Source: Sphingobacteriales bacterium (lineage in GTDB: Bacteria; Bacteroidota; Bacteroidia; Chitinophagales; JADIYW01). From it: DNA of 64,000 nucleotides. This document shows, piece after piece, positions 1 to 64,000 of the stretch. The stretch is taken from contig CANHGL010000007.1 of assembly GCA_947460245.1 (NCBI GenBank), forward strand, positions 7,739 to 71,738. Reading direction: 5' to 3'. Position numbers and translations under genes: made by a program. The stretch's first letter is position 1. Each line of letters begins with the position of its first letter. The notes beneath the pieces were generated by a model. That model saw only the letters and a list, made by a program, of their open reading frames with translations. It did no database searches and had not been told where the DNA came from.

Positions 1-1
1 C

Positions 2-598
2 CAAACCCTTTTTGAGGAAGCTGCAGAGATCTCCGTTAAAATCAGTGAGCTGTTTTTGGAAGCGATGAAGGCTACGGATGGTAAGCGATTTGAAATTTTG
101 GCGCAGACAGGACATTTAGAGCACCAAGCGGACCAGGTTACACATAAATTATATATAGAGCTAAGTAAGAATTTTATTACTCCATTTGATCGGGAGGATA
201 TTCATGCACTGGCTGCTGCAATGGATGATGTGGTAGACTATATAGATGAGGTCGGCTTAAAAATGAAGAATTATGAGTTTGCAGAATTCAACGATTTTGT
301 TTTAAAGATGGCTGAGCTGAATAATGAATCTGTTAAAGAATTGAAGACTGCTATTTTTGAATTGCGTGATATGAAGAACCTAAGTAAGGTCAATGCGGCT
401 TGTTTAAATATTCACGGTTATGAATCTAAAGTTGACATCTTGTATAACCAAGCAATGGGAGATTTAATAAAAAATGAGAAGGATAATCCTGTAAAGATTA
501 TAGTGATGAAAGATTTGTTTGAAGAATTAGAATTGGTGTCTGATAAATGTCAGGATGTTTCAAATGTTATAGAATCTATTGTAATAAAATACTCATAA
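2..598 (+). CDS. DUF47 / PhoU-like phosphate-transport regulator (YkaA type), 5' end cut by window edge
   Basis: The reading frame is open from nt 2, and the track start at 56 is an internal TTG. The helical protein contains FDREDIHALAAAMDDVVDYIDE, typical of DUF47. It lies 53 nt upstream of a Pit transporter, which is the usual DUF47-Pit pairing. Confidence 0.8.
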   Translation, partial: QTLFEEAAEISVKISELFLEAMKATDGKRFEILAQTGHLEHQADQVTHKLYIELSKNFITPFDREDIHALAAAMDDVVDYIDEVGLKMKNYEFAEFNDFVLKMAELNNESVKELKTAIFELRDMKNLSKVNAACLNIHGYESKVDILYNQAMGDLIKNEKDNPVKIIVMKDLFEELELVSDKCQDVSNVIESIVIKYS

Positions 599-651
599 GA
601 CATAAATAGCTTATTCATGTCTTGTTGATATTGTAATTTGTAAACTACACT

Positions 652-2322
652 ATGGAATTTATCCTAATTATTATTGCACTCGCCTTGATATTTGACTATA
701 TCAATGGTTTTCATGACGCAGCAAATTCAATTGCAACTATTGTATCGACCAAGGTATTGACGCCCTTTCAGGCTGTATTGTGGGCAGCAATGTTCAACTT
801 CGTTGCTTTTCTAATTTTCAAGGATCATGCAGTTGCAAATACTATCGGAAAAACAGTTAATAAAGAGTTTATTACATTGCCTGTTATTTTTGCAGGGTTG
901 GTAGCGGCAATTATTTGGAATTTATTAACGTGGTGGTATGGAATCCCTTCCTCGTCTTCTCATACGCTAATTGGTGGGTTTGCGGGTGCTGCTGTTGCAA
1001 ATGCGTTTATGCAACATGGAGGTTATATGCCCATAAAGGATATTATTGACAGTGCGAAAGTCTTAAAAACACTCTCCTTTATTTTGCTGGCACCGCTGAT
1101 TGGTATGTTAATATCGATGTTTTATACTCTGGTGATGATGAATAGAAATACATGGATTAAATCAGGAATTCTTGCATTAACGAGTATTTTGATTTGGTTC
1201 ACGTTTATTTATTTTCAGGAGAACAAGATCGATGAGAATGTAGAGAAATTCTTCAAAGTAGATAAATATACAAAAGATGTAAGTGATCCCACAAAGCTGG
1301 CTGATAAGGCGAAGAATGAGGAGAAATTATCAAAAGCAAAAGCTAATGCAGAGGCTTCATTTGTATTTGTCAAGGACTACGAATCTGAGGGGGCATCTTT
1401 TGTTTCAGATGAAATTGCAGCTAATATTGATCTTAAAGATGTTACAACATCAAGAATAGAAGACAAGATTAAGTTGTTTTTTAAAGTAGAACAGTTAAAA
1501 ATTATTGCAAAGAAGGATCCTAAGCAGAAATTAGCATCTGATTATGCAACTGCGGCAGTCGACTCTCTTAAGCCAATTGCTAAAATGCATAAGGATCTTG
1601 GGTATGATAAGATGGTTGAAGCTATGATTGCTAAGGTTCCTATACAGCCGGATAAGATGGCAGATTTTGATAAAGAGGTAAGAGTAGATATCAAAAATGA
1701 TCTCTCTAAGGAGATTGAGAAAGCAGACAATAAGATTATACGCTATGGATTGATTGGAATGTTAGTTTTAATTGTACTCTCCTTTATCTATACAGAAAAG
1801 ATTAGGGAGCCAAGTGCTCAGCGAACTGGTAATAACTTTAAGAAATTGCAGTTACTGTCTTCAGCGGCATTTAGTATAGGTCATGGTGGGAATGATGCCC
1901 AGAAAGTTATGGGTATTATTGCTGCTGCCTTAATAGCCAACGGAAATATTGTTGATATAAAAGCAATGCCTGATTGGGTACCACTAGCTTGTTATACAGC
2001 AATAAGTTTAGGTACATTAAGTGGAGGCTGGAAGATTGTAAAAACTATGGGTACTAAAATTACCAAGGTAACGCCATTAGAGGGTGTATGCGCAGAAACA
2101 GCAGGTGCTACTACTTTATTCCTTACAGAACAAATGGGTATTCCTGTCTCTACTACACATACTATAACCGGTTCTATCATCGGTGTAGGTGCTACAAAAC
2201 GTTTGAGTGCTGTACGCTGGGGGGTTACTATTAATTTACTTTGGGCATGGATTTTAACTATACCAATAAGTGCTTTACTCGCTGCTCTGACTTTTTATAT
2301 CATTCATTTTTTTATAAAGTAA
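652..2322 (+). CDS. pit: Inorganic phosphate transporter, PiT/PHO4 family, with a long hydrophilic central loop
   Basis: There are two PHO4 half-signatures: GFHDAANSIAT near the N-terminus and GHGGNDAQKVMG in the C-terminal half. Multiple hydrophobic TM segments are present. Residues ~190-363 form a K/E/D-rich soluble insert. Confidence 0.9.
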   Translation: MEFILIIIALALIFDYINGFHDAANSIATIVSTKVLTPFQAVLWAAMFNFVAFLIFKDHAVANTIGKTVNKEFITLPVIFAGLVAAIIWNLLTWWYGIPSSSSHTLIGGFAGAAVANAFMQHGGYMPIKDIIDSAKVLKTLSFILLAPLIGMLISMFYTLVMMNRNTWIKSGILALTSILIWFTFIYFQENKIDENVEKFFKVDKYTKDVSDPTKLADKAKNEEKLSKAKANAEASFVFVKDYESEGASFVSDEIAANIDLKDVTTSRIEDKIKLFFKVEQLKIIAKKDPKQKLASDYATAAVDSLKPIAKMHKDLGYDKMVEAMIAKVPIQPDKMADFDKEVRVDIKNDLSKEIEKADNKIIRYGLIGMLVLIVLSFIYTEKIREPSAQRTGNNFKKLQLLSSAAFSIGHGGNDAQKVMGIIAAALIANGNIVDIKAMPDWVPLACYTAISLGTLSGGWKIVKTMGTKITKVTPLEGVCAETAGATTLFLTEQMGIPVSTTHTITGSIIGVGATKRLSAVRWGVTINLLWAWILTIPISALLAALTFYIIHFFIK

Positions 2323-2340
2323 GTTTAGAGACCTTAAACA

Positions 2341-2374
2341 AAAAAAACTTCCTGTTTTGCAGGAAGTTTTTTTA
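2341..2374. terminator. Bidirectional intrinsic terminator between convergent pit and the 2376..3665 gene
   Basis: The structure is A-run, CTTCCTG (2348-2354), loop ttttg, CAGGAAG (2360-2366), then T7. The symmetric A/T flanks allow function on both strands. Confidence 0.7.
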
Positions 2375-2375
2375 T

Positions 2376-3665
2376 TTAAAATTTTATCCAATGCCAGGAC
2401 ACCTTACTACCATTATGGTTGTCGTTGATTTCAAGAGCGGGGGCAGGAAGCTTTATGATGTTTAAGATTTTCATGAGGCCTTTGGCCCAGTGTTTTTTAA
2501 CAGGAATCTTGGTCCAGTCAATATCTGCGGAAAAATAGAAACGATGTAATCGTTGTATATTGGTTCTGTCTATGATATCGTCTGGGTTAGAATTATTTAT
2601 TGCCACATCGCCACTAAGATCGTTCTTCGACCAAATATTTTTGTATCCACCCAGCATGCCTTTGGTGCCATATCCTACAGAGAATTGGAGCCATTTAGGA
2701 AACTTAGAGTTAGGGTTTCGGATAAATGCCCCTGGGCTAGTGCTCAGCCAGAATGTCATTGCATTATAGTCTTTTAATAGGATTTCTGTAAAGGAAGTTC
2801 CATATAATTTATCTGTTCGTTCTCTAATCGCAGGATCGTCATAAGAAGCATAGCGCACTGGTGATGCAGAAATTTTTAACTGTATTTTTTGGTCGTGCCA
2901 TAGGTATTGCTGTATGCCAAATAATAAGGCTCCGGAGGCATTCATAGCCATATCTCCCCAGGAAAATCCCCATTTTTCTTGAAATCCATCATTGAATTCT
3001 ATAGAGGATTGCCACGCCATACCGGCTAGCATTCCAATCCAAATAGCATGCTTTTCTTTTACGCCTGCCCATTTATACAAATCATAGGTCCATTTTGATT
3101 CTAGGTAACAACTGTATGCGTGTGCAACTTTATCCATTTGGTTCCATTCCCCCCAGTCGTTGAATAAATGAAATTTAGATCGGTCGTATTTGGAATACCA
3201 CGCACTGCTCCACCATATATTTGCTATAGCATAGAGGCCACCTTGCATGCCTGTTACCAAAGCCACACGAGGTTTATTTAGGACTTCGGAAGGCCTAAAG
3301 AAGCTAAATGGTTTATTTAAAGTAATTCTGCCGGAGTAATTATAGGCTTCATCTACAGGTATATAATCATATTGAAATAAGGTATCATAGCTAATTACGA
3401 ATACATTAGGATTCTGCCAAGTAGTATCAGCAATAAGATGGTAGCCGACACAGGTTTTTTTAACAGGATATATTTTATTTAAAATGGTATCTGTGTTTCC
3501 TAAGGAATCAGTAAGAATAGAATATGGTGCTGGTAATGTGTCTGATTGTCTGTGGGATTTCAGTTTATGTGAGAACTTAAAAGAAAAACTTATCTCAGGC
3601 AGTAAGATTATACTAAGTAAAACTGAAATTTTACCGATTGCAGATAAATTATTTATAAGTTTCAT
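2376..3665 (-). CDS. Envelope protein of unknown function, possibly DUF2279 (YfiM-like) family
   Basis: This is a 429-aa ORF with an ATG start and a hydrophobic N-terminal signal-like segment. The motif FNDWGEWNQMDKVAHAYSCY resembles the DKxxH core I associate with DUF2279. The C-terminus is ...WHWIKF, an aromatic end typical of outer-membrane proteins. The family call is from memory only. Confidence 0.45.
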   Translation of the reverse strand: MKLINNLSAIGKISVLLSIILLPEISFSFKFSHKLKSHRQSDTLPAPYSILTDSLGNTDTILNKIYPVKKTCVGYHLIADTTWQNPNVFVISYDTLFQYDYIPVDEAYNYSGRITLNKPFSFFRPSEVLNKPRVALVTGMQGGLYAIANIWWSSAWYSKYDRSKFHLFNDWGEWNQMDKVAHAYSCYLESKWTYDLYKWAGVKEKHAIWIGMLAGMAWQSSIEFNDGFQEKWGFSWGDMAMNASGALLFGIQQYLWHDQKIQLKISASPVRYASYDDPAIRERTDKLYGTSFTEILLKDYNAMTFWLSTSPGAFIRNPNSKFPKWLQFSVGYGTKGMLGGYKNIWSKNDLSGDVAINNSNPDDIIDRTNIQRLHRFYFSADIDWTKIPVKKHWAKGLMKILNIIKLPAPALEINDNHNGSKVSWHWIKF

Positions 3666-3748
3666 TTTTCAGACAGCAGTCTTTCAAAGTTAAACATAAA
3701 AACCTATTCTCCTGTGTAAGAAATAGAGACTTGCTGGTGGAATTAGGT

Positions 3749-5149
3749 TTAGCTCAGGAGCGTAGCTTTCACGGTATCTAATAGCGCAATTACTTTTTCT
3801 CTATCCTTAGCTTCCCCATATACCCTCAGTACTGGCTCTGTTCCACTGGCTCTGATCATTGTCCACGCACCATCTTCAAAAAAATATTTCCAACCGTCAA
3901 TATCTTCTTTACGCTCTATAATGTAGTTGCCAAAGTTTTTGTAACTATTATTTTTGCAATTCGAAATCACTTTTTGTTTTATCTCTTCCGAGATATGGAG
4001 ATCGTATCGGTCGTAATCAAATGCTCCTACTATCGCATAGACTTCTTCTATAAGTTCCCGGATAGATTTGCCGGTTTTGGCCATAAACTCCATTAGCACC
4101 AAAGCCATCCAAACTCCATCTCGTTCCGGGATATGTCCTTTTATGGCAATGCCACCACTTTCTTCCCCTCCCACCAGTACATCTTCATTCACCATAATTT
4201 CACATACATATTTGAATCCAACAGGTGTAACTTCACACGGTAAGCCATAAGCTTCGCATAGTTTTTTAACTTTATCAGACACGGTAAAGGAAATTGCCAC
4301 CTTGCCTGTCATCCCTTTGTATTTATGTAGATAATGAATAAGTAAAAGAATCACATGATGTGAGTCTATAAAGTTGCCATCAGCATCATAGCATCCTATT
4401 CGGTCTGCATCTCCATCATTGGCAAATCCGAATTCTATATCGGTTGAGTTTTTGATTAAACTTGAAAATTCCAGAAGATTCTTATGAAGTGGTTCAGGCG
4501 CTTGTCCATGAAATCCTGGATTCTCGTCACAATGCAGATACACTAAATTGGAGGGTAGGAGTCGGCGAGTAATTCTTTGTCCTGCACCATACATTGCGTC
4601 ATATCCAAATATGAGTCCGCAATTGCGAATAGCATTCATATCGAAGGAAGCTTCTACATGATTAAAATATAAAGTCTCTAAATCTACTATTTCCAAGAGG
4701 CCTTTTTGTTCGTACTCTTCGAGTGTAGTATTAGGTATTTCGATGTGTGAAGGTATTAAGGCTTCTACTTTAGCAATATCGGCCGGTGTAGTAGGGCCTC
4801 CATAATTTGATTTTAATTTGAAGCCATTATAGGTGTGTGGGTTGTGGCTTGCTGTGATAACCACTCCCGCGGTAGTATCTAATTTTTTACAACCTAAAGA
4901 TACCATAGGTGTAGAGCAAATGCCTCGGTGCATAAATACTTTTACGCCATGAGCACATAATACTTTAACAGATACTTCTGTAAAAAGAGGGCCTCCAAAT
5001 CTGCAGTCATGTCCAATAGTTATAGATGGGTGTTTAGAAATTTGTTTTACCCAAAGTGCGGTGGCATAAGCTACTCTTGCAACATTATCTGTGGTAAATT
5101 CCTGGGCAATAATTGCTCTCCATCCGTCTGTACCGAATTTAATTTCCAT
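3749..5149 (-). CDS. Phosphoglucomutase/phosphomannomutase family protein (alpha-D-phosphohexomutase)
   Basis: Motifs seen are GTDGWRA, the TASHNP phosphoserine loop, the NDGDADR metal site and the GEESGG sugar loop. The track start at 5170 is TTG. The ATG at 5149 (MEIKFGTDGWR) is the more plausible start. Confidence 0.9.
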   Translation of the reverse strand: MEIKFGTDGWRAIIAQEFTTDNVARVAYATALWVKQISKHPSITIGHDCRFGGPLFTEVSVKVLCAHGVKVFMHRGICSTPMVSLGCKKLDTTAGVVITASHNPHTYNGFKLKSNYGGPTTPADIAKVEALIPSHIEIPNTTLEEYEQKGLLEIVDLETLYFNHVEASFDMNAIRNCGLIFGYDAMYGAGQRITRRLLPSNLVYLHCDENPGFHGQAPEPLHKNLLEFSSLIKNSTDIEFGFANDGDADRIGCYDADGNFIDSHHVILLLIHYLHKYKGMTGKVAISFTVSDKVKKLCEAYGLPCEVTPVGFKYVCEIMVNEDVLVGGEESGGIAIKGHIPERDGVWMALVLMEFMAKTGKSIRELIEEVYAIVGAFDYDRYDLHISEEIKQKVISNCKNNSYKNFGNYIIERKEDIDGWKYFFEDGAWTMIRASGTEPVLRVYGEAKDREKVIALLDTVKATLLS

Positions 5150-5309
5150 TTTTATCAGTTGTATAGGCAAAAATACAAAAACTAACAGATAATAAACCGT
5201 TGTCGGTTTATATCTGCACTTGATTTAAGTCTTTTTTAGAGCCTATATTTACTAACAGTGTAGATACTTTGTGCTTTCTTATTGAGATGAAGAAAGTAAT
5301 TTTACATTC

Positions 5310-5957
5310 ATGAAAGATACATTCAGGTACCAGGGGTTAAGGAAGCGATTAGTGAGTGAATTGGCAGCAGCAGGTATAAAAGACAAGAAGGTACTGGATG
5401 CAATTGAGAAAATTCCCCGTCACTACTTTATGGATTCCACTTTTGAGGAGGATGCTTATGAAAACAAGCCTTTTCCGATAGGTAGAGGTCAGACTATATC
5501 TAATCCCTATACTGTAGCTTATCAGACTGAGCTATTGGAGTTGAAAGAAGGAGATAAGGTGCTGGAGATAGGTACAGGTTCAGGATATCAGGCTGCAGTT
5601 TTAGCGGAATTGAAAGCGAAGGTATATTCCATTGAACGCCATCAACCACTTTCAGATCAGGCTAAAAAAGTACTCGAATTTGCCGGTTATGGTGATGTTC
5701 AGGCTTTCTTTGGAGATGGGTTTGCCGGGTTGCCATTGGAAGCTCCGTTTGATAAGATTCTAATTACAGCAGCGGCACCGGAAATCCCTAATCAACTCTT
5801 GCAGCAGTTAAAAATAAATGGTGTAATTATAATCCCCTTTGGTGAGGGAGACAGGCAGCAGATGATAAGGATTAAGCGCCTAGGAAATAGTGACTATGAA
5901 AAAGAAACGTTTGATTATTTTACCTTTGTTCCAATGCTAAAGGGTGTACAAGATTAA
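5310..5957 (+). CDS. pcm: Protein-L-isoaspartate O-methyltransferase
   Basis: The protein is 215 aa with the SAM-binding motif VLEIGTGSGYQAAVLA. The overall PCMT layout includes ITAAAPEIP and a PMLKG-type C-terminus. Confidence 0.9.
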   Translation: MKDTFRYQGLRKRLVSELAAAGIKDKKVLDAIEKIPRHYFMDSTFEEDAYENKPFPIGRGQTISNPYTVAYQTELLELKEGDKVLEIGTGSGYQAAVLAELKAKVYSIERHQPLSDQAKKVLEFAGYGDVQAFFGDGFAGLPLEAPFDKILITAAAPEIPNQLLQQLKINGVIIIPFGEGDRQQMIRIKRLGNSDYEKETFDYFTFVPMLKGVQD

Positions 5958-5971
5958 CTAAAAAAAATATA

Positions 5972-7510
5972 ATGAATATCTCAAAAATTACTTCTTTACT
6001 GTTGCTGATCGTCTCAGTAGTTCATTTTTCTTTTGGCCAAACTGTATCTGTTAGGGCAGATAGCACTAAGAAAACTATTGTAAAATCGAGTAATATTACT
6101 AAAGATCTCAACGCTTTAGAACGAGAAAATATTGAGTCAATGAATCTAAAGCAGCAGACTCCATCTAATTATAGTCCTAAAAAAGCAGATACAACGAATT
6201 TGGATATTTTTTCTACGTCACCCATAGTTAAAGGTGCTCCTAAGAAGAAGCCTGCAGAGAAAGTTCCGGTAGTCACTACTGTATTGCCAAAGCCAGCGAT
6301 TGTAAATAAGAAAGCAGATAGTTTAACTGTATTACCTAAAGTAGAAATAAAGCAAAAAATTACGGATAGTGTTAAGGTGAATCTTAAACCTTCAGAGCCT
6401 GTAAAAAAACAGGAGAAAGTACTGCCTGTTATATCTAAACCAGAAGTAAAACCTAAGGTTGTGGTTAATCCAAGAGCTACTGATAGTGTTAAAATAGCAC
6501 CTAAATTAGATACACTAAAGAAAGAAACAAAAGTTGCTATTCCGAAGGAAGTGGTAAAAGTAAAAGTTGAGGCCAAGAAGCAGTTATCTGATAGTATAAA
6601 GACTCCAGCCGCGATGATAAAGGATGTGAAAAAAGAGGTTAAGGTTGTTCCTGTTCCGGCAACTCCTGTAAAATCAGTGCAGGATGACTTTTCTACACAG
6701 CCTGTAGTGAAAGGTAAGAAGTCTAACCCGACTGAAGTGGCTCCTGTATCTTCGGATGTGGTGCCAGTAAAGAAGTTCTCAATAGATACTACTAAAAATT
6801 TTAAAGAATTTACATTTGAAACTACTCCCGTAGTTAATAAAAATGCTTCCTATAGTCGAAGAAACGAGCCTTTGCCAAAAACTAAGGAGCAAGTAGAAGA
6901 GGAAATACCAGTAAACCGTAAGCCCAATAATACGAATTTAGAAAAAAGTAATTCCTTTGTAAGTGAAACGTACGCGCAATACAACAAGGAAGCAGATTCT
7001 ATTCGCATGGCTAATAAGAGAGTCTTGGATAGTGTGATGAGATCACTTAAAATAAAAGTGCCTGTTGTTGTAAGTTCTGCAGATTATATTGATATCTATG
7101 TGAGTGGTGGAGGGATGATAGAGAACGATGATTCTAAGTTATACGACCATATTTCTGTATTACATACAGGGGTTATTCAACGCGAGTATAATACAAAAAC
7201 ACAAGGCACTCAGCGAATAGAAAAGAAAATTTCTAAGGATGAGCTTACCAAGCTTGCTCAGTATATAGTTGATTTGGATTTTATGGATATGGAAAGAGAT
7301 TATGATTGTGCAGATACTGATAAAGGTTGTAATGAGCGTTTATCAAAGTCGCCACAGCCAGTTCCATTGGAAATAACAGTAACTGTAGGCGATAAAAAGA
7401 ATAAAGTTAAAGTTTCCTTTTTTGCGCCAAGATTAGAAAAAAACTGGGTGAACTATCCAGTTAATTTAGAAAAGATAATGAGTGCTATTTTTGCGATCGC
7501 AGAGAGGTAG
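5972..7510 (+). CDS. Secreted hypothetical protein with a K/P/V-rich low-complexity region and a C-terminal globular domain
   Basis: The signal peptide reads MNISKITSLLLLIVSVVHFSFGQ. Residues ~70-270 are rich in KP/KV/VK repeats. The segment D(I/D)FST(S/Q)P(I/V)VKG occurs twice. The C-terminal ~200 aa are of normal composition. The gene lies 14 nt downstream of pcm on the same strand. Confidence 0.7.
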   Translation: MNISKITSLLLLIVSVVHFSFGQTVSVRADSTKKTIVKSSNITKDLNALERENIESMNLKQQTPSNYSPKKADTTNLDIFSTSPIVKGAPKKKPAEKVPVVTTVLPKPAIVNKKADSLTVLPKVEIKQKITDSVKVNLKPSEPVKKQEKVLPVISKPEVKPKVVVNPRATDSVKIAPKLDTLKKETKVAIPKEVVKVKVEAKKQLSDSIKTPAAMIKDVKKEVKVVPVPATPVKSVQDDFSTQPVVKGKKSNPTEVAPVSSDVVPVKKFSIDTTKNFKEFTFETTPVVNKNASYSRRNEPLPKTKEQVEEEIPVNRKPNNTNLEKSNSFVSETYAQYNKEADSIRMANKRVLDSVMRSLKIKVPVVVSSADYIDIYVSGGGMIENDDSKLYDHISVLHTGVIQREYNTKTQGTQRIEKKISKDELTKLAQYIVDLDFMDMERDYDCADTDKGCNERLSKSPQPVPLEITVTVGDKKNKVKVSFFAPRLEKNWVNYPVNLEKIMSAIFAIAER

Positions 7511-7517
7511 TTCGTCT

Positions 7518-9182
7518 CTATGCTTTTTTCGTAAAGCTATCTTTTAATGAAACTGTTCTGTTGAATACGAGGTGTTCGTTGTTGCTGTCTTTATCCATGA
7601 AGAAATAACCCTTTCTCAAAAACTGAAAGTGATTTTCTTGTTTTGCTTCCTTAAATGCAGGCTCTGCATATGCTATGGGAATTATGTGTAAGCTCTCCGG
7701 ATTGATATATTCTTTAAAATCTCCTTCCTCGCTATTGGGATTTTCCACTTTGAACAATCGCTCGTATTCTCGTATTTCCACAGGAGTGGCAAAGGGTACA
7801 GATACCCAGTGAAGTGTGCCTTGTACCTTCAAACCAGAGGTGTCATTACCGCTCCTGCTTTCTGGAATGTAATTGCAATGAATTTCTATTACATTGCCTT
7901 CTATATCTTTTACAATATCGTTGCAAGTTATAATAAAAGCACCTTTCAGCCGAACGCTTTGTCCAGGTGCAAGTCTGAAAAATTTCTTTGGAGGATGTTC
8001 CATGAAATCTTCCCGCTCAATATAAATTTCTTTAGTAAAAGGTACTTGTCGTGTGCCTGAGTGTTCATCCTCAGGATTGTTCTCGATAGCTAAATGAATC
8101 AACTCTTCTTCTAAGTTGGTGATGATAACCTTAATAGGATCGAAAACCACCATCCTTCTTAAAGAGATTTTATTTAGTTCTTCACGAACGCAGAATTCTA
8201 ATAAGGAGATATCATTTATTTTTTCTCGTTTTGATATTCCAGCTCTATCACAGAACTCACGGATGGCACTTGGTGTATATCCTCTTCTGCGCATCCCTGA
8301 AATTGTGGGCATTCTTGGGTCATCCCATCCTGAAACATGTCGTTCATTAACGAGTTGCAATAACTTTCGTTTGCTCATCACAGTATAGTTAACATTCAAG
8401 CGGGCGAATTCATATTGATGCGAAGGGTAGATGCCTAATTTTTCTATACACCAATCATATAATGCTCTATGTGGAATAAACTCAAGTGTACAGATAGAGT
8501 GCGTGATATTCTCAATGGAATCACTTTGGCCATGAGCAAAGTCATACATAGGATATATGCACCACTTGTCGCCGGTTCGGTGGTGATGGGCAAATTTAAT
8601 GCGATATAAAAGTGGGTCACGTAGCAACATATTAGATGATGCCATATCAATCTTTGCACGTAGTGTTTTCTGTCCTTCGTTAAATTCTCCGGCTTTCATT
8701 CTTGCAAATAAATCGAGGTTCTCTGCTGTACTTCTATCCCTGTATGGACTATGCTGTCCGGGTTCGGTAGGTGTTCCTTTTTGTGCTGCAATTTCTTCAG
8801 AACTTAGATCGTCCACATAGGCATCACCTTGTTTTATGAGTTGTATGGCATATTCATAGAGCTTGTCGAAATAGTCGCTGGCGTAAAATTCATTTGCCCA
8901 GGTAAACCCTAGCCATTTTATATCTTCTTTTATGCTTTCCACATATTCGGTATCTTCTGTTACCGGATTAGTATCATCAAATCGAAGATTAGTCTTTCCT
9001 CCAAATTTTTGTGCAATTCCAAAATTCAGACATATGGAAGAGGCATGTCCCATGTGTAAGTAACCATTTGGCTCTGGTGGGAAACGAGTGAGAATAGAAG
9101 TGTATTTGCCAGACTTTAAATCGTTGTCAATAATTTCTTCAACAAAATTCAGTGACTTACCTTCTTCTTTGATTTCTTCCAT
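7518..9182 (-). CDS. glnS: Glutamine--tRNA ligase
   Basis: It carries class I aaRS motifs, HMGHA (HIGH) and VMSKR (KMSKS). The N-terminus NFVEEIIDNDL...RFPPEPNGYLH and the C-terminal anticodon-binding beta-barrel region are typical of GlnRS. Length is 554 aa. Confidence 0.92.
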   Translation of the reverse strand: MEEIKEEGKSLNFVEEIIDNDLKSGKYTSILTRFPPEPNGYLHMGHASSICLNFGIAQKFGGKTNLRFDDTNPVTEDTEYVESIKEDIKWLGFTWANEFYASDYFDKLYEYAIQLIKQGDAYVDDLSSEEIAAQKGTPTEPGQHSPYRDRSTAENLDLFARMKAGEFNEGQKTLRAKIDMASSNMLLRDPLLYRIKFAHHHRTGDKWCIYPMYDFAHGQSDSIENITHSICTLEFIPHRALYDWCIEKLGIYPSHQYEFARLNVNYTVMSKRKLLQLVNERHVSGWDDPRMPTISGMRRRGYTPSAIREFCDRAGISKREKINDISLLEFCVREELNKISLRRMVVFDPIKVIITNLEEELIHLAIENNPEDEHSGTRQVPFTKEIYIEREDFMEHPPKKFFRLAPGQSVRLKGAFIITCNDIVKDIEGNVIEIHCNYIPESRSGNDTSGLKVQGTLHWVSVPFATPVEIREYERLFKVENPNSEEGDFKEYINPESLHIIPIAYAEPAFKEAKQENHFQFLRKGYFFMDKDSNNEHLVFNRTVSLKDSFTKKA

Positions 9183-9224
9183 ATTATATACTTAAATGAT
9201 AAAGCTTAAAATAATATTAAGTCT

Positions 9225-10736
9225 TTAAAGTTGACTAAAACAATTTTCAATCCTTCTTGCTGATGTTTCTCTGCCAAGTAGCAAAATAAGTTCGGGTATA
9301 GTAGGTCCGGATAACTCACCTACCAATGCGGCACGTATAAATTTCATCAGGTCACCTGTTTTTAATGAGTTGGCCACCGCAAAATCTTTCAGTTTATTTT
9401 CTATTGCAATGGTATCGTTTTCAGAACCATTAATTAGGGCCTGAATCAAGTCATCTAAAGGTAATCCATCTTTTATACTTCTTACTTTTGATAATACTGT
9501 TTCGTCGTATATTTCAGGAGATTTAAATAAGTATCCGTAATTATTGCTTAAGTCACTGAGGAAAACCAATCTTTCCTTTACGAGTCCGCATACATTTGAT
9601 AGATAATCAGTCGCTATATGCCCGAATTTTTTTTCTATATCTGCTTTAACTAAATCAGCTAATTTGTTATTGCTTAATTTCTTGATGTATTCTGCATTAA
9701 ACCATTTTGCCTTTTCGAAATCAAATTTAGCTCCTGCCTTATGGATCTGTTCAAGGCTAAATAAATTGATTAATTCTTCCTTAGAGAAGATTTCTTGCGT
9801 GCCTCCTGGATTCCATCCTAAAAAGACCAGCATATTAAGTACTGCTTCAGGTAAGTATCCTTTTTCTCTATACCCGCTACTGATTTCATGTGTTTTAGGG
9901 TCGGTCCATTCTAATGGGAATACTGGAAATCCCAGTCTGTCTCCATCGCGTTTGCTAAGTTTTCCATTCCCATCTGGTTTTAGTAGTAGTGGTAGATGTG
10001 CAAATTTAGGCATCACTTGTTCCCATCCAAGATATCTGTACAGTAATACGTGTAATGGTGCACTAGGCAGCCATTCCTCTCCACGAATAACATGAGAAAT
10101 CTGCATTATATAATCGTCGCACACATTTGCTAAGTGATATGTAGGCATACCATCGCTCTTGAGTAATACTTTGTCGTCCATCTGCACAGTATTTACAACT
10201 ACTATTCCTCTGATTTCATCGTGAAATCGGACATCTTCATTTTCCGGTAGTTTGATACGGATTACATAATGCTCTTTTTTATTCAGCCGATCTTCTACCT
10301 CTTGTTCGCTTAGGGTTAGCGAGTTTTTCATTTGCAATCGCGTTGCGGCATCGTATTTAGCATTCTGATTTACTGCCTTGAGTTGCTCTAGTTCTTCTTC
10401 GGTATCAAAAGCATAGTAAGCAAAACCACTTTTAATAAGTTGCTCTGCATATTGTCTATAACTGTCTTTTCTGTCGCTTTGTCTATATGGTGCGTAAGGA
10501 CCATCTCCAAAAGCAACACCTTCATTTGGACGAATATCCATCCACTTAAGCGCTTCAATGATATATTGTTCTGCACCAGGAACTAATCTGTTTTGATCCG
10601 TATCTTCTATACGTAAGATAAAATCGCCATTATGTTTTTTGGCGTATAAATAATTATATAATGCTGTACGAACTCCCCCAATGTGAAGGGGGCCGGTCGG
10701 ACTTGGTGCAAAGCGAACACGAACTCTTCTGGTCAT
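9225..10736 (-). CDS. gltX: Glutamate--tRNA ligase
   Basis: The protein has RVRFAPSPTGPLHIGGVRTALYNYL (HIGH region) and KLSKRDG (KMSKS). The track start at 10778 is TTG, and the ATG at 10736 (MTRRVRVRF) fits the usual N-terminus. Confidence 0.92.
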   Translation of the reverse strand: MTRRVRVRFAPSPTGPLHIGGVRTALYNYLYAKKHNGDFILRIEDTDQNRLVPGAEQYIIEALKWMDIRPNEGVAFGDGPYAPYRQSDRKDSYRQYAEQLIKSGFAYYAFDTEEELEQLKAVNQNAKYDAATRLQMKNSLTLSEQEVEDRLNKKEHYVIRIKLPENEDVRFHDEIRGIVVVNTVQMDDKVLLKSDGMPTYHLANVCDDYIMQISHVIRGEEWLPSAPLHVLLYRYLGWEQVMPKFAHLPLLLKPDGNGKLSKRDGDRLGFPVFPLEWTDPKTHEISSGYREKGYLPEAVLNMLVFLGWNPGGTQEIFSKEELINLFSLEQIHKAGAKFDFEKAKWFNAEYIKKLSNNKLADLVKADIEKKFGHIATDYLSNVCGLVKERLVFLSDLSNNYGYLFKSPEIYDETVLSKVRSIKDGLPLDDLIQALINGSENDTIAIENKLKDFAVANSLKTGDLMKFIRAALVGELSGPTIPELILLLGRETSARRIENCFSQL

Positions 10737-10884
10737 TCGGTAAAGGTAATAAGTAAATAGTAATTTATAAAAGCCCAAGTTTATGATATGATGATATTTT
10801 AAGCTATAGTTTCTTGAGTTTTAAACTAAAAGTAGCTGTCATGATACGCAAATAGTAATACTTCTTCTTACTTTTAAGTCAGGT

Positions 10885-11493
10885 ATGTATTTTGTTCGAA
10901 TTCCAAAGATTTTGCAAAGGTTGTTTTCATCTGTTATCTGGTGTTTGCCAAATGTGAAAAAGGAATTGTACCTCACCTTCGATGACGGTCCGCATCCGGA
11001 AATTACCCCATGGGTTTTAGAGCAGCTAAAAAAACATAAGGCTAAGGCTACCTTCTTTTGTTTGGGTGAAAATGTAAAACGATATCCGGAATTACTGCAG
11101 CGAATTATAAACGAAGGACATTCGGTTGGTAATCACTCATATGCTCATTTGGATGGTTGGAAAACGAAAGATGAGGATTTTCTTAAAGATGTATATAAGG
11201 CACACAATATTATAGCTTCTCCATTATTTCGCCCTCCTTATGGTAAGTTAACAAGCATGCAGATAGCTCGTCTTCAAACTCAGTTTACTATCATTAATTG
11301 GTCTCTTATGCCGGGAGATTTTGATGCTTCTATTTCTAGTGAACAATGTTTCAGAAATCTCCTGAAAGCTAAGTCCGGGGATATAGTTTGTTTGCATGAT
11401 AATGAGCAATCGGAACAGCATCTTAAATGGATTCTTCCTAAATTTTTAGATCAGTACTCTTCCTTTGTATTTCAAAAAATTCAGTTGGATTGA
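10885..11493 (+). CDS. Polysaccharide deacetylase (NodB-type) family protein
   Basis: It has LTFDDGPHPEITP (the NodB DD motif), ATFFCLGENV, and the HSYAH histidine motif. Confidence 0.85.
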   Translation: MYFVRIPKILQRLFSSVIWCLPNVKKELYLTFDDGPHPEITPWVLEQLKKHKAKATFFCLGENVKRYPELLQRIINEGHSVGNHSYAHLDGWKTKDEDFLKDVYKAHNIIASPLFRPPYGKLTSMQIARLQTQFTIINWSLMPGDFDASISSEQCFRNLLKAKSGDIVCLHDNEQSEQHLKWILPKFLDQYSSFVFQKIQLD

Positions 11494-11517
11494 TAATCTG
11501 TTGCTTAAATTTACGCT

Positions 11518-12303
11518 ATGATTTTAGTAGACACACATACACATTTATATGAAGATGCTTTTGATACTGATAGAGTGCAAATGATTGAGCATGCCATAAA
11601 TGAGGGTGTTTTCAAAATGATAATTCCTAACGTAGACTCTTCTACTATAATGCCCATGTTGGATATTGTTAATGAATTTCCATTAAATATATTTCCAATG
11701 ATGGGGTTGCACCCTTGTTATGTAAAGCCAGAAACCTACAAGCAGGAATTAGAGATGATTAAGCGTTATCTGTTTGAAAGTAATATTAAGCCTTCAAGCA
11801 ATTTTGTAGCAGTTGGAGAGATTGGTATAGATCTGCATTGGGATAAGACTACTTTAGAGATACAAAAAGAGGCTTTTGAGCTGCAATGTGATTGGGCGAT
11901 AGAGCGTAATTTGCCAATCGCTATTCATTCCAGAGATTCTACTGCTATACTCATAGAGATCCTGAGAGAACGTAATGAAAATCCATGCGGCGTATTCCAT
12001 TGTTTTACCGGCAGTTTGGAAGAGGCGAAGCAAATAATTGATCTGGGCTTTATGCTGGGTATTGGAGGTGTAGTTACATACAAGAACACGCATTTGCGAG
12101 ATACCTTAAGGCATATCCCTTTAGAGCATATTGTATTGGAAACAGATGCCCCATATTTACCTCCTGTTCCTTTCCGTGGTCAAAGAAATGAGTCTTCTTA
12201 TACTAAAATAGTTGCTGAAACGTTGTGTTCTGTATATGATAAGGGGTTAGATGAAATTGCATCTACAACTACAGCAAATGCACATAAATTATTTTCTATA
12301 TGA
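11518..12303 (+). CDS. tatD: TatD family metal-dependent hydrolase
   Basis: The protein has an N-terminal DTHTHL, plus GEIGIDLHW, IHSRDS, FHCFTG and ETDAPYL. Length is 261 aa. Confidence 0.9.
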   Translation: MILVDTHTHLYEDAFDTDRVQMIEHAINEGVFKMIIPNVDSSTIMPMLDIVNEFPLNIFPMMGLHPCYVKPETYKQELEMIKRYLFESNIKPSSNFVAVGEIGIDLHWDKTTLEIQKEAFELQCDWAIERNLPIAIHSRDSTAILIEILRERNENPCGVFHCFTGSLEEAKQIIDLGFMLGIGGVVTYKNTHLRDTLRHIPLEHIVLETDAPYLPPVPFRGQRNESSYTKIVAETLCSVYDKGLDEIASTTTANAHKLFSI

Positions 12304-12355
12304 TTTCTATTAATTAGCTTTATATGTCTATAATGATAACACAAATTATATTTTT

Positions 12356-13282
12356 ATGAAAAGAATACTATTTTTTGGCAGTATCTGTTTCTTTTTGTTT
12401 TCCTGTAAAAAAAATGATACACCAGCAGCAGAGCCAAGGTTGATTTTTAAGTTTAAATTTGATTCTACTCAGATTAGATTGAATAATACAGGAGATCCTT
12501 CCTTTGTGCCTGCAGGAAATGCAGCCCAATCACCCGTTTTTCATAGTATGTCTGCTCATTATATTGAGATTGCACAGGAGGCTTTAACGCCATTTGGAAG
12601 TTTATCAAACGTCTTATACAAAAATGCAGAAGTTACTACAGGTGGATCAAATGCAATTGATTTTTCTAAATCTATTATCAAAGCTGAAGGAGAAGAATTC
12701 TTTTCAGTGCCTTTGAAAAACTTAAAGCCAGACACCTATAAATGGTTGAGAATATCTTTAGCATATCAAAACTATGATATCAAAATGACATATAGAACTC
12801 CATCATATAACAGTGGCAATCCTTTTGAAATTAATGGCACAGTCGCTTCTTTCTTAGGTTTTAATACTTATGTCACTTCCTATGATTTGAATGGGGAGAC
12901 AATGGTTGTCAACGCAAATAGGAAACAGGGGTATGGAGCGGTAAAACCTTTCAATATTCCTGTTTTAGGCACCATTAATGCAGTATCTTGGAATCCGCCT
13001 GCAACAGGCAGAACAACTGTTGTAAATCCTTATGCAGTGGCATTGGGTATACCTGCAGGATCATGTCTGGTAGTGGCACAGTTTTCCAATCCAATAGTAA
13101 TTACAGGAAGTGAAATAAAAGATATCGTTGTTACTGTGTCTTTATCTATTAATAAAAGCTTTGAATGGGTAGATAAGAATCAGGATGGTTTATTCGAGCC
13201 TATCGATGGCTTGAATGGAAATGCCATAATGGATTCCGTAGTAGATATGGGTATACGGGGTATGATTCCAATTGTTAATTAA
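12356..13282 (+). CDS. Hypothetical lipoprotein
   Basis: The signal sequence with lipobox reads ...CFFLFSCKK, with Cys at position 17. The protein is beta-rich and I recognise no catalytic motif. Confidence 0.65.
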   Translation: MKRILFFGSICFFLFSCKKNDTPAAEPRLIFKFKFDSTQIRLNNTGDPSFVPAGNAAQSPVFHSMSAHYIEIAQEALTPFGSLSNVLYKNAEVTTGGSNAIDFSKSIIKAEGEEFFSVPLKNLKPDTYKWLRISLAYQNYDIKMTYRTPSYNSGNPFEINGTVASFLGFNTYVTSYDLNGETMVVNANRKQGYGAVKPFNIPVLGTINAVSWNPPATGRTTVVNPYAVALGIPAGSCLVVAQFSNPIVITGSEIKDIVVTVSLSINKSFEWVDKNQDGLFEPIDGLNGNAIMDSVVDMGIRGMIPIVN

Positions 13283-13831
13283 TTACTGTCCGTATTGAAT
13301 AGGTAGGGTTATATAGCAGTTTACCTCTTTGCCATTTTGTTTCCCGGGGGTCCACTTGGGCATGCCGTCTATCAGCATAATAGTTTGTAAGTCAAAAGAC
13401 GGATCATTTGTCTTTATTATTTTTGGATCTTTTGCATCTCCAAGCGTATTGATATAGAATTTAATCATCACAGTTGCTTTCTTGCCCACTAGGGTGTCCG
13501 GAATAAATGCAATTCCAGATGCTATGTAGTCTTTTAGTCCCTTGTCTCCATCCGGGAATTGCGGCATAAGTTCTGCTTTCTCCAGGATTATACTTTCATC
13601 GTCTATATTTGAAGCGGAAGTACTTTGATTTTCTTCAGTTTTCGTTTGATACATAAATGGTCGTGCAATCGAGTCGGCACGACGCTCTCCCTCTAGCATC
13701 TTCTCAATATCGCCACCGTACTTACTGTAGAGGATATCATTTTTTGGGTAAGAATTCTTGGGAGGTTTAAATCCTGTCATTACAATAAATACAAATAATA
13801 TAATTAGTATGGATAGGTGTCTGTTTTTCAT
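13283..13831 (-). CDS. TonB C-terminal-domain-like protein (short, no Pro-rich spacer)
   Basis: It has an N-terminal TM segment. The C-terminal ~90 aa read AELMPQFPDGDKGLKDYI...VMIKFYINTLGDAKDPKI...MPKWTPGKQNGKEVNCYITLPIQY, which matches the TonB_C / energy-transducer pattern. Confidence 0.6.
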   Translation of the reverse strand: MKNRHLSILIILFVFIVMTGFKPPKNSYPKNDILYSKYGGDIEKMLEGERRADSIARPFMYQTKTEENQSTSASNIDDESIILEKAELMPQFPDGDKGLKDYIASGIAFIPDTLVGKKATVMIKFYINTLGDAKDPKIIKTNDPSFDLQTIMLIDGMPKWTPGKQNGKEVNCYITLPIQYGQ

Positions 13832-13906
13832 GTTTTACTTTTTATTAACTTAAAAAAATATGCTTTTAATAGAAGATGTCTTTTTTTTAGTAGCGGGATT
13901 AAAATA

Positions 13907-14254
13907 TCATTGCTTGTATTGATAGGCTCCAATAAAGGAAACTATTGAAAATATAAAGTAAGCTATAAAAAAGAATAAAAATGCAATAGTTGTGGGTTCT
14001 TTAACCATCAATAGATAGATAATTACCAATAGGGCTGAAAGGCAGAATTTAATGGTAATGGCAGCAATATTAGATCCCAGCATTTTTTTAGACCCGGATT
14101 TATTATACCTGCGGATAATTAGGTAATGTATAATAGATATCGATGCCATGCCTAAGCTCATCCATCTATAAGCAAAAACAAGGTGTTGGTCAATAAAGAA
14201 ACTGCTAAGTATGAATAACAGGGCGATAATGATTATCAAAACTGGCCATTTCAT
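13907..14254 (-). CDS. Small integral membrane protein (about 4 TM), function unknown
   Basis: This 115-aa protein is almost entirely hydrophobic helices. Its ATG start lies 1 nt downstream of the preceding gene's stop, so it is the last gene of the M23-bactofilin operon. Confidence 0.6.
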   Translation of the reverse strand: MKWPVLIIIIALLFILSSFFIDQHLVFAYRWMSLGMASISIIHYLIIRRYNKSGSKKMLGSNIAAITIKFCLSALLVIIYLLMVKEPTTIAFLFFFIAYFIFSIVSFIGAYQYKQ

Positions 14255-14255
14255 T

Positions 14256-14480
14256 TTAGCGCATTTGTTTCATAATTCTATAAAAGCTGATGAAAAAGCC
14301 AGCGCACAATAATAAAATTACAAGAAATGGAGTAGTGTGAAATTTCTTATCAAGGAAATATCCTAAAGCCGTGAAAATACCTATGAAAGCAAACATCTCG
14401 AAGGCCATGCCAGTGTATGCGAGCCAGCTCTTGTTGCTTTTATCCGGCTGTTTGCGCTGCACTTGTTTGGGACTGTCCAT
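14256..14480 (-). CDS. AtpZ/AtpI-like small membrane protein
   Basis: The protein is 74 aa. A basic N-terminus is followed by WLAYTGMAFEMFAFIGIFTALGYFLDKKF and a second TM segment, which is the layout of AtpZ-type proteins. Its ATG at 14480 overlaps the bactofilin 3' end by 41 nt. Confidence 0.55.
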   Translation of the reverse strand: MDSPKQVQRKQPDKSNKSWLAYTGMAFEMFAFIGIFTALGYFLDKKFHTTPFLVILLLCAGFFISFYRIMKQMR

Positions 14481-14874
14481 TGCCGGCAGTGTTTTGAGTG
14501 GATTGGTGAAGTGGTTTTGTTACAGTAGATGAGTTTACCAATGATCCACTGATATTTGCCCCTTCTTCCACAATCAGTTTTTTATACCTTACCTCACCTT
14601 CAAATGCTGCAGTAGATCTAAAAAACAGAATGCCATTAACATCTAAATTCCCTTTTATTTTTCCCTCTATAGTGAGGTCATTACACTTGATGTGTCCTGT
14701 AATTTGTGCCTGAGGTCCAATAACTACCTTGGAAGAGCTGCTGATATTGCCTAATACCTTTCCATCTAAACGAATATCTGTCTGTGCAGATATATCACCT
14801 GTGATAGTGGTTCCTTCATTTATTTTATTAGCGACCATAGTTTCTATATTGCTTTTCTGAATCTTTGTAAACAT
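14440..14874 (-). CDS. Bactofilin family polymer-forming cytoskeletal protein
   Basis: A repetitive beta-helix pattern is present: TTITGDISAQTDIRLDGKVLGNISSSSKVVIGPQAQITGHIKCNDLTIEGKIKGNLDV. The C-terminal tail is S/T/Q-rich. The track start at 14880 is TTG, and the ATG at 14874 (MFTKIQ) is more likely. Confidence 0.85.
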   Translation of the reverse strand: MFTKIQKSNIETMVANKINEGTTITGDISAQTDIRLDGKVLGNISSSSKVVIGPQAQITGHIKCNDLTIEGKIKGNLDVNGILFFRSTAAFEGEVRYKKLIVEEGANISGSLVNSSTVTKPLHQSTQNTAGNGQSQTSAAQTAG

Positions 14875-14880
14875 ATGCAA

Positions 14881-15744
14881 TTATTTTAAAAATTTAGAGG
14901 GATCAAAGGATTGACCTTTGTACCAAATTTCAAGGCTACAGGAATAACCTTTTGTGGAATTACTCTTTCCAGCGTTGGCTATAACTTCACCGCGACTTAC
15001 GAAGGTACCTATTTTCTTTAATATTTTACTGTTATTTTTTAATATGTATACTAGTTGATTTTCAGACTGTACAGCAATAAAATACTGATCTGTAGTGGTA
15101 TATCCTGTTAGTATAACATGCCCAGGGAGTACCGCCTTTACCGCCTCTTCGGGATCAGCAGAGAGTTCAATATTCCTTGTATTTTGACTGAATTTAGTAA
15201 GGATACCACCAGAAACTGGAGCATACAACGCTAAGTCTTTTAAGCCATTTGTGCGTGCATCCTGAACTGATTTTAATAATTCTATATTTTGTAGCCCTTT
15301 CTCCATATTCCCAATGAACTTGGATTCATCGTTTGATTTTAGGCTAAGAACGCTCGTGTCTACATTTACTTTATTGATTTTACCGGTAACGGCATCCACA
15401 ACAACCTTGCTATTTAGGATATTTTGAAGATTTGTAAGGTATTTCTGTTGTGCTAGCATTTTTTCTTCCAAGTCTTCTGACTTCATACTGATTTTTAGTA
15501 TTTCCTTACGACCATAAGAGGATCCATACCCCGGAACATATTGTTTTAGCGGTGTGAATGAAATCAGTGCAAAATTTAAGAAGGTGAAAAAAAGAATTAC
15601 CAACCCACTGATGATAATAACATTCAGCCTATTGAGTTCTATTACCATCTTCACGGCATAGCTCTTCTCATCAATAATCTGAAAACGGTAGGTGTCTTTT
15701 AACTTTTCTCGCCATTTGTTCCAGCGCTGTCTGTTTATTGCCAT
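14881..15744 (-). CDS. Membrane-anchored M23/LytM-fold protein with degenerate active site
   Basis: It has an N-terminal TM segment (VIIISGLVILFFTFLNFALISF). The C-terminal LytM fold shows PVSGGILTKF...GEVIANAGKS...DPSKFL, but the canonical HxxxD and HxH positions read NIELS and CSLEIW. Confidence 0.75.
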   Translation of the reverse strand: MAINRQRWNKWREKLKDTYRFQIIDEKSYAVKMVIELNRLNVIIISGLVILFFTFLNFALISFTPLKQYVPGYGSSYGRKEILKISMKSEDLEEKMLAQQKYLTNLQNILNSKVVVDAVTGKINKVNVDTSVLSLKSNDESKFIGNMEKGLQNIELLKSVQDARTNGLKDLALYAPVSGGILTKFSQNTRNIELSADPEEAVKAVLPGHVILTGYTTTDQYFIAVQSENQLVYILKNNSKILKKIGTFVSRGEVIANAGKSNSTKGYSCSLEIWYKGQSFDPSKFLK

Positions 15745-15828
15745 GTGAGATGATGATTAAGCAAATTTCACTGAAATAAGTAAAATAAATTTAGGAAATT
15801 GCGTTAAAATTAGGGAATTATAACGAGC

Positions 15829-18800
15829 ATGCGTCTATCTACGGCTAAAAAACTGCTACTCTTGACTTTATCTCTTGTCTTTTTTTTGGTAGACAGTTCA
15901 GCTGAAAACAAAAAGAAGAAGGCGTCTGAGTATCAAAAACCTAACATTATCAAGATGGCATGGGGTGATCTCACTACCCGAAATAATTACTATTTCAATG
16001 CCAGTGAGTTATTTAAGGAGATTGTCCATAATTATGAGTTTCAGCGTCAGTTAGATTACAATGAACTTCTGCCTTTCTATTTTCATGACGGTGCAGATTT
16101 TTCTGGTAATACCACTGAATTAGAAACCATAGCCCGCAAAACCGGTATAGTCTTGCAGTTGCATGATTATAGTCGCTGGAGGGATAATGCATTTTTATTG
16201 TTAGGTAAGTCGCAGTTTCTCAGGAAGCAATATGATACTTCTCTAATTACTTTCCAGTACATCGTAACAACGATGAAGCCTGGAAAGATGAATATGAAAG
16301 TTGAATTTAGTAATAAAGACCGCCTGAAATATATTCGTAAGCGACAAAAAGAGTTGGCAAAAAAAGCTGGGGAGAAGAAGAAATTTATTGAAATTAAATT
16401 TAAGAAGGATCAGGAAGAGGCCCAGCAAAAGGCAGAAACAGCCCGTGAAAAGCAATTAGCTGCCATCAAGCAAAAGCAAAAACAATTAGAAGAAATAATT
16501 AAGGCAAAAAAGAAAATCATTGCTTTACAAAAGAAAGGAAAGAAGATTCCTCCTGAACTTTTAGCCAAGGCGAAAGCCAAGACCACCAAAGTTGATTCTG
16601 CAACTATACAGCAAGTTCAGCCTATCAAGAAAACACAAAAGCCTAATTACGCCACCAATCTGCCTTATATTCTGTTGGGGGATCAGTATGTTAAAAATCC
16701 ATACTATAAAGATTCCACTGGTGACAGAGCTAACCAAAGACCATTGGATAGTTTATCAAAGAAAGCAGAAGAAAAATTTGATAAACTTAGTTTTTGGGAA
16801 AAAATCAAACACAAACCATCTCGGCCTGAAGCAATTGTATGGATGGCTAAATCCCTTATAGAACTTGAAAACTATGCGGATGCAAAAAGTATGATTTCTT
16901 ACGGTAAGGCATTGCGTAAATTAACCAAAAAGCAACGTCGTGAGTTTTATCTTATAGATGCATATTATCATATCCGAAGAGAGGATTATTCTCCCGCTAT
17001 TGAGGAGATCGAAAATGCTTTACTTTATTTCAAGAAGAAAAAAGACAAAGCCTATTATGAATACATCTTAGCCCAGTTGTATTCAAAAAATAATCAGCCT
17101 GCGGACGCTGTAGATTATTTTGTTAAGGCGGGTAAGCACACTAAAACAGAGGAAATGACTCTTTTCTCTCAAATGCAGTTGGCTAATTTATACAGTAAAA
17201 ATCCTGATCTGGCAGATCAGGATGTGGTGAATATGTTATCTAAATTGATTCGATTTGGAAAGAACAGGGAGCATGCAGACGAGGTGTTCTATACCATGGC
17301 TAATTATTTTTATTTTCAGAAAGATACTACCAATGCAGTGGTCTTCTTGCAAAAGTCGGTTAATAAATCTATAGCTAATCCAAACCAAAAAGGAAAGTCC
17401 TTTCTGCGTTTAGGAGAGATTGCTTATGATAGAGAAGACTATGTAGTAGCTGCAGGTTTTTACGATAGTGCTATAGCTTATTTGCCTGTTGGATATGAAA
17501 ACTATGATCAGATTCAAAGCAGAAAGAAGACATTGAGTGAACTGGCTATTTATGTTCAGGTAATCAAAGAGCAAGATAGTCTTCAGCGTTTGGGAAAGTT
17601 AAGTCCCAAAGAATTGGATAAGTTTCTTTCTGATGTAAAATCAAAACAGGAAAAAGAGGAGCGAAAGAAATCGAGGTTTACATCAGAAGGAGGAGCGAAT
17701 ACAATACAGCAGACAGGTTTAGTATCTGCGAATGTTATTTCTAATGGCTTATGGTATTTTTACAACCTAGAAACAAAGAGTAAGGGGTTTAATGAGTTTG
17801 TAAGTATTTGGGGAGATAGAAAGCTGGAAGCTAATTGGAGAAGAAGTAATAAGAGTGGATTTACAGACGATTTTAATGCTCCTGCAATTAATACTATTGA
17901 TACCTCTTCCATCCCAGCTTCTAAAGGTATTAAGAGATTAGTGCCATTAAAAACTGCTACTGATAGTTTATCGATTCCGAAGACACCCGAGGCATTTATG
18001 GCGTCTGATAAGAAGATTGCAAATGCTCTTTTTGGTATCGGTGAAATCTTTAAAAATAAGTTGGGTAACCTTTCCAAAGCAAAGCAGGCATTTGATGATT
18101 TGATACGAAGGTATCCAAACAGTGAATTTGATGTCAAGGCTCATTACTATGAGTATCTTATTTATTTGGATTTAAACTTGGTAGGATTAGCCCAGAAAGA
18201 AAAACAATATATACTTGAAAATTATCCCATTTCAGAAGTTGCAGAGGTGTTAAATAAAAACGGAGTTAAGGATCCTTCAACAGCCTCATCTACCAGGGCG
18301 CAAATCCTTTATGATTCAACGTATCAATTATTTTTGTCAGGAAATTGTGATCAGGTAATTATCAATAAGAAGTTTGCCAAAATGAAATATCCTGCTGCTG
18401 CCGAACTTGCTAACTTTGAATTTTTAGAGGCTGTCTGTTATGGTAAAAACAAGCAATTTGATTTATATAAGAAAGCGTTGTCTGAGATTATAACAAAATA
18501 TCCATCAGGTGCCATTAGGCAGAAGGCGCTGGATTACTTATCCGCATATCTTGATTTTCAAGGAAAGCCTTCGGATACTCTGGCACAAAAGGTCTCCATT
18601 CCCAAAGATACAGTGACGATTATTAGAGATAGTCTGGCGGATGAGTTTATAGTAGATACTACTAATTTGTGGGTGTTAGTACAATTGAAAGATAAATACA
18701 TTCGTGTATCAGATGTTGTAGAACAGGTTAAAGTATTTAACCAAAAGAATTTTAGTGATTTGAAGTTGAAAATAAATCCTGTTTTTTTTGAAGGCTATGC

Positions 18801-19008
18801 AGTGCTTACAATCAAAAGATTTGAAGGTATTACGGATGCCCGAGAGTATTATGTAAAAATCAGAAATGTGTCTTCCAGTTTAGCGGGGGAGAATAATAGT
18901 AAGAATATTGCTTATTATATTCTGGCTCCATCCAACTTTAGAAAGATAAAGAAGCTTGATGATTTTGGTGCTTACACTAAATTTTTTGAACAAAATTATC
19001 CTAAATAA
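15829..19008 (+). CDS. Secreted 1059-aa TPR-repeat protein with a K/E-rich coiled-coil segment
   Basis: The signal peptide MRLSTAKKLLLLTLSLVFFLVDSSA has no lipobox Cys. Residues ~160-262 are a lysine/glutamate-rich heptad-like stretch. There are several TPR-like helical-pair blocks, for example YGKALRKL...YYHIRREDYSPAIEEIENAL...AQLYSKNNQPADAVDYFVKA. The stop TAA is directly followed by the PBP1a ATG. It may belong to the SprE/PorW-type TPR family, but I cannot verify that. Confidence 0.7.
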   Translation: MRLSTAKKLLLLTLSLVFFLVDSSAENKKKKASEYQKPNIIKMAWGDLTTRNNYYFNASELFKEIVHNYEFQRQLDYNELLPFYFHDGADFSGNTTELETIARKTGIVLQLHDYSRWRDNAFLLLGKSQFLRKQYDTSLITFQYIVTTMKPGKMNMKVEFSNKDRLKYIRKRQKELAKKAGEKKKFIEIKFKKDQEEAQQKAETAREKQLAAIKQKQKQLEEIIKAKKKIIALQKKGKKIPPELLAKAKAKTTKVDSATIQQVQPIKKTQKPNYATNLPYILLGDQYVKNPYYKDSTGDRANQRPLDSLSKKAEEKFDKLSFWEKIKHKPSRPEAIVWMAKSLIELENYADAKSMISYGKALRKLTKKQRREFYLIDAYYHIRREDYSPAIEEIENALLYFKKKKDKAYYEYILAQLYSKNNQPADAVDYFVKAGKHTKTEEMTLFSQMQLANLYSKNPDLADQDVVNMLSKLIRFGKNREHADEVFYTMANYFYFQKDTTNAVVFLQKSVNKSIANPNQKGKSFLRLGEIAYDREDYVVAAGFYDSAIAYLPVGYENYDQIQSRKKTLSELAIYVQVIKEQDSLQRLGKLSPKELDKFLSDVKSKQEKEERKKSRFTSEGGANTIQQTGLVSANVISNGLWYFYNLETKSKGFNEFVSIWGDRKLEANWRRSNKSGFTDDFNAPAINTIDTSSIPASKGIKRLVPLKTATDSLSIPKTPEAFMASDKKIANALFGIGEIFKNKLGNLSKAKQAFDDLIRRYPNSEFDVKAHYYEYLIYLDLNLVGLAQKEKQYILENYPISEVAEVLNKNGVKDPSTASSTRAQILYDSTYQLFLSGNCDQVIINKKFAKMKYPAAAELANFEFLEAVCYGKNKQFDLYKKALSEIITKYPSGAIRQKALDYLSAYLDFQGKPSDTLAQKVSIPKDTVTIIRDSLADEFIVDTTNLWVLVQLKDKYIRVSDVVEQVKVFNQKNFSDLKLKINPVFFEGYAVLTIKRFEGITDAREYYVKIRNVSSSLAGENNSKNIAYYILAPSNFRKIKKLDDFGAYTKFFEQNYPK

Positions 19009-21252
19009 ATGCGTAGAATGAAAGCGTGGTTATTGCAACCCAAGAACTTATGGAAGCTATTTGGCTTTGCTGTCTTGTCGGTTGTTATATTCTTTATGTT
19101 GGTGCGGGTGGGCTTATTCGGTCGTCTCCCAAGTTTTGATGAGCTCGAGAATCCAACGGCAAATCTTTCTTCTGAGATCTATTCGTCGGATTCTGTTTTG
19201 ATTGGTAAATATTATGTAGATAACCGAAGTAATGTATCGTACGAGGAATTGTCTCCATATTTGGTAAAGGCATTGGTAGCTAATGAAGATGAACGTTTTT
19301 ACGATCACTCCGGCATTGATCTTAAGCGTACTATAGCGGCTATATTCATGGCAGGTAGAACTGGTGGAGGGAGTACGGTAACGCAGCAACTAGCCAAAAA
19401 TATGTTTCATCATCAGGCGAGTAATATTATTCAACGTGTTTTTCAAAAGGCTAAAGAGTATATTATAGCTGTAATGTTGGAGAGGAGGTATACCAAAGAG
19501 GAAATTATTGCAATGTATTTCAATACTTTTGATTTTGTAAATAACGCAGTAGGAATTGAAAGTGCATCAAGGGTGTACTTTAATAAAAAACCCAACGAGT
19601 TGAGTGTTGAAGAGGCTGCTATGTTTGTAGGAATGTTACAAAATCCTTCTTATTATAATCCCAGAAGATTTGAGAAAAGGACCAGAGAGCGCAGGGCTAC
19701 TGTTTTAAGAAAATTGATGGAAACCGATGCTATTTCAGAAGCTCAGTTCCAATCTCTGAAAGAAAAACCCATACAACTTGATTTCCATCCAGAATCTGCT
19801 AATGATGGTTTGGCACCCTATTTTAGAATGATAGTTGCTGAAGAGTTAAAAAAATGGGCCAAAGAAAACAAAAAACCAGATGGAGAGCCCTATAATATTT
19901 ACACAGACGGACTCAAGATCTATACTACTTTGGATTCCCGTATGCAGAAATATGCAGAAGAGGCAGCATTGCAACACCTTACCTATTACCAGTCGTTGTT
20001 TAACGCACAATTCAAGGCTGGTTGGAATCCTTGGGAAACCGACAAGGGTAAGGCAATAATATTAAGTGCAATAAAGTATACAGATCGTTGGCACTCCCTT
20101 AAAGATCAAGGCTTAAGCAAGGAGGATATTTTAGAGAATTTCAAAACGAAGAAAGAGAAGATGCGTGTCTTTACCTATCGTGGTTTAAAAGATACTACTA
20201 TGACGGCTTGGGATTCAGTTAAGTACTATAGATCATTTTTGCAGATTGGTATGATGGCAGTGGAGCCATATACGGGCTATGTTCGTGCATGGGTTGGTGG
20301 TCCTAAATTTGAATATTTTAAGTACGATCACTGTAATGTAAATACAAAACGACAAGTAGGATCTACTTTTAAACCGGTGCAATATGCCCTCGCAGTAGAT
20401 AATGGATGGTCGCCATGTATGAGTATTCCAACCGGTCCAATTACGGTTACTTATCAAGGCACAGTCTGGGAACCTAAAAATTCCGGTAGATACAGTGGAA
20501 ATTATCCTATGAAGTTTTGTCTTGCACGTTCTATCAACAGAGCGGCTGCTTATATGATGAAGAATTTTGGACCGGAAGCTCTGGTAGACTTATCCCACAA
20601 AATGGGAATAACTACAAATATTCCTACTGTCCCTTCTATTTGTTTGGGAGCAGGTGAAATTTCATTATATGAAATGATGACTGTTTATAGTACCTTTTGC
20701 AATGCAGGGATTAGCACTAAACCTCAATATCTATTAAGGATTGAAGATAAAGACGGAAATATTATCCAAAATTTTACTACGGAAATGAAAGAAGTATTTA
20801 GTGATAATACGGCTTATAAAATGTGTGAATTACTGAAAGGGCCTGTGTCATCTGGAGGTACTGCAGCTAGATTACGTTCCTATTTTACCTTCCCAACAGA
20901 TGTAGGTGGTAAAACGGGTACAACGAATAAGAATACAGATGCATGGTTTATCGGATTTACACCTCAATTACTCGCAGGTGTTTGGGTTGGATGTGATGAC
21001 CCATTACTTCGTTTTCTTTCTACTGATATTGGTCAAGGAGGGCATGCAGCAATGCCAGCCTGGGGGATGTTTATGCAGAAGGTATACAATGATCCCAAGT
21101 TAGCGCTTAATAAGGATGCCAAATTCTTTAGCCCATCTGATTCATCATTGCTTAAAAATGTTTGTAATGAGGGGGAAGAGATACTTATCAGTGGTGATGA
21201 TACCGGACAAGCTGATGAAGAGGTTCCTGATTCCGAATATGGTAAGAAATAG
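19009..21252 (+). CDS. mrcA: Penicillin-binding protein 1A (bifunctional glycosyltransferase/transpeptidase)
   Basis: GT51 motifs are EDERFYDHSGID and GGSTVTQQLAKN. Transpeptidase motifs are STFKP (SxxK) and KTGTT (KTG). An N-terminal TM anchor is present. Confidence 0.92.
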   Translation: MRRMKAWLLQPKNLWKLFGFAVLSVVIFFMLVRVGLFGRLPSFDELENPTANLSSEIYSSDSVLIGKYYVDNRSNVSYEELSPYLVKALVANEDERFYDHSGIDLKRTIAAIFMAGRTGGGSTVTQQLAKNMFHHQASNIIQRVFQKAKEYIIAVMLERRYTKEEIIAMYFNTFDFVNNAVGIESASRVYFNKKPNELSVEEAAMFVGMLQNPSYYNPRRFEKRTRERRATVLRKLMETDAISEAQFQSLKEKPIQLDFHPESANDGLAPYFRMIVAEELKKWAKENKKPDGEPYNIYTDGLKIYTTLDSRMQKYAEEAALQHLTYYQSLFNAQFKAGWNPWETDKGKAIILSAIKYTDRWHSLKDQGLSKEDILENFKTKKEKMRVFTYRGLKDTTMTAWDSVKYYRSFLQIGMMAVEPYTGYVRAWVGGPKFEYFKYDHCNVNTKRQVGSTFKPVQYALAVDNGWSPCMSIPTGPITVTYQGTVWEPKNSGRYSGNYPMKFCLARSINRAAAYMMKNFGPEALVDLSHKMGITTNIPTVPSICLGAGEISLYEMMTVYSTFCNAGISTKPQYLLRIEDKDGNIIQNFTTEMKEVFSDNTAYKMCELLKGPVSSGGTAARLRSYFTFPTDVGGKTGTTNKNTDAWFIGFTPQLLAGVWVGCDDPLLRFLSTDIGQGGHAAMPAWGMFMQKVYNDPKLALNKDAKFFSPSDSSLLKNVCNEGEEILISGDDTGQADEEVPDSEYGKK

Positions 21253-21394
21253 TCTGGGATCATCCATTTCAATTCTATAGATTTAATTAATCGCTCATTT
21301 TTTACATGATTTAATAAGCATGTCACAAAATCTATCTATTAGCTGTATCTATAGTAGAGATTAACCCCCATCTTTACATTAGCAACTGAGGATA

Positions 21395-21473
21395 GAAACA
21401 TAGAAACCCAAAGAAACAGAAACCTTAGTAACCTAATCCGAAAGAAACAAAAAAACCTAGGAAACATTGAAAC
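21395..21473 (+). repeat. Phased array of GAAAC-type pentamers (7 exact, 2 variant copies)
   Basis: GAAAC occurs at 21395, 21403, 21413, 21419, 21444, 21461 and 21469. Variants are GTAAC at 21428 and AAAAC at 21452. Spacing is mostly 8-10 nt. AACCCCC is present at both 21363 and 21471. Confidence 0.85.
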
Positions 21474-21481
21474 CCCCTAAA

Positions 21482-21508
21482 AGAGCAACATCACGTTGCT
21501 CTTTTTTA
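21482..21508. terminator. Intrinsic terminator: strong on the + strand, and also placed to terminate the minus-strand SPOR gene
   Basis: The hairpin is AGAGCAAC (21482-21489), loop atcac, GTTGCTCT (21495-21502), followed by T6 on the + strand. On the minus strand the hairpin is followed by TTTT and lies 20 nt past the SPOR gene stop. Confidence 0.75.
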
Positions 21509-21522
21509 TTATTAGAAGTTTA

Positions 21523-21966
21523 TTAATAGTTTTTCTGTTTTGGCTTTTTGTCGTCACCAGGAGAGGAGGCCTTCTCTTCAATGACAAAACTTGCAGGAAA
21601 GTAAGGCTTAACCTGCTGCATAAATTTATAAGCCTCTTGTTGGGTCTCAAATTCTCCAGCCCTCAATTTGAAATTTGGAGGCACATAAGTAACAAAAGTA
21701 GCTATGCCTGGAAATCGTGCAGAAAATTGTGCTTTGGCTTCGAATATCCTTTCTCTGGAAGGAGCCTGAAATACCTGTACCCTTATCAGTCCTTTCTTCT
21801 TGCCATCTGCTTTTCTTAGATATATCTTTTGAAGTATGTCAACCCTGGGGTCTTTAAAGAAGATAATATTATTACTTACTTGAACAGTGTCGCTACTGTT
21901 TGCACTTACTGCTATAATGGAAGTAACTAAAATCCAGGATGTAATTATTTTTTTTAGTTTACCCAT
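21523..21966 (-). CDS. SPOR domain-containing protein
   Basis: The C-terminal region reads RVQVFQAPSRERIFEAKAQFSARFPGIATFVTYVPPNFKLRAGEFETQQEAYKFMQQV, which matches the SPOR (RNP-like, PG-binding) pattern. The plausible start is MGKLKKIITSWILV (21966). The longer track ORF would overlap the secA 3' end. Confidence 0.7.
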   Translation of the reverse strand: MGKLKKIITSWILVTSIIAVSANSSDTVQVSNNIIFFKDPRVDILQKIYLRKADGKKKGLIRVQVFQAPSRERIFEAKAQFSARFPGIATFVTYVPPNFKLRAGEFETQQEAYKFMQQVKPYFPASFVIEEKASSPGDDKKPKQKNY

Positions 21967-21983
21967 TTTAATGTTTGGATTAT

Positions 21984-24900
21984 CTAGACCGTCTCTTTTC
22001 CGTGACAGTGTTTGTATTTCTTTCCACTTCCGCAAGGACATACATCATTTCTTCCAATCTTCACCTCTGCTCGAACCGGTTGTGGCTTCTCTCCAGGTGT
22101 TGTTCCTGCGCCTGCATATTCATCTTCTATTGTGCCATCACCTCTGGATTCTTTCGTTTTTTCTACCACTCTTCTCGGTTGTCTGTGCTGTTGTATCTGA
22201 GTAGCATCCTGAACGGGCAGGCTGCCCTTCATTAGAAAAGTTGTTACATCTTTATTGATGGCGCTCAGCATCTGCTTAAATAATTCAAAGGCTTCGAACT
22301 TAAAGATTAATAAAGGATCTTTTTGTTCGTGCACTGCCATCTGAACAGAATGCTTTAAGTCATCCATCTGTCGCAAATGATCTTTCCAGTGATGATCTAT
22401 GAAAGATAAAATGATATTCTGTTCAAATACTTTTATCAGTTCTCTCCCCTTGCTATTGTAGGATTTTTCAAGGTTAGCAATGATGTTCACACTTCTGTTG
22501 CCATCTGAAAAAGGGATAACAATATTTTGGAACTGACTTCCACGTTCCTGGTATACATTCTTTACAATAGGATAGGCTTCCTTTATAATGCCTTCAGATT
22601 TACGACTGTATTTCTCATAAACTTCTTTGTAAAGATGTTCAGTCAGCTCTTCTGTTTTCTTAATTTTTAATTCTTCAGCGGTAAGTGAAGTATCTACGGA
22701 TAAGAAGCGGAAGCAGTCCAATTTAAATGCTTCAAAATCCTGAGCTACTTTCCCGTCTGCTGCGATTTCATAACTCAGGTCGTAAAACATATTAATAAGG
22801 TCGAATGTGATACGTTCTCCCACTAGGGCATGCTGTCTTCTTTTGTAGATGACTTCCCTTTGTGCATTCATCACATCATCGTATTCTAAAAGTCGTTTAC
22901 GCGTTCCGAAGTGATTTTCTTCCACTTTTTTCTGAGCGCGCTCTATGGATTTTGTTACCATAGCATGCTGGATAACCTCTCCTTCTTTATAGCCCATCCT
23001 GTCCATCAGTCCAGCAATCCTGTCTGACCCAAATAGGCGCATTAAATCATCTTCTAAAGATGAATAGAACTGGGTGGATCCGGTATCGCCCTGTCTTCCC
23101 GCACGTCCACGCAACTGTCTGTCCACTCTGCGCGAGTCATGGCGTTCAGTTCCTATAATAGCCAATCCGCCTGCATCTTTCACGCCGGGTCCGAGTTTGA
23201 TATCTGTACCTCGACCTGCCATATTCGTAGCAATAGTTACCTGTCCCGCTAGTCCCGCTTGCGCTACAATCTCTGCTTCCCGTTGGTGTTGTTTGGCATT
23301 TAGAACATTGTGAGGGATTTTACGCATATTGAGCATCTTACTCAATAATTCAGATACTTCTACATTAGTAGTTCCCACGAGTACGGGTCTTCCTTCTGCT
23401 CTGTACTGTTCGATTTCTTCAATAATAGCATTGTATTTTTCGCGCTTAGTCTTGTAAATAAGATCTTCCCTGTCTATACGTTTTGTTTTTTTGTTAGTTG
23501 GTACCACGACCGTATCAAGTTTGTAAATTTCCCAGAACTCAGATGCTTCAGTTTCTGCAGTACCCGTCATGCCGCAAAGCTTGTGGTACATGCGGAAGAA
23601 GTTTTGCAAGGTGATGGTAGCAAAAGTCTGAGTCGCAGCCTCTACTGTTACATTCTCTTTAGATTCAATAGCCTGGTGAAGTCCATCGCTATATCGGCGG
23701 CCTTCCATGATACGTCCTGTTTGCTCATCTACAATTTTAACCTTGCCATCCATTACCACATATTCGATATCCTTGTCAAATAGACAGTATGCTTTTAATA
23801 ACTGGTTAACGGTATGTAAACGCTCCGACTTAACATTAAAATCCTGTAAGATTTCGTCTTTCTTTGTTAGTTTCTCCTGGTGCGAAAGGGCTTCTTGTTC
23901 TACTTCTGCAAGCAATGCTCCAACATCCGGCATTAAGAAGAAATCTTTTTCTTCTCCTGAGGAGGTAATTAGCTCTATTCCTTTTTCTGTAAGATCAATT
24001 TGATTGCTTTTTTCATCTATAACAAAAAATAATTCTGCATCACATAAAGGCATTTCCTTTTGTTGATCTTGCAGATAGTAGTTTTCTGTTTTATTTAAAA
24101 TTTGTTTATTCCCTGTCTCGCTTAAAAATTTTATTAATGCAGTATTTTTTGGCAATCCACGATGTGCCCGTAATAATGCCAACCCGCCTTCGCCTTCTTT
24201 GTGTCCTGTCTTGCCTTCCGATATTAATTTCTTTGCATCCAGCAGGAACTGACTAATCGCTTTTTTTTGAGTGGCTACTAAGCGTTCAATTCTTGGTTTT
24301 AATTCATGGAACATCTGTTCCTCTCCTTTAGGAACTGGACCGGAAATTATTAATGGGGTTCTTGCATCGTCAATCAAGACAGAGTCCACCTCATCTACCA
24401 TGGCAAAGTGGAGTTTGCGCTGCACCTGCTCCTCCGGGGATCTTACCATATTATCGCGCAAATGGTCGAACCCAAATTCATTATTGGTACCATAGGTGAT
24501 ATCGGCTAAGTAGGCATTCTTTCTGTCGTCTGTATGTGGTTCATGCCTATCTATGCAATCGACACGTAGCCCAAGAAAATTAAACAACATTCCGTTCCAT
24601 TCAGAGTCACGTCTAGCCAGATAGTCGTTTACAGTAACGATATGAACTCCACAACCCGCCAATGCGTTCAGATATGCCGGTAAAGTAGACACCAATGTTT
24701 TACCTTCACCTGTTGCCATTTCTGATATCTTTCCTCGGTGTAACACAATACCACCGATGAGCTGAACATCATAATGCACCATGTTCCAGGTGATTTCGCC
24801 ACCTGCAGCTGTCCATTTGTTGGGATAGATAGCTTCATCGCCACTAATTTTTATGTTAGAATTTTTTACAGCTAGTTCTTTATCTAACGTAGTAGCTTTT

Positions 24901-25298
24901 ACAGCAATAAATTCATTCTCGGAAAATCTACGTGCTGCTTCTTTTACCACAGCAAAGGCTTCAGGGAGTATAGTCTCTAAAATTTCTTCAATGGCTTCGT
25001 CGCGTTCCTTTCTTAATTTATCTACCTGGCTAAAAATACCTTCTTTTTCTTCAAGCTCTAACTCTTCAGTTTCAGCCTTAAGTGTGAGTTCAATAATTTG
25101 TTGATCTATTTCAGATAAATACTCTTGTATTCTGTATTTGAAATCCTGTGTCTTTTGTCTTAGCTCATCATGCGACAAATTTTGGTAGGTCAGAAAATGT
25201 TCATTTATCTGTTCTACAATTGGAGCTACCGACTTTACGTCACGATTTGATTTACTTCCGAATAATTGTGAAAGACCTTTCTGTATGAAATTTAACAT
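21984..25298 (-). CDS. secA: Preprotein translocase ATPase SecA
   Basis: It has the MATGEGKT Walker A and [19 protein letters not shown] (DEAD-like) motifs, plus [10 protein letters not shown]. The C-terminal zinc-binding tail reads [14 protein letters not shown]. Length is 1104 aa. Confidence 0.97.
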
Positions 25299-25447
25299 GA
25301 TAACGTATTATGAAATAGGTGTTAAAGTTAACACTTTACCCTCATTTAGAAGGATAATTAAAGTGAAATCAGAATAGCTGTGCAAAAAAAGTTCCAAAGT
25401 CAAAATGGCATTACCATAAAACAGCTTATTTTGCATAAAAATATAGA

Positions 25448-26722
25448 ATGAATATACTTTTGTTAGGTTCTGGAGGGAGAGAGCACGCATTTGCATGGAA
25501 GATTGCTCAAAGTAGATTGTGTACTCAATTATTTACTATACCTGGTAATCCTGGTACCGCTCAGTTTGGGCGTAATTATGCAATTCCCGTTACCGACTTT
25601 CAAGCCATAAAGACATTTGTATTAAACAATTCTATAGAGATGGTTATCGTAGGCCCTGAGGTGCCTTTGGTGGAGGGTATATTTGACTTTTTTATTGCTG
25701 ACGAACAGTTAAAAACAATTCCAGTAGTAGGTCCATCGAGAATGGGTGCGCAATTGGAGGGTAGTAAGGCATTTTCTAAAGCATTCATGATGAGAAATGG
25801 CATACCTACAGCTGCCTATCGGGAGTTTACAGCCTCCAATATGGCTGAAGGTATCGAGTATATAGAGTCACAGCAAATTCCGATTGTTTTAAAAGCTGAT
25901 GGACTTGCAGCAGGTAAAGGGGTTTTGATATGTGCTTCTAAGGAAGAAGCTAAATCTTCATTCAAGGAAATGCTTGAGGGTATGTTTGGAGATGCAAGCG
26001 CAAAAGTGGTGGTTGAAGAATTTATGGATGGTATAGAGTTTTCAGTATTTGTATTGACAGATGGTAAAAGCTATAAGATTTTACCATCTGCAAAAGATTA
26101 TAAACGAATTGGAGAGCTAGACACGGGCTTGAATACGGGAGGAATGGGGGCAGTATCGCCACCAGCTTTTGTTACTGATAAGATGATGGAAGATGTAGAA
26201 GCAACTATTATCCAGCCTACTATTACAGGATTTCAAAAAGAGCAGATAGTTTATAAGGGATTTGTGTATATAGGATTAATGTTACTGAAAACCGGAGCAC
26301 TTAAAGTGGTAGAATATAATTGCAGAATGGGTGATCCGGAAACAGAAGCGGTATTCCCAAGATGGAAGAATGATATCATAGAAGTATTCCAGAAAACAAT
26401 GAATGATGAGCTTTCTTCTGTGAATATAGAGATAGAGGATAAAGCTGCTGTAACTGTTATTTTAGCCAGTGGAGGCTATCCGGGAGCTTTTGAAATAGGT
26501 AAAGTGATAAAAGGTATAGAAGAAGTAAATGATGTCATTATTTTTCATGCAGGTACAACTGTTGATGAATCCGGCAATCTTATTACTAGTGGTGGTAGGA
26601 TTTTGGCAATAACTGCTTTAGACGAGGATTGGAGGCGAGCTGTCGAAATAGCTAATGCTGCAGCCGAGGAAATTAATTACGAAGGCAAGTACTACAGAAA
26701 AGATATTGGATTTGATTTATAA
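25448..26722 (+). CDS. purD: Phosphoribosylamine--glycine ligase
   Basis: The N-terminus reads MNILLLGSGGREHAFAWK. An ATP-grasp core is present (KADGLAAGKGV, EEFMDGIEFS, NCRMGDPE). Length is 424 aa. Confidence 0.95.
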   Translation: MNILLLGSGGREHAFAWKIAQSRLCTQLFTIPGNPGTAQFGRNYAIPVTDFQAIKTFVLNNSIEMVIVGPEVPLVEGIFDFFIADEQLKTIPVVGPSRMGAQLEGSKAFSKAFMMRNGIPTAAYREFTASNMAEGIEYIESQQIPIVLKADGLAAGKGVLICASKEEAKSSFKEMLEGMFGDASAKVVVEEFMDGIEFSVFVLTDGKSYKILPSAKDYKRIGELDTGLNTGGMGAVSPPAFVTDKMMEDVEATIIQPTITGFQKEQIVYKGFVYIGLMLLKTGALKVVEYNCRMGDPETEAVFPRWKNDIIEVFQKTMNDELSSVNIEIEDKAAVTVILASGGYPGAFEIGKVIKGIEEVNDVIIFHAGTTVDESGNLITSGGRILAITALDEDWRRAVEIANAAAEEINYEGKYYRKDIGFDL

Positions 26723-26756
26723 AAAAACACCCGCGATAAATGCGGGTGTTTTTTAT
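26721..26756. terminator. Bidirectional intrinsic terminator between purD (+) and queA (-)
   Basis: The structure is A7, ACACCCGC (26727-26734), loop gataaat, GCGGGTGT (26742-26749), then T5. Confidence 0.8.
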
Positions 26757-26772
26757 AAAAAAGAAATATTTT

Positions 26773-27822
26773 TTAATCTATAATCAGCATTGCATCTCCA
26801 TAAGAGAAGAAATTATATTTCTTCTTAATAGCTTGATCGTAGGCTTCCATAGTTAGATCGAAACCTGCAAATGCTGCAACCATAATAATCAAACTAGATT
26901 TTGGAACGTGAAAATTCGTAATCATACAGTTTGCAATATTAAAGTCATATGGTGGATGTATAAAAAGATTTGTCCATCCTTCCATTGGTTTTAATAATCT
27001 TTCAGCAGATACAGCTGTTTCTACGGAACGCATAGCCGTAGTTCCTACAGCACAAATTCGCTTATTTTTGGATAGCGCTTTGTTTACAATCTTAGAACAT
27101 TTTTCATCAACTTTGAAATACTCTGCATCCATTTTGTGTTTGGATAAATCTTCTACATCAATAGAGCGGAATGTTCCTAATCCGATGTGTAAAGTAAGTT
27201 CCGCAAAGTCAACTCCCTTTATTTCCAGACGTTTCATCAATTCTTTACTGAAGTGCAATCCGGCAGTAGGAGCAGCAACTGCACCTTCTTGACTGGCAAA
27301 TACCGTTTGGTATCTTTCTTTGTCAGACTCTTCTGGTTCTCTCTTTATGTATTTTGGTAGAGGGGTATTTCCTAATTTATCCAGTACTGCTCTGAACTCA
27401 GCATCTGTACCATCAAATAAGAAGCGAATGGTTCTGCCTCTGGATGTAGTATTGTCTACTACTTCTGCTACCAAGTCATCATCACCGAAATATAGTTTGT
27501 TGCCAACACGAATTTTACGAGCAGGATCCACAAGTACATCCCATAAACGAAGTTCATGGTTGAGTTCTCTTAAAAGAAAAACTTCAATTTTAGCACCTGT
27601 CTTTTCTTTAGTTCCATACATTCTTGCAGGAAACACCTTGGTATTATTAATGATCATTACATCCCCTTCATCAAAGTAGTCGAGTACATTTTTAAATGTC
27701 TTGTGCTCAATCTTGCCTGATTTGCGGTGTACTACCATGAGTTTGCATTCGTCCCGCTGTTTAGAGGGATATAAAGCAATTTTTTCTTTGGGAAGTTCGA
27801 AGTCGAATTGTGAAAGTTTCAT
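26773..27822 (-). CDS. queA: S-adenosylmethionine:tRNA ribosyltransferase-isomerase
   Basis: The N-terminus reads [19 protein letters not shown]. Also present are [19 protein letters not shown] and a [11 protein letters not shown]-terminus. Length is 349 aa. Confidence 0.95.
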
Positions 27823-28012
27823 TTTGTTTTAGTTATTATTTTACGGAATAATAGTTTTTTAGGGTTTAAGTCAGGCGCAAAGGTAATGGTAAGAACAGCA
27901 AATTGCAAGACATAGATATGTTTATTAGTTTAAATTAACAGTGTTAAGGCGTGTGCTACTGATTTATAGCAGTCAGCAGATGAATTGATTTAAAATTTAT
28001 GTAGGTTTGTTT

Positions 28013-29275
28013 ATGCAGAAGTTATTTAGAGTATTGGGAGAAACCCTCAAACTAACCTTGCAGCAGTTATGGCTCAATAAACTCAGGACTTTCCTGTCGC
28101 TTTTTGGGATCACCGTAGGGATTTTTAGTATTATAGCCATATTGACGGCAGTAGATGCATTAAAAAATAATATCAATCAATCCATTAATAGCATGGGCGA
28201 TAACGTGCTATTTGTAAATAAATGGGCATGGACATTCAGTGGTCCTAGTGATTATCCTTGGTGGAAATACTTTCAACGTCCAAATGTATCTTATGAGAAT
28301 TATAAATATGTACAGGCTAAGTCAAAGTTAGCCGAATATGTCAGTTTTGAAATAGGACCCCGACAACAACCGGAGATTTCTTTCCGAGATAAGAAAACGC
28401 ACAAGGCCCAGATTTCTGCTGTTGCAGACAATTATGGTAAAGTATTACAACTGGATATTGAGAAGGGAAGATTTTTGTCGGGCATGGATATTGGAAATGG
28501 ACTCAATGTGTGTGTAATTGGGAAGGATATAGCAGATAAGTTATACAAGAATGTCCCCAATCCGGTTGGTATGGAATTGAAGATGGATGGCCGACAACTT
28601 ACAGTTATTGGCGTAATTGCAGGGAAGGGCCAGGATTTATTGGGGTTTAATTACGATAAATCAGTCATAGTGCCATTGGATTATTATGAACGTAATTTCT
28701 CGTGTGATGAAAATATGATAGATAAAACATTGGAGGTGAGAACGAGAAAGGGGGTGTCTTTGGAAGAGATGCAAAATGAACTCATTGGAATTATGCGGGT
28801 ATCACGTAAGTTGAGGCCAAAACAAGAGGATAACTTCTCTATAAATCAGTTGAGTGTGATAGCGAAGGGATTTGAAGGTTTATTCGATTCGCTAGGCCTT
28901 ATTAAATGGGTGATAGGTGCTTTCTCTCTTATTGTAGGTGGCTTTGGCATAGCCAATATCATGTTTGTAAGTGTTACGGAGAGGAAGCCCGTGATTGGGA
29001 TTAAGAAAGCCTTGGGTGCAAAGCGTTCAGATATTTTATTAGAATTTCTTCTGGAGGCAATCTTTTTATGCATGATGGGTGCGCTGGTAGGTTTAGCATT
29101 GGTATATGTAATGTGCATATTTGCCACTAAAGCTTCAGGTATGGTGTTTTCCTTAAGTTTGGTCAATGTGCTTGTCGCGTTTTTTCTCGCTTTTGTTTTA
29201 GGAATTCTTTCCGGTATTATTCCTGCCTACATGGCAGCCACCTTAGATCCTGTGGAGGCTATCAGAAGCAAGTAA
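28013..29275 (+). CDS. ABC transporter permease, MacB/FtsX-like (no adjacent ATPase)
   Basis: An N-terminal TM segment is followed by a ~230-aa periplasmic MacB-type domain and a C-terminal FtsX 3-TM bundle (GIKKALGAKRSDIL...PAYMAATLDPVEAIR). The track start at 28007 is TTG, with an ATG at 28013. Confidence 0.85.
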   Translation: MQKLFRVLGETLKLTLQQLWLNKLRTFLSLFGITVGIFSIIAILTAVDALKNNINQSINSMGDNVLFVNKWAWTFSGPSDYPWWKYFQRPNVSYENYKYVQAKSKLAEYVSFEIGPRQQPEISFRDKKTHKAQISAVADNYGKVLQLDIEKGRFLSGMDIGNGLNVCVIGKDIADKLYKNVPNPVGMELKMDGRQLTVIGVIAGKGQDLLGFNYDKSVIVPLDYYERNFSCDENMIDKTLEVRTRKGVSLEEMQNELIGIMRVSRKLRPKQEDNFSINQLSVIAKGFEGLFDSLGLIKWVIGAFSLIVGGFGIANIMFVSVTERKPVIGIKKALGAKRSDILLEFLLEAIFLCMMGALVGLALVYVMCIFATKASGMVFSLSLVNVLVAFFLAFVLGILSGIIPAYMAATLDPVEAIRSK

Positions 29276-29286
29276 ATAATTAAGGG

Positions 29287-30246
29287 TTAACCTTTTTGTA
29301 ATTCTTCTAATGTTATCGGCTTTACATGCTCTTTGCTACAGGCTAGTCTTCCAGCTATATTCGATAGTGCTGCAATCTCTTCTAGATTACAACCACAAAC
29401 TAAAGCAAGGGTAGATACTGCAATTACAGTATCTCCAGCGCCACACACATCCGGATTGGAAATGGGAGATGAGAGTTGGGATATTTTGGTTGTAGAGGTG
29501 TTGAATATAAAATTACCTTCATCTCCAAGGGTTACCAATAGGTTCTTAAATAGAATAGAAGTATGCAGTTGCTTTGCTTTTTCTTCTAATGTGTCATCTG
29601 AGTTATCCGTCATTGCAATAAACTCAGACTTATTAGGTTTAAATAAATCCACCTCCCGATATAAATTCCAGTTATCGAGTTTAGGGTCTGTACTCACTAA
29701 AATATTATGCTTTTTTGCTAATGCTAAAACTTGAGGGATTATAGTAGCATTTAATACACCCTTGTTATAATCTTGTAAGATAATGGCGTGGGGTTTATGG
29801 TTATTTATGACGTCGTTAAGATTTTTTACCACAAAGTGGTTGGTTAATTCTTCATAAGTTGGCGCCTCTTCTTCATCTATCCTACATACGGGAGTTGTAT
29901 CCTGAAATAGTCTGGTTTTTCTTGTAGTGCGTTGTCTGGGGTCTGTATGAATATATTGATTGGTGATGTCTTCGGAATGGAGTATACTATAAATTTTTTT
30001 TGAAGCTTCATCATCGCCAACAATTCCAACGAGATAAGGTATAGCCTTCAGCTTCTTGATGTTTAGGGCAACATTTGCAGCTCCACCAAGATATTGTTTT
30101 TTGTTTTTTACAGACAACACGGGAGTATTCTTGTGCTCCGGAGAGTTCCTGTTGGATGAAGTATATACAAACTCATCAAGCATAATATCTCCAATGATAA
30201 CGATACGTTTATTTTCAAATTTGGAAAGATTGACCGATGTTTGCAC
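29287..30246 (-). CDS. PfkB-family sugar kinase, RfaE/HldE domain-I-like (D-glycero-beta-D-manno-heptose-7-phosphate kinase type)
   Basis: Motifs include KRIVIIGDIMLDEFVY...LGGAANVALN and the C-terminal DVCGAGDT anion-hole motif. The only start upstream of the conserved N-terminus is GTG at 30246. Confidence 0.7.
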   Translation of the reverse strand: MQTSVNLSKFENKRIVIIGDIMLDEFVYTSSNRNSPEHKNTPVLSVKNKKQYLGGAANVALNIKKLKAIPYLVGIVGDDEASKKIYSILHSEDITNQYIHTDPRQRTTRKTRLFQDTTPVCRIDEEEAPTYEELTNHFVVKNLNDVINNHKPHAIILQDYNKGVLNATIIPQVLALAKKHNILVSTDPKLDNWNLYREVDLFKPNKSEFIAMTDNSDDTLEEKAKQLHTSILFKNLLVTLGDEGNFIFNTSTTKISQLSSPISNPDVCGAGDTVIAVSTLALVCGCNLEEIAALSNIAGRLACSKEHVKPITLEELQKG

Positions 30247-30328
30247 AGAACGAAAATAATAAAATAATAGGCATAAACACTACCTCAATGGAGTAGTTGA
30301 TAAGTTGTAATGCTCTCTATGGTTTGGT

Positions 30329-31525
30329 TCAACTGAGTTTTGCTAATGCATCTTTAACTCTTTTAAAAGCCTCTCTTAGGTTGTCTTCGGATGCAGCATA
30401 AGAAAAACGGATACATTCTGGTGCGCCAAATCCGGCTCCGCTTACGGCAGCTACATGGCCTTCGTGCAATAGATATAAGGCGAGATCATCAGCATCTTTG
30501 ATGCATTCTCCCTGAAAGTATTTTCCAAAGTAGGCGCTTAGGTCTGGAAAAACATAAAATGCTCCTGCGGGAATATTACATTTTATATTTGGTATGGCTT
30601 TTAGTAAATCTAGCACAAGGTCTCTGCGTTTTCTGAATGCATCTCTCATGTTACGGGTTGGTTGCTGATCGCCGAGTAAAGCTGTAATGGTTGCATGTTG
30701 TGCGACAGAGTTTGCGCCGGAGGTGATTTGGCCTTGAAGTTTATCGCATGCTTTTGCTATGTAAGCAGGTGCAGCGATATAGCCAATTCTCCATCCAGTC
30801 ATGGCGTATCCCTTTGCTTGTCCGTTAACAACGATGGTCCGGTCCTTCATGGATGGAAATTCAGCAATACTTACATGTTCTCCGGCATAGTTGATGTGTT
30901 CGTATATTTCATCGGAGACAATATAGACATGCGGAAACTTTTCAAGTACTTGCACAAATTGGCCAATCTCTTCTCTTGTGTAAACAGATCCGGTGGGATT
31001 GCTTGGGGAAGAGTAAACTAAAAATTTTGTTTTAGGGGTAATGGCTTGTTCCAATTGTGCTGCTGTCATCTTAAATTCATTATCTACTGTTGTTGGAATG
31101 TAGACAGGAACAGCATTGCACAATTTTACTTGCTCCGGATAAGAAACCCAATAGGGTGCAGGAATAATGACCTCATCATCTTTATTTAAAAAGGATAGAA
31201 AAACGTTTGCCAGTGATTGTTTCGCCCCGGTAGAAACCACTATGTTCTCCGGTTTATATTCAAGATGATTATCTCTTTTGAGTTTCTCACAAATTGCTTG
31301 TCTTAGATCCAGATAGCCTGCTATAGGAGAATAGGAGTCATATTTTCCGCTATCTATAGCTTGTTTCGCTGCATCTTTTATGTGTTGTGGCGTATTAAAA
31401 TCAGGTTCACCCAATGATAAACTGATAATATGGATGCCTTTGGCAGTCAAATCTCTACTAAGCTGGGCCATTTTGATGGTAGAGGATTCGGAAACCCTGT
31501 TTAGTGTTTCAGAGGTATTTAGCAT
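30329..31525 (-). CDS. Pyridoxal-phosphate-dependent aminotransferase, class I (aspartate aminotransferase type)
   Basis: Motifs include SLGEPDF, SPSNPTG and the GQAKGYAMTGWRIGY PLP-lysine region. Length is 398 aa. Confidence 0.9.
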   Translation of the reverse strand: MLNTSETLNRVSESSTIKMAQLSRDLTAKGIHIISLSLGEPDFNTPQHIKDAAKQAIDSGKYDSYSPIAGYLDLRQAICEKLKRDNHLEYKPENIVVSTGAKQSLANVFLSFLNKDDEVIIPAPYWVSYPEQVKLCNAVPVYIPTTVDNEFKMTAAQLEQAITPKTKFLVYSSPSNPTGSVYTREEIGQFVQVLEKFPHVYIVSDEIYEHINYAGEHVSIAEFPSMKDRTIVVNGQAKGYAMTGWRIGYIAAPAYIAKACDKLQGQITSGANSVAQHATITALLGDQQPTRNMRDAFRKRRDLVLDLLKAIPNIKCNIPAGAFYVFPDLSAYFGKYFQGECIKDADDLALYLLHEGHVAAVSGAGFGAPECIRFSYAASEDNLREAFKRVKDALAKLS

Positions 31526-31628
31526 TCATTGAATTTTATAAAACAAAAATATCAATTTGAGTCAGCTTACAGCCAGATGGAATATTATATTTAATTGAAG
31601 TATAAGGATTAATCTGTCATATGTAATT

Positions 31629-31656
31629 AAAAAAGCTCTCGAATGAGAGCTTTTTT
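31629..31656. terminator. Intrinsic terminator downstream of the NlpC/P60 gene (symmetric, bidirectional form)
   Basis: The structure is A6, GCTCTC (31635-31640), loop gaat, GAGAGC (31645-31650), then T6. Confidence 0.8.
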
Positions 31657-31674
31657 AATTTTAAAAGATAAAAA

Positions 31675-32217
31675 TTACTTACCGCTAATTTTTCCTGCTC
31701 TGCAATACCGTGCATTCCAATAGGGGTCATTTAGGTTACTTACAGTAACTCCTTTAGAAGAGCAGGAGTGTGTAAATTTACCATCTTGTAAATAAATCCC
31801 AACATGAGAAATTCTTCCACCATTAACATTAAAAAACACTAAGTCTCCTTCCTTTAATTCCTCTCTGTCTACATATTCCGTTAGGTCTGCCAACTCTTGA
31901 GAAGTTGCATAAGCATCTGTGCAGTTAGCTTCTGTCATTAACTTAAAAACATAATTCGAACAATCAATACCTTTTGAGGTATTACCTCCTAATCTGTATG
32001 GAGTGGCAATCCATTTGTAGATATTTGTGTATAAGCCTAAATCTGCAGCTTTTGTGATATTTAATCCTACTTCTTGAAAGAAAGATGAAAAAGCATCCAT
32101 ATCAACATTTTTTTGCTGACATACCTTTTCTAAGATGGTGCAAAATCCTCCAGCTGCATAACTCTTGTTGGTCAGTAATGTGATAATTACAAATAAGGAT
32201 AATGCCATTTTCTTCAT
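31675..32217 (-). CDS. NlpC/P60 (C40) family peptidase
   Basis: A signal peptide is present. The catalytic Cys context is GIDCSNYVFKL, and the His context is GGRISHVGIYLQDGKFTH. Confidence 0.85.
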   Translation of the reverse strand: MKKMALSLFVIITLLTNKSYAAGGFCTILEKVCQQKNVDMDAFSSFFQEVGLNITKAADLGLYTNIYKWIATPYRLGGNTSKGIDCSNYVFKLMTEANCTDAYATSQELADLTEYVDREELKEGDLVFFNVNGGRISHVGIYLQDGKFTHSCSSKGVTVSNLNDPYWNARYCRAGKISGK

Positions 32218-32399
32218 CAGTGGTAAAAGTAGAAATTTTGTAATGTGGAAGTATAACTCTTCTCTTGCCCATACGGTTAAATACTTGTTAAAAAGTAGGA
32301 TTTTTTAACTAAACAATAGAAAATCAATCTATTATAAAAAAATACAGTTTGCCTTTAAACAAAAGTAAATTTATTAGTCATAGCATTAAGTTTATATTA

Positions 32400-32419
32400 A
32401 TCCAATGCATGCATTGGAT
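32400..32419. promoter_or_regulatory. Perfect 20-bp palindrome ATCCAATGCATGCATTGGAT, candidate operator upstream of the acyl-CoA dehydrogenase gene
   Basis: I read this directly and checked it base by base: 10-bp arms with no spacer. It ends 5 nt before the ATG at 32425 and 38 nt before the ATG at 32458. A regulatory role is inference. Confidence 0.45.
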
Positions 32420-32457
32420 GATAAATGGTAACTTTCCTCAAAATTAAAACTAACACT

Positions 32458-34263
32458 ATGTCTCAAGTTGCAAGTAAACTAATTGGCGGTAATTTCTTGT
32501 TAACAGATACGCATCCCAAGGATGTGTTTATTCCGGAAGAATTTACGGAAGAGCAGCTAATGATTTGGCAAACCGTACATGATTTCTGTTTAAAAGAATT
32601 ACATAGTTTAGGTTTAGAGAGAGTTGCTCAACTAGATGCCTCTAAAGACATGGAATTAATAAAAGAATTATTTCATAAGGCTGCTGAACTTGGTCTTTGC
32701 GGTGTTTCTATCCCTGAAGAATATGGAGGTATGGGGCTAGATTTTAATACAGGATTATTATTTACGGAGGCATTGGCACTAGGATTATCATTTGCCACTA
32801 CCATTGGTGCACAGGTTTCCATAGGATCTCTTCCCATAGTATTCTATGGTACTCATGAGCAGAAACAGCAATACTTACCTAAAATTGCTTCCGGAGAATA
32901 TGCATGTTCTTATGCGTTAACAGAACCGGGCTCTGGCTCAGACGCCAACTCAGCAAAAACTAAGGCAGTACTTAACGATGCCGGCACGCATTATCTATTA
33001 AATGGCCAAAAGATGTGGATTACCAACGGAGGATTCGCTGATATTTTTATAGTGTTTGCTAAAATTGATGATGATGAGCGATTGTCTGCATTTATAGTAG
33101 AAAAAGTATTTGGTGGTATTGAAATTGGTAAGGAAGAGAAAAAGATGGGAATTAAGGCCTCATCTACAGTCCAGTTATTCTTTAACAACTGTCCTATCCC
33201 AAAAGAAAATCTATTGGGTGAGCGTGGTAAGGGATTTAATATGGCGCTGAATATCTTAAATAATGGTCGTATCAAAATATGTGCAGGCGGAGTAGGAGGT
33301 ATGAAATTTGGTACTACAAAATCTGTGGAATATGCTAATCAACGTTATCAATTCGACAAGCCAATTTCAGATTTCGGAGCCATAAAATATAAGCTGGGAC
33401 AGATGGCAATGCTTGCATTTGTCAACGAATCTGCAGCATATCGTGTGGGTGCAGAAGTGGATAAAAAATATAAGGAATTGAAAGATAATGGAGCTACAGA
33501 GAATGAAGCGAAAATTAATTCTATGCGTGAGTATGCCATTGAATGCGCCATTTTAAAAGTGCAAGGCTCCGAGGCAGTATGTTGGGTTGCAGATGAAGCA
33601 ATACAAGTACATGGCGGTATGGGGTATTCTATGGAAACTGGTGTAGAGATGGCATATCGTGACGCTCGTATTACCAAGATATATGAGGGTACCAATGAGA
33701 TTAACAGAATGTTGAGTTTGGCAGAATTCTACAAGCGTGCCTTTCAGACCAAAGAGTTAAAAATTAATAATGCTATGCGATCTGTTCCGCTAGGTATTGC
33801 AAAGAATTTTAATCCTTTTAGTAGTGGTTTTTTAGCAGATGAATCGGAGATTGTTTCCAATCTAAAAAATGCTTTTTTGATAATTACAGGTTCGGCTGGT
33901 AGAAAACTCAAGAAGAAGCTCGTAGATGAGCAAGAGATCGTGATGAATTTGGCAGATATCATGGGGGTAGCTTATATGGCAGAATCCGCTCTACTTAGAA
34001 TCAAGAAGCTAAATTCGGATCCAAATTCGGATAAAGAGGCCTTGAAGATTAAGACTAAAATGCTACAATTGTATATTTATGAAGCGCTTGAAATAGCACG
34101 TAAGGCTGCAGATAATGCAATTGACAGTTATGGCAGAGGAGTGGAAAAATTCACAATGAAGCGAGTGATCAATACTTTGTTAAAGAGCTATGATATTAAT
34201 CCTACTAAAACGAGGAGAGAGATTGCAGAAGTAGTGATTGCGGCTAATAAATATCCATTCTAG
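32458..34263 (+). CDS. Acyl-CoA dehydrogenase, long (about 600 aa) form with C-terminal extension
   Basis: Motifs include ALTEPGSGSDA, QKMWITNGGFADIF, HGGMGYS and TKIYEGTNEINR. An alternative in-frame ATG at 32425 would add 11 aa. Confidence 0.9.
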   Translation: MSQVASKLIGGNFLLTDTHPKDVFIPEEFTEEQLMIWQTVHDFCLKELHSLGLERVAQLDASKDMELIKELFHKAAELGLCGVSIPEEYGGMGLDFNTGLLFTEALALGLSFATTIGAQVSIGSLPIVFYGTHEQKQQYLPKIASGEYACSYALTEPGSGSDANSAKTKAVLNDAGTHYLLNGQKMWITNGGFADIFIVFAKIDDDERLSAFIVEKVFGGIEIGKEEKKMGIKASSTVQLFFNNCPIPKENLLGERGKGFNMALNILNNGRIKICAGGVGGMKFGTTKSVEYANQRYQFDKPISDFGAIKYKLGQMAMLAFVNESAAYRVGAEVDKKYKELKDNGATENEAKINSMREYAIECAILKVQGSEAVCWVADEAIQVHGGMGYSMETGVEMAYRDARITKIYEGTNEINRMLSLAEFYKRAFQTKELKINNAMRSVPLGIAKNFNPFSSGFLADESEIVSNLKNAFLIITGSAGRKLKKKLVDEQEIVMNLADIMGVAYMAESALLRIKKLNSDPNSDKEALKIKTKMLQLYIYEALEIARKAADNAIDSYGRGVEKFTMKRVINTLLKSYDINPTKTRREIAEVVIAANKYPF

Positions 34264-34722
34264 TTATTTATCCATAAGGCTTTTAAATTCTTCCAGGGAT
34301 ATATTTACCTGTTCTATTACTTCATTGAAAGCTTTCAGTTGTTTCGGTGTAATCTTTTCAGTGATTCGCTTTTCAAGATTAAATACTGTCTTCAATGCAA
34401 TCTTTCTTAATTTTTTTCCTTCCGGCGTAAGGAATACCAGAACTTTTCTTTGATCGGTTTCATCTTGTTTTCGGATAATGGCATTACTTTCTTCCAAACT
34501 ATTAAGTGTTCTGGATAAGCTGTTGGGTTCCATACCAATTCGAGGAGCTATTTTTGTTACAGGCACACCATCTTCCTCATAAATTGCCATCAATACAAAT
34601 GCCATAGAGATGGTGCCATTATATTGGCTTACGGTTTCATTGAAAATCTTTACTATGTTAAGCCATGAAGTACGTAGGTGATAAATCACCATCTGATTTG
34701 CCGTCTGTTCAAATAAATCCAT
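34264..34722 (-). CDS. MarR family transcriptional regulator
   Basis: This is a 152-aa winged-HTH protein with VPVTKIAPRIGMEPNSLSRTLNSLEESNAIIRKQDETDQRKVLVFLTPEGK. Its stop codon abuts the ACAD stop codon. Confidence 0.85.
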   Translation of the reverse strand: MDLFEQTANQMVIYHLRTSWLNIVKIFNETVSQYNGTISMAFVLMAIYEEDGVPVTKIAPRIGMEPNSLSRTLNSLEESNAIIRKQDETDQRKVLVFLTPEGKKLRKIALKTVFNLEKRITEKITPKQLKAFNEVIEQVNISLEEFKSLMDK

Positions 34723-34827
34723 ATTCTAAATGTAAAAAAATAAAACAGATAAGGGCGAATTGTAAAGATGAAAAAATAGTTATTGTATCCTATTTATATT
34801 TCCATGCTTATCTTTATGCAGCTAATC

Positions 34828-34845
34828 AATTCCTCAAATGGAATT
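34828..34845. promoter_or_regulatory. Inverted repeat AATTCC-N6-GGAATT in the marR / SDR divergent intergenic region
   Basis: The 6-bp arms lie at 34828-34833 and 34840-34845, 29 nt upstream of the ATG at 34875. Arms this short could occur by chance, so a role as a MarR operator is only a guess. Confidence 0.25.
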
Positions 34846-34874
34846 AGATACACACTAACCATTTAATTTTTTTT

Positions 34875-36200
34875 ATGAGCGACTATCTCCAGAATGCAGC
34901 CCTTCAGAGAATGGCTAAGCTTTTAAATCTTCCGCTTCCATCTCCACCTATTTTAAAAAGAAATAGAGCTGCGCTTTCAGATGTTGAGCTAATTCATAAG
35001 AGAGTGGCTGTAGTAGGTAGGGAAAATTATTTTTTGAACGAGCTTCAATCTGTATTTCACAAGATAACAGAACACGCAACTATTTACGATGATATAATTG
35101 ATGGATTAGTGATGAGTTGTGTAGGTATGGAAACTATAGAAGATCTGGAGGATCTATATACAACTATAAAAAATACGGTATCTAAAATAGCTGCCAATGG
35201 TCGTGTAATCATAATAACAAGAGTAGATAATACATCCACACTTAGTTATACGGTTCAATGTGCTATTGATGGATTTTCAAGAGCATTATCTAAAGAAATT
35301 GGAGGCAAAAAAGGGGTTACTGTAAATACATTAAAAATTACTAATGAGAATATAATGCCATTGGAAGTAGCCCATGCCGCTCATTTCTTTCTTAGTGAAA
35401 AGTCGCCATTTATTACAGGTCAGGTAGTACTACTGAATAATGCATTCAACCCTGTCTTCAATTCATGCGAACAATTATTAAAAGATAAGGTTGCTATTGT
35501 CACCGGTGGTGCGAGAGGTATCGGCGCTGCAGCAGCAAGGGTACTAAGGCGTGAAGGTGCGAAAGTGATTATCGTTGATATTCCTTCTGCGCAACAGGAT
35601 GCTGAATTATTAGCGCAAGAGCTCGAAGGAGAACTTATTCTGGAAGATATCACAGAGGATAAAGCAGTGGCCAATATTCAGCAGCATATCATCAATAAAT
35701 ATGGAGGCTTAGATATTCTTGTTAATAATGCTGGTATTACATCGGATAAGACAATAGTAAAGATGAGCATTGATAAATGGCGCGCAGTTTTAAATGTAAA
35801 CCTAAAGGCAACAATTAATCTAACGGATGCCTTTTTGGAGAAAGGATTTAATAAAGGTGCTAAAGTAGTTGGCTTGTCATCCATATCAGGTATTGCAGGA
35901 AATGTTGGTCAGACAAACTATGCTTTATCAAAATCAGGAATGATTGCATATATGAATGCGTTGGTAACTAAAAACAGTGATATTTATGCTAACGCAGTAG
36001 CTCCGGGTTTTATAGAAACTAAGATGACAGAGCAGTTGCCTTTCTTTATTAAAGAGGGTGGGAGAAGATTGTCTACACTAAAACAGGGAGGCTATCCGGA
36101 AGATGTGGCAGAATTAATCGGATTTTTGTGTTCTCCAATGTCAGATGCTATAAATGGTCAGTACATAAGAGTATGTGGAGGAAGTATGATAGGTGCTTAA
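34875..36200 (+). CDS. Two-domain SDR, FabG4-like 3-oxoacyl reductase / 3-hydroxyacyl-CoA dehydrogenase type
   Basis: The C-terminal half is a classical SDR, with VTGGARGIGAA, NNAGIT, a catalytic S...YALSK and PGFIETKMT. It is preceded by a ~200-aa N-terminal non-catalytic domain. This architecture is known from high-molecular-weight FabG (M. tuberculosis FabG4). Confidence 0.8.
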   Translation: MSDYLQNAALQRMAKLLNLPLPSPPILKRNRAALSDVELIHKRVAVVGRENYFLNELQSVFHKITEHATIYDDIIDGLVMSCVGMETIEDLEDLYTTIKNTVSKIAANGRVIIITRVDNTSTLSYTVQCAIDGFSRALSKEIGGKKGVTVNTLKITNENIMPLEVAHAAHFFLSEKSPFITGQVVLLNNAFNPVFNSCEQLLKDKVAIVTGGARGIGAAAARVLRREGAKVIIVDIPSAQQDAELLAQELEGELILEDITEDKAVANIQQHIINKYGGLDILVNNAGITSDKTIVKMSIDKWRAVLNVNLKATINLTDAFLEKGFNKGAKVVGLSSISGIAGNVGQTNYALSKSGMIAYMNALVTKNSDIYANAVAPGFIETKMTEQLPFFIKEGGRRLSTLKQGGYPEDVAELIGFLCSPMSDAINGQYIRVCGGSMIGA

Positions 36201-36304
36201 GAATCTTTCTATTTAATCTGTTTTTTTTAAATTCTCTATAGTTTTTTTGTAATATTACGCCCTGTTAATACACACAAAATTGGCTAACATTTAAAATTCA
36301 AGGC

Positions 36305-37480
36305 ATGAAAAAATATTTTATTTCAGCAATACTATCATTCTCTGCTGTCTTACTTTTTGCACAGGAAAATATAGTAGAAAGTGTGAGCACGAAAGAACCT
36401 TTAAAATTACGTTTCAGAAAGAATGTAATGAGGCCACTTGGCAAGGATTGGTATATCACTTTGAGTGGTGGTTGGGGGATGCCTTTTTTGTCTACGAACA
36501 AACGTTCTCCATTAAAAGAGATAGGAGATAAAGATTGGTATCAGCGTGGTGGTGACTTAAGTGTAAAGCCCTTGTATGGAACTAATGGGGGTGGCTTTGC
36601 CTTTAATTTTGGTTGGGGGCATATGTTTAATAAGAATATTGGTATTGATGTTGTTCATACACTGGCATGGCATCCGGAAAAGCTAGATGCACGTATAGAT
36701 TTAGATAACTATTATGCAACGCAAAAGACCGGAACTTTTGGTGTCTACGTTTCTCCTCATTTAATTATGCGCTGGGACAATGGTAAACGTTTTGGTGTTA
36801 CAGGTAAGGCAGGTTTAGTACTTCCTATCTTTGGTAGTACAGTTTCGAGAGCATATATATTAGACAAGCAGGGAAGGATTATTGAAACTTTAGGAGGATA
36901 TCCAATTTTACCATTGAATATTCCAGGACTGTTTGGTCTGGAAATTGAATTAGTTGGGAAGGCACATACCTCTTACTATCCTACCGTTGGTGTTAGTGCT
37001 TCTATTGGTTTTGATGTGAAGCTTAGCCAGCGCGTAACTTTGTTTACAGAGGTTAGGGTTCAGGCATATACTATTCGTCTTAAAGAAACCATCTTTGATG
37101 AATTCAGGCAGACTGCTTACCTGAATGTATTGGGTATAAAAATTCCTGCGCCTAATGGTTTGTTGGCTATCCCATCCAATGTAGCAAATGTGGGAGAAGC
37201 TCCTGAATTCTTAAAGCACTATGTATATAGAGATGAGATTACAGAATCATCAAATACTGCCCGTTACGGATATAAAGAGATTATAGATTTAGATCCAACT
37301 AAACCCCAGGTAGATATCAATAAGCCGATGGATGAGCCAGGTGTGAAATTCAATGCTTCCACTTTGTATTTTAATGCTGGATTGAGGATTGACTTTGATT
37401 TGTGGACTAAGAAATTAGAGGCCAGAAGAGATAATCCTTCAGTTGGGAAAAAGTCGGCTTCTAAACTAAGAAAGCGATAA
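36305..37480 (+). CDS. Putative outer-membrane beta-barrel protein with a basic C-terminal tail
   Basis: The signal peptide reads MKKYFISAILSFSAVLLFAQ. Alternating aromatic/Gly-rich strands are present (GGGFAFNFGWGHMF, GVSASIGFDV, LYFNAGLRIDFDLW). A 25-aa K/R-rich tail follows. I recognise no family. Confidence 0.5.
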   Translation: MKKYFISAILSFSAVLLFAQENIVESVSTKEPLKLRFRKNVMRPLGKDWYITLSGGWGMPFLSTNKRSPLKEIGDKDWYQRGGDLSVKPLYGTNGGGFAFNFGWGHMFNKNIGIDVVHTLAWHPEKLDARIDLDNYYATQKTGTFGVYVSPHLIMRWDNGKRFGVTGKAGLVLPIFGSTVSRAYILDKQGRIIETLGGYPILPLNIPGLFGLEIELVGKAHTSYYPTVGVSASIGFDVKLSQRVTLFTEVRVQAYTIRLKETIFDEFRQTAYLNVLGIKIPAPNGLLAIPSNVANVGEAPEFLKHYVYRDEITESSNTARYGYKEIIDLDPTKPQVDINKPMDEPGVKFNASTLYFNAGLRIDFDLWTKKLEARRDNPSVGKKSASKLRKR

Positions 37481-37598
37481 TATTCGCCAACAGATCTATT
37501 TCATTACATATTAAGGACTCCCCTTGGGTTTTGAATAATATTTTTTGTATTTTTCTCTAACAGAATTCTATTCTTAAATTTTTTATTCAGTTAGTCAT

Positions 37599-38756
37599 AT
37601 GAAAAAATACATATACTTCTCCTTATTGATGTTATTGCAGTCGGTAGTGCTGGCAGGTTTTATTAACGGAACTATGGTGCATCAGAATGTTACTAGGAAA
37701 TATGTTTTATATGTTCCGGATATCTATAATGTACAGCAAATCAATGTTCCACTGCTGATTGGCCTACATGGGTTTGGTGATGATGCCGCTAATTTCAGTG
37801 GAATATGTATGTCTGCAATAGCAGATACGGCTAATTATATTGCCGTATATCCGGAAGCTACCCCAGATGCAGTATTGCAGTCAAATGCCTGGAATTCCGG
37901 CGCAAGTACAGGGGTGGTCGTGGTCAATAATGGAGTAGATGATAAAGGGTTTATTAATAGACTAATGGATACTATTATTGCTAATTATAGAATAGATACC
38001 AGTAGGATGTATGTATATGGCTTTTCTTTCGGAGGTTTTATGACGAATAGAATGGCTGCGGAATGTAGTAGCAGATTTGCAGCAGCGGCATGTGTTTCAG
38101 GGCTAAGAGGTAATTCGATAAATATACTTCCTCAGAATCCGGTCCCTTATCTGCACTTTCATGGAACGTCAGATCCGACCATAGGTTATTATGGAACTTC
38201 TACTCTTGGATTCTTACCGGGTTTAGGTATGAGTGCTGAGTCAACCGTGAAATTCTGGGCCAAGCAAAACAAGTGTGATTCCATACCTGTGGTAGATTCA
38301 TTACCGGATTTAGCAAATGACGGATTACGATTTGTGCGTTTTAGCTATGATAATGGTATGAATAACAGTAAGACTGTTTTTTATAAGGTAATTAATGGTG
38401 CGCATAGATGGTATGGGGTACCTAATAATGATATTTCTTACTGTCAAACGATTTGGGAATTTTTCCGTCAGTATCAAAGACCATCCACGCTAACATTGGT
38501 AAAGAACTTACAGAATGCTGCTTTTAAGGTGTATCCTAATCCTTCCAGTGGACAGGCAGCTATTGATATCTCTGCTTTTAGTGAGTCTGCAAAAATATTA
38601 AACATCTATGATCTTGCAGGTAAGCTCTTGCATTCAATACCTGTTAACAAAAGGCAAATGCTTTCATTGTCCGATTTGTCGGGAGGTACTTATGTCTTAC
38701 AATTGCAGGGAGAACAAGGTAGTATTCTAGCTACTGATAAATTAGTTATTCAGTAG
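37599..38756 (+). CDS. Secreted esterase of the PHB-depolymerase / LpqC-like alpha/beta-hydrolase family with a T9SS C-terminal sorting domain
   Basis: Motifs are PLLIGLHGFGDDA and the nucleophile elbow GFSFGGFM, with HGTSDP. The C-terminal ~78 aa form a T9SS-type sorting domain. Confidence 0.8.
   Translation: MKKYIYFSLLMLLQSVVLAGFINGTMVHQNVTRKYVLYVPDIYNVQQINVPLLIGLHGFGDDAANFSGICMSAIADTANYIAVYPEATPDAVLQSNAWNSGASTGVVVVNNGVDDKGFINRLMDTIIANYRIDTSRMYVYGFSFGGFMTNRMAAECSSRFAAAACVSGLRGNSINILPQNPVPYLHFHGTSDPTIGYYGTSTLGFLPGLGMSAESTVKFWAKQNKCDSIPVVDSLPDLANDGLRFVRFSYDNGMNNSKTVFYKVINGAHRWYGVPNNDISYCQTIWEFFRQYQRPSTLTLVKNLQNAAFKVYPNPSSGQAAIDISAFSESAKILNIYDLAGKLLHSIPVNKRQMLSLSDLSGGTYVLQLQGEQGSILATDKLVIQ
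38520..38753 (+). other. T9SS (Por) type A C-terminal sorting domain of the esterase
   Basis: The segment reads FKVYPNPSSGQAAIDI...LNIYDLAGKLLHSI...LSGGTYVLQLQGEQGSILATDKLVIQ. This fits the YPNP...G.Y.l....g....KlvI pattern of secretion-system C-terminal sorting domains. Confidence 0.75.
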
Positions 38757-38761
38757 AAACA

Positions 38762-39586
38762 TTATCTAAATCGAAGATGAACTAGCTGTGTCATGTCCAT
38801 AGCTTGATTGGCGCGCATCATAATTTTTGTACTGATACTTTTTGCACGTTGGACAGCGGAATTTTCGAAAATTTTTAGGGTACGTATCAATTCAATATGT
38901 CTACTCCAGTATGTAATTTTATTTGCTTCCAGAATACCCCATTGTAGATGTGCTGCTTTCATTCCTGCGCCTTTGATGCGCATATCCACAAAAAATTTTC
39001 CGAATTGGGAGATAATATCAAACATAACCTCTGCACCTTTTAGTCGGGATGCAATAGTGGAAAGGAACGTGCTTACTTCTTCCTCTTTGAAATACGGGAG
39101 TACTCCGGGTATGGTAATAAATAGCCCATTGGAAATGTCGCCAATATCATCTATCCAGCTATAATCAAACATTGATTTGTGGATATAGGTAACACGTTTA
39201 TTCGGTGGAGGAAGTAATTGTTCTCTTAATTGCATGGCGTCCGGCATATCTAAGTCATACCAAAGCGCTTCTCCGTTATCGCATCTGTAATAGGTAGTAT
39301 CCAGACCGGCGCCAATATCTAATATTTTTCCGTTAGGGTATTTTTGTAAAAAGGTTTGTATAGCCTCTTCTATTTTACTGGCACGATAACATAAACCCAA
39401 TATTCCAATTTCAGTTAAATTACGTAGAAGTTTATCTTGATCAACATCTAATCTTTCAATTAGTTTGATGGCTTCCTTGTCTGAAAGTATAGGGTTCCTG
39501 TCTTGAGCGTCTTTTGCTCTAGCCATCAAGGGTAGAAGTAGAGTCTCTTGAACGCTGCCCAGTTGTATTTTTATTTTTTTCACCAT
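38762..39586 (-). CDS. Class I SAM-dependent methyltransferase, TcmP / leucine-carboxyl-methyltransferase-like (COG3315 type)
   Basis: The N-terminus has ETLLLPLMARAKDAQDRNPILSDKEA, and the SAM motif is ILDIGAGLDTTYYR. Confidence 0.7.
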   Translation of the reverse strand: MVKKIKIQLGSVQETLLLPLMARAKDAQDRNPILSDKEAIKLIERLDVDQDKLLRNLTEIGILGLCYRASKIEEAIQTFLQKYPNGKILDIGAGLDTTYYRCDNGEALWYDLDMPDAMQLREQLLPPPNKRVTYIHKSMFDYSWIDDIGDISNGLFITIPGVLPYFKEEEVSTFLSTIASRLKGAEVMFDIISQFGKFFVDMRIKGAGMKAAHLQWGILEANKITYWSRHIELIRTLKIFENSAVQRAKSISTKIMMRANQAMDMTQLVHLRFR

Positions 39587-39752
39587 GCGTTTTACTTACA
39601 GTTGATCTTGAATGGTTTACAATTTGATGCTATTCAGATAGCCATAGGTAGTTTGAATATAAAATAAATTATTCATCGAATAAGCACACTAGATTATTTT
39701 ATAGGATTTCACAGCTTTAATTCATTATTTTTATCCTTCAATAAAATTAATT

Positions 39753-41759
39753 ATGAAAAAGCTATTCTTTTCTCTTCTGGTATTGTGTTCTTTAATTGTA
39801 AGAACGCAGGATAATGATGTGGTTGGTATTAATATAGATAATACTATTCAGTCGGGCGATGATTTCTTTAAGTATGCCAATGGGGGTTGGATAAAAAATA
39901 ATCCTATCCCTGCAGCCTATTCTCAGTGGGGTATAGGCAATCTTGTTCAGGAGGATGTATGGACCAAGTTGAGAATAATTAATGAGAGTGCTCTTGCAGA
40001 AGTAGGTGCTCCAAATTCAAACACCAGAAAAATTCATGATTTCTATAAGACTGCTATGGATACATTGGCAATAGAGAAAATGAAATTACAACCTATCTCA
40101 GATGAGCTATCAAGGATTAATGCTATTCGTAATGTGGCTGATCTGGTAGATGTGATTACTTATCTGCATTCAATAGGTATTTCTGTGGGCTTTGATCTTG
40201 GTGTTTATCAGGACATGAAGAATAGTGAAGTGAATGCTTTTTATATAGGCCAGGGTGGGCTTGGGCTTCCAAATAGAGATTATTATTTTAATACAGATGC
40301 CCGCACTGTAAAAATTGTAAAAGATTATAAAGGCAAACATTTGCCATCTATGCTCAACTTTATTAATCCAGATTATAAAGCTGCTTCAATAGCCGTCTAT
40401 AATTTGGAGAAAGCATTGGCTCTGAAATCCAGAAAACTTGAGGATTTACGTGATCCATATGCCAATTACAATAAAATGACTTTACAGCAGTTGCAAAAAC
40501 TGACTCCAGGTGTAAAGTGGCAGGTTGTTTTTAAGCAACTTGGCATAAAAACAGATTCTGTAATTGTAGGACAACCTGAATTCTTTACCCAGTTGAATAA
40601 ATTATTGAAATCTACCCCATTGGCAACATGGAAGAATTATCTGCGGGTTCATGTACTGTCGTCATATGCAGAGTATTTAAATACTGATGTAAATAAAGAA
40701 AATTTTCGTTTTTATGGCTTTGTTTTGCGTGGAAAGAAAGAGCAAATGCCTCGTTGGAAGCGTGCATTACAATGGGAAGAGGGCGCAATGGGTGAAGTCC
40801 TTGGTCAGCTCTATGTAAAAGATAATTTTACGCCTAAAACAAAAGATCGCTATGAAAGATTATGTGATGACGTCTTTACAGCTTTTGCAGAACGTATTAA
40901 GAGCCTTGACTGGATGAGCGAGGCAACTAAACAAAGGTCACTTATAAAGCTAAATAGTGTCACTAAGAAGGTAGGTTATCCGGACAAATGGAAGGATTTT
41001 TCCGCTCTTACAACTACAGATCAGTCGTTGATAGAAAATATAAGAAATGCAGATAAATTCTGGTTTAACTATCAGATCAGTAAACTCAATAAGCCAGTGG
41101 ATAGGACAGAATGGGATATGACTCCACAAACTTATAATGCTTATTATAATCCTTCCAATAATGAAATTGTATTACCCGCTGGTATTTTTGTAATTCCTGG
41201 TTTTAGAGATGAAAATATAGACGATGCAGTTATTTATGGATATGCCGCAGCTTCTACTATTGGTCATGAAATTACCCATGGATTTGATGATGAGGGCAGG
41301 CAGTTTGATGAGAAAGGTAATCTGCAAAATTGGTGGCAAAAAGAAGATGAAGAGAAGTTTACAGTTAAGGCAGAGCGTTATATAGACCAATTTAATAAGT
41401 ATGTCGTTCTGGATTCTATGCATGTAAATGGGAAAGCAACACTCGGAGAAAATATCGCTGATCTGGGAGGATTGGTAATTGCTTTAGATGCATTTAAGAA
41501 GACACAACAATTCAAAGAAGGTAAACTCATTGCCGGACTTACTCCATTGCAGCGCTATTTTCTAGGTTATGCCTTGGGCTGGCTTGGTCATCAGAGAGAT
41601 GAAGAATTGGCTTCTCGTATTCTTACAGATGTTCATTCTCCTGCATTTTTGCGTGTAAATGGGCCTTTTTCTAATATAGATGACTTTTACGATGCATTTA
41701 ATATAAAAGAAGGATCTAAGCTTTTTAGAAGCATGTCCGATAGGGTAAGAATCTGGTAA
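39753..41759 (+). CDS. M13 family zinc metallopeptidase (PepO / endothelin-converting-enzyme-like)
   Basis: It has the HEITHGFDDEG zincin motif, NAYY, and GENIADLGG (ExxxD). A signal peptide is present and the C-terminus reads ...RVRIW. Confidence 0.93.
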   Translation: MKKLFFSLLVLCSLIVRTQDNDVVGINIDNTIQSGDDFFKYANGGWIKNNPIPAAYSQWGIGNLVQEDVWTKLRIINESALAEVGAPNSNTRKIHDFYKTAMDTLAIEKMKLQPISDELSRINAIRNVADLVDVITYLHSIGISVGFDLGVYQDMKNSEVNAFYIGQGGLGLPNRDYYFNTDARTVKIVKDYKGKHLPSMLNFINPDYKAASIAVYNLEKALALKSRKLEDLRDPYANYNKMTLQQLQKLTPGVKWQVVFKQLGIKTDSVIVGQPEFFTQLNKLLKSTPLATWKNYLRVHVLSSYAEYLNTDVNKENFRFYGFVLRGKKEQMPRWKRALQWEEGAMGEVLGQLYVKDNFTPKTKDRYERLCDDVFTAFAERIKSLDWMSEATKQRSLIKLNSVTKKVGYPDKWKDFSALTTTDQSLIENIRNADKFWFNYQISKLNKPVDRTEWDMTPQTYNAYYNPSNNEIVLPAGIFVIPGFRDENIDDAVIYGYAAASTIGHEITHGFDDEGRQFDEKGNLQNWWQKEDEEKFTVKAERYIDQFNKYVVLDSMHVNGKATLGENIADLGGLVIALDAFKKTQQFKEGKLIAGLTPLQRYFLGYALGWLGHQRDEELASRILTDVHSPAFLRVNGPFSNIDDFYDAFNIKEGSKLFRSMSDRVRIW

Positions 41760-41778
41760 TCATTCTATTAGGATTTTA

Positions 41779-41800
41779 TTAAGATTACGTGTAATCTTAA
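41779..41800 (+). terminator. Strong hairpin 20 nt after the M13 peptidase stop (terminator-like, no U-tract)
   Basis: The sequence is TTAAGATTAC gt GTAATCTTAA, with 9-10 bp perfect arms. No T-run follows, so terminator function is uncertain. Confidence 0.4.
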
Positions 41801-42069
41801 ATACTTACCTGCTTCACTTTTTTCTTGTTTACCAAATACAAGACCATTTCCGCCGTATAATGGTGTAATTCTACCATATACTTAATCTGAAATTTAAGGG
41901 GATTTTCTCTTCGTAATATTGTACTAACAGATTTTGTTTACGTTTCTCTCTTAAAAATCTGTTGTTTACGGCTTTTTAAAAAAGACCCTAAAGGCTTAGA
42001 AAATACAAACCCCAACAACTTATCATTAAAATGATTTATAGTAAGTTTTGAGTTAGAGGGTATTTACAC

Positions 42070-42471
42070 ATGAAAAAGATTTTCAAAATAGCATTTTACC
42101 TCCTTCTGTTGGTTCTTTCACCAACCTCTTATGTATTTGGATTTTCAAGTGGTGTAGATAATTCTAAAACTACTTTGCGCAGTATTTGGAAGTATGAACA
42201 GGATTACTCTAAATATTCCGACGAAGAGGGTATCGCGAAGAAAATATACTTTCTCTCTTTAAATTCTGATGGAACTTATCACCAGTATATTCAGGTAGTG
42301 CCTTCAAATCCCAAGAATTACTATCATGTAAAAAATTATGAGATTGAAGGTAAATGGTCTGAGAAGGATGGTAAATTGATTTTGAATGAATATGGCAAGG
42401 AGAGCTCCATCGATTATAATTTTATCTATAGCAATTTTGAGAATATCGATAACCAGTTTATTTCCAAATAA
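42070..42471 (+). CDS. Small secreted hypothetical protein
   Basis: This 133-aa protein has the signal peptide MKKIFKIAFYLLLLVLSPTSYVFG and is Y/K/N-rich. I recognise no motif. A clear terminator lies downstream. Confidence 0.6.
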   Translation: MKKIFKIAFYLLLLVLSPTSYVFGFSSGVDNSKTTLRSIWKYEQDYSKYSDEEGIAKKIYFLSLNSDGTYHQYIQVVPSNPKNYYHVKNYEIEGKWSEKDGKLILNEYGKESSIDYNFIYSNFENIDNQFISK

Positions 42472-42520
42472 TATTCCTTTTTAGTAATAAAAAAAGTTTT
42501 TTAAAAGTTGTTTACGTTAG

Positions 42521-42548
42521 CCGTTCGTTTGTTGCGAACGGTTTTTTT
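42521..42548 (+). terminator. Intrinsic terminator of the 42070..42471 gene
   Basis: The structure is CCGTTCG (42521-42527), loop tttgttg, CGAACGG (42535-42541), then T7. Confidence 0.8.
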
Positions 42549-42644
42549 ATTTTCAAATCATTAATTCTGACAGTTTAATCTGCAAAACTTATTTGATTTT
42601 GTAAATTTAAGGAATGGGTTTGTTTATCTTATATTCAATTAGGA

Positions 42645-45593
42645 ATGGTGAAGGAAAATAAGGCAGCTTTACTGGAGGATTTAGCCCGAACCTTGGATGG
42701 TGACGTTTTTTACGATACCGCCATGCGTATTCTTTATTCCACAGATGCTTCTGTATACAAAGAATATCCACTTGCAGTTGTATATCCAAAGAATGAAGAG
42801 GATATAGTAAAGCTAATTGAGTTTGCAGCACTTCATCAAACATCTCTTATTCCACGAGCAGCAGGAACCTCTCTGGGGGGGCAAGTAGTGGGAAGTGGTA
42901 TAGTGGTAGACGTTTCAAAATATCTTAATAACATTATTGAAATAAATAAAGAAGAACGATATGCTATTGTTCAACCAGGTGTTGTAAGGGATGAATTGAA
43001 TAGAAATATTCACTCATTAGGTTTATTTTTTGCGCCGGAGACCTCAACTGCAAACCGGGCAATGATTGGAGGTATGGTAGGAAATAATTCTTGTGGTGTT
43101 AACTCAATTGTATATGGATCCACCAGAGATCATGTGCTTTCATTATCCGGCTTTTTAAGCGATGGTTCTATGGTAACCTTTTCTCCTATAGGTAATGATT
43201 TATTTTATCAGAAGTCGGAAGGCGTATCCTTAGAAAATAAGATTTATAAGTTTATCCATCAGATCCTTTCCGATGAACAAAATAGAGCAGAAATAATTGA
43301 GCAATTTCCCAGCTCAAGAATTCATAGGCGAAATACCGGTTATGCTTTAGATGAGCTTTTAAAGCAGCAGCCTTTTACTTCGGATGGAAAGGTATTTAAT
43401 CTTGCAGAACTCCTTTGTGGAAGTGAGGGAACGCTCGTATTTATAACAGAGATAAAATTGAAGCTTGTTCCCTTGCCACCCAAAGAAAAGGTTGTTGTGC
43501 CTGTTCATTTCAATACATTAGAAGAGAGTTTGCGAGCAACAGTTATAGCTATGCATCATCAACCTGCTGCCTGTGAGTTGATGGATAAAATTATTCTGGA
43601 TTGTACCAAAGAGAATATAGAACAACGTAAAAACAGATTCTTTATTGAAGGGGATCCCAAAGCTATTCTTTGTGTTGAATTTAGTGGAGATACGAGAGCG
43701 GAAATAGAAATCAAAGCAGCTAACTTTGTAAATCACTTAAAGCAACAATCAATAGGATATCACTTTCCTTTTCTTTTTGGTGAAGATATACCAAAGCTAT
43801 GGAGTTTGCGCAAGGCTGGTTTAGGCTTGCTGGCTAATATACCTGGCGATGCAAAGGCAGTCGCAGTAATTGAAGATACGGCAGTTGCAGTAGAAGATTT
43901 ACCTTCCTATATTAATGATTTCGCTAATCTTATGCGGCAGTATAATCAGCAATCTGTATACTATGCGCATGCTGGGGCAGGAGAGTTGCACTTACGACCA
44001 ATACTGGATTTAAAGAAAAAAGAAGATCGGGTGCTGTTTAGAAATATTGCAACAGACAGTGCTAATCTTGTAAAGAAATATAATGGTTCTTTGAGTGGTG
44101 AGCATGGAGACGGTAGAGTTCGTGGGGAATTTATACCATTAATGATTGGAGAAAAAAACTATGAACTGCTCCGTAAATTAAAATTTACTTTCGATCCAAA
44201 TAATATATTTAATCCGGGGAAGATTATAGATGCACCTCCAATGGATACCTCATTGCGTTATGAAGAAAATCAGCAAACGCCTCAATTGGATACTGTCTTT
44301 AATTTTGAAAAGGATGGCGGGGTATTACGTGCCGTTGAAAAATGTAATGGGAGTGGAGATTGTAGAAAACTTCCTGGAAGTGGAGGTACGATGTGTCCCT
44401 CTTATATGGCTACTCGAAATGAAAAAGATACTACCCGCGCCCGCGCTAATATCCTAAGAGATTTCTTATCAAATTCTACGTCAGCTAATAAATTCAATCA
44501 TCGGGAGATATATGAGGTAATGGATTTATGTCTCAGTTGTAAAGGATGTACTTCAGAATGTCCCTCCAATGTTGATATTACAACCTTGAAGGCGGAGTTT
44601 TTGCATCAATATTATAAAGACAATGGAATTCCTTTACGCACTAAAGCGATAGCTAATATTGGCAGTTTAAGTAAGTTGGCAATGTTATTTCCTGCGTTAA
44701 GTAATTTTGGATTATCTAATAGTTTTACTTCAGGGGTGTTGAAGAAAATACTCAATATTGCTCCTCAGCGCTCTATGCCTTTATATTATAAGGAAACCTT
44801 ATTGAGTTGGTATAAGCGTAATTTATCAGCATTGAGTATAAAGGGAACAGTCAAGGGACGGATATATTTCTTCTTTGATGAATTTACTAATTTTAATGAC
44901 GTCGAGATTGGAATTAAGACCTTGAAATTATTGTCTTCACTCGGTTATGAAGTCAACTATATTCCGCATGCAGATAGTGGTAGAGCACATTTATCAAAAG
45001 GCTTATTGGATCCCGTAAAAGTATTTGCTCAAAAAAATACGAAAATCTTTAAAGACCTAATTAATGACGATATTCCCTTAATCGGTTTGGAGCCTTCTGC
45101 GATTCTCTCTTTCAGGGACGAATATCCAAGACTGGTAGATAAGTCGGAAGTAGGAGCAGCAAAAAAACTTGCAATGAATTGTCTTATTGTAGACGAATTT
45201 ATTGCCAAAGAAATTCAAAAGGGAAATATTAGAAAAGAGCAGTTTTCCAAGGAAAAAAAACAGATAAAACTGCATGGGCATTGTCATCAGAAGTCGTTGT
45301 CCTCCTTGAATACTACCATTCAATTATTAAGTTTGCCTGAAAATTATCATGTAGAAAATATACCGAGTGGATGTTGTGGAATGGCAGGTAGTTTTGGTTA
45401 TGAAAAAGAGCATTTTGATGTTTCTATGCAGATAGGAGAGTTGGTTTTATTTCCAGCAGTAAGGAATGCTTCCGAGGATACACTCATAGCTGCTCCAGGT
45501 ACGAGCTGTAGACATCAGATAAAAGATGGCACCGGAAGAAGTGCTTTGCATCCCATAGAGATTCTTTACGAGGCTTTTGTGTGGAAAATTTGA
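42645..45593 (+). CDS. FAD-binding oxidase fused to Fe-S / CCG-domain module (E. coli YdiJ-like, D-2-hydroxyacid dehydrogenase type)
   Basis: The N-terminal part is FAD_binding_4 type (PRAAGTSLGGQ, GEHGDGRVRG). The middle has 4Fe-4S Cys clusters (CNGSGDCRKL..., CLSCKGCTSECP). The C-terminal part has cysteine-rich CCG-like repeats (GHCHQKS, SGCCGMAGSFG). Length is 982 aa. Confidence 0.85.
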   Translation: MVKENKAALLEDLARTLDGDVFYDTAMRILYSTDASVYKEYPLAVVYPKNEEDIVKLIEFAALHQTSLIPRAAGTSLGGQVVGSGIVVDVSKYLNNIIEINKEERYAIVQPGVVRDELNRNIHSLGLFFAPETSTANRAMIGGMVGNNSCGVNSIVYGSTRDHVLSLSGFLSDGSMVTFSPIGNDLFYQKSEGVSLENKIYKFIHQILSDEQNRAEIIEQFPSSRIHRRNTGYALDELLKQQPFTSDGKVFNLAELLCGSEGTLVFITEIKLKLVPLPPKEKVVVPVHFNTLEESLRATVIAMHHQPAACELMDKIILDCTKENIEQRKNRFFIEGDPKAILCVEFSGDTRAEIEIKAANFVNHLKQQSIGYHFPFLFGEDIPKLWSLRKAGLGLLANIPGDAKAVAVIEDTAVAVEDLPSYINDFANLMRQYNQQSVYYAHAGAGELHLRPILDLKKKEDRVLFRNIATDSANLVKKYNGSLSGEHGDGRVRGEFIPLMIGEKNYELLRKLKFTFDPNNIFNPGKIIDAPPMDTSLRYEENQQTPQLDTVFNFEKDGGVLRAVEKCNGSGDCRKLPGSGGTMCPSYMATRNEKDTTRARANILRDFLSNSTSANKFNHREIYEVMDLCLSCKGCTSECPSNVDITTLKAEFLHQYYKDNGIPLRTKAIANIGSLSKLAMLFPALSNFGLSNSFTSGVLKKILNIAPQRSMPLYYKETLLSWYKRNLSALSIKGTVKGRIYFFFDEFTNFNDVEIGIKTLKLLSSLGYEVNYIPHADSGRAHLSKGLLDPVKVFAQKNTKIFKDLINDDIPLIGLEPSAILSFRDEYPRLVDKSEVGAAKKLAMNCLIVDEFIAKEIQKGNIRKEQFSKEKKQIKLHGHCHQKSLSSLNTTIQLLSLPENYHVENIPSGCCGMAGSFGYEKEHFDVSMQIGELVLFPAVRNASEDTLIAAPGTSCRHQIKDGTGRSALHPIEILYEAFVWKI

Positions 45594-45657
45594 GAAAAAT
45601 CAAGTAGCATACTGTACTTTTTTTGTTAATTTTAATGGATTAATCCACGTACGCTAC

Positions 45658-46590
45658 ATGCAAAGTTTCCAGAGTTTTACCGTTAAAACCTTTATTAACG
45701 TTTTTAGAAATACTTTATTTATTCATAAAACGGAAGCCAATACGATAAGAGTTGGGTTCGAGAGGATTTCAAATATTACCAAGTTCCCAAGATTTGTAAC
45801 GAAAGAGGATTTAACTTATGCCGGCATTGATGCTGCTTGGTTTGTGCCGGAGGGTTATGGTAAATCAAAAACTATATTGTATTTACATGGAGGGGGTTAT
45901 GTAATGGGATCTCACAACACTCACCGTTCATTAATTGGACGTATTGCCAGGGCATCTGGTTGTAGGGCATTGGCAATTAATTATCGAAAGGCTCCAGAGT
46001 ATCCTTATCCGGCTGCAATAGAAGATGCTATTAAAGCATATAAGCAGATGGTAGCAGATGGTTTTGAGAATATCTTTATTATGGGGGATTCAGCAGGAGG
46101 GGGATTGTCACTGGCTTTAATACAGTTGATAAAGAAAGAGAAGTTGCCGAAGGCAGCAGGGCTGGTTTTATTGTCTCCATGGACAGATCTTACGCTTAGT
46201 GGCGATAGCATAAAGGGTAAAAAGGATGTTGACCCTATGATAGCACCACATCTGCTAAAAATATTTTCTGAAAGATATTACGGAGAAGCAGATCCAAATG
46301 ATCCTTTAATTTCGCCATTATTTGCAGAGGTAAAAGGATTTCCTCCAACTCTAATTCAGGTAGGAGGTAATGAGACGTTGTTAGATGATTCTACCCGGTT
46401 GGCCCAAAAAATGAATAAAGCAGGCGTTAAAGTACAATTAGATATCTATGAGAATATGATGCATGTGTGGCAATTTTTTGGAGGAATAATACCTGAAGCT
46501 AACGCTGCTATTGATGGGATAGGAAAGTTTGTTAGGTCCATTAAGGTAGTAACCAAAGCCGACAAACTGGATGTACTCGCTGTCTATTAA
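45658..46590 (+). CDS. Alpha/beta hydrolase, hormone-sensitive-lipase-like esterase
   Basis: It has the HGGGY oxyanion motif and the GDSAGG nucleophile elbow. The track start at 45577 is a TTG inside the upstream gene, and the ATG at 45658 (MQSFQSF) is plausible. Confidence 0.85.
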   Translation: MQSFQSFTVKTFINVFRNTLFIHKTEANTIRVGFERISNITKFPRFVTKEDLTYAGIDAAWFVPEGYGKSKTILYLHGGGYVMGSHNTHRSLIGRIARASGCRALAINYRKAPEYPYPAAIEDAIKAYKQMVADGFENIFIMGDSAGGGLSLALIQLIKKEKLPKAAGLVLLSPWTDLTLSGDSIKGKKDVDPMIAPHLLKIFSERYYGEADPNDPLISPLFAEVKGFPPTLIQVGGNETLLDDSTRLAQKMNKAGVKVQLDIYENMMHVWQFFGGIIPEANAAIDGIGKFVRSIKVVTKADKLDVLAVY

Positions 46591-46950
46591 AAGAATTATT
46601 ACTGTCGTATTACAACTTCTCAGAAGATTCTAAAAACAATAACTTACTAGACCCAGGTGATAAGCCTGGAGTCAGATTATCTCTATACTTTAAAGGAACA
46701 GAAACTGTTAGCATCTTGAATACTAAATAGTAATTTGTGATTATTGACCCAGATTACGGCTATAATACATTTTTCATTGAAAATTAATTATAGGATATTG
46801 AATGAGTTTAAACGCTGATTTTTTTGCTATTTGGCATTTATTGTAAACCTGTTTTTCTGATTTATTTCCTATTTTCACAACCTACTCTTATTGTTTTTTT
46901 TAGTTCATTTATTAAGGGTCGAATTCTAACATCAACAAATTAAAATAGAT

Positions 46951-48156
46951 ATGTCTGAAGCTTACATTTATGATTGCGTGCGAACGCCAAGAGGAAAAGG
47001 CAAAAAAAATGGTGCCTTGTATGAAGTAACTCCGGTGGATATGCTGGCGCAACTGCTCAGGTCATTGGAGAGAAGAAACCAGTTAGATACTAAGTTTGTA
47101 GAAGATGTTATCATTGGATGTGTAACACCTGTTGGTGATCAGGGAGGTAATATTGCCAAGACAGCTGTATTGTTTGCAGATTGGGCAACTTCTGTTCCCG
47201 GTTTCCAGCTGAATCGTTTTTGTGCTTCTGGTTTAGAGGCAGTTAATCTTGCAGCAATGAAGGTTCGCTCAGGCTGGCAAGATCTTATTGTTGCCGGAGG
47301 AGTTGAGTCCATGAGTCGTGTGCCTATGGGTTATGATGGAGGTGCTTGGGTATTGGATATGCGGGTGAATAGTCATACTGATTTTATACCTCAGGGCATT
47401 AGTGCAGATTTAATTGCAACGTTGGAAAACTTCAGTCGCGAAGATTGCGACCGTTATGCATTGCGCTCTCAGCAGCTTGCTGCCAAAGCGAAGATAGAGG
47501 GACGTTTTAATAAATCTATTGTGCCCGTTACGGATTTGAATGGACTTACCATTTTAGCTGAAGATGAGTTTAATCGTCCGGATACAACATTGGAAGGATT
47601 GGCTTCTTTGGGGGCTTCTTTTCATATGATGGGTGAAATGGGTTTTGATGCGGTAGCATTACAAAAGTATACCAGCCTAGAGAAAATCCAGCATGTGCAT
47701 ACCCCCGGAAACTCCTCCGGCATAGTGGATGGTGCAAGTTTGGTCTTAATAGGATCAAAAGAAATTGGTGAGCGATTAGGATTAAAACCTCGTGCCATCA
47801 TTCGTTCTGTAGCTGTTACTGCTGCAGATCCTACAATTATGCTTACGGGCCCCGGACCTGCATCTAAACTAGCGCTCCAAAAAGCGGGTATGGACATCAA
47901 GGATATTGATTTGGTAGAAATGAATGAGGCATTTGCTTCTGCTGTCTTGCGTTTGCAAAGAGACTTAAACTTACCCGATGAAAAACTAAACGTGAATGGA
48001 GGTGCCATTGCTTTGGGACATCCGCTCGGAGCTACCGGTGCCATGATTTTAGGAACATTGGTAGATGAACTTGAGCGTAGCAATAAGAGCACAGGGTTAG
48101 CTACTCTTTGTGTAGGTGGAGGTATGGGTGTTGCTACTATTGTAGAAAGAGTATAA
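46951..48156 (+). CDS. fadA: Acetyl-CoA C-acyltransferase (3-ketoacyl-CoA thiolase)
   Basis: Motifs are [11 protein letters not shown] (active Cys), [13 protein letters not shown] and CVGGGMG. Length is 401 aa. It lies directly upstream of a FadB-type gene. Confidence 0.93.
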
Positions 48157-48194
48157 AGACTTTTAAAATTAACATATTATCAAATTATAACAAC

Positions 48195-50321
48195 ATGTTT
48201 AGATACGAGAAAGACACAGATAATATTATAACCATCACAATGGATATGGAGGGCAGGAGTGCTAATGTAATTAACCAGGACTTTGGCAAATTATGGTCAG
48301 AAACACTGGATCGCTTAGAGATAGAAAAAAAAGATATAGTAGGTGTCGTATTAACCTCTGCAAAGTCTACTTTTTTTGCAGGTGCAGACATAGATGATTT
48401 ATATACTCAGACAGATGCTGCTTTAATCTTTGAAATGTGTGAGGGGCTAAAGAAACAACTGCGCAGGCTAGAGACTTTGGGTAGGCCTGTAGTTGCTGCA
48501 CTGAATGGTGCTGCATTGGGTGGTGGCTTGGAGATTGCATTGGCTTGTCATTACAGAATTGCATTGGATAATCCTAAGGCTCAATTTGGATTGCCTGAAG
48601 TTGGATTGGGTCTGCTTCCCGGAGGTGGAGGTATTGTTCGCCTAACAAGAATGATTGGTCTGCAGCCTGCATTACCATTGTTGACAGAAGGTAAGAGGTT
48701 GAAAGTAAAAGAAGCATTGTCCAACGGACTAATCAATGAAATTGCAGAAACGTCAGAAGAAATGTTAGCGAAAGCTAAGTCATGGATAAAAGCAAATCCA
48801 AAAGCAATAAATCCATGGGATGATAAGGCATTTAAATTTCCGGGAGGCGATGCACGCAATCCTAAAGTGGCTAGTATGATTCCTATTGTTCCGGCAATGA
48901 CCAAGAAGAAAACCTATGGTAATTATCCTGCTGTAGAGGCAATTATCAATACAGCAGTTGAGGGTTCTGTGGTAGATTTTGAAACTGCTTGTAGAATTGA
49001 ATCGCGCTATTTTACCTCTTTGGCCGCCGGACAGGTTTCTAAAAATATGATTACCGCATTTTGGTATAACCTTAATGCAATAAATGCGGGTGGATCTAGA
49101 CCAAAAGGTTTTGAAAAATATATAACAAAGAAGGTTGGTGTATTGGGTGCCGGTATGATGGGCGCAGGTATTGCTTATGTTTCTGCAATTGCAGGGATAG
49201 AGGTTGTATTAAAAGATATTACGAAAGCAGCAGCAGAAAAAGGCAAGTCGTATTCTGAAAATCTCCTAAAAAAAAGAGTCTCTAAAGGTAAGATGACAAA
49301 AGAGAAATCAGAAGAAATCCTTTCTAAAATAGTAACTACAGATGCTGCTGAAGATATGACAGGTTGTGATTTAATTATTGAAGCAGTATTTGAGGACAGA
49401 GCGCTGAAAGCTAATGTTACCAGGGAAGTGGAAGCAATAATGGATGTGAATGGAACTTTTGCTTCTAATACTTCTACCTTGCCTATTACAGGGTTAGCTG
49501 AAGCATCAGTAAGGCCAAAACAATTTATTGGGCTTCACTTTTTTTCCCCTGTAGATAAGATGCCATTAGTAGAGATTATTTGTGGAACAGAAACGGACGA
49601 TGCAACCTTGGCAAAAGCATTCGATTATGTGCTGCAAATTAAGAAAACACCCATAGTAGTGAATGATAGTCGCGGGTTTTATACTTCCAGGGTATTTGCA
49701 ACCTATGTTTTAGAAGGGATTGCAATGCTTGGTGAAGGACAGCATCCACGTGCCATAGAAAGTGCAGGACTAAAAGCAGGTATGCCGGTAGGGCCACTGG
49801 CATTAACAGATGAGGTGAGCTTGTCATTAATGGCACACATTCGCAAACAAACTGAAGAAGATCTACATGCAGAAGGCAAGAATATTCCTTCACATCCGGC
49901 TTATGAAGTAAGTGAAAAACTGCTAGCGTTGGGAAGAAATGGCAAGGCGGCAGGCGCAGGATTTTATGAATATCCAAAAGACGAAACAAAATTTCTTTGG
50001 CCGGATTTAATAAAGTTATTTCCTATTATAGAACAATATCCTCAACAGGAGATGATAGACAGAATGTTATTTGTGCAGGCATTAGATACTGTGCGTTGCT
50101 TGGAAGAGGGTGTCTTGCATAATGTTGCTGATGCAAATATTGGTTCTATTTTTGGATGGGGATTTTCTCCATTCAATGGCGGTACGCTACAATTTATTAA
50201 TGGATATGGATTAGAGCAATTTATAGAGCGTGCACATCAACTAGAAGCTAAATATGGTGATAGATTTTCTGTTCCGAAATTATTGCAAGATAAAGCAGAA
50301 AAAGGAGAGATCTTTAAATGA
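48195..50321 (+). CDS. fadB: Multifunctional enoyl-CoA hydratase / 3-hydroxyacyl-CoA dehydrogenase
   Basis: The N-terminal crotonase domain shows FFAGADI and ALNGAALGGGLEIALAC. The 3HCDH Rossmann motif is VGVLGAGMMGAGIA. The track start at 48108 is a TTG inside the thiolase gene, and the ATG at 48195 (MFRYEKD) is used here. Confidence 0.93.
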   Translation: MFRYEKDTDNIITITMDMEGRSANVINQDFGKLWSETLDRLEIEKKDIVGVVLTSAKSTFFAGADIDDLYTQTDAALIFEMCEGLKKQLRRLETLGRPVVAALNGAALGGGLEIALACHYRIALDNPKAQFGLPEVGLGLLPGGGGIVRLTRMIGLQPALPLLTEGKRLKVKEALSNGLINEIAETSEEMLAKAKSWIKANPKAINPWDDKAFKFPGGDARNPKVASMIPIVPAMTKKKTYGNYPAVEAIINTAVEGSVVDFETACRIESRYFTSLAAGQVSKNMITAFWYNLNAINAGGSRPKGFEKYITKKVGVLGAGMMGAGIAYVSAIAGIEVVLKDITKAAAEKGKSYSENLLKKRVSKGKMTKEKSEEILSKIVTTDAAEDMTGCDLIIEAVFEDRALKANVTREVEAIMDVNGTFASNTSTLPITGLAEASVRPKQFIGLHFFSPVDKMPLVEIICGTETDDATLAKAFDYVLQIKKTPIVVNDSRGFYTSRVFATYVLEGIAMLGEGQHPRAIESAGLKAGMPVGPLALTDEVSLSLMAHIRKQTEEDLHAEGKNIPSHPAYEVSEKLLALGRNGKAAGAGFYEYPKDETKFLWPDLIKLFPIIEQYPQQEMIDRMLFVQALDTVRCLEEGVLHNVADANIGSIFGWGFSPFNGGTLQFINGYGLEQFIERAHQLEAKYGDRFSVPKLLQDKAEKGEIFK

Positions 50322-50329
50322 TGACTTAT

Positions 50330-51202
50330 TTAGCGAATTCCGTTTATTGAATCCACTACAGCTAAAGCATCTCCAATTTCAAAAAAATCAACACCCAGGT
50401 AATTTGGGAAATGACTGTTAGTGCTGCTGCATTCCTGCATACGGCTGCTCACTGTAGCCCTTGAATTTGCTTGTGTCGCCAAAGATTTATCCGGTAATCC
50501 AAGGCCGGTAGAGAGCCAGTGATTAATGAGGTATAATTCTTTATTCCCACTTCCACCCCTGTTGATTGTGCAATTAAATTCTGCTGTTGTCTGAAATGTA
50601 TATTCTGTGTCAAATATATTCGACCATGCATGCATCAGATAACTTGCCCTGGGTTGCCTATCTCTTTCAACAAATAATACTAATCGTTGATTATTGTCTA
50701 CCATTGTTTGCAAACTCGGCCATGTACCGCCAGTATAAGTGTAGGTTAAAGTATTAAGTCCACTGCTATCAATTGCTTTTTCTAATTGAGTATTACTTCC
50801 TCCATTTTCAAAAATAATACTGATTACAGCGGCAGGATGTGTAAATAAAAAATCTCTTATCTCGCCTAAAACATCTACTAATTTCTGAGATCCTGCGGAA
50901 GCAAAAACATGATAAGTTAATGCGATTCCATCACTCCCGTCGTAGGTGTCAAGCATCAATCCCCGAACTCCGCTTTTTAATTGATTGGTTACAGAATAAG
51001 TCTGATTCGGTATCGAGAATCCTTTTTGAGTATTATTCATCGCATTGTGCGTCATCAAAAAGCAGACTTCGTTATATGCTTTAGGCAAAACAGGGGTGTC
51101 TCTATCTATCTCTATTGTATTTTGTTGTTCCGTAGTTGTCTTCTTGCAGGAACTACTCAAGGATAATATCAGTATGGCACAGATAAAAATATTTTTGCTC
51201 AT
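50330..51202 (-). CDS. Lipoprotein with PI-PLC X-domain-like (PLC-like phosphodiesterase) fold
   Basis: The lipobox is LSLSSSCKK. The segment YNEVCFLMTHNAMNN...NQTYSVTNQLKSGVRGLMLDTY resembles the catalytic-His region of bacterial/fungal PLCXD-type proteins. The assignment is from memory. Confidence 0.55.
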   Translation of the reverse strand: MSKNIFICAILILSLSSSCKKTTTEQQNTIEIDRDTPVLPKAYNEVCFLMTHNAMNNTQKGFSIPNQTYSVTNQLKSGVRGLMLDTYDGSDGIALTYHVFASAGSQKLVDVLGEIRDFLFTHPAAVISIIFENGGSNTQLEKAIDSSGLNTLTYTYTGGTWPSLQTMVDNNQRLVLFVERDRQPRASYLMHAWSNIFDTEYTFQTTAEFNCTINRGGSGNKELYLINHWLSTGLGLPDKSLATQANSRATVSSRMQECSSTNSHFPNYLGVDFFEIGDALAVVDSINGIR

Positions 51203-51295
51203 AGAGTTGGTGTATATAGTGTTAAATTAAAGAATTACATTGATATTCTTAAATATTAATCGCTTTTTGATTTATATTAGTAAGGAAAATTTTAG

Positions 51296-52117
51296 ATGGC
51301 TGCCAAGAAACCAAATGTTGTAAAAAAGATATTAGAAGATCCTTCTATAGAGGAGTATATTAATATCTTTCCTAACAAGGTGGGTTCTAAAGGTTATGAT
51401 GCATGGGGTTTTAATATCAAGAATATGAAAAGCAACATGCGACTTGCCAAATGGCTGTTCAATGATTTTTATAAAGTTGAGGTTTTTGGATTAGAGCATA
51501 TTCCAAAAGAAGGTAGATGTCTTGTAATCCCTAATCACAGTGGGCAACTTCCGTTTGATGGCGTATTGTTGGCCTATGCTTTATTGACGAATCCAAATGG
51601 CCCTCGTGCACCCAAGGCAATGGCAGAACGTTTTCTTCCTTCTGTCCCATTTATAGGAAACTGGTTAAACTCCATGGGTGCAGTAATAGGAGATCCGGTT
51701 AACTGTGAACGTATGTTGGAAAATGAAGAAGCTATTATCGCATTTCCGGAGGGAGTTCGTGGTTCCAATAAGCTCTATAAAAACCGTTATCAACTGCAGA
51801 GATTTGGATCCGGGTTTATGCATCTTGCTATGAAACACAATGCGCCTATTATACCTGTAGGTATTGTTGGTATGGAAGAAACCATCCGTTCCTACGCAGA
51901 TATAAAACCCCTGGCAAAGTTTCTAGGTTTGCCAGTTGCACCTTTGATTATCCCTTTCGTTTTTCCATCGAAAGTGTATATTTATATTGGTAAGCCAATT
52001 TATTTTGCAAATGATGTACATAAAGAACATGATATTAAAGAAAGGGTAGAACAGGTAAAAGTTGAAATTGATAAATTGCTAAAGAAAGGCTTGGTAAAGA
52101 GAGAAGAAGCGGGATAA
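51296..52117 (+). CDS. Lysophospholipid (PlsC-like) acyltransferase family protein
   Basis: It has VIPNHSGQLPFDG (His/Asp box with non-standard spacing) and the FPEGVRGS motif. Length is 273 aa. It lies 2 nt upstream of the SDR gene. Confidence 0.75.
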   Translation: MAAKKPNVVKKILEDPSIEEYINIFPNKVGSKGYDAWGFNIKNMKSNMRLAKWLFNDFYKVEVFGLEHIPKEGRCLVIPNHSGQLPFDGVLLAYALLTNPNGPRAPKAMAERFLPSVPFIGNWLNSMGAVIGDPVNCERMLENEEAIIAFPEGVRGSNKLYKNRYQLQRFGSGFMHLAMKHNAPIIPVGIVGMEETIRSYADIKPLAKFLGLPVAPLIIPFVFPSKVYIYIGKPIYFANDVHKEHDIKERVEQVKVEIDKLLKKGLVKREEAG

Positions 52118-52119
52118 TT

Positions 52120-53052
52120 ATGGAAAGTAAAAGAACGATATTAGTAACGGGCGCAGCAGGTGCATTAGCAAAGCGTGTAATCGACAGACTGAAGAAAGAC
52201 TATAAGATTATTGCCATAGACTTCCGTACTAAGGTGGATTTGGGTATTCCAGTAGAGAGTTATAAAGTAGATTTTAATAAAAGAATTTTTGAAGATATTT
52301 TCAGAGAACACCAGTTTGAGGGGATTATACATTTAGGGAGAATCTCTGCTCAGGAGTTAAATCGCTTTACCAGATATAATGCAAATGTTATAGGAACCCG
52401 AAAGTTATTTGATCTTGCAAAGAAATACAAAGTCCCTAAAACGTTAGTCCTGTCTACCTATTTTGTGTATGGTGCAAGCCCGTACAATCCTTCTTTGTTG
52501 GATGAAACCACCCCATTGAAGGCATCAGAGCTGACAATGGATTTGGTGGATTCTGTGGAGTTAGAAAATTTATCTACTATTTATTTATATAAGCATCCTG
52601 AATTGAATATTACGGTGTTGCGTCCTTGCAATATTGCAGGTCCCGGCGTACGAAATACATTCTCTCAATTGTTATCATCAAAGCGTTCTCCTGTGTTATG
52701 GGGTTTCTCTCCCCTCATGCAATTTATACATATTGACGATATGTGTGAAGCTATATGTGTGGCGTTTGAAAAAAATATACGTGGTGTTTACAATGTAGCT
52801 CCTGATGATTATATCGGTTTTCAGGATGCCATAAAAGCGGCAGGTGCAAAGCCGATCCAGATACCTTCTATCCCTCCTATGCTCACAGAGGCTATTGCTA
52901 AGCTATTAAACTGGAAATCCTTTCCTCCTTACTTAATCAACTATTTTAAATATCCGGTAATCATTGATGGCAGTTTATTTGCCAAGACATTTAATTTCAG
53001 ACCTAAGAAAACACTGGAGGATATTTTCAATTACTACAGAAGCCTCAAGTAG
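52120..53052 (+). CDS. NAD-dependent epimerase/dehydratase-fold (extended SDR) protein, apparently atypical
   Basis: The Rossmann motif is LVTGAAGALAKR, and the extended-SDR block is NVIGTRKLFDLAK...LVLSTYFVYG. I could not find YxxxK at the expected position. Confidence 0.7.
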   Translation: MESKRTILVTGAAGALAKRVIDRLKKDYKIIAIDFRTKVDLGIPVESYKVDFNKRIFEDIFREHQFEGIIHLGRISAQELNRFTRYNANVIGTRKLFDLAKKYKVPKTLVLSTYFVYGASPYNPSLLDETTPLKASELTMDLVDSVELENLSTIYLYKHPELNITVLRPCNIAGPGVRNTFSQLLSSKRSPVLWGFSPLMQFIHIDDMCEAICVAFEKNIRGVYNVAPDDYIGFQDAIKAAGAKPIQIPSIPPMLTEAIAKLLNWKSFPPYLINYFKYPVIIDGSLFAKTFNFRPKKTLEDIFNYYRSLK

Positions 53053-53137
53053 TAGAATTCTTATTGTTATTTCTTCTTCAAAGTCTTTACTTTTTGTACT
53101 TTTGTAGCCTTATTAACAATTAAATAAGCTATAAAAA

Positions 53138-54337
53138 ATGGGAAAAGTTTTAATTATTGGTGCTGGAGGAGTAGGTAATGTTGTAGTGCGAAAATGCGCG
53201 AGTGTTCCGGAGGTATTTAGTGAGATTATGCTCGCCAGCCGTACTAAGTCAAAATGTGATGCTATTGCCAATGACATTAAAGGAGTTAATATTAAAACTG
53301 CGGCTCTAGACGCTGATGACGCACAACAAGTGGCAGAATTAATTCGTTCATTTAAGCCGGAGTTGGTTATTAATGTTGCACTGCCTTATCAAGACTTGCC
53401 TATTATGGATGCTTGCCTGGAGACCGGTGTTCATTATTTAGATACTGCAAACTATGAACCAAAGGATGAAGCTAAATTTGAATACAGTTGGCAATGGGCT
53501 TATCAGGAACGATTTAAAGCTAAAGGGATTATGGCCTTATTGGGTTGTGGTTTCGATCCCGGTCAGTCTCAAATTTATACAGCCTATGCTGCCAAGCATC
53601 ACTTTGATGAAATGCATTATCTCGATATCGTAGATTGTAATGCAGGAGATCACGGGCAGGCATTTGCCACTAACTTTAACCCTGAAATCAACATTAGAGA
53701 AATTACTCAGGATGGAAAGTATTGGGAAAATGGATCCTGGAAAGTTATTCCTGCGATGTCTATTCACAAGCCTATAGAATATCCAAACATAGGGCCTAAA
53801 GAATCTTATTTGTTATATCATGAAGAGTTGGAGTCATTAGTTAAAAATTTTCCAACATTAAAGCGCGCTCGTTTCTGGATGACATTTGGTCAGCAGTATA
53901 TCACGCATTTAACGGTTATGCAAAATATTGGGATCACGTCTATAAAGCCAATTAAATTCAAGGGAGTAGATATTGTGCCTCTGGAGTTCCTGAAGGCATT
54001 ATTGCCGGAGCCGGGTAGTTTGGGTGAAAATTATACTGGAGAAACCTCCATTGGTTGTCAGATAAAAGGTATCAAGGATGGTAAGGATCAAACCTATTTT
54101 ATATGGAATAATTGCAGGCATCAGGATGCTTATCAGGACGCCAAAGCACAAGGGGTAAGTTACACAACAGGTGTCCCGGCAATGTTAGGTGCAAAACTAA
54201 TGATGGAAGGAGTTTGGATGAAGCCAGGAGTTTATAATACTGAGGAAATGGATCCAGATCCATTTATGGCACAGATTGGTAAATATGGTTTACCATGGCA
54301 GGAAAAAATAGGATTGGCTTTGCCACACGAATATTAG
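53138..54337 (+). CDS. Saccharopine-dehydrogenase-family carboxynorspermidine (carboxyspermidine) dehydrogenase/synthase
   Basis: The N-terminus reads MGKVLIIGAGGVGNVVVRKCA. Length is ~400 aa. It has a GCGFDPG motif and lies close to a carboxynorspermidine decarboxylase gene. Confidence 0.8.
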   Translation: MGKVLIIGAGGVGNVVVRKCASVPEVFSEIMLASRTKSKCDAIANDIKGVNIKTAALDADDAQQVAELIRSFKPELVINVALPYQDLPIMDACLETGVHYLDTANYEPKDEAKFEYSWQWAYQERFKAKGIMALLGCGFDPGQSQIYTAYAAKHHFDEMHYLDIVDCNAGDHGQAFATNFNPEINIREITQDGKYWENGSWKVIPAMSIHKPIEYPNIGPKESYLLYHEELESLVKNFPTLKRARFWMTFGQQYITHLTVMQNIGITSIKPIKFKGVDIVPLEFLKALLPEPGSLGENYTGETSIGCQIKGIKDGKDQTYFIWNNCRHQDAYQDAKAQGVSYTTGVPAMLGAKLMMEGVWMKPGVYNTEEMDPDPFMAQIGKYGLPWQEKIGLALPHEY

Positions 54338-54383
54338 TATTATCGCCATCTTGAACTTGTTTCGGGATCTAAAACAATGAAAG

Positions 54384-56018
54384 ATGTCTGCCCAAATTAT
54401 AAGATCTAATTATATTGACATATCGAACAAGGAAATTTATCCTGCTGAGATTTCTATTGATCAAGGAAAAATTATTTCCATTCAGAGAATAGGAGAAGCC
54501 ATGGAAACTTATATTCTTCCAGGTTTCATTGATGCTCACGTACATATAGAAAGTTCTATGCTGGTGCCAACCGAGTTTGCTAAGAAGGCGGTTGTTCACG
54601 GTACGCTTGCAACAGTTTCTGATCCTCATGAGATTGCTAATGTGCTTGGAAAGGAAGGGGTTTATTACATGCTTGAAAACAGCAGAAAATGTCCTTTTAA
54701 ATTTAATTTTGGTGCACCATCCTGTGTGCCTGCTACTTCCTTTGAAACGGCAGGAGCAGAAGTTACAGCTGAGGATATTGATGAATTGATGGCACTAGAG
54801 GAGATAAAATATTTGGCGGAGATGATGAATTATCCTGGAGTTTTATTCGGTGATAAACTGGTAATGGATAAATTAGCTATTGCTAAAAGGCACGGTAAGC
54901 CAGTTGATGGTCATGCCCCAGGACTAATAGGAGATAGAGCTGCTCAATATATTCTGGCAGGGATTTCTACCGATCATGAATGCGTTACTTATGAGGAAGG
55001 TCTATTCAAATTACAACATGGAATGAAAGTACTTATTCGGGAGGGTAGTGCTGCCAAAAATTTCGAATCGCTGATTGAACTGCTGCATCTATTTCCAAAC
55101 GACATTATGTTTTGTTCGGATGATAAACATCCGGATGATTTAATAGTTGGTCATATCAACTTGTTGGTAAAGCGATCATTGAAAAAAGGTATTGATCTTT
55201 TTAAAATACTACAGGCAGCATGTATTAATCCTGTAAAACATTATAATTTGAAGGTTGGCTTGTTGCAACCTGGCGATCCTGCAGATTTTATAATTATTGA
55301 TAATCTGCAAAATTTTGATGTTATAGCAGTATATATAGATGGAAATCTGGTTGCCCAAAATGGAGTATGCCTGTTTGATACTCAGCCTGAAAGGTTAGTT
55401 AATAATTTCAGCATTGGAATTAAATCGCCAAATGATTTTAAAATAAAACTATCCAGTAAAGAGATTAGAGTAATAGAGGCGATAGATGGACAACTAATTA
55501 CCAATACATTTGTCGGCAGAGTCACAGTTGATGAAGAGGGTAATGCCGTATCGAATGTGCAGAATGATATCTTGAAAATTGCGGTAGTTAATAGATATAG
55601 TGAAGCTGCTGTTGCAGTGGCTTTTATTAAGAATTTTGGATTGAAAAAAGGAGCATTGGCATCCTCGGTTGCCCATGACTCGCATAATATTATTGTAATT
55701 GGTGCTGATGATGAAAGTATGAGTATGGCGGTTAATGCTATCATTGAAGGGAAGGGGGGATTGTCTGTAACAGACGCCATCAGAACGAAAGTATTGTCAC
55801 TTCCGGTAGCAGGGTTAATGAGTACAGATAACTGTGAAACCGTAGCAGAGAGATATACAAATTTACTTGGCTTCGCAAAGGAAATAGGCTGTTCTTTGCA
55901 TTCACCATTTATGTCTTTGTCCTTTATGGCATTACTGGTAATTCCCAGTTTAAAAATTAGTGATAAAGGCTTGTTTGACGCTGAACAATTTCAATTCTGT
56001 GATTTGGAAATCCAGTAA
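54384..56018 (+). CDS. ade: Adenine deaminase
   Basis: It is amidohydrolase-type with PGFIDAHVHIESSM, DGHAPG and CSDDKHPDDL. Length is 544 aa. Confidence 0.88.
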   Translation: MSAQIIRSNYIDISNKEIYPAEISIDQGKIISIQRIGEAMETYILPGFIDAHVHIESSMLVPTEFAKKAVVHGTLATVSDPHEIANVLGKEGVYYMLENSRKCPFKFNFGAPSCVPATSFETAGAEVTAEDIDELMALEEIKYLAEMMNYPGVLFGDKLVMDKLAIAKRHGKPVDGHAPGLIGDRAAQYILAGISTDHECVTYEEGLFKLQHGMKVLIREGSAAKNFESLIELLHLFPNDIMFCSDDKHPDDLIVGHINLLVKRSLKKGIDLFKILQAACINPVKHYNLKVGLLQPGDPADFIIIDNLQNFDVIAVYIDGNLVAQNGVCLFDTQPERLVNNFSIGIKSPNDFKIKLSSKEIRVIEAIDGQLITNTFVGRVTVDEEGNAVSNVQNDILKIAVVNRYSEAAVAVAFIKNFGLKKGALASSVAHDSHNIIVIGADDESMSMAVNAIIEGKGGLSVTDAIRTKVLSLPVAGLMSTDNCETVAERYTNLLGFAKEIGCSLHSPFMSLSFMALLVIPSLKISDKGLFDAEQFQFCDLEIQ

Positions 56019-56124
56019 TATGAGTAATAGTCTTAAGGCGTAATTTCTTTTTTATACGGTTTTCTGTGTAAATTCAGCCTTCTAATAGACAGCAGCAATT
56101 ATAATTCGTAATAATAAAAAGTAG

Positions 56125-57255
56125 ATGAGTATAGATTATAGTAAGGTGCCTTCTCCATCTTTTATTTTAGAAGAAGAAAAGTTACTTAAGAATCTTGAGT
56201 TATTAAAATATGTTCAGGAGCAAGCAGGTATTCATATAATATGCGCATTGAAAGGCTTTTCTTTTCATGCAGCATTCCCTACATTAAGAAAGTATCTGCA
56301 TGGGGCAACTGCAAGTTCTTTGCACGAAGCAATGTTGGTTCATGAGAAAATGGGAGTTAAGGCGCATACCTATTGTCCTGTTTATGTTCCTACAGAATTT
56401 GAAGACATACAAGCTATTTCGTCTCACCTTACTTTTAATTCATTGTCTCAGTGGGAAGCCTATAAACAGAAGGTAGATCCTTCTATTTCCTGTGGCTTGC
56501 GCGTTAATCCGGCTTACTCAGAGATCACGACAGAGATGTATAATCCCGCTTCCCCGAATTCTCGTCTAGGTATACCGCATCATCTATTAGGGGATTCGTT
56601 ACCGACAGGAATTGAAGGAATTCATTTTCATGCACTTTGTGAAAATACATCGCATACCTTAGAACGGGTGTTACAATCTTTTAAGGATCTCTATCATCCG
56701 CTTATTAAGCAGGCTAAATGGATTAATATGGGTGGTGGGCACTTTATTACTCGTGAGGACTATGAGCCGGAGCACCTCATTCAGATATTGAAGAAATTTA
56801 AGCAGGAATATCCTAATATAGAAGAGATAATACTAGAGCTGGGAAGTTCTGTAGGATATAATACTGGTGTGTTGGTTAGTACAATATTAGATATAGTTCC
56901 GAATGGAGCGATCCCAACAGCTATGCTCGACGTGTCTTTTACTTGTCATATGCCGGATACTCTGGAGATGCCTTATAAGCCTAATATAGTTGGGCAGGTA
57001 GTAAATGGTCCTTTTCAATATAAAATGGGAGGGATGAGTTGTCTGGCAGGTGACTATGTTGGCTCATGGTATTTTGAAAAGGAATTGAAGGTTGGGGATA
57101 GAATTATATTTGAAGATATGATTCATTATACCATGGTAAAGACTACCACTTTTAATGGGATTAATCTTCCTTCTTTGGGGATTTGGACATTAGAAGATAG
57201 ATATCAACATATTCGCTCTTATGGGTATGAGGATTATAAAAACAGGTTATCTTAA
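56125..57255 (+). CDS. nspC: Carboxynorspermidine/carboxyspermidine decarboxylase
   Basis: The N-terminus is PSPSFILEEEKLLKNLELL. Alanine-racemase-fold PLP decarboxylase features are present (ALKGFSF, GGGHF, CLAGD). Length is 376 aa. Confidence 0.85.
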   Translation: MSIDYSKVPSPSFILEEEKLLKNLELLKYVQEQAGIHIICALKGFSFHAAFPTLRKYLHGATASSLHEAMLVHEKMGVKAHTYCPVYVPTEFEDIQAISSHLTFNSLSQWEAYKQKVDPSISCGLRVNPAYSEITTEMYNPASPNSRLGIPHHLLGDSLPTGIEGIHFHALCENTSHTLERVLQSFKDLYHPLIKQAKWINMGGGHFITREDYEPEHLIQILKKFKQEYPNIEEIILELGSSVGYNTGVLVSTILDIVPNGAIPTAMLDVSFTCHMPDTLEMPYKPNIVGQVVNGPFQYKMGGMSCLAGDYVGSWYFEKELKVGDRIIFEDMIHYTMVKTTTFNGINLPSLGIWTLEDRYQHIRSYGYEDYKNRLS

Positions 57256-57307
57256 CGTATTATTTTTTATAGATTTGATATATAAATCTATCATTCATAT
57301 AGTCTCT

Positions 57308-57697
57308 ATGCAATTCTTATTTGATAAATTTTTTAGACAAGCCGAACGGGTGATTACTTCCGATACGGCATTAGCTAAATTACTGGATCAGGTATTTTTA
57401 AAAATAGGATCATCTACTGATATGTTTTACAAGTTTCAGGATAATATTATTGCATTGGCCAGAATGACAAGTGCATGGTGGGTAGGTGATTATAAAAATA
57501 TTTCTAAGAAATCGATAATTGCTGTTGTGGCTGCTCTAATCTATTTCGTGAATCCTTTTGATTTGATTCCAGATTTTATTCCCATCCTGGGTCAGATTGA
57601 TGATATTATCATTCTTAGTTATCTCACTAAGGTTCTGAATAAAGAAGTAGAGCGTTTTATGGTTTGGCAAAAGGAGCAGAGCTCTCAAGCAGCTTGA
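57308..57697 (+). CDS. DUF1232 (YkvA-like) membrane protein
   Basis: It carries the motif NPFDLIPDFIPILGQIDDIIIL. The track ORF start at 57221 overlaps the nspC 3' end, so the ATG at 57308 (MQFLFDKF) is used. Confidence 0.8.
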   Translation: MQFLFDKFFRQAERVITSDTALAKLLDQVFLKIGSSTDMFYKFQDNIIALARMTSAWWVGDYKNISKKSIIAVVAALIYFVNPFDLIPDFIPILGQIDDIIILSYLTKVLNKEVERFMVWQKEQSSQAA

Positions 57698-57700
57698 ACA

Positions 57701-58357
57701 CTACACCAGACCTTTCTTATAAGCAATTTTTAATAACGCGGCCGTGTTGTTTACATTTAATTTAGCCAGCATATTTTTTCTGTGTGTTTCCACGGTATTC
57801 TTGCTTATGAATAATTTGGTAGCTATATCCTGACTCGTTAATCCTAGTGCGATGAGTTGTAGTATTTCTAATTCTCTGGGTGTAATTTGTGCGGCTAGCT
57901 CATCATAGTTTCTATCTTCTTCGCCTTCTGCCGAATTGGAGATAGAGGTAATTAATTTTTCTTGTACTTCCTGGTCCAGATAAGACTTGTCTTGCTGTAC
58001 GGTATCAATAGCCTTTAAGAGGTCATTTTTTGAGATATTTTTTAGCACATATCCTTTCGCGCCGATTTCCAAACACTCTTTTATGAATCTTGGTTCACTG
58101 TGCATGGTAAGCATTAATATTTTAATGTTTGGATTTGTTTTTCGGATGATTTTTGTGGCTTCTATGCCATCCATTTCGGGCATATTGATATCCATTAGTA
58201 TAACATCTACAGGAATACCTTTTATTCTTTCAATAGCATCCTTTCCATTTTGTGCTGTCCCAGCAATTTTTATAGTTGGCTCATCTTGTAGCAGAGAAAT
58301 TATTCCATCCAGAAAAATCTGATGATCATCCACTACAAATACATTAATCTCTTGCAT
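57701..58357 (-). CDS. Response regulator, NarL/LuxR family (no adjacent histidine kinase)
   Basis: The receiver domain shows VVDDHQIF...DVILMDINMPEMDG. The C-terminal LuxR HTH reads LTPRELEILQLIALGLTSQDIATKLFISKNTVETHRKNMLAKL. Confidence 0.9.
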   Translation of the reverse strand: MQEINVFVVDDHQIFLDGIISLLQDEPTIKIAGTAQNGKDAIERIKGIPVDVILMDINMPEMDGIEATKIIRKTNPNIKILMLTMHSEPRFIKECLEIGAKGYVLKNISKNDLLKAIDTVQQDKSYLDQEVQEKLITSISNSAEGEEDRNYDELAAQITPRELEILQLIALGLTSQDIATKLFISKNTVETHRKNMLAKLNVNNTAALLKIAYKKGLV

Positions 58358-58485
58358 AGAATTTAATTGAGCTACAAAGTTATTTTTTATTACGGAGATT
58401 TTATTCTAATATTCTATAATTAATGGAACTTGCTATTCACTATTTATAACTACCTATTAATACTTTGTAATAAAAAAAAGATGGA

Positions 58486-59172
58486 TTATTTAGGTACTTT
58501 AGTTTCAAGACGAGTTTGTAAGTCATTCAATACCATTTTCTTCCACTCTTCACTTCCAACCGGCTCTGAGAATTTTTTTAGGTAATCTTGTATGTTTTGG
58601 GCTTCTAAATTCAGCTTTAGTGTCTTGAATATTTTAGGGGCTCCTTCTCCCGGAATTTGAATGTGATGTAATCCTCCGCTGTATGCGAATGCGATTTGTC
58701 CATTTTCATGTTGTAACCCCTCTAAAATATCTATAACCCCGGATTTTACAGTCATTTTTCTGCCTTGTAGATCTAGTCCGTTTCTGCGCATCATTCTTCC
58801 CTCCGGAGCAATAACAATAATGGAGTCAGCATAGATAGAATCCATAAAATTTGCCCAGGAGTAGTCTCGTTTTCTGGTTATAGAAATCATACCCGGACTG
58901 AACAGCTTGAAGAATGTTCCTACAAATGGTCTTTCCAGTGTCTTATCAGCTGCTGGGGCTACCATTCTTTTGGAAAGTTTTCTTAAAAAATGATTGGGCA
59001 GTATTGCAGCATAAAGAAATTCAAAGAGTGATGTGTGGTTAAGAAAGATAACTAATCGTATGTCATTCCATCGAATCTGATCTTTTGGTGGCCAGTTTAC
59101 CTCAAAGCGGTAGAATAGCTTTGAACAATATTTAATGCATAGTAGAAGTATGTAGCTTATAAAACTTTTCAT
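58486..59172 (-). CDS. PlsC-like acyltransferase family protein
   Basis: It has IFLNHTSLFEFLY (an HX4E variant of the HX4D box) and the VIAPEGRMMR motif. Its ATG overlaps the M16 peptidase stop as ATGA. Confidence 0.7.
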   Translation of the reverse strand: MKSFISYILLLCIKYCSKLFYRFEVNWPPKDQIRWNDIRLVIFLNHTSLFEFLYAAILPNHFLRKLSKRMVAPAADKTLERPFVGTFFKLFSPGMISITRKRDYSWANFMDSIYADSIIVIAPEGRMMRRNGLDLQGRKMTVKSGVIDILEGLQHENGQIAFAYSGGLHHIQIPGEGAPKIFKTLKLNLEAQNIQDYLKKFSEPVGSEEWKKMVLNDLQTRLETKVPK

Positions 59173-62024
59173 GGTGTAGGTTCCAAAATTACTTCAATAT
59201 GATTATTTAAGTCGAGGTATTTATTAAATGCTACTTTTAACTTTTCAGAACTTAGTGCATCAATTCTTTTGCCGTAATCTCCAAGTGTTTGAATATCTTT
59301 ATTATATTCATCATAATACTGAATAGTATTTAACCAAAATCCATTGTCTTTTAGATTTATTTCTCGCTCTCTTCTTTGTGTCTGCTGAACTTTGACAATC
59401 TTCTCTTCAGGGGTATTGTTTTCTTTAAGCTGTTTAATGTTTTCATAAACTGTCTTTATCAGTTCTTGAACGCGTTTTGGTTCAGTATTAAATTGTATGT
59501 TGATGCCATATGCATTTTTTGGACGTTCAGAGAAGCTACCGGAAACTCCCACACCATAAACACCGCCTTTGTCTTCCCGTAGCGCCTCTCTTAATTGTAT
59601 ATTAAGCACTTTAATCATAGCGTTGAATATATAATTGTCATCTTCTGTCCATTTGTACTTTCCATGAAAGTGAATTCCTACTAAGTCCTTTTGTGTCTTT
59701 CCCATAGTTAGAGTGGTGGATATAGCACCCTCTTTTTTAACGATATTTGGATCTTTCCATGATTCCTTGATTCCCTTAGTAGGTAGTCCGCCGAGATAGG
59801 TTTCTAACAGAGGTTTTATTTTATCAAGATCAAAATTTCCAACAAAAATGAATGTGAAATCACTTGCATCACCAAAGCGTTCCTTATAAATCTTAAAGGC
59901 TTTGTCAAATTTTATCTCGTCTAGTTTATCTAATGTGGTAAGTCCTCTCCGAATATTATTATTAAATACAATATTTTGTAAGTTGTGTGCAAAGTAGGCG
60001 CTTGGATTATCTAACAGGTGTTCAGCACCACTTTTTTCTTTCGATAGGAATGCATTAAAATCTGCAATAGATTTTCTTGGCTGGTTAAAGTATAGATAGG
60101 TGAGTTGAAGCATGGTTTCAAAATCTTTTTGATTACTGCTCCCATTTAAACCTTCATTTAGTTCATTTACATATGGATTTACATTAGCAGTATTTCCGGC
60201 TAACATTTTTTGTAATGCTATTTTATCAAATTTTGATATACCTGATTCTATTACAATAGCATTAGAATAATCAGCACTCATATAGTCCTCATCGTTGTAT
60301 AGAGATGTGCCTCCAGGGCTATAAGCTGACATGAGAATCTCATCATTCTTGAATGTGGTAGGCTTTAGGAGTATTCTTACTCCATTTTTTAGCTCGAGCT
60401 TGGTAATAGCATTCAAGCTATCCTTAGATTCTTTTATAATAGGTGTTCCTTTAGGTTTTTTTTCTATTAGCGGCTCATTAGTAGAATTGTCAATATAGGC
60501 GTCTATGTTCGTCTGCCTTACTTCCTTGTTAAGCGATAAGACACCATCCTTATTTGGAATATATTTTTTTTCAGATTCAGGAGCTGTTATAATTATAACA
60601 CAATTTTTATCTGTAATATAATTTTTAGCTAGGGCGTTAATATCCTCTAGTGTAATTAGGGGCGTAATCTGTTTAGCAAGTGCACATTCCATGGTTATGC
60701 CTGGTGCAGGTTCCATTTCTAGATAATGAGACACATATTCTCTTACTAAGTCAGACGATTCTGTTTTGTCTTTTTCTTTCAATGCATTTTCGTAACCTGA
60801 GATAAGTTCAGCCTTCTGTCTGTCTAGCTCTGAAGCGGTAAAGCCATATCTCCTCACACGTTCATCTTCAGTTAAGAGTGATTTTAATGCATCAGTGACT
60901 TTACCTCCTTTTGCTATAGCACTAATCGAATAGGCATCATTAGCTCTGGTTTCTTTTCCATATCCGGAGTTGGCTGCAATAAAAGGGCTGTTGGGCTGTT
61001 GCATTACTTCCTGTAATCGAGCATTTAGTATTCCATTAAATAATTGATTTTTTATGTACCTGGCATATCCTTCTATAGAGTTGTTCTGTTCAGCAGGATG
61101 CTTGTAAAAGATCATTGCGCTGGTATAAGTAGCCTCAGGATCAGTGCATATAGAAACTAAAGTTTCATCATGTTTTGGTAAGAAATAGATTTCTTTCTTT
61201 TGCTCATTTGCAGGATTTTCTAACTTGCCGAATCTTTTCTTTACTTCTGCTTCCATATCATCCACATTGATATCACCTACTATAATAACTGCCATGAGAT
61301 CTGGTCTGTACCAGGTTTTATAGAAGGAAATAAGTCGCTCATACGGACCATGTAATAAAATTGCGGTATCACCTATGGGTAAACGGTCTGCATAGTGCGA
61401 CTGATAATACAATACAGGAATGTAGGTGTCCATCATGCGTTTATTCGCTCCAAGTCCGCTTCTCCATTCAGAAAATACTACACCACGCTCTTTATTGATT
61501 TCAGTGGTATCAAAGCTCAATCCATTCGACCAGTCTTCTAAAACAGTTAGCCCTTTCTCAAGGATTTCTTTTTTATCTGTAGGAAGTTGAAGCATGTATA
61601 CGGTCTCATCAAAACTGGTATAGGCATTTAGATGCGCACCAAATTTAGTGCCGATACCCTCAAGATAATTTACAAGTTCATTTTTAGAGAAATGCTGACT
61701 ACCATTGAAGGCCATATGTTCTACAAAGTGTGCTAAGCCCTTTTGGGTTTCTTCTTCCTGATTAGATCCTGCATTAACAGCCAGTCTAAGTTCTACCCTA
61801 TTCTCTGGTTCAGTATTATGCTGGATATAGTAGGTTAATCCATTAGCTAGCTTGCCATATCGTACTTCCTTATTTAAAGGAAGTGGAGTTTCTGTAGCTA
61901 CCGAAGAAATTTCTAATTTTTGTTGTTCGGAGGATACCTCTTTGGAGAATGCTGATTTTAAAAGGATCAGCATTAATAGTATCGATATGCTATAATATTT
62001 TTTCATAGATTTTTTTTGCTGCAT
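59169..62024 (-). CDS. M16 family (insulinase/pitrilysin-like) zinc peptidase, double-length form
   Basis: The inverted zincin motif is GLAHFVEHMAFNGS (HxxEH). Two M16 halves sit in one 951-aa chain, and a signal peptide is present. An alternative ATG at 62006 (MKKYYSISILL) is equally plausible. Confidence 0.9.
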   Translation of the reverse strand: MQQKKSMKKYYSISILLMLILLKSAFSKEVSSEQQKLEISSVATETPLPLNKEVRYGKLANGLTYYIQHNTEPENRVELRLAVNAGSNQEEETQKGLAHFVEHMAFNGSQHFSKNELVNYLEGIGTKFGAHLNAYTSFDETVYMLQLPTDKKEILEKGLTVLEDWSNGLSFDTTEINKERGVVFSEWRSGLGANKRMMDTYIPVLYYQSHYADRLPIGDTAILLHGPYERLISFYKTWYRPDLMAVIIVGDINVDDMEAEVKKRFGKLENPANEQKKEIYFLPKHDETLVSICTDPEATYTSAMIFYKHPAEQNNSIEGYARYIKNQLFNGILNARLQEVMQQPNSPFIAANSGYGKETRANDAYSISAIAKGGKVTDALKSLLTEDERVRRYGFTASELDRQKAELISGYENALKEKDKTESSDLVREYVSHYLEMEPAPGITMECALAKQITPLITLEDINALAKNYITDKNCVIIITAPESEKKYIPNKDGVLSLNKEVRQTNIDAYIDNSTNEPLIEKKPKGTPIIKESKDSLNAITKLELKNGVRILLKPTTFKNDEILMSAYSPGGTSLYNDEDYMSADYSNAIVIESGISKFDKIALQKMLAGNTANVNPYVNELNEGLNGSSNQKDFETMLQLTYLYFNQPRKSIADFNAFLSKEKSGAEHLLDNPSAYFAHNLQNIVFNNNIRRGLTTLDKLDEIKFDKAFKIYKERFGDASDFTFIFVGNFDLDKIKPLLETYLGGLPTKGIKESWKDPNIVKKEGAISTTLTMGKTQKDLVGIHFHGKYKWTEDDNYIFNAMIKVLNIQLREALREDKGGVYGVGVSGSFSERPKNAYGINIQFNTEPKRVQELIKTVYENIKQLKENNTPEEKIVKVQQTQRREREINLKDNGFWLNTIQYYDEYNKDIQTLGDYGKRIDALSSEKLKVAFNKYLDLNNHIEVILEPTP

Positions 62025-62084
62025 AAATATCGTAAATAATACATCTGCTTGTTATAAATATTTTATGTTTTGGGGGTATTCTGC

Positions 62085-63347
62085 TTATTCTTCCTCAAGA
62101 GGAGAATTTAATTCCATCTTTCTCACTGAAGGTGAAATAAAATAGGTCATAATAACTATCATACAAGTCATACATCCGCCAAAGATTACAGCCGGTACTG
62201 TTCCCATTAATTGAGCTGTGGTGCCGCTTTCAAACTCACCAATCTCATTGGAAGATCCAATGAACATAGAGTTTACGGCAGATACTCTTCCGCGCATTTC
62301 ATCCGGTGTTGCCAGTTGAATAATTGTGTGTCTTACGGATACGCTGATACCATCTAATGCGCCACTCATGATAAGGCAAAACATGGAAAAGTAAAAGCTA
62401 GTGCTAATACCAAATAGAATAATAAATACGCCGAAGCCAAAAACAGCGAGTAAAAGTATTAAACCTGCATTTTTGCGTATAGGATAATAAGCTAATAAGA
62501 GTAGTATGATAATGGCTCCTAATGCCTGTGCTGCCCTAAGGTACCCCAGTCCTTCCGCCCCTACATGAAGAATGTCTTTTGCATATACAGGTAGTAAAGC
62601 AACTGCACCGCCGAATAATACTGCAAATAAGTCGAGTGTAATACAAGACAGGATAACTTTATTATTAAAAACAAAGTGTAGTCCCTGAATGGCGCTCTGA
62701 AAAACTGTCTCATCTTTGCGAACATATAAGATGGGTTTCTTTTCAATTTTCAATAGTGAATAGAGTGCAATACAGAGTAATAGTATAACTATCCCAAAGG
62801 TTATAGAAATCCCAAAAATCCCTAAAAATAGCCCCCCTATTGCCGGTCCCAATATAGCCCCTGTTTGCCATGCAGCACTCGACCAGGTGATAGCGCTTTG
62901 ATAGACACTTTTAGGAATAATCTGTGCAGATAATCCAAAAGATGCAGGACCTGAGAAACTCCTTGCGATTCCTGTAAGAAATATAATGCTGAAGATTAGT
63001 GCAATGGTGACTTGTTTGTCGAGTTGCTGTAAAATGCTGTCATGTGTAATAAGAAGTAATGCTACGCACATCAGCGTATAGACAGCAATAGAAATAAGGA
63101 GTAAATTGCGCTTTTCCGATTTATCGGCAACATAACCACCATAAAGGGCTATGCCTATAGCAGGTATGGCTTCTGTAAGCCCAATAAGACCCAGTAATAA
63201 CTTGGAGTTGGTAAGTTCATATATTTCATATCCTATAATCACCGCTTGCATGCTTAAGGCAATAGTAATCAGGAGGCGTGCAAGCAGAAAAGAACGGAAC
63301 TCTTTATACCGTAATGCCTCATAGGGGTCTTTCTTTTTTTCGCTCAT
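62085..63347 (-). CDS. MFS transporter (EntS / MFS_3-like)
   Basis: It has about 12 TM segments. The N-terminus reads YKEFRSFLLARLLITIALSMQAVIIGYEIYELT. Length is 420 aa. Its start lies 3 nt after the MaoC gene stop. Confidence 0.85.
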   Translation of the reverse strand: MSEKKKDPYEALRYKEFRSFLLARLLITIALSMQAVIIGYEIYELTNSKLLLGLIGLTEAIPAIGIALYGGYVADKSEKRNLLLISIAVYTLMCVALLLITHDSILQQLDKQVTIALIFSIIFLTGIARSFSGPASFGLSAQIIPKSVYQSAITWSSAAWQTGAILGPAIGGLFLGIFGISITFGIVILLLCIALYSLLKIEKKPILYVRKDETVFQSAIQGLHFVFNNKVILSCITLDLFAVLFGGAVALLPVYAKDILHVGAEGLGYLRAAQALGAIIILLLLAYYPIRKNAGLILLLAVFGFGVFIILFGISTSFYFSMFCLIMSGALDGISVSVRHTIIQLATPDEMRGRVSAVNSMFIGSSNEIGEFESGTTAQLMGTVPAVIFGGCMTCMIVIMTYFISPSVRKMELNSPLEEE

Positions 63348-63350
63348 GGT

Positions 63351-64000
63351 CTATAGTCTTCTAAGGAATCCTTTAAGGTGTGGTTTCTCTTGGGTGCGGT
63401 CTACTACATCAAAATCAAATTCATCTTCTGTATTTTCGTGCCTAAAGATAACATACTGCGGAAGGAAAATTGGAGTTTTGAAAGATACAGTAAGCTCAAA
63501 ACTTTTGCCTATTCTTTTTTCAAATATGGATAATATTTTACCAACGCTCCACATGCCATGAATGATATGTCGTTCAAATCCAAATAACTTAGCAGAGATT
63601 GGATGAAGGTGTATGGGGTTGAAATCACCTGATGCCATTGCAAATTCTAATCCCAGGTTTTTAGATAAATCCCAACTTTCTTTAATAGACTGATCAGAAA
63701 GTGTTGGCTGTTTCCATTCCAAGACTTTACCAATGCCTTCTTCCCCTTTAAAAAGATAGATACTCTCCTCTTCCCAAATCAGTTGCCCTCCAGATCTAAT
63801 ATAACTCAGCACTTCGAACCCCTGTCCTTTTTCATGGGCAATTAAATTTCCAAAACTACAGCTTATTGAAAAAATTTCTCCAAAGCATAAAGGTCTGTGC
63901 TGTTTTATAGAATTGGCAAAATGGATCAACCCGGGAGCTGGGAATTGCACTTCCGGCTGGCATAATAATTCAGAATGCAAGGGAAAGATATAGGCATGTA
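63351..64000 (-). CDS. MaoC-like (R-specific enoyl-CoA hydratase, hot-dog fold) dehydratase, 5' end probably beyond window
   Basis: It has ASGDFNPIHLHPISAKLFGFERHIIHGMW (the MaoC D.NPIH motif). The track start at 63980 is TTG, and the frame stays open to the window edge. Confidence 0.8.
   Translation of the reverse strand, partial: HAYIFPLHSELLCQPEVQFPAPGLIHFANSIKQHRPLCFGEIFSISCSFGNLIAHEKGQGFEVLSYIRSGGQLIWEEESIYLFKGEEGIGKVLEWKQPTLSDQSIKESWDLSKNLGLEFAMASGDFNPIHLHPISAKLFGFERHIIHGMWSVGKILSIFEKRIGKSFELTVSFKTPIFLPQYVIFRHENTEDEFDFDVVDRTQEKPHLKGFLRRL

Follow-up and report, generated by a model that had tools for sequence, protein, structure and literature searches.

In the 64,000-nucleotide (64-kb) stretch of Bacteroidota DNA analysed here, referred to as the window, positions 13907–15744 hold a tightly packed four-gene minus-strand operon encoding a catalytically dead M23/LytM protein, a bactofilin, an AtpZ protein and a four-transmembrane (4-TM) protein. 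This operon is probably a lineage-specific version of a conserved Bacteroidota neighbourhood, in which the degenerate LytM (dLytM) protein would be a pseudo-enzyme placed by the bactofilin and the two small proteins would be atp leaders. The first-pass annotation had proposed an uncharacterised new module; the loci compared here instead point to a rearranged, dead version of a Bacteroidota-wide neighbourhood.

The operon and its divergent neighbours

The genes and intervals considered are as follows.

13283–13831, minus strand: TonB_C-domain gene with an N-terminal hydrophobic segment (PF03544, E 1.3e-9)
13907–14254, minus strand: 4-TM membrane protein gene, 115 aa, in the AtpI position ('sI' slot between AtpZ and atpB)
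14256–14480, minus strand: AtpZ-family two-TM gene, 74 aa (PF09527, ATPase_gene1)
14440–14880, minus strand: bactofilin ORF, opened by a TTG at 14880 (PF04519)
14881–15744, minus strand: degenerate M23/LytM gene, 287 aa (PF01551)
15745–15828, no strand: divergent intergenic region between the dLytM gene and porW, 84 bp
15829–19008, plus strand: PorW/SprE, periplasmic TPR lipoprotein of the T9SS (NF052312)
19009–21252, plus strand: class A PBP of the PBP1a type (Pfam Transgly and Transpeptidase; TIGR02074, E 1.4e-140)

The ORF coordinates bear out the packing described earlier: the M23 stop codon (14881–14883) abuts the bactofilin ORF, the bactofilin and AtpZ ORFs overlap by 41 nt, a 1-nt spacer separates the AtpZ and 4-TM genes, and the 84-bp divergent region lies upstream of the M23 gene. 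For the bactofilin, the ATG at 14874 (MFTKIQKS) is the most likely start codon, which puts 6 nt between the M23 stop and the bactofilin gene; independent gene calls give a bactofilin of 144 aa. As the same four-gene order was found in all 27 loci of the window's clade, the packing is not due to chance. The overlap between the bactofilin and AtpZ ORFs is likewise kept in 27/27 close loci and in 27/32 distant ones. The TonB_C gene runs in the same direction 75 bp beyond the 4-TM gene, which it follows directly in 21 of the 27 clade loci; it is a possible fifth member of the transcription unit in this clade. A scan of the 84-bp divergent region for sigma-70 patterns gave nothing above chance, and promoter and terminator scans gave no signal over shuffled expectation, as expected for Bacteroidota promoters.

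On the other side of this region, the TPR protein and PBP1a named by the first-pass annotation do form a divergent pair, but the TPR protein is more specifically PorW/SprE of the T9SS (NF052312, 452 bits versus 250, E 3.9e-135). The PBP1a start codon directly follows the porW stop, and the porW–PBP1a pair is conserved in Chitinophagales-type loci.

The degenerate LytM domain

The domain matches Peptidase_M23 (PF01551) above the Pfam gathering score (E 1.4e-11, 44.9 bits versus a cut-off of 28.7), and the reported loss of ligands held on alignment. Residues were mapped by aligning the window protein to an intact relative (P0057), with the alignment repeated over 80 orthologues; every motif of P0057 in turn lines up with its counterpart in NMB0315, a catalytic enzyme of solved structure (PDB 3slu), which validates the mapping. 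All zinc-binding and catalytic positions are substituted, HDHHHH having become T, E, S, N, S, S. In the HxxxD box, H is replaced by T189 and D by E193; the mid-domain H is S227, the H of the YxH box is N237, and the HxH box carries S268 and S270. The first-pass annotation was right about the loss, but had set two motifs 1–2 residues off (the substituted residue is the S of VQS, not the Q, and the YxH box corresponds to L-K-N, not YILK). Misplaced but intact ligands are ruled out by the alignment to P0057 and 3slu, and the window protein lacks the features of a catalytically active M23 protein (HxxxD, HxH and two catalytic His).

The M23 gene corresponds, as a positional orthologue, to an intact M23 peptidase that occurs throughout Bacteroidota. 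HDHHHH is kept by 50 of 53 distant orthologues, and all six key residues are gone in each of the 27 clade loci. The dead clade is monophyletic and sits on a long stem, and its nearest relatives (L034, L071) carry the same operon with the enzyme intact. Catalysis was lost once, in one Chitinophagales-type clade of freshwater MAGs to which the window belongs.

The dN/dS of the dLytM domain ranged from 0.04 to 0.36 and was ≤0.12 in six of seven pairs, on which grounds pseudogene-like decay was rejected. Full length is kept in all 27 loci, frameshifts and truncations being absent, and 29 of the 115 columns of the LytM domain are ≥90% conserved inside the clade. Within the clade this domain is conserved less than any other part of the protein, as would fit a reduced role. 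Purifying selection has nevertheless been maintained on it, on the cytoplasmic tail and on the juxtamembrane motif, and the protein is therefore probably a functional pseudo-enzyme. This represents a clean conversion of enzyme to pseudo-enzyme within one orthologous, syntenic gene; with intact (L034, L071), partly decayed (L030) and dead-but-selected relatives at hand, the role of a non-cutting, tethered LytM becomes testable.

The predicted layout of the protein is given below by residue number.

1–38: cytoplasmic tail, made up of a helix and a beta-hairpin
~39–63: TM helix
64–74: TPLKQYVPGYG, the conserved juxtamembrane motif
76–110 and 140–165: periplasmic helices
~175–287: dLytM domain

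In the AF2 model, a hairpin (E18–24/E31–38; modelled at low confidence, pLDDT 52–59) precedes the TM helix (H39–63), two further helices (H76–110, H140–165) and a beta domain (181–280). As modelled, the protein is an N-terminally anchored bitopic protein with a cytoplasmic tail and an LmdC-type architecture. LmdC-type here denotes a match in architecture (tail hairpin, TM, coiled-coil helices, LytM) to the published definition (PMC8416486, PMC10945521); the active LytM domain that belongs to the definition of the LmdC clade is absent from the window protein.

A Foldseek search with the AF2 model placed the EnvC LytM domain (4bh5) best, with an rmsd of 1.7 A and a target TM-score of 0.81, followed by DipM, and the Csd1–Csd2 structure 5j1l was also among the matches. 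By sequence and structure together, the closest PDB matches are EnvC (4bh5, 8c0j) and DipM (7qrl), both non-catalytic activators. The earlier comparison with EnvC and NlpD is thus sound as to degeneracy and nearest structures, but does not extend to family membership. The EnvC model (NF008644) scored 18.2 bits against a cut-off of 270, and the protein has an N-terminal TM anchor and no signal peptide; the DipM model scored 29.6 bits against a cut-off of 740, with no LysM match in Pfam; the NlpD model in NCBIfam also stayed far under its cut-off, Pfam found no LysM and the mode of anchoring differs. Because of these model scores and the architecture, membership in all three families was rejected. 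No ftsEX, LysM-domain or amidase gene lies near the operon in the mapped neighbourhood, and no second M23 gene was found in the 64-kb window.

Bactofilin, small membrane proteins and their neighbourhood across Bacteroidota

The bactofilin matches PF04519 with E 8.7e-27 (Pfam; 93.7 bits versus a cut-off of 27.9). Its N-terminus, MFTKIQKS, is a canonical membrane-targeting sequence (consensus MFSKKKK, PMC12448750), and N-termini of the form MFSK are conserved in the clade. Adjacent bactofilin–M23 pairs in the FCB group have already been catalogued by Pohl et al. 2024, in a list of 226 species (PMC10945521). Within the literature searched, it holds, as the first-pass annotation had stated, that no Bacteroidota bactofilin or bactofilin–M23 pair has been characterised, and searches combining bactofilin with the atp operon, porW/sprE or Bacteroidota genera returned nothing relevant.

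The AtpZ-like protein matches PF09527 (E 2e-15, 57 bits versus a cut-off of 26.6), has two hydrophobic segments and starts with a conserved MD(K/S)P. In L059, L064 and L074 its orthologues are followed directly by the 4-TM gene and atpB. For the 115-aa protein, the family alignment shows the four helices that had been proposed, but of its four hydrophobic segments only three clear a strict hydropathy threshold. Its family in Bacteroidota carries no annotation: Pfam gave no match for the window protein, and when 5.8 billion proteins were searched with a profile, the 16 relatives recovered were all 'hypothetical' and without a Pfam domain. An iterative HMM ties it to a ~125-aa protein encoded between AtpZ and atpB in distant loci. 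Sub-threshold matches within the family were to PF03899 (ATP-synt_I; weak, in 4 of 34 members, best E 0.0065) and to PF19665 (DUF6168; 2 of 34). The family resembles AtpI in size, in four-helix topology and in its slot between AtpZ and atpB, the window protein itself being without a PF03899 match. In the window's clade, a conserved membrane-embedded E/D of this protein has also been changed.

The two small proteins had been put forward as novel partners in the module, which the comparison of loci does not bear out, as bactofilin–AtpZ–4-TM is a phylum-wide unit ahead of atpBEFHAG. The trio usually comes after porW, with atpBEFHAG following immediately: the order porW–bactofilin–AtpZ–4-TM occurs in 29 of 54 distant loci, and atpBEFH(A) was detected next in 10 of those 29. 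The placement matches the ancestral order of the atp locus, I-sI-A-C-B (PMC4154653). In most Bacteroidota, the M23 gene is outside the bactofilin operon, divergent from porW and followed by dxr–rseP. In Chitinophagales-type genomes, the bactofilin–atpZ–4-TM genes stand directly behind the M23 gene and are parted from atpB; the trio stays joined without atpB in both Chitinophagales-type and Lentimicrobium-type loci. The 64-kb window holds no atp structural gene, and atpBEFHAG was not found within 8 kb of the operon in any of the 27 clade loci either. The linkage of the four genes is conserved, being contiguous in the 27 clade loci and in eight more distant ones; in L059, M23–bactofilin–AtpZ–4-TM–atpB–E–F–H–A–G forms one Pfam-verified string.

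Among loci with enough flank, porW is divergently upstream in 43/47 distant and 21/22 close loci, and divergent within 400 bp in 32/47 and 21/22, respectively. We found no description of this phylum-wide linkage of porW, the M23 gene, the bactofilin and the atp leader genes in the literature searched; it would be open to study in Flavobacterium johnsoniae and similar tractable species, provided that their genes are arranged in this way.

Together, these loci suggest an ancestral neighbourhood that would have held porW, a divergent LmdC-type M23 gene and bactofilin–atpZ–4-TM leading into atpBEFHAG. In Chitinophagales-type genomes, bactofilin–atpZ–4-TM would then have landed behind the M23 gene, severed from atpB, to give the four-gene operon, and one ancestral event in the window's clade would have stripped the zinc ligands and catalytic histidines.

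Proposed function, alternatives and known systems

By analogy with BacA–LmdC, EnvC, DipM and Csd2, the dLytM protein most likely serves as a LytM-type regulator or scaffold that has no enzymatic activity and is positioned by the bactofilin. In LmdC, a bitopic M23 protein with a TM helix and a coiled coil, it is the cytoplasmic beta-hairpin that binds BacA (PMC10945521). The bactofilin in the window would correspondingly polymerise at the inner face of the membrane via its MFTK N-terminus and capture the beta-hairpin tail of the dLytM protein. The periplasmic dLytM domain would thereby be positioned to bind peptidoglycan and/or activate another hydrolase at defined sites; the hydrolase switched on would most likely be an amidase or an active endopeptidase, activation of an amidase being an analogy with EnvC/NlpD. 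AtpZ and the 4-TM protein would be hitch-hiking or co-translated atp-leader proteins tied to the bactofilin gene rather than demonstrated parts of the LytM machinery. As the trio is kept without atpB and the bactofilin/AtpZ overlap is conserved, the small membrane proteins may nonetheless be real partners of the bactofilin.

The four products might instead form one dedicated envelope-remodelling complex, with dLytM as an EnvC/NlpD-like amidase activator and AtpZ and the 4-TM protein as obligate novel partners. The contiguity of the genes in 27/27 clade loci and eight more distant ones fits such a complex, as do the ORF overlap, which suggests translational coupling, the persistence of the trio without adjacent atpB, the EnvC and DipM structural matches and the altered membrane-embedded E/D of the 4-TM protein in the dead clade. 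However, in the 29 of 54 distant loci the trio follows porW rather than accompanying the M23 gene, and precedes atpBEFHAG where the flank reaches; AtpZ is a bona fide PF09527 atp-leader protein, the EnvC, NlpD and DipM models score far under their cut-offs with different anchoring, and ftsEX, LysM-domain and amidase genes are absent nearby, so that we regard a single complex as unlikely. There is a similarly small chance that bactofilin–AtpZ–4-TM is a functional membrane unit of its own, whose small proteins serve as partners or anchors of the bactofilin and not as ATP-synthase chaperones. The overlapping ORFs would be co-translated, and the linkage to porW is kept with or without a following atpBEFHAG. 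Because the losses of LytM catalysis and of the 4-TM membrane carboxylate coincide, the unit would have been re-purposed in the window's clade; if so, a cytoskeletal scaffold would be coupled to wall remodelling (M23/dLytM, PBP1a) and to pmf-driven envelope machines.

A role like that of Csd2 has a slim chance of being correct; the dead LytM domain would then form a heterodimer with an active M23 endopeptidase whose gene lies elsewhere, and would stabilise or gate it. Csd1 and Csd2 derive from the LmdC clade, the inactive Csd2 being a precedent (PMC8416486); 5j1l is among the structural matches and the dLytM domain is under purifying selection, yet no active paralogue is adjacent, the window lacks a second M23 gene, and the gene is the positional orthologue of an active enzyme rather than a tandem duplicate. 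It also seems improbable that M23/dLytM is tied to the T9SS and gliding apparatus, making or marking openings in peptidoglycan, with the bactofilin and atp genes as neighbours by descent. Many trans-envelope machines employ dedicated peptidoglycan hydrolases, and such a tie would explain the phylum-wide divergent pairing with porW, but synteny alone may reflect ancestry, a dead enzyme cannot itself open peptidoglycan, and we found no experimental link in the T9SS literature searched. That the dLytM domain is a decaying relic without a function of its own, leaving the tail, TM helix and stalk as the only parts that matter, if any do, is very improbable: although it is relatively the least conserved region and the substituted positions differ among clade members, its dN/dS is 0.04–0.12 in six of seven pairs, no frameshift or truncation interrupts the 27 full-length genes, and the blocks ENQLVYILKNNS and LELWY are nearly invariant. 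A bactofilin-placed pseudo-enzyme with atp-leader neighbours is the probable explanation. All individual parts come from known families, and new biochemistry is not yet implied.

Among known systems, the atpZ–atpI leaders of Bacillus pseudofirmus OF4 ('I-sI', Koumandou and Kossida 2014) consist, as here, of a PF09527 two-TM protein followed by a ~120-aa four-TM protein. They lie directly upstream of atpB-E-F-H-A-G, as in relatives of the window, whereas in the window the pair is parted from atpB. Unlike in those leaders, the 4-TM protein of the window has no PF03899 match, and the Bacteroidota bactofilin gene precedes and overlaps atpZ, an arrangement of which we found no description in the literature searched.

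EnvC, NlpD and DipM share with the window protein a degenerate LytM domain retained under selection. EnvC, however, is secreted and held by FtsEX via a long coiled coil, whereas a TM helix anchors the window protein, whose cytoplasmic tail is conserved; NlpD is a LysM lipoprotein, DipM has four LysM domains, and the window protein falls under all three NCBIfam cut-offs. In Helicobacter pylori, an inactive, LmdC-descended LytM protein (Csd2) that acts in cell-shape control is encoded with a bactofilin (CcmA); the window likewise has a dead LytM gene beside a bactofilin gene. Csd2 adjoins and heterodimerises with its active paralogue Csd1; in contrast, the dead protein of the window is the sole positional orthologue, with no active paralogue nearby.

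Bactofilin–M23 modules are an emerging theme in bacterial morphogenesis, and BacA–LmdC of Hyphomonas neptunium and Rhodospirillum rubrum resembles the window in several respects. The bactofilin and M23 genes are adjacent, the bactofilin has an N-terminal MF(S/T)K membrane-targeting sequence, and LmdC, like the dLytM protein, combines a short tail with a predicted beta-hairpin, a TM helix, a helical periplasmic stalk and a C-terminal LytM domain. In contrast to BacA–LmdC, the window operon runs on into AtpZ and the AtpI-position gene, beside porW–PBP1a, and whereas LmdC is an active DD-endopeptidase, the window protein has lost all ligands.

Gene layout and the lost active site

Scanning a single genome for each species gave at least 492 relatives, and the best 80 loci were analysed using phmmer, iterated HMMs and ORFs that we called ourselves. 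The close group, or clade, comprises 27 loci including the window (45–66% identity), all from Chitinophagales or Sphingobacteriales-labelled MAGs. The distant group comprises 54 loci (27–35% identity) labelled Bacteroidales, Flavobacteriales, Saprospiraceae, Lentimicrobium, Sphingobacteriia and 'Chlorobiota' MAGs. The first-pass annotation had described four packed minus-strand genes, and a six-frame ORF listing together with the reverse-strand sequence bore out every junction.

Genes of the operon
14881-15744 (-): M23 protein, 287 aa; Pfam Peptidase_M23, E 1.4e-11
14440-14880 (-): bactofilin ORF; Pfam Bactofilin, E 8.7e-27
14256-14480 (-): AtpZ-like protein, 74 aa; Pfam ATPase_gene1/AtpZ, E 2e-15
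13907-14254 (-): hydrophobic four-TM protein, 115 aa; no match in a Pfam search

The M23 stop directly adjoins the bactofilin ORF, the bactofilin and AtpZ ORFs overlap by 41 nt, a 1-nt gap precedes the 115-aa gene, and the M23 gene diverges from the next plus-strand gene across an 84-bp spacer. The bactofilin start is almost certainly the ATG at 14874, with a predicted N-terminus MFTKIQKS, because the clade relatives all begin MFSK.., independent gene calls give a length of 144 aa and MFSKKKK has been published as the membrane-targeting consensus (PMC12448750). As the N-terminus MD(K/S)P.. is kept in the clade, both the start assigned to AtpZ and the overlap appear genuine; the overlap recurs in all 27 close loci and in 27/32 distant ones. 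The proposed linkage held across relatives, with the order M23-bactofilin-AtpZ in all 27 close loci, two of which, on the shortest contigs, stop before the four-TM gene.

A database search returned 58 relatives. One of them, the intact P0057 (28% identity, equal length and architecture), retains the motifs HFGVD, IQH, YKH and GPHLHFE, and each of these lines up with its counterpart in NMB0315 (3slu; E 4e-18), an active enzyme of solved structure. Aligned to P0057, the window protein carries T189, E193, S227, N237, S268 and S270 at the six active-site positions. This upheld the earlier claim that the ligand and catalytic residues are lost; two motifs had been placed 1–2 residues off, with the conclusion of a degenerate domain unaffected. 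Against the PDB, the window protein reached E 0.005 at best, with EnvC as top matches. From these substitutions, the domain is predicted to be catalytically dead.

History of the loss and selection on the domain

All six catalytic residues are absent in 27/27 close loci, and 50/53 aligned distant orthologues retain the full set (HDHHHH, in order), the exceptions being loci L030 (RDHMTH), L032 (HDHQHH) and L059 (HDHYHH); complete loss is thus specific to one lineage. In a neighbour-joining tree the dead clade sits on one long stem, with L030 and L034 as nearest relatives, followed by L071. L034 and L071 have an intact active site and the same M23-bactofilin-AtpZ operon as the dead clade, indicating that the operon is older than the active-site loss. 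On this evidence the loss happened once, and L030 represents an independent partial loss. In L030 (8001-8849), 3/6 active-site positions are changed in an otherwise intact orthologue; L032 and L059 are likewise independent partial losses. L030 and L059 share the M23-bactofilin operon arrangement, so that partial loss occurs in 2/8 such loci versus 1/~44 others.

The dead domain remains under purifying selection. In seven clade pairs with unsaturated dS (Nei-Gojobori), dN/dS was 0.04–0.36 for the LytM domain (≤0.12 in six of the seven) and 0–0.07 for the tail-TM region. Clade members differ from one another most in the LytM domain, where the mean majority frequency is 0.68 vs 0.73–0.96 elsewhere; among the intact proteins, no other large region is as strongly conserved as this domain. 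Near-invariant blocks include ENQLVYILKNNS, LKKTGNFV and LELWY(K/R)GQ. Together, low dN/dS and lower clade conservation indicate that constraint on the domain is relaxed yet clearly present.

Neighbourhood across the phylum and the two small membrane proteins

The divergent neighbour, previously described as a TPR protein, matches NF052312 at 452 bits (cut-off 250), which identifies it as the type IX secretion component PorW/SprE.

Flanking genes in the window
15829-21252 (+): porW and class A PBP, with no intergenic gap (19008/19009)
13283-13831 (-): TonB_C-domain protein, co-directional, 75 bp downstream of the operon
12356-13282 (+): 308-aa predicted lipoprotein (MKRILFFGSICFFLFSC...), convergent on the operon; no Pfam family

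Among loci with enough flank, porW lies divergently upstream of the M23 gene in 43/47 distant and 21/22 close loci. The porW-class A PBP pair is kept in Chitinophagales-type loci, not in Bacteroidales or Flavobacteriales; in these two orders, dxr (DXP reductoisomerase) and rseP (M50 site-2 protease) come after the M23 gene. Among loci L035-L083, examples are L061 (8862-12845) and L036 (8866-11446), with M23 intact. A GH3-family gene sits between M23 and dxr in Flavobacteriales-type loci such as L061, and a P-type cation ATPase gene (~880 aa) between porW and M23 in one Bacteroidales subgroup (L036 4812-7454; relatives L045, L046, L050, L069, L081). The TonB_C gene, which in 21/27 clade loci comes directly after the four-TM gene, may belong to the transcription unit as its fifth gene; genes of similar size (305–314 aa) occupy the lipoprotein position in most clade loci. 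Many Bacteroidales bactofilins in the conserved position (L035-L081) begin MAKNNIPE... or MAK.QE..., not MF(S/T)K, and may reach the membrane by another route.

Among the distant loci, 29 have the bactofilin gene immediately after porW, on the side facing away from the divergent M23 gene. Distant bactofilins are followed by AtpZ and/or a ~125-aa four-TM protein (AtpZ in 32, four-TM in 29 of 39 bactofilin-bearing loci). The genes atpB-E-F-H(-A) were detected behind the unit in 10/29; in others the flanking sequence runs out before that point or different genes come next. In L059 the string runs M23-Bac-AtpZ-4TM-atpB-atpE-atpF-atpH-atpA-atpG, each atp gene being confirmed with Pfam. This Bac-AtpZ-4TM-atp order agrees with the inferred ancestral atp order of I (PF09527), sI (PF03899), then A-C-B-delta-alpha-gamma (PMC4154653). 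By default, AtpZ and the four-TM protein may be read as displaced atp-leader proteins; they may also be genuine bactofilin partners. No atp structural genes occur in the window or within 8 kb in the clade loci, and in Lentimicrobium-type Bacteroidales (L040 2562-3682, L075 3110-4158) porW-Bac-AtpZ-4TM leads into genes for 6-pyruvoyl-tetrahydropterin synthase (PTPS) and GTP cyclohydrolase I in place of atpB. The trio is thus a stable unit even without atpB.

An iterated HMM seeded with the window 115-aa protein gave 56 matches in 56 loci, exactly the ~125-aa positional equivalents. Only 4/34 family members matched PF03899 (AtpI), at E 0.0065 or worse, and 2/34 matched DUF6168; a large-database profile search returned unannotated proteins only. 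In its last TM helix, the window 115-aa protein has S106 at the conserved acidic position of the family motif Y-x-I-F-T-x-F-E/D-V. In the low-identity family alignment, this site is E/D in 21/22 distant Bacteroidota members and S, N or T in 12/12 clade members, tentatively suggesting that the same clade altered two operon proteins. The apparent loss favours a clade-wide functional shift.

Architecture and comparison with known systems

The AF2 model of the dLytM protein has a mean pLDDT of 68, and ~80 in the LytM domain.

Predicted segments
residues 3-15: helix
residues 18-24 and 31-38: beta-hairpin, low confidence
residues 39-63: TM helix
residues 76-110 and 140-165: two periplasmic helices
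C-terminal to these helices: LytM beta domain

Across the phylum, conservation within the family is highest at the cytoplasmic hairpin residues Y19, R20, V31 and K32 and at the juxtamembrane motif TPLKxYxPGYG. This periplasmic motif, more fully TPLKQY(I/V)PGYG (15523-15555 (-), residues 64-74), is near-invariant in intact and dead members, more so than the LytM domain. In LmdC, a conserved cytoplasmic beta-hairpin binds the bactofilin BacA (PMC10945521). By analogy, the bactofilin would bind the membrane through its MFTK.. N-terminus and capture the dLytM hairpin tail, holding the periplasmic LytM domain, itself non-enzymatic, in position; this domain could then bind peptidoglycan or, in an EnvC-, DipM- or Csd2-like way, activate or gate another hydrolase.

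Foldseek ranked EnvC (8c0j; 4bh5, rmsd 1.7 Å) and DipM top, narrowly above active ShyA and Csd1/2. Membership tests for EnvC, NlpD and DipM failed, ruling out assignment to these families. In the literature searched, we found no characterised bactofilin from Bacteroidota and no account of the porW-M23 pairing or a bactofilin-atp linkage; the locus offers an evolutionary series and a phylum-wide synteny for which we found no description, rather than new biochemistry. Already known are adjacent bactofilin-M23 genes, listed for 226 species with the FCB group represented (PMC10945521), and a dead LmdC-derived LytM protein beside a bactofilin, for which Csd2 is the precedent (PMC8416486). The window protein is predicted to share the layout that defines the LmdC clade, in which a TM helix and a LytM domain are combined with one or two coiled coils (PMC8416486), but it lacks the active site.

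Follow-up and report, generated by a model that had tools for sequence, protein, structure and literature searches.

The 1059-residue TPR protein encoded at 15829..19008 of the 64,000-nucleotide stretch of DNA analysed here (hereafter the window) is unambiguously placed by sequence comparison and structural modelling as an orthologue of PorW/SprE, a known subunit of the T9SS. As established in F. johnsoniae and P. gingivalis, PorW/SprE is a TPR scaffold in the periplasm whose N-terminal region docks, along with a SkpA trimer, on the outer-membrane translocon SprA/Sov and whose Finger Region binds PorD; it is required for the release of carrier-bound T9SS substrates and reportedly bridges to the PorK/N ring. 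The protein in the window is most probably a non-lipidated, insert-bearing T9SS PorW/SprE; its gene very probably stands in an operon with that for a class A penicillin-binding protein (PBP1a), most likely as a matter of lineage-specific co-regulation, and activation of PBP1a by it is not supported. PorW/SprE as such is already known, and what is new is its unanchored, insert-bearing form. The features of the locus and the basis for each are as follows.

13907..14254, minus strand: multi-pass membrane protein, 115 aa, putatively AtpI-like (position and match in one close relative)
14256..14480, minus strand: small membrane protein, 74 aa, putatively AtpZ-like (ORF; family assigned from the same-position gene in relatives)
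14440..14880, minus strand: bactofilin, 146 aa (Pfam Bactofilin, 93.7 bits; ORF map)
14881..15744, minus strand: bitopic degenerate M23 (dLytM) protein, 287 aa (Pfam Peptidase_M23, 44.9 bits; sequence; motif census)
15745..15828, no strand: 84-nt divergent intergenic region splitting the dLytM operon (minus) from porW (plus) (ORF map, sequence)
15829..19008, plus strand: porW/sprE orthologue, 1059 aa, non-lipidated TPR scaffold of the T9SS extended translocon (NF052312; sequence and Foldseek matches to 8gl8_I)
15829..15903, plus strand: predicted signal peptide of PorW, aa 1-25 (translation, alignment with lipobox-bearing homologues, Cys positions, clade census)
16276..16803, plus strand: clade-specific lysine-rich insert of PorW, aa 150-325 (alignment, composition, AF2 secondary structure)
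16312-16533, plus strand: predicted 74-residue helix inside the insert, aa 162-235 (AF2)
17503..18060, plus strand: Finger Region equivalent of PorW, aa 559-744 (AF2 model, invariant columns, SprE alignment)
17752-17844, plus strand: most conserved motif of the PorW family, aa 642-672, in the Finger Region equivalent (alignment)
18667..18996, plus strand: C-terminal ferredoxin-like alpha/beta domain of PorW, aa 947-1056 (AF2 on the domain alone)
19009..21252, plus strand: class A penicillin-binding protein, PBP1a type, 747 aa (Pfam, TIGR02074, PDB matches, junction sequence)
21479..21505, plus strand: terminator-like hairpin, 11-bp stem then T run, between PBP1a and the convergent SPOR gene
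21523..21966, minus strand: SPOR-domain protein, convergent with PBP1a (Pfam SPOR, barely passing at 22.1 bits against a cutoff of 21)
37599-38756, strand not given: esterase with Por_Secre_tail (42 bits), T9SS cargo

The TPR protein scores 452.2 bits against the NCBIfam equivalog T9SS_PorW_SprE (NF052312, cutoff 250), the match spanning model positions 133-713 of 716, and its sole sequence match in the PDB is F. johnsoniae SprE (8GL8, chain 8gl8_I; E=8.8e-30), with residues 336-902 aligned to SprE 159-745 over the whole TPR scaffold. The AlphaFold2 (AF2) model of the protein (mean pLDDT 79) has the same chain as its best Foldseek match (E=1e-19, TM 0.68), ten orders of magnitude ahead of the runner-up (3.9e-9, TM <0.2). 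Membership of the SprE/PorW family, which the preliminary description had entertained only as an alternative, is thus borne out. The at least two TPR-like blocks noticed there were recovered as Pfam TPR matches at about residues 327-439 and 732-766 and as helical repeats in the model at 331-551 and 720-912. No LpoA/LppC match was found in the protein in Pfam or NCBIfam. A CpoB/YbgF identity was also considered and rejected (TIGR02795, 26.9 bits against a cutoff of 90.1).

Two motifs of PorW, the N-terminal and the Finger motif, are kept across 52 aligned homologues. The latter, WYFYN..G..EF..WGDRKLEANWRR, has invariant columns at Y645, N646, G653, F657 and W670, and the surrounding Finger Region equivalent aligns with SprE residues about 445-550 and is modelled as two long helices with disordered loops. 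In F. johnsoniae SprE, the N-terminal region contacts SprA and the Finger Region binds PorD (PMC10994853). The C-terminal alpha/beta domain is conserved family-wide, with conserved residues F998, N1036 and Y1049; modelled alone (pLDDT 94.6, pTM 0.88), it gave only generic ferredoxin-like matches in the PDB, all with E above 0.001, and SPOR was not among them. A T9SS is present in the organism and its clade, as evident from the Por_Secre_tail esterase in the window, cargo of the kind already described for this organism, and from gldN and gldM, which in two relatives (L081 and L082) follow porW at a distance of about 4.4 kb.

The translated N-terminus of PorW in the window reads MRLSTAKKLLLLTLSLVFFLVDSSA/ENKKKK, a signal peptide of the signal-peptidase-I type with predicted cleavage between SSA and EN and KKKK next. 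Another residue stands where canonical PorW has its Cys, and the only cysteines are residues 840 and 870, so that there is no lipobox, in agreement with the earlier remark on a cleavable-looking signal peptide without a lipobox Cys. The Cys is missing at the canonical position throughout the window clade (P0001-P0073 and L081-L085), and ..[SGA]C[ST].KKN is retained in every other lineage checked. PorW has been described as lipidated without exception (PMC8754138); judged from its sequences, the window clade departs from this rule, with a PorW that lacks the lipobox cysteine and hence, predictably, the lipid anchor. The lost lipidation could mean a changed role of PorW. PorW of this Chitinophagales-related clade would be exported through a signal-peptidase-I signal peptide without a lipid anchor and, more speculatively, the lost acyl anchor may be replaced electrostatically by the basic insert and by the KKKK that makes the start of the mature protein polybasic.

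The insert (176 aa, 24% K, net charge +26) sits between the N-terminal repeats and is missing from canonical PorW in the alignment. The ~100-aa K/E-rich coiled coil of the preliminary description stands as a charged segment with one long helix, predicted by AlphaFold2 with moderate confidence; residues 160-262 are lysine-rich (28% K, 10% E) and not balanced in K and E, and a coiled coil is unsupported. Saprospiraceae PorW carries a poly-K insert at the same site together with a lipobox, which weakens an anchoring role for the lysine-rich insert.

The ORFs of porW and PBP1a abut as first described, the porW TAA (19006-19008) being followed by the PBP1a ATG at 19009 with a gap of 0 nt. The PBP1a product matches Pfam Transgly (184 bits) and Transpeptidase (79.9 bits) and scores 469.6 bits against TIGR02074, slightly below the cutoff of 508.75; its best PDB matches are the PBP1a proteins of A. 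baumannii and P. aeruginosa, and it is predicted to be bitopic with a 16-aa cytoplasmic tail. A 0-nt junction by itself is frequent in compact genomes. The pairing exceeds chance, since the same order recurs in 10 further loci with PorW identities of about 27-69%, and in 8 of the 11 loci with the pair the two genes are separated by -1 to +5 nt. Because the pair is retained, mostly with short gaps, no terminator-like site was found at the boundary on the coding (plus) strand and a hairpin follows PBP1a at 21479-21505, co-transcription, as originally suggested, is well supported; the two genes are possibly also translationally coupled. A transcript of the pair would begin in the 84-nt divergent region, common to it and the dLytM-bactofilin operon, and run as far as the hairpin. 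As no Bacteroidota-type TAnnTTTG motif was found in 15745..15828, it is by its location that this region is presumed to hold the promoters of both operons.

The neighbourhood of porW was surveyed in 80 diverse Bacteroidota loci, 72 of which are evaluable downstream and 65 for a divergent upstream M23 gene. PBP1a follows porW in 6/72 loci and is unlinked in 66/72; the linked loci all belong to a single part of the PorW tree, which is basal and Chitinophagales-related, and five further relatives (30-49% identity) have the same arrangement. The tight pairing is a trait of one lineage, so that the adjacency is conserved within this deep lineage (11 loci with the pair) and not phylum-wide. Bactofilin lies directly downstream of porW in 44/72 loci and a bitopic M23 peptidase is encoded divergently upstream in 33/65. 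The pairing with PBP1a would be a lineage-specific addition to this older, phylum-wide neighbourhood of divergent M23, porW and bactofilin.

Pfam matches substantiate the dLytM-bactofilin operon on one side of the pair and the SPOR gene on the other. The dLytM protein has an LmdC-like build: a 41-aa cytoplasmic tail, a TM helix, a periplasmic linker and an M23 domain without the HxxxD and HxH residues, all catalytic His/Asp being lost; the M23 neighbour is degenerate in 7/8 loci of the window clade. The bactofilin start abuts the M23 stop codon. PF09527 (ATPase_gene1) was recorded at the position equivalent to 14256..14480 in L081-L085. The 115-aa membrane protein has no Pfam match and falls outside cluster 2 in ORF clustering; it is assigned to the AtpI-like family by its position, which is that of cluster 2 (AtpI-like, after bactofilin) in L007, L033 and L062, and by a tblastn match in one relative (L001). 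A polysaccharide deacetylase also occurs in the neighbourhood of the pair. Bactofilin works with the M23 peptidase LmdC, and in Caulobacter BacA localises the bifunctional PBP PbpC (PMC10945521). Given the cell-wall neighbourhood, and the order porW, bactofilin, PBP1a in L052, where PBP1a lies directly behind bactofilin, the likelier partner of PBP1a is the bactofilin/M23 module and not PorW. PBP1a would be functionally tied to this morphogenetic module instead of being activated by PorW, and the most likely reason for the porW-PBP1a operon is that genes for envelope growth are regulated together.

It is unlikely that both the porW-PBP1a and the M23-porW-bactofilin arrangements are frozen synteny, a historical accident without regulatory or functional meaning. 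In Bacteroidales-type loci porW does have unrelated neighbours (c11, c12, tsaE), from which it follows that the T9SS is independent of the linkage, and in many loci bactofilin is the first gene of the atp operon, a juxtaposition with no obvious functional logic. However, the gene order holds in several named orders and families, a number of loci having just 26-52 nt between porW and bactofilin, and near-zero porW-PBP1a junctions persist down to about 27% PorW identity, which exceeds the expectation from simple drift and makes a direct functional link possible. Coincidence, the earlier expectation should the protein prove to be SprE/PorW, is therefore too simple an account.

The preliminary description favoured a cognate regulator of PBP1a on the pattern of LpoA. 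On this view the protein would act in the periplasm specifically to regulate or activate PBP1a, as LpoA or CpoB do for their synthases, a role that might replace or accompany that in the T9SS. The abutting genes, the conservation of the pair in 11 loci of a deep lineage, 8 of them with <=5 nt between the genes, the peptidoglycan-gene-rich surroundings (dLytM, bactofilin, SPOR, polysaccharide deacetylase) and a lost outer-membrane anchor with a long basic helix that could let PorW reach the PBP speak for it, but the clear orthology with T9SS-specific motifs kept, the absence of an LpoA/LppC domain, the CpoB score far below cutoff, the 66 loci without linkage and the PBP of L052 coming after bactofilin make it quite improbable. 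Anchor loss and insert do not track the linkage either, because L033 and L062 are linked in the same way with a lipobox-bearing PorW and no insert (for L062, in the aligned part). PorW as an activator of PBP1a is not supported. A neo-functionalised paralogue that has left the T9SS and joined dLytM, bactofilin and PBP1a in a complex for cell-wall morphogenesis, another gene serving as PorW, would suit the lost lipobox, the degenerate M23 neighbours and the large insert, but is highly improbable in view of the equivalog score of nearly twice the cutoff, the conserved equivalents of the SprA-contacting N-terminus and the PorD-binding Finger motif, the nearby gldM and gldN, a tree position beside Saprospiraceae PorW where vertical descent would put it, and no second PorW in any of the loci (as distinct from whole genomes).

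Compared with known systems, the T9SS PorW/SprE in the window is homologous to SprE of F. johnsoniae and PorW of P. gingivalis (PGN_1877) throughout the TPR scaffold, and shares with them the interrupted-repeat Finger Region with the motif WYFYN...WG.R.LE.NWR, the N-terminal motif R.Y.D.T.RNNYYFN and the C-terminal alpha/beta domain. It differs in having a signal-peptidase-I site and KKKK in place of the canonical C-S-T-KKN, in the additional insert with its predicted helix, and in its operon with a class A PBP beside a catalytically dead M23 protein. LpoA, the activator of PBP1A in E. coli, is likewise periplasmic with TPR-like helical repeats, and a PBP1a-type gene is the neighbour here, but no sequence relationship was detected, and the window protein has no LppC/periplasmic-binding-like C-terminal domain and is not a lipoprotein; in E. 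coli, lpoA is not known to be adjacent to mrcA. The repeats of CpoB/YbgF, the Tol-Pal-linked TPR modulator of PBP1B-LpoB, resemble the TPR_6-type stretch at residues 746-819, a likeness generic to TPR repeats. The BacA-PbpC system of Caulobacter crescentus includes a bifunctional PBP, as does the window cluster at the level of genes alone. In the LmdC-BacA module of Hyphomonas neptunium and Rhodospirillum rubrum, a bitopic M23 protein with a cytoplasmic tail is followed by bactofilin as in the window, although LmdC is an active DD-endopeptidase whereas the M23 protein here has lost its zinc ligands; most Bacteroidota, unlike that module, have porW between the M23 and bactofilin genes.

The TPR protein encoded directly upstream of the PBP1a gene was proposed in the preliminary description to be an LpoA-like activator of that class A PBP, with membership of the SprE/PorW family as the alternative, and the profile search favours the alternative. 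Against NF052312, the NCBIfam equivalog for the T9SS periplasmic lipoprotein PorW/SprE, the protein scores 452.2 bits (cutoff 250) in two stretches, the stronger of which spans aa 325-900 (model positions 133-713 of 716), while the other NCBIfam matches are to generic TPR models and fall far below their cutoffs (hemY, 35 bits versus 142; ybgF, 26.9 versus 90.1). A phmmer search of the PDB returned a single match, chain I of 8GL8 (SprE in the extended T9SS translocon of F. johnsoniae; E=8.8e-30), in which aa 336-902 of the window protein align with SprE 159-745. The TPR protein is thus a PorW/SprE orthologue, in a non-lipidated, insert-bearing form that is new for the family, and the gene should be annotated as porW/sprE and not as a new PBP regulator; by orthology, a role in T9SS is predicted for its product. 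Canonical PorW/SprE is needed for type IX secretion and gliding and has Sov/SprA, SkpA, PorD and PorN as binding partners.

An AlphaFold2 model built on 52 homologues (mean pLDDT 79) has the following parts, in order:

N-terminal repeats
aa 162-235, long helix within the insert
aa 331-551, TPR superhelix
aa 559-619, two long finger helices, followed by disordered loops
aa 720-912, second TPR block
aa 947-1056 (nt 18667-18996), compact C-terminal alpha/beta domain

TPR repeats are recognised by Pfam at about aa 327-439 and aa 732-766. Foldseek comparison of the model with the PDB again placed the SprE chain first (8gl8_I; E=1e-19, TM(target) 0.68), and the runners-up were generic TPR proteins with E-values of at least 3.9e-9 and TM-scores below 0.2. 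Key residues are conserved among 18-52 homologues: in the N-terminal motif N53 is invariant and conservation reaches at least 90% at Y55, N57 and P82, and in the Finger motif WYFYN..G..F..WG.R.LE.NWR (aa 642-672) Y645, N646, G653, F657 and W670 are invariant. SprE of F. johnsoniae makes contact with SprA through its N-terminal parts and binds PorD by way of the Finger Region (PMC10994853), and the corresponding motif residues of the window protein may make the same contacts. The C-terminal domain is predicted confidently as a ferredoxin-like fold (pLDDT 94.6) in which F998, N1036 and Y1049 are conserved family-wide; it gave no specific structural match and no SPOR match.

The lipobox Cys has been described as common to all PorW family members by Gorasia et al. 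(PMC8754138). The N-terminus of the window PorW reads MRLSTAKKLLLLTLSLVFFLVDSSA/ENKKKK, the stroke standing for the cleavage site, and its only cysteines are residues 840 and 870. Since the first Cys is residue 840, the window PorW is not a lipoprotein, as the signal peptide described earlier as being without a lipobox Cys had indicated. In the alignment, the canonical ..[SGA]-C-[ST]-x-KKN is replaced throughout the window clade by an AXA-type cleavage site followed by KKKK, the aligned position in the window PorW being A/E-N-KKKK. About 70 cluster representatives whose N-termini are nearly full-length make up the clade, with lengths of around 1030-1090 aa in all cases, and the Cys is lost in its proteins P0001-P0073 as well as in the five further relatives at loci L081-L085; it is kept in every other readable lineage, including the PBP1a-linked loci L007, L033 and L062 and the sister Saprospiraceae. 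Because the lipobox is absent across the clade, the window PorW was classified as a non-lipidated variant orthologue and not as a canonical lipoprotein. Cys15 (..LLLGC..), carried by many clade members, was considered as a cryptic lipobox and rejected: it is absent from the window PorW and several other members, and its place is within the hydrophobic core, before the AXA-type site, where it does not align with the canonical Cys. The existence of a whole PorW clade without a lipid anchor means that outer-membrane tethering by acylation is not obligatory, and corrects the generalisation in the T9SS literature that the anchor is universal.

A second peculiarity of the window PorW is an insert at aa 150-325 (~176 aa; net charge +26) that is absent from canonical PorW in the alignment. 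A K/E-rich charged segment of ~100 aa had been noticed here earlier; the segment is present, but it is mainly basic rather than balanced, residues 160-262 being 28% Lys and 10% Glu. At the corresponding site Saprospiraceae PorW proteins carry a poly-Lys insert that is more extreme still, and they keep the lipobox, with no PBP1a gene downstream of porW at either of the following loci:

L008, about 6200-7300, poly-lysine low-complexity insert KKRKKGKKKKKSKKQKKKEAKEKKKK... in Saprospiraceae PorW
L010, about 4100-5200, poly-lysine low-complexity insert in Saprospiraceae PorW

Since insert and lipobox occur together in the Saprospiraceae, the insert probably predates the loss of the anchor. One might speculate that the insert made this loss tolerable by electrostatic attachment; the basic N-terminus and the insert suggest a testable alternative to an acyl anchor.

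The T9SS cargo mentioned in the preliminary description was confirmed in the form of a PHB-depolymerase-like esterase (37599-38756, plus strand) bearing Por_Secre_tail (42 bits), a C-terminal sorting domain for T9SS. It adjoins a 391-aa ORF (36305-37480) with no family match. No T9SS core genes were seen within the 64-kb window; in the clade members L081 and L082, porW has gldN and gldM about 4.4 kb downstream, and these two genes, together with the sorting domain of the esterase, indicate that the organism uses T9SS.

The ATG-initiated porW ORF (15829-19008, 1059 aa) is followed with zero spacer by an ATG-initiated ORF of 747 aa (19009-21252), the porW stop codon TAA (19006-19008) abutting the ATG at 19009 exactly as described earlier. 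The second ORF has an N-terminal TM anchor and both class A domains (Pfam Transgly, 184 bits; Transpeptidase, 79.9 bits), scores slightly under the cutoff of the PBP1a model TIGR02074 (469.6 bits versus 508.75), and has the PBP1a proteins of Acinetobacter and Pseudomonas, its top PDB matches, as closest solved relatives. The gap between the two genes is -1 to +5 nt in eight of the 11 loci with the pair and 48-214 nt in the remaining three, according to the gene calls on record. Between porW and PBP1a the coding strand shows no terminator-like site; one such site follows PBP1a:

21479-21505, terminator-like hairpin 3' of PBP1a

The Bacteroidota promoter motif TAnnTTTG was found neither upstream of porW nor within its 3' end on the coding strand, and a scan for sigma-70 promoters performed no better than on shuffled sequences (29 found versus 32.8 expected). 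The short gaps across loci, with a hairpin after PBP1a and none between the genes, support well the co-transcription proposed earlier, so far as sequence can tell, and porW and PBP1a would form an operon. PBP1a is followed by uvrC in the relatives L081-L085, with gldN and gldM also downstream in L081 and L082, and by the hairpin, a SPOR gene and secA in the window (21253-25298); this difference points to a rearrangement whose breakpoint lies immediately behind the porW-PBP1a pair.

The wider conservation of the pair was examined by a scan of one genome per GTDB species, using a pattern from a conserved motif derived from a 6-sequence alignment. It yielded 596 PorW relatives. The best 80 loci were retained, and homologues of the window neighbours were located in these by tblastn and ORF clustering.

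Genes linked to porW in the evaluable loci among the best 80 of 596
Class A PBP downstream of porW (within 1.5 kb): 6/72
Bactofilin directly downstream of porW: 44/72
Bitopic M23 peptidase, divergent upstream of porW: 33/65

The PBP1a-linked loci among these best 80 are L001, L002, L007, L033, L062 and L052, the last (2093-7670) having the order porW, bactofilin, class A PBP and being the only locus with a PBP directly after bactofilin. In the PorW neighbour-joining tree the PBP1a-linked loci are all confined to one basal side, which they share with two Saprospiraceae loci without a PBP. The same gene block was found in all five of the further relatives L081-L085, whose PorW proteins are 49-30% identical to that of the window:

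Minus strand: AtpI-like, ATPase_gene1, bactofilin, M23
Plus strand: porW, PBP1a, uvrC

The pairing of porW with PBP1a is a conserved trait of one lineage and not a general PorW property. The association of a divergent M23 gene and a downstream bactofilin gene with porW is older and wider than the porW-PBP1a pair, with these neighbours spanning Flavobacteriales, Sphingobacteriaceae, Lentimicrobiaceae, Draconibacterium, Chitinophagales and other labelled loci; Bacteroidales-type porW loci have a different gene context. The phylum-wide order, seen in L005, L011, L012, L014, L016, L020, L021, L025 and about 35 other loci (porW at about 7001), is a divergent bitopic M23 gene, porW, bactofilin, ATPase_gene1/AtpI-like small membrane proteins and atpB/F/H/A. 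In many Bacteroidota the ATP synthase operon is headed by a bactofilin gene. In the window lineage the bactofilin-AtpZ-AtpI unit has become separated from atp and lies behind the M23 gene (window 13907-15744), and the slot after porW is occupied by PBP1a.

The neighbours of the pair were as described earlier, with a divergent dLytM-bactofilin operon upstream and a SPOR gene downstream, the latter convergent with PBP1a and encoding a small protein whose SPOR domain is marginal (22.1 bits versus a cutoff of 21). The M23 protein (14881-15744, minus strand; 287 aa) begins with a cytoplasmic tail of 41 aa, followed by a TM segment from about residue 42, and its gene abuts that of bactofilin. It therefore has the bitopic topology and genomic position of LmdC-type proteins but not their catalytic competence, as both HxxxD and the HxH zinc ligands are missing. 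Both motifs are also missing in L001, L002, L081, L083, L084 and L085, that is, together with the window, in seven of the eight loci of the non-lipidated clade, and are present in 30-33 of the 37 porW-linked M23 genes overall. Within the cytoplasmic tail there is a conserved motif, YRFQI(I/V)(D/E)E.(S/T)Y.VK, which may be a bactofilin-binding site. The bactofilin ORF as listed has a TTG start abutting the M23 stop codon, and its real start may be the ATG one codon further in (aa 3); a 74-aa AtpZ-like ORF (14256-14480, minus strand) overlaps the 3' end of the gene by 41 nt. Some 3.4 kb away from the M23/bactofilin operon, a gene of the polysaccharide/peptidoglycan N-acetylglucosamine deacetylase family (10885-11493, plus strand) reinforces the cell-envelope character of this region, and the genes of glutaminyl-tRNA and glutamyl-tRNA synthetases adjoin at 7518-10778 (minus strand).

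LmdC and BacA are a known functional pair in which a bitopic M23 protein with a cytoplasmic tail is encoded next to a bactofilin, and the Caulobacter bactofilin BacA directs the localisation of PbpC, a bifunctional PBP (PMC10945521). Gene order and this precedent in other phyla suggest that PBP1a more plausibly belongs with bactofilin/M23 than with PorW. PBP1a would have joined a pre-existing envelope cluster whose cell-wall logic came from the bactofilin/M23 pair and in which porW would be a long-standing resident, not a PBP activator. The cluster is a Bacteroidota candidate for a bactofilin-dLytM-PBP1a morphogenetic module. A different reading, in which PorW itself links T9SS translocon placement, physically or by regulation, to local peptidoglycan growth, would account for the retention of porW between an LmdC-like M23 gene and bactofilin, and for its operon with PBP1a, if new translocons were inserted where the module remodels the wall; in the window clade an anchor-less PorW with a long basic helix would then touch the wall or the PBP directly. 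We consider such a link improbable. The proposal of an LpoA-like activator of PBP1a is not supported and is at best a remote possibility for this lineage: the protein belongs to neither the LpoA/LppC nor the CpoB family, with no LpoA/LppC match among the Pfam or NCBIfam results at E<=0.01, and PBP1a is linked in only six of 72 loci. LpoA itself was rejected for want of an LppC match and a lipobox and because the C-terminal domain is a small ferredoxin-like fold, and CpoB/YbgF on its TIGR02795 score (26.9 bits versus a cutoff of 90.1).

Among the papers searched, none was found linking bactofilin with T9SS, none joining LpoA, class A PBP and Bacteroidetes, and none describing a porW neighbourhood with bactofilin, an LmdC-like M23 gene and a lineage-specific class A PBP. 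The value of the finding, which we judge to be of moderate interest, lies in correcting the PorW generalisation and in exposing a conserved juxtaposition of T9SS and cell-wall genes, which poses the problem of how wall growth and a large trans-envelope machine are coordinated, and offers a route for testing it. LpoA, which binds its cognate class A PBP and stimulates it, is an outer-membrane lipoprotein with an N-terminal TPR-like domain and a C-terminal LppC-type domain, from which the window PorW differs in having neither a lipobox nor an LppC-type domain. In F. johnsoniae SprE, the region equivalent to the C-terminal domain of the window PorW is reported to be disordered in the cryo-EM map and dispensable.

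Follow-up and report, generated by a model that had tools for sequence, protein, structure and literature searches.

In the genome of an uncultured freshwater Chitinophagales bacterium, the gene for a cell-wall synthase (PBP1a) and the convergent gene for a septum-binding (SPOR) protein are separated by a gap that holds an array of short A/C-rich motifs running into a hairpin, and this raises the question of whether the gap is mere filler between two 3′ ends or has a function of its own, and if so whether it acts as DNA, as RNA or as protein. The junction lies in the window, as we call the whole 64,000-nt stretch of DNA that was analysed, in a neighbourhood of cell-envelope and division type genes (M23 peptidase, bactofilin, TPR protein, PBP1a, SPOR and SecA). 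The true start of the SPOR gene is probably at 21966, which would give a product of 147 aa (21523–21966, minus strand). On a rough gene map the convergent gaps in the window measured 53, 7, 0, 270, 50, 11, 0, 5, 8 and 3 bp, the PBP1a-SPOR gap of 270 bp being the longest by far; seven other junctions fall at 0–11 bp, as the original prediction had counted, and two more at about 50 bp. The features discussed below are collected in Table 1.

Table 1. Positions in the window of the flanking genes, the conserved element and its predicted parts.
Feature	Position	Strand	Remarks
PBP1a gene	19009–21252	+	Pfam Transgly and Transpeptidase domains matched
SPOR-domain gene (ORF)	21523–22041	−	Pfam SPOR score marginal; homologues carry SPOR protein names
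Block TAATAAGCATGTCACAAAA	21313–21330	+	common to the window and L058 amid otherwise diverged upstream sequence
TATnTnTA box, weakly conserved	21346–21353	+	15 nt upstream of the conserved block; invariant T94 A95 T96 T98 T100 A101 in the alignment
Conserved non-coding element (candidate RNA)	21369–21510 (~140 nt)	+	5′ stem-loop domain, single-stranded linker, terminator
Outer helix, 5′ half UCUUU	21371–21375	+	pairs with AAAGA; three separate folds and RNAalifold consensus
Inner helix P1, 5′ half (A)CUGAGG	21385–21391	+	pair probability near 1 in all three folds
Apical loop, predicted unpaired	21392–21422	+	31 nt, 81% A+C; RAAAC slots 1–4 at 21395, 21403, 21413, 21419
Inner helix P1, 3′ half CCUUAG(U)	21423–21429	+	pairs with 21385–21391
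Outer helix, 3′ half AAAGA	21441–21445	+	pairs with UCUUU 21371–21375
Predicted single-stranded A/C-rich linker with CCCCU tail	21446–21478	+	RAAAC slots 5–8 at 21444, 21452, 21461, 21469
Intrinsic terminator	21479–21513	both possible	11-bp stem AAAAGAGCAAC/GTTGCTCTTTT, 5-nt loop, T6 then ATTATT on +

A non-coding motif array under purifying selection

Within the gap, GAAAC occurs seven times on the plus strand, as had been predicted, at every slot start of Table 1 except 21452, which reads AAAAC; a GTAAC variant was confirmed at 21428, lies inside the 3′ half of the inner helix and is not among the conserved motif slots. The pentamer was found 133 times on the two strands of the 64 kb, a rate that gives about 0.08 expected copies per 79 nt, and when the 79-nt array was shuffled 20,000 times the mean number of copies was 0.35 (mononucleotide) or 0.62 (dinucleotide), with a maximum of 4 and with seven never attained, in keeping with the claim that well under one copy would arise by chance. 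GAAAC is the only pentamer that reaches seven copies in 79 nt anywhere in the window, and only a single 80-nt segment of the 64 kb has an A+C content of at least 72% (peak 77.5% vs a mean of 47%, sd 6%).

The array belongs to a larger conserved unit, which begins about 26 nt upstream of it, at CATCTTTACA. This element was found after the SPOR gene in the two closer lineages retrieved, L058 and L059 (SPOR 86% and 73% identical), and is 80–87% identical among the three sequences, the array alone being 72–82% identical. Over the same comparison the four-fold degenerate sites of SPOR were 36–51% identical, its third codon positions 42–57% and the gap upstream of the element 50–57%; given that these neighbouring neutral sites are saturated or randomised, the conservation of 21369–21510 indicates strong purifying selection. 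The conserved form of the motif proved to be RAAAC, or its core AAAC, in eight slots, as opposed to seven copies of GAAAC; counted over the three lineages, exact GAAAC is present 7, 4 and 5 times, AAAC 8, 7 and 8 times, and AAC 11, 11 and 12 times. All eight slots are conserved and all indels are confined to the spacers, with 37 of 40 RAAAC columns invariant and none carrying an indel, against 16 of 31 spacer columns invariant and 10 of 31 carrying indels (Fisher p = 2e-4 for RAAAC and 3e-5 for the AAAC core, in a hand-built, motif-anchored alignment that biases the test). The heptamer AACCCCC does occur on either side of the array, at 21363 and 21471, as the original prediction had noted, but its 5′ copy reads TATGCCTC or TGCGCCGC in the homologues, and the bracket is therefore coincidental. 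Runs of four consecutive A-R-N triplets, another predicted feature, are present once or twice in each homologue, in predicted-unpaired regions; they are a property of the sequence and say nothing on binding.

The degree of constraint bears on the simplest explanation, in which a bidirectional PBP1a/SPOR terminator is preceded by A/C-rich filler made by slippage, and the likeness among lineages reflects recent common ancestry. Internal duplications in the element (repeat families of 29 nt and 15 nt, whose units lie 31 nt from one another), a hypervariable junction and the lack of the element in most relatives agree with such an origin. Set against it are the saturation of the adjacent neutral sites beside a conserved array, indels that spare the motifs, and the fact that related genomes close the same genes with gaps of 0–50 bp, so that 110 nt of filler are unneeded, and we regard termination alone as an improbable account.

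A small protein was given next to no credence. An ATG-initiated ORF of 42 codons is present on the minus strand (21339–21467), but its frame is broken by 1–2-nt indels in L058 and L059, its ATG is missing in L059 and its product has no Pfam match. The open plus-strand frame at 21358–21480 was confirmed to contain no ATG, GTG or TTG, its ends differ among the homologues, no reading frame is conserved in them, and gene calling left this stretch empty in all three source contigs.

Nor did the element belong to a known or repeated family. Rfam 15 gave no match at gathering thresholds over the whole window, so that the family check proposed with the original prediction found nothing already described, and at E up to 10 the best match in 20900–21900 was the Plastid-psbA 3′UTR, at 24 bits vs a gathering threshold of 57, covering the hairpin alone. 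With a three-sequence profile, nhmmer found only the three loci and no paralogue in the window plus 86 loci (685 kb in all), blastn against plasmids and phages gave no match, two viral scans gave chance 16-mers or nothing, and a metagenome scan with CTGAGGNNAGAAACNNAGAAACC gave 19 chance matches (a recurring repeat sequence, GC-rich contigs) in a collection that does not include the known JGI contig of L059. Two other origins were considered and rejected: MITE-like terminal inverted repeats, of which there is only an 18-nt AT-rich pair that is 72% complementary, and a CRISPR 5′-handle, which ATTGAAAC at 21466–21473 resembles in the window only and with no repeat-spacer structure.

Among the relatives, the PBP1a-SPOR junction is a hypervariable insertion spot. 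In L001, L047, L065 and L113 it holds a small membrane ORF, and the idea that the element is a pseudogene remnant of this ORF was rejected since the two have no nucleotide similarity. The original prediction had named absence of the array from the corresponding junction of closely related genomes as a refuting result, and the answer depends on distance: the two closest lineages carry the element, whereas all of the relatives examined with SPOR at most 75% or PBP1a at most 84% identical are without it. The array was downstream of PBP1a in none of 54 GTDB genome loci found via PBP1a, relatives that were too distant (at most 84% aa identity) at a junction that is hypervariable, and the SPOR homologues P0004, P0005, P0010, P0036, P0070 and P0078 and the PBP1a fragments P0082, P0083 and P0089 yielded no additional copies. 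Since it is missing from all of the more distant relatives examined, the clade as a whole can do without the element.

Terminator, predicted fold and strand

The hairpin that had been predicted, with its ATCAC loop and T6, is present with a longer stem, which reads AAAAGAGCAAC-ATCAC-GTTGCTCTTTT over 21479–21505 and is followed by TTATTATT. Four of its 11 pairs are G-C, and it has the G+C-containing stem, the loop of 3–8 nt and the immediate U-tract of an intrinsic terminator; 60 kb contained only two such textbook terminators, this one included. The three lineages have identical stems and differ in the loop (ATCAC, ATCGT, TCTAC). The A4 ahead of the stem and the T6 behind it (A4/T4 symmetry) make action in both directions possible, and the stop codon of SPOR begins about 18 nt past the stem; the hairpin also serves the SPOR gene, and part of the conservation could reflect termination there. 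No other terminator-like site was predicted from the PBP1a stop (21252) to 21513, and because nothing of the kind lies between that stop and 21479, the PBP1a transcript probably extends into the element.

As regards a transcript with a start of its own, a scan upstream of the element found neither a perfect Bacteroidota promoter (TAnnTTTG / TTTG; −7/−33) nor a sigma-70-like site on the plus strand. In each of the three sequences, 4–5 of the 6 positions of the TATnTnTA box in Table 1 agree by inspection with TAnnTTTG, the Bacteroidota −7 consensus (PMC7366714), and a scan that demanded at least 5 of 6 recovered the L058 box alone; reading the box as a degenerate −7 element is speculative. An ECF-type promoter (TGAAAC-N16-CGT) was rejected on inspection, since its two parts lie 20 nt apart and the motif is not conserved.

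Folding of each of the three sequences separately predicted one and the same architecture, in which loop and linker are unpaired with a probability of about 0.9–1.0; the three folds are thereby not independent, because the conservation set consists of three distinct sequences that are all at least 80% alike. The apical loop measures 31–33 nt with 81–85% A+C in all three homologues, the linker 32–35 nt, and across loop and linker the A+C content stays at 77–85%; the RAAAC slots are predicted to be unpaired owing to the near absence of G and U. Compensatory changes were seen at 0 of 25 pairs, and true compensatory covariation is not to be had from so few sequences of such likeness; the halves of the outer helix are invariant, so that covariation speaks neither for nor against it. 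In the inner helix the window and L058 have CCUUAG as the 3′ partner, which forms a G-U pair, and L059 has CCUCAG, which forms a G-C pair; on the minus strand the G-U position would be a C-A mismatch. In the window, the middle helix is longer by two pairs owing to two substitutions, A to U at 21379 and C to U at 21437. The fold z-score was −4.8 for the plus strand and −1.1 for the minus strand, and the U-tract after the hairpin is U6 on the plus strand vs U4 on the minus strand; the G-U/G-C change together with the longer U-tract favours the plus strand.

These observations bear directly on a DNA-level function, in which GAAAC direct repeats would be iteron or response-regulator sites, or a bent A-tract region, on the duplex. 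In its favour are the direct repeats of a short motif about 8–10 bp apart, and GAAACAT is presumably close to the half-sites of some winged-helix regulators. The motif starts, however, are spaced 8, 10, 6, 25, 8, 9 and 8 nt apart in the window and 8, 12, 5, 25, 8, 18 and 8, 11, 7, 24, 6, 9, 7 in the homologues, that is, mostly 5–12 nt with one interval of 24–25, out of helical phase (~10.5) and shifted between homologues by 1–2-nt indels, and the phased array of the original prediction accordingly did not stand. In addition, an A+C bias that sets one strand apart from the other over some 110 nt can, like the G-U/G-C change, be understood for a single strand only, and the site is flanked by two 3′ ends with no promoter there to control. 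We consider action as DNA quite improbable.

A plus-strand RNA might alternatively serve as a Rho loading (rut) region, an unstructured, G-poor 3′UTR with C in excess of G that would stop PBP1a transcription before it ran antisense into SPOR, with the hairpin as a backup. The 85–88-nt core has C:G counts of 20:10, 20:9 and 28:8 (ratio 2.0–3.5) and 10–16 YC dimers, is predicted to be unpaired, and thus resembles the usual description of such a region (about 80 nt unstructured, C>G, YC dimers) in composition only. Rut sites are a matter of composition and seldom keep particular motifs, unlike the nearly invariant AAAC cores; a strong intrinsic terminator directly downstream would make Rho redundant, and the 5′ stem is left unexplained. 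A rut region is, in our estimate, very improbable.

A candidate RNA and its possible mode of action

Together, purifying selection, a shared fold, the G-U to G-C change, the lack of an Rfam match and the lack of a conserved frame favour one half of the original prediction, a terminator-ended small RNA or structured PBP1a 3′UTR, over its other half, a phased DNA or iteron array. We consider it slightly more probable than not that 21369–21510 on the plus strand is a lineage-restricted, selectively constrained non-coding RNA, either an sRNA or a PBP1a 3′UTR element, that acts as a multivalent single-strand platform for protein. Such an RNA would be the tail of the PBP1a mRNA (a 258-nt 3′UTR) or an sRNA of about 140 nt released by processing or made from an internal promoter, and in either case would end at the shared intrinsic terminator. 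Its 5′ stem (UCUUU/AAAGA, a variable middle helix, and CUGAGG/CCUYAG) would keep the A/C-rich loop of 31–33 nt open, and would be followed by the A/C-rich, single-stranded linker of 32–35 nt and then by the terminator hairpin with its U-tail. The working parts would be the eight RAAAC slots, divided equally between loop and linker, and the platform would titrate a single-strand-specific RNA-binding protein or recruit such a protein to the PBP1a message.

The main alternative for the same transcript is a base-pairing sRNA that acts in trans, its RAAAC stretches (for instance the invariant AGAAACAUAGAAACCC) serving as redundant seeds against GUUUY-rich mRNA sites. The layout is that of a canonical sRNA (a stem-loop, a conserved single-stranded stretch, and a terminator with U-tail), it contains invariant single-stranded blocks of 16 nt and 11 nt in the three-sequence alignment, and GibS and FopS of Bacteroides act in this way (PMC7366714, PMC11697453). 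On the other hand, complementarity to the remainder of the 64-kb window stays at chance level, the longest stretch being 13 nt, and a motif of 4–5 nt repeated eight times with free spacers is unusual as a seed and more typical of protein sites; we hold base pairing in trans to be unlikely.

A protein platform has counterparts among known RNAs. Pseudomonas CrcZ/CrcY (A-rich AANAANAA motifs, Hfq/Crc) and CsrB/RsmZ (GGA, CsrA/RsmA) likewise carry many short motifs on unpaired regions and end in an intrinsic terminator, and CrcZ is also similar in its A-rich and CA-rich composition. The element differs from them in its motif, which is RAAAC, with AANAANAA matched only 1, 0 and 1 times and GGA present in only 2, 1 and 0 copies in the three homologues, and in its size, about 140 nt vs about 400 nt for CrcZ; the CrcZ Rfam model scored 10 bits vs a gathering threshold of 95, on the wrong strand and over the hairpin alone. 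In TRAP and HutP leader arrays, 9–11 (G/U)AG triplets or UAG repeats are bound by ring-shaped oligomeric proteins, and there too a short motif occurs in many copies on one strand with short free spacers, the motifs being conserved and the spacers not. Their motif differs, however, their spacing is 2–3 nt as against 5–12 nt here, and they are 5′ leaders with attenuator logic, whereas the element is in 3′UTR position and has none.

With regard to its location, the element resembles 3′UTR-derived sRNAs (enterobacterial DapZ, CpxQ and SroC; B. thetaiotaomicron BTnc028), which lie directly 3′ of a coding gene, with no terminator between, and use the parental terminator; as in these, conservation of the element begins abruptly within the 3′UTR. 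Similarity to DapZ itself is noise (19 bits vs a gathering threshold of 56). Bacteroides is known to have 3′UTR-derived sRNAs that use the parental terminator (PMC7366714).

A precedent from the same phylum is offered by GibS and the FopS sRNA family of Bacteroides, whose single-stranded parts are bound by the RRM-1 protein RbpB (PMC11697453, PMC7366714), and which show that a Bacteroidota sRNA may consist of a single-stranded region with a Rho-independent terminator and be bound by an RRM protein at single-stranded regions (PMC11697453). These sRNAs are intergenic with promoters of their own, in contrast to the 3′UTR position of the element, and FopS has a 5′ single-stranded seed where the element has a stem-closed loop with repeats. 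The FopS structure is deposited in Rfam (PMC11697453), and the Rfam 15 matches at E up to 10 contained no GibS or FopS family, only hairpin-only noise.

As to the protein partner, Bacteroides is reported to be without Hfq and CsrA (PMC13370968, PMC11697453). Pfam scans of 35 translations from the window (34 of about 50 predicted genes plus the 42-aa ORF) contained no Hfq, RRM or KH family. A sharper version of the platform reading, in which the RAAAC array with its eight slots, placed in the PBP1a 3′ end, would serve specifically as a decoy or as a recruitment platform for a single-strand RNA-binding protein, either of the RRM-1 Rbp type or a KH-type protein like KhpA/KhpB for example, is offered tentatively, as a possibility that we judge unlikely in this specific form. 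If it were true, the platform would be a functional analogue of CrcZ/RsmZ-type sponges in a phylum whose members studied so far have neither Hfq nor CsrA, the classical sRNA partners, possibly coupling wall synthesis to post-transcriptional control.

The candidate RNA is known from only three closely related uncultured lineages, and it is one more plausible sRNA candidate that would not surprise specialists. Post-transcriptional control in Bacteroidota beyond the gut Bacteroides is nearly unexplored, and an RNA with eight predicted unpaired RAAAC motifs would provide a concrete bait with which to find whatever protein or targets recognise motifs of this kind in environmental Chitinophagales. 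Its place at the 3′ end of the PBP1a mRNA suggests a connection with growth of the envelope.

Conservation and extent of the element

Comparison of the window with two homologous loci (L058 and L059) indicates that the interval between the PBP1a and SPOR genes holds a genuine, selectively maintained non-coding element belonging to no described family (see the table of features). The 270-bp gap and its flanking genes were as originally predicted, with Transgly and Transpeptidase domains in PBP1a, and the other convergent junctions are indeed short (nine measure 0-53 bp on a rough gene map, seven of these 0-11 bp). All seven GAAAC copies, together with GTAAC and AAAAC, were recovered from the window sequence, the GAAAC copies also by exact search. 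Over the two strands of the whole window GAAAC occurs 133 times, with no excess over the shuffle mean of 124, and therefore about 0.08 copies are expected per 79 nt. When the 79-nt array itself was shuffled (20,000 mononucleotide and 20,000 dinucleotide shuffles), GAAAC averaged 0.35 and 0.62 copies with a maximum of 4 and never reached seven, in agreement with the low chance expectation first proposed; the clustering cannot be put down to the local richness in A. No other pentamer anywhere in the window reaches seven copies in 79 nt, and among 80-nt windows A+C rises to 72% or more only over the array stretch. Two details did not survive comparison of the homologues, in which neither the AACCCCC bracket around the array nor GTAAC as an array member was a conserved feature.

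In the alignment of the window with L058 and L059, conservation starts abruptly at CATCTTTACA (21369) and extends over the array and the hairpin as far as the T-run. Pairwise identity was 80-87% over the 142 columns of the element and 72-82% in the array alone, with 36-51% at four-fold degenerate sites and 42-57% at third codon positions of the SPOR gene and 50-57% in the gap upstream of the element; these low values imply that neutral sites are saturated. The rate of the element resembles that of first and second codon positions, and the element is under purifying selection. The array was correctly called non-coding, since 1-2 nt indels between homologues shift every frame; a 42-aa ORF on the - strand loses its ATG in L059, and the + frame, which has no start codon, has a different end point in each homologue.

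Features of the element and other observations in the window
Feature	Position (strand)	Description
Conserved element	21369-21510 (+)	
GAAAC array	21395-21473	
GAAAC copies	21395, 21403, 21413, 21419, 21444, 21461, 21469 (+)	
Variants	21428; 21452	GTAAC; AAAAC
Promoter-like box	21346-21353	TATnTnTA, weakly conserved
Outer helix	21371-75 with 21441-45	UCUUU/AAAGA, predicted in all three homologues
Middle helix	between outer and inner helices	variable, predicted
Inner helix	21386-91 with 21423-28	CUGAGG/CCUYAG, predicted in all three homologues
Apical loop		31-33 nt, predicted fully unpaired
Linker		32-35 nt, predicted unpaired, then terminator
Hairpin	21479-21505	AAAAGAGCAAC-ATCAC-GTTGCTCTTTT, then TTATTATT
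SPOR ORF	21523-22041 (-)	172 aa, overlaps SecA by 58 nt
Cell-envelope and division-type gene run containing the element	13907-25298	ORF without Pfam match, bactofilin, M23 peptidase, 1059-aa TPR protein, PBP1a, SPOR, SecA
Tandem class-I Glu/Gln-type aminoacyl-tRNA synthetase genes	7518-10736 (-)	one GlnRS-like, one GluRS-like
Orphan ORF and terminator	42070-42560 (+)	133 aa, no Pfam match, then terminator 42519-42543 plus T7; unusually long flanks, 41760-42069 (310 nt) and 42472-42644 (173 nt)
Longest intergenic region	46591-46950	360 nt, non-coding, upstream of a thiolase / 3-hydroxyacyl-CoA dehydrogenase pair

Distribution among relatives

The closest PBP1a relatives (82-84% amino-acid identity) come from freshwater and activated-sludge MAGs and point to an uncultured Chitinophagales lineage; ENA contig MEHR18-2 scaffold_122 and two Logan contigs are essentially identical to the window. 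A search of 5.8 billion proteins turned up just two lineages with a SPOR protein more than about 70% identical over most of its length (P0002, 86%; P0003, 73%), and in both the element lies directly after the SPOR stop codon (loci L058, L059, L060). The expected syntenic presence thus held for the two closest lineages and failed elsewhere, the array being found downstream of PBP1a in 0 of 26 Chitinophagales-like genome loci. In these comparisons the element is restricted to three closely related uncultured lineages, and their neighbours lack it. SPOR homologues of 140-148 aa align from internal Met26 of the window ORF, and the SPOR start is therefore probably the ATG at 21966 (147 aa).

Among Chitinophagales relatives the PBP1a/SPOR junction is hypervariable, a hot spot of gene-content change. 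Across the loci compared (L001-L024, L047, L061-L065, L112, L113) it held a ~60-aa membrane ORF (L001, L047, L065, L113), a PIN-domain toxin with two small ORFs (L062), a 153-aa ORF (L061), a DNA methylase (L112, with similar sequence in L004) or nothing, PBP1a and SPOR converging directly (L002, L022); a 2OG-Fe(II) oxygenase was present on the P0082 contig. On ENA contig L067 (500-640), a palindromic unit, AACCTCGTAGGTTG / AACCTACGAGGTT, occurs three times just 3' of a SPOR homologue, and these units look like REP-type intergenic repeats.

No Rfam family reached its gathering score anywhere in the window, and only hairpin-level noise (E up to 10) was returned at the locus, as anticipated for an undescribed family; no tRNA or tmRNA genes were found. 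Neither the window nor the 86 loci searched contained a second copy of the element, and there was no match in viral contigs, phages or plasmids. A metagenome pattern scan returned chance matches only, a weak negative given that JGI contig Ga0480291_0047337 (L059) was missed despite carrying the pattern; the scanned JGI collection therefore does not cover all of the protein-to-contig data.

Predicted RNA structure and proposed function

The predicted hairpin is present, but it is longer than first described. Terminator-like sites in 60 kb numbered 20, 14 and 20 where shuffles averaged 12-14, at most a modest excess, and the only textbook-looking ones were this hairpin and that following the orphan ORF. 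Since no terminator-like site is predicted between the PBP1a stop and the hairpin, the PBP1a transcript most likely runs through the element, which would give a 3'UTR of ~258 nt. The element may also form a candidate separate RNA of ~140 nt; no perfect match to the Bacteroidota promoter consensus (TAnnTTTG at -7, TTTG at -33; PMC7366714) was found upstream, where the weakly conserved box is the sole promoter-like candidate.

Folded separately, the three homologues gave the same predicted structure each time, although these folds cannot be counted as independent. Compared with shuffles, folding is much stronger for the + strand (z = -4.8) but not for the - strand (z = -1.1). One inner-helix pair is G-U in the window and L058 and G-C in L059, and would be a C-A mismatch on the - strand, while substitutions at 21379 and 21437 give the window two further pairs in the middle helix; these changes are suggestive only, because the folds are non-independent and the three sequences show no compensatory covariation.

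Loop and linker are 77-85% A+C in the three homologues, which carry 7, 4 and 5 exact GAAAC and 8, 7 and 8 AAAC copies. A motif-anchored alignment defined eight RAAAC slots, split equally between loop and linker, with 37 of 40 motif columns invariant and none containing an indel, against 16 of 31 spacer columns invariant and 10 of 31 with indels (Fisher p = 2e-4; AAAC core, 3e-5), a test that leans towards the motif because the alignment was hand-anchored on it. Slot spacings of 5-12 nt differ between homologues, which argues against the helically phased DNA array that had been offered as an alternative. The composition is also rut-like (C:G 2-3.5), but the conservation of the motifs and the strong terminator next to them speak against the element being no more than a Rho loading site. 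Unlike CrcZ-type and CsrB-type sponges, the element essentially lacks their respective AANAANAA (0-1 copies) and GGA (0-2 copies) motifs, and both were rejected on motif.

We propose that the stem would hold a G/U-poor loop open and, with a second G/U-poor linker, display the motif cores, making the RNA a multivalent platform for a single-strand-binding protein; an open G/U-poor loop and linker with conserved cores and drifting spacers are what such a platform would be expected to show. RbpB, an RRM protein of Bacteroides, binds terminator-ended sRNAs in their single-stranded parts (PMC11697453); for Bacteroides, Hfq and CsrA are reported to be missing (PMC13370968). The main rival is that the RNA acts by base pairing through redundant seeds. 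We lean slightly towards a + strand RNA that also serves as a protein-binding platform, the two parts taken jointly. Terminator-ended sRNAs or 3'UTR elements with repeated unpaired motifs are a kind already known; the novelty lies in the motif itself, its arrangement and the phylum.
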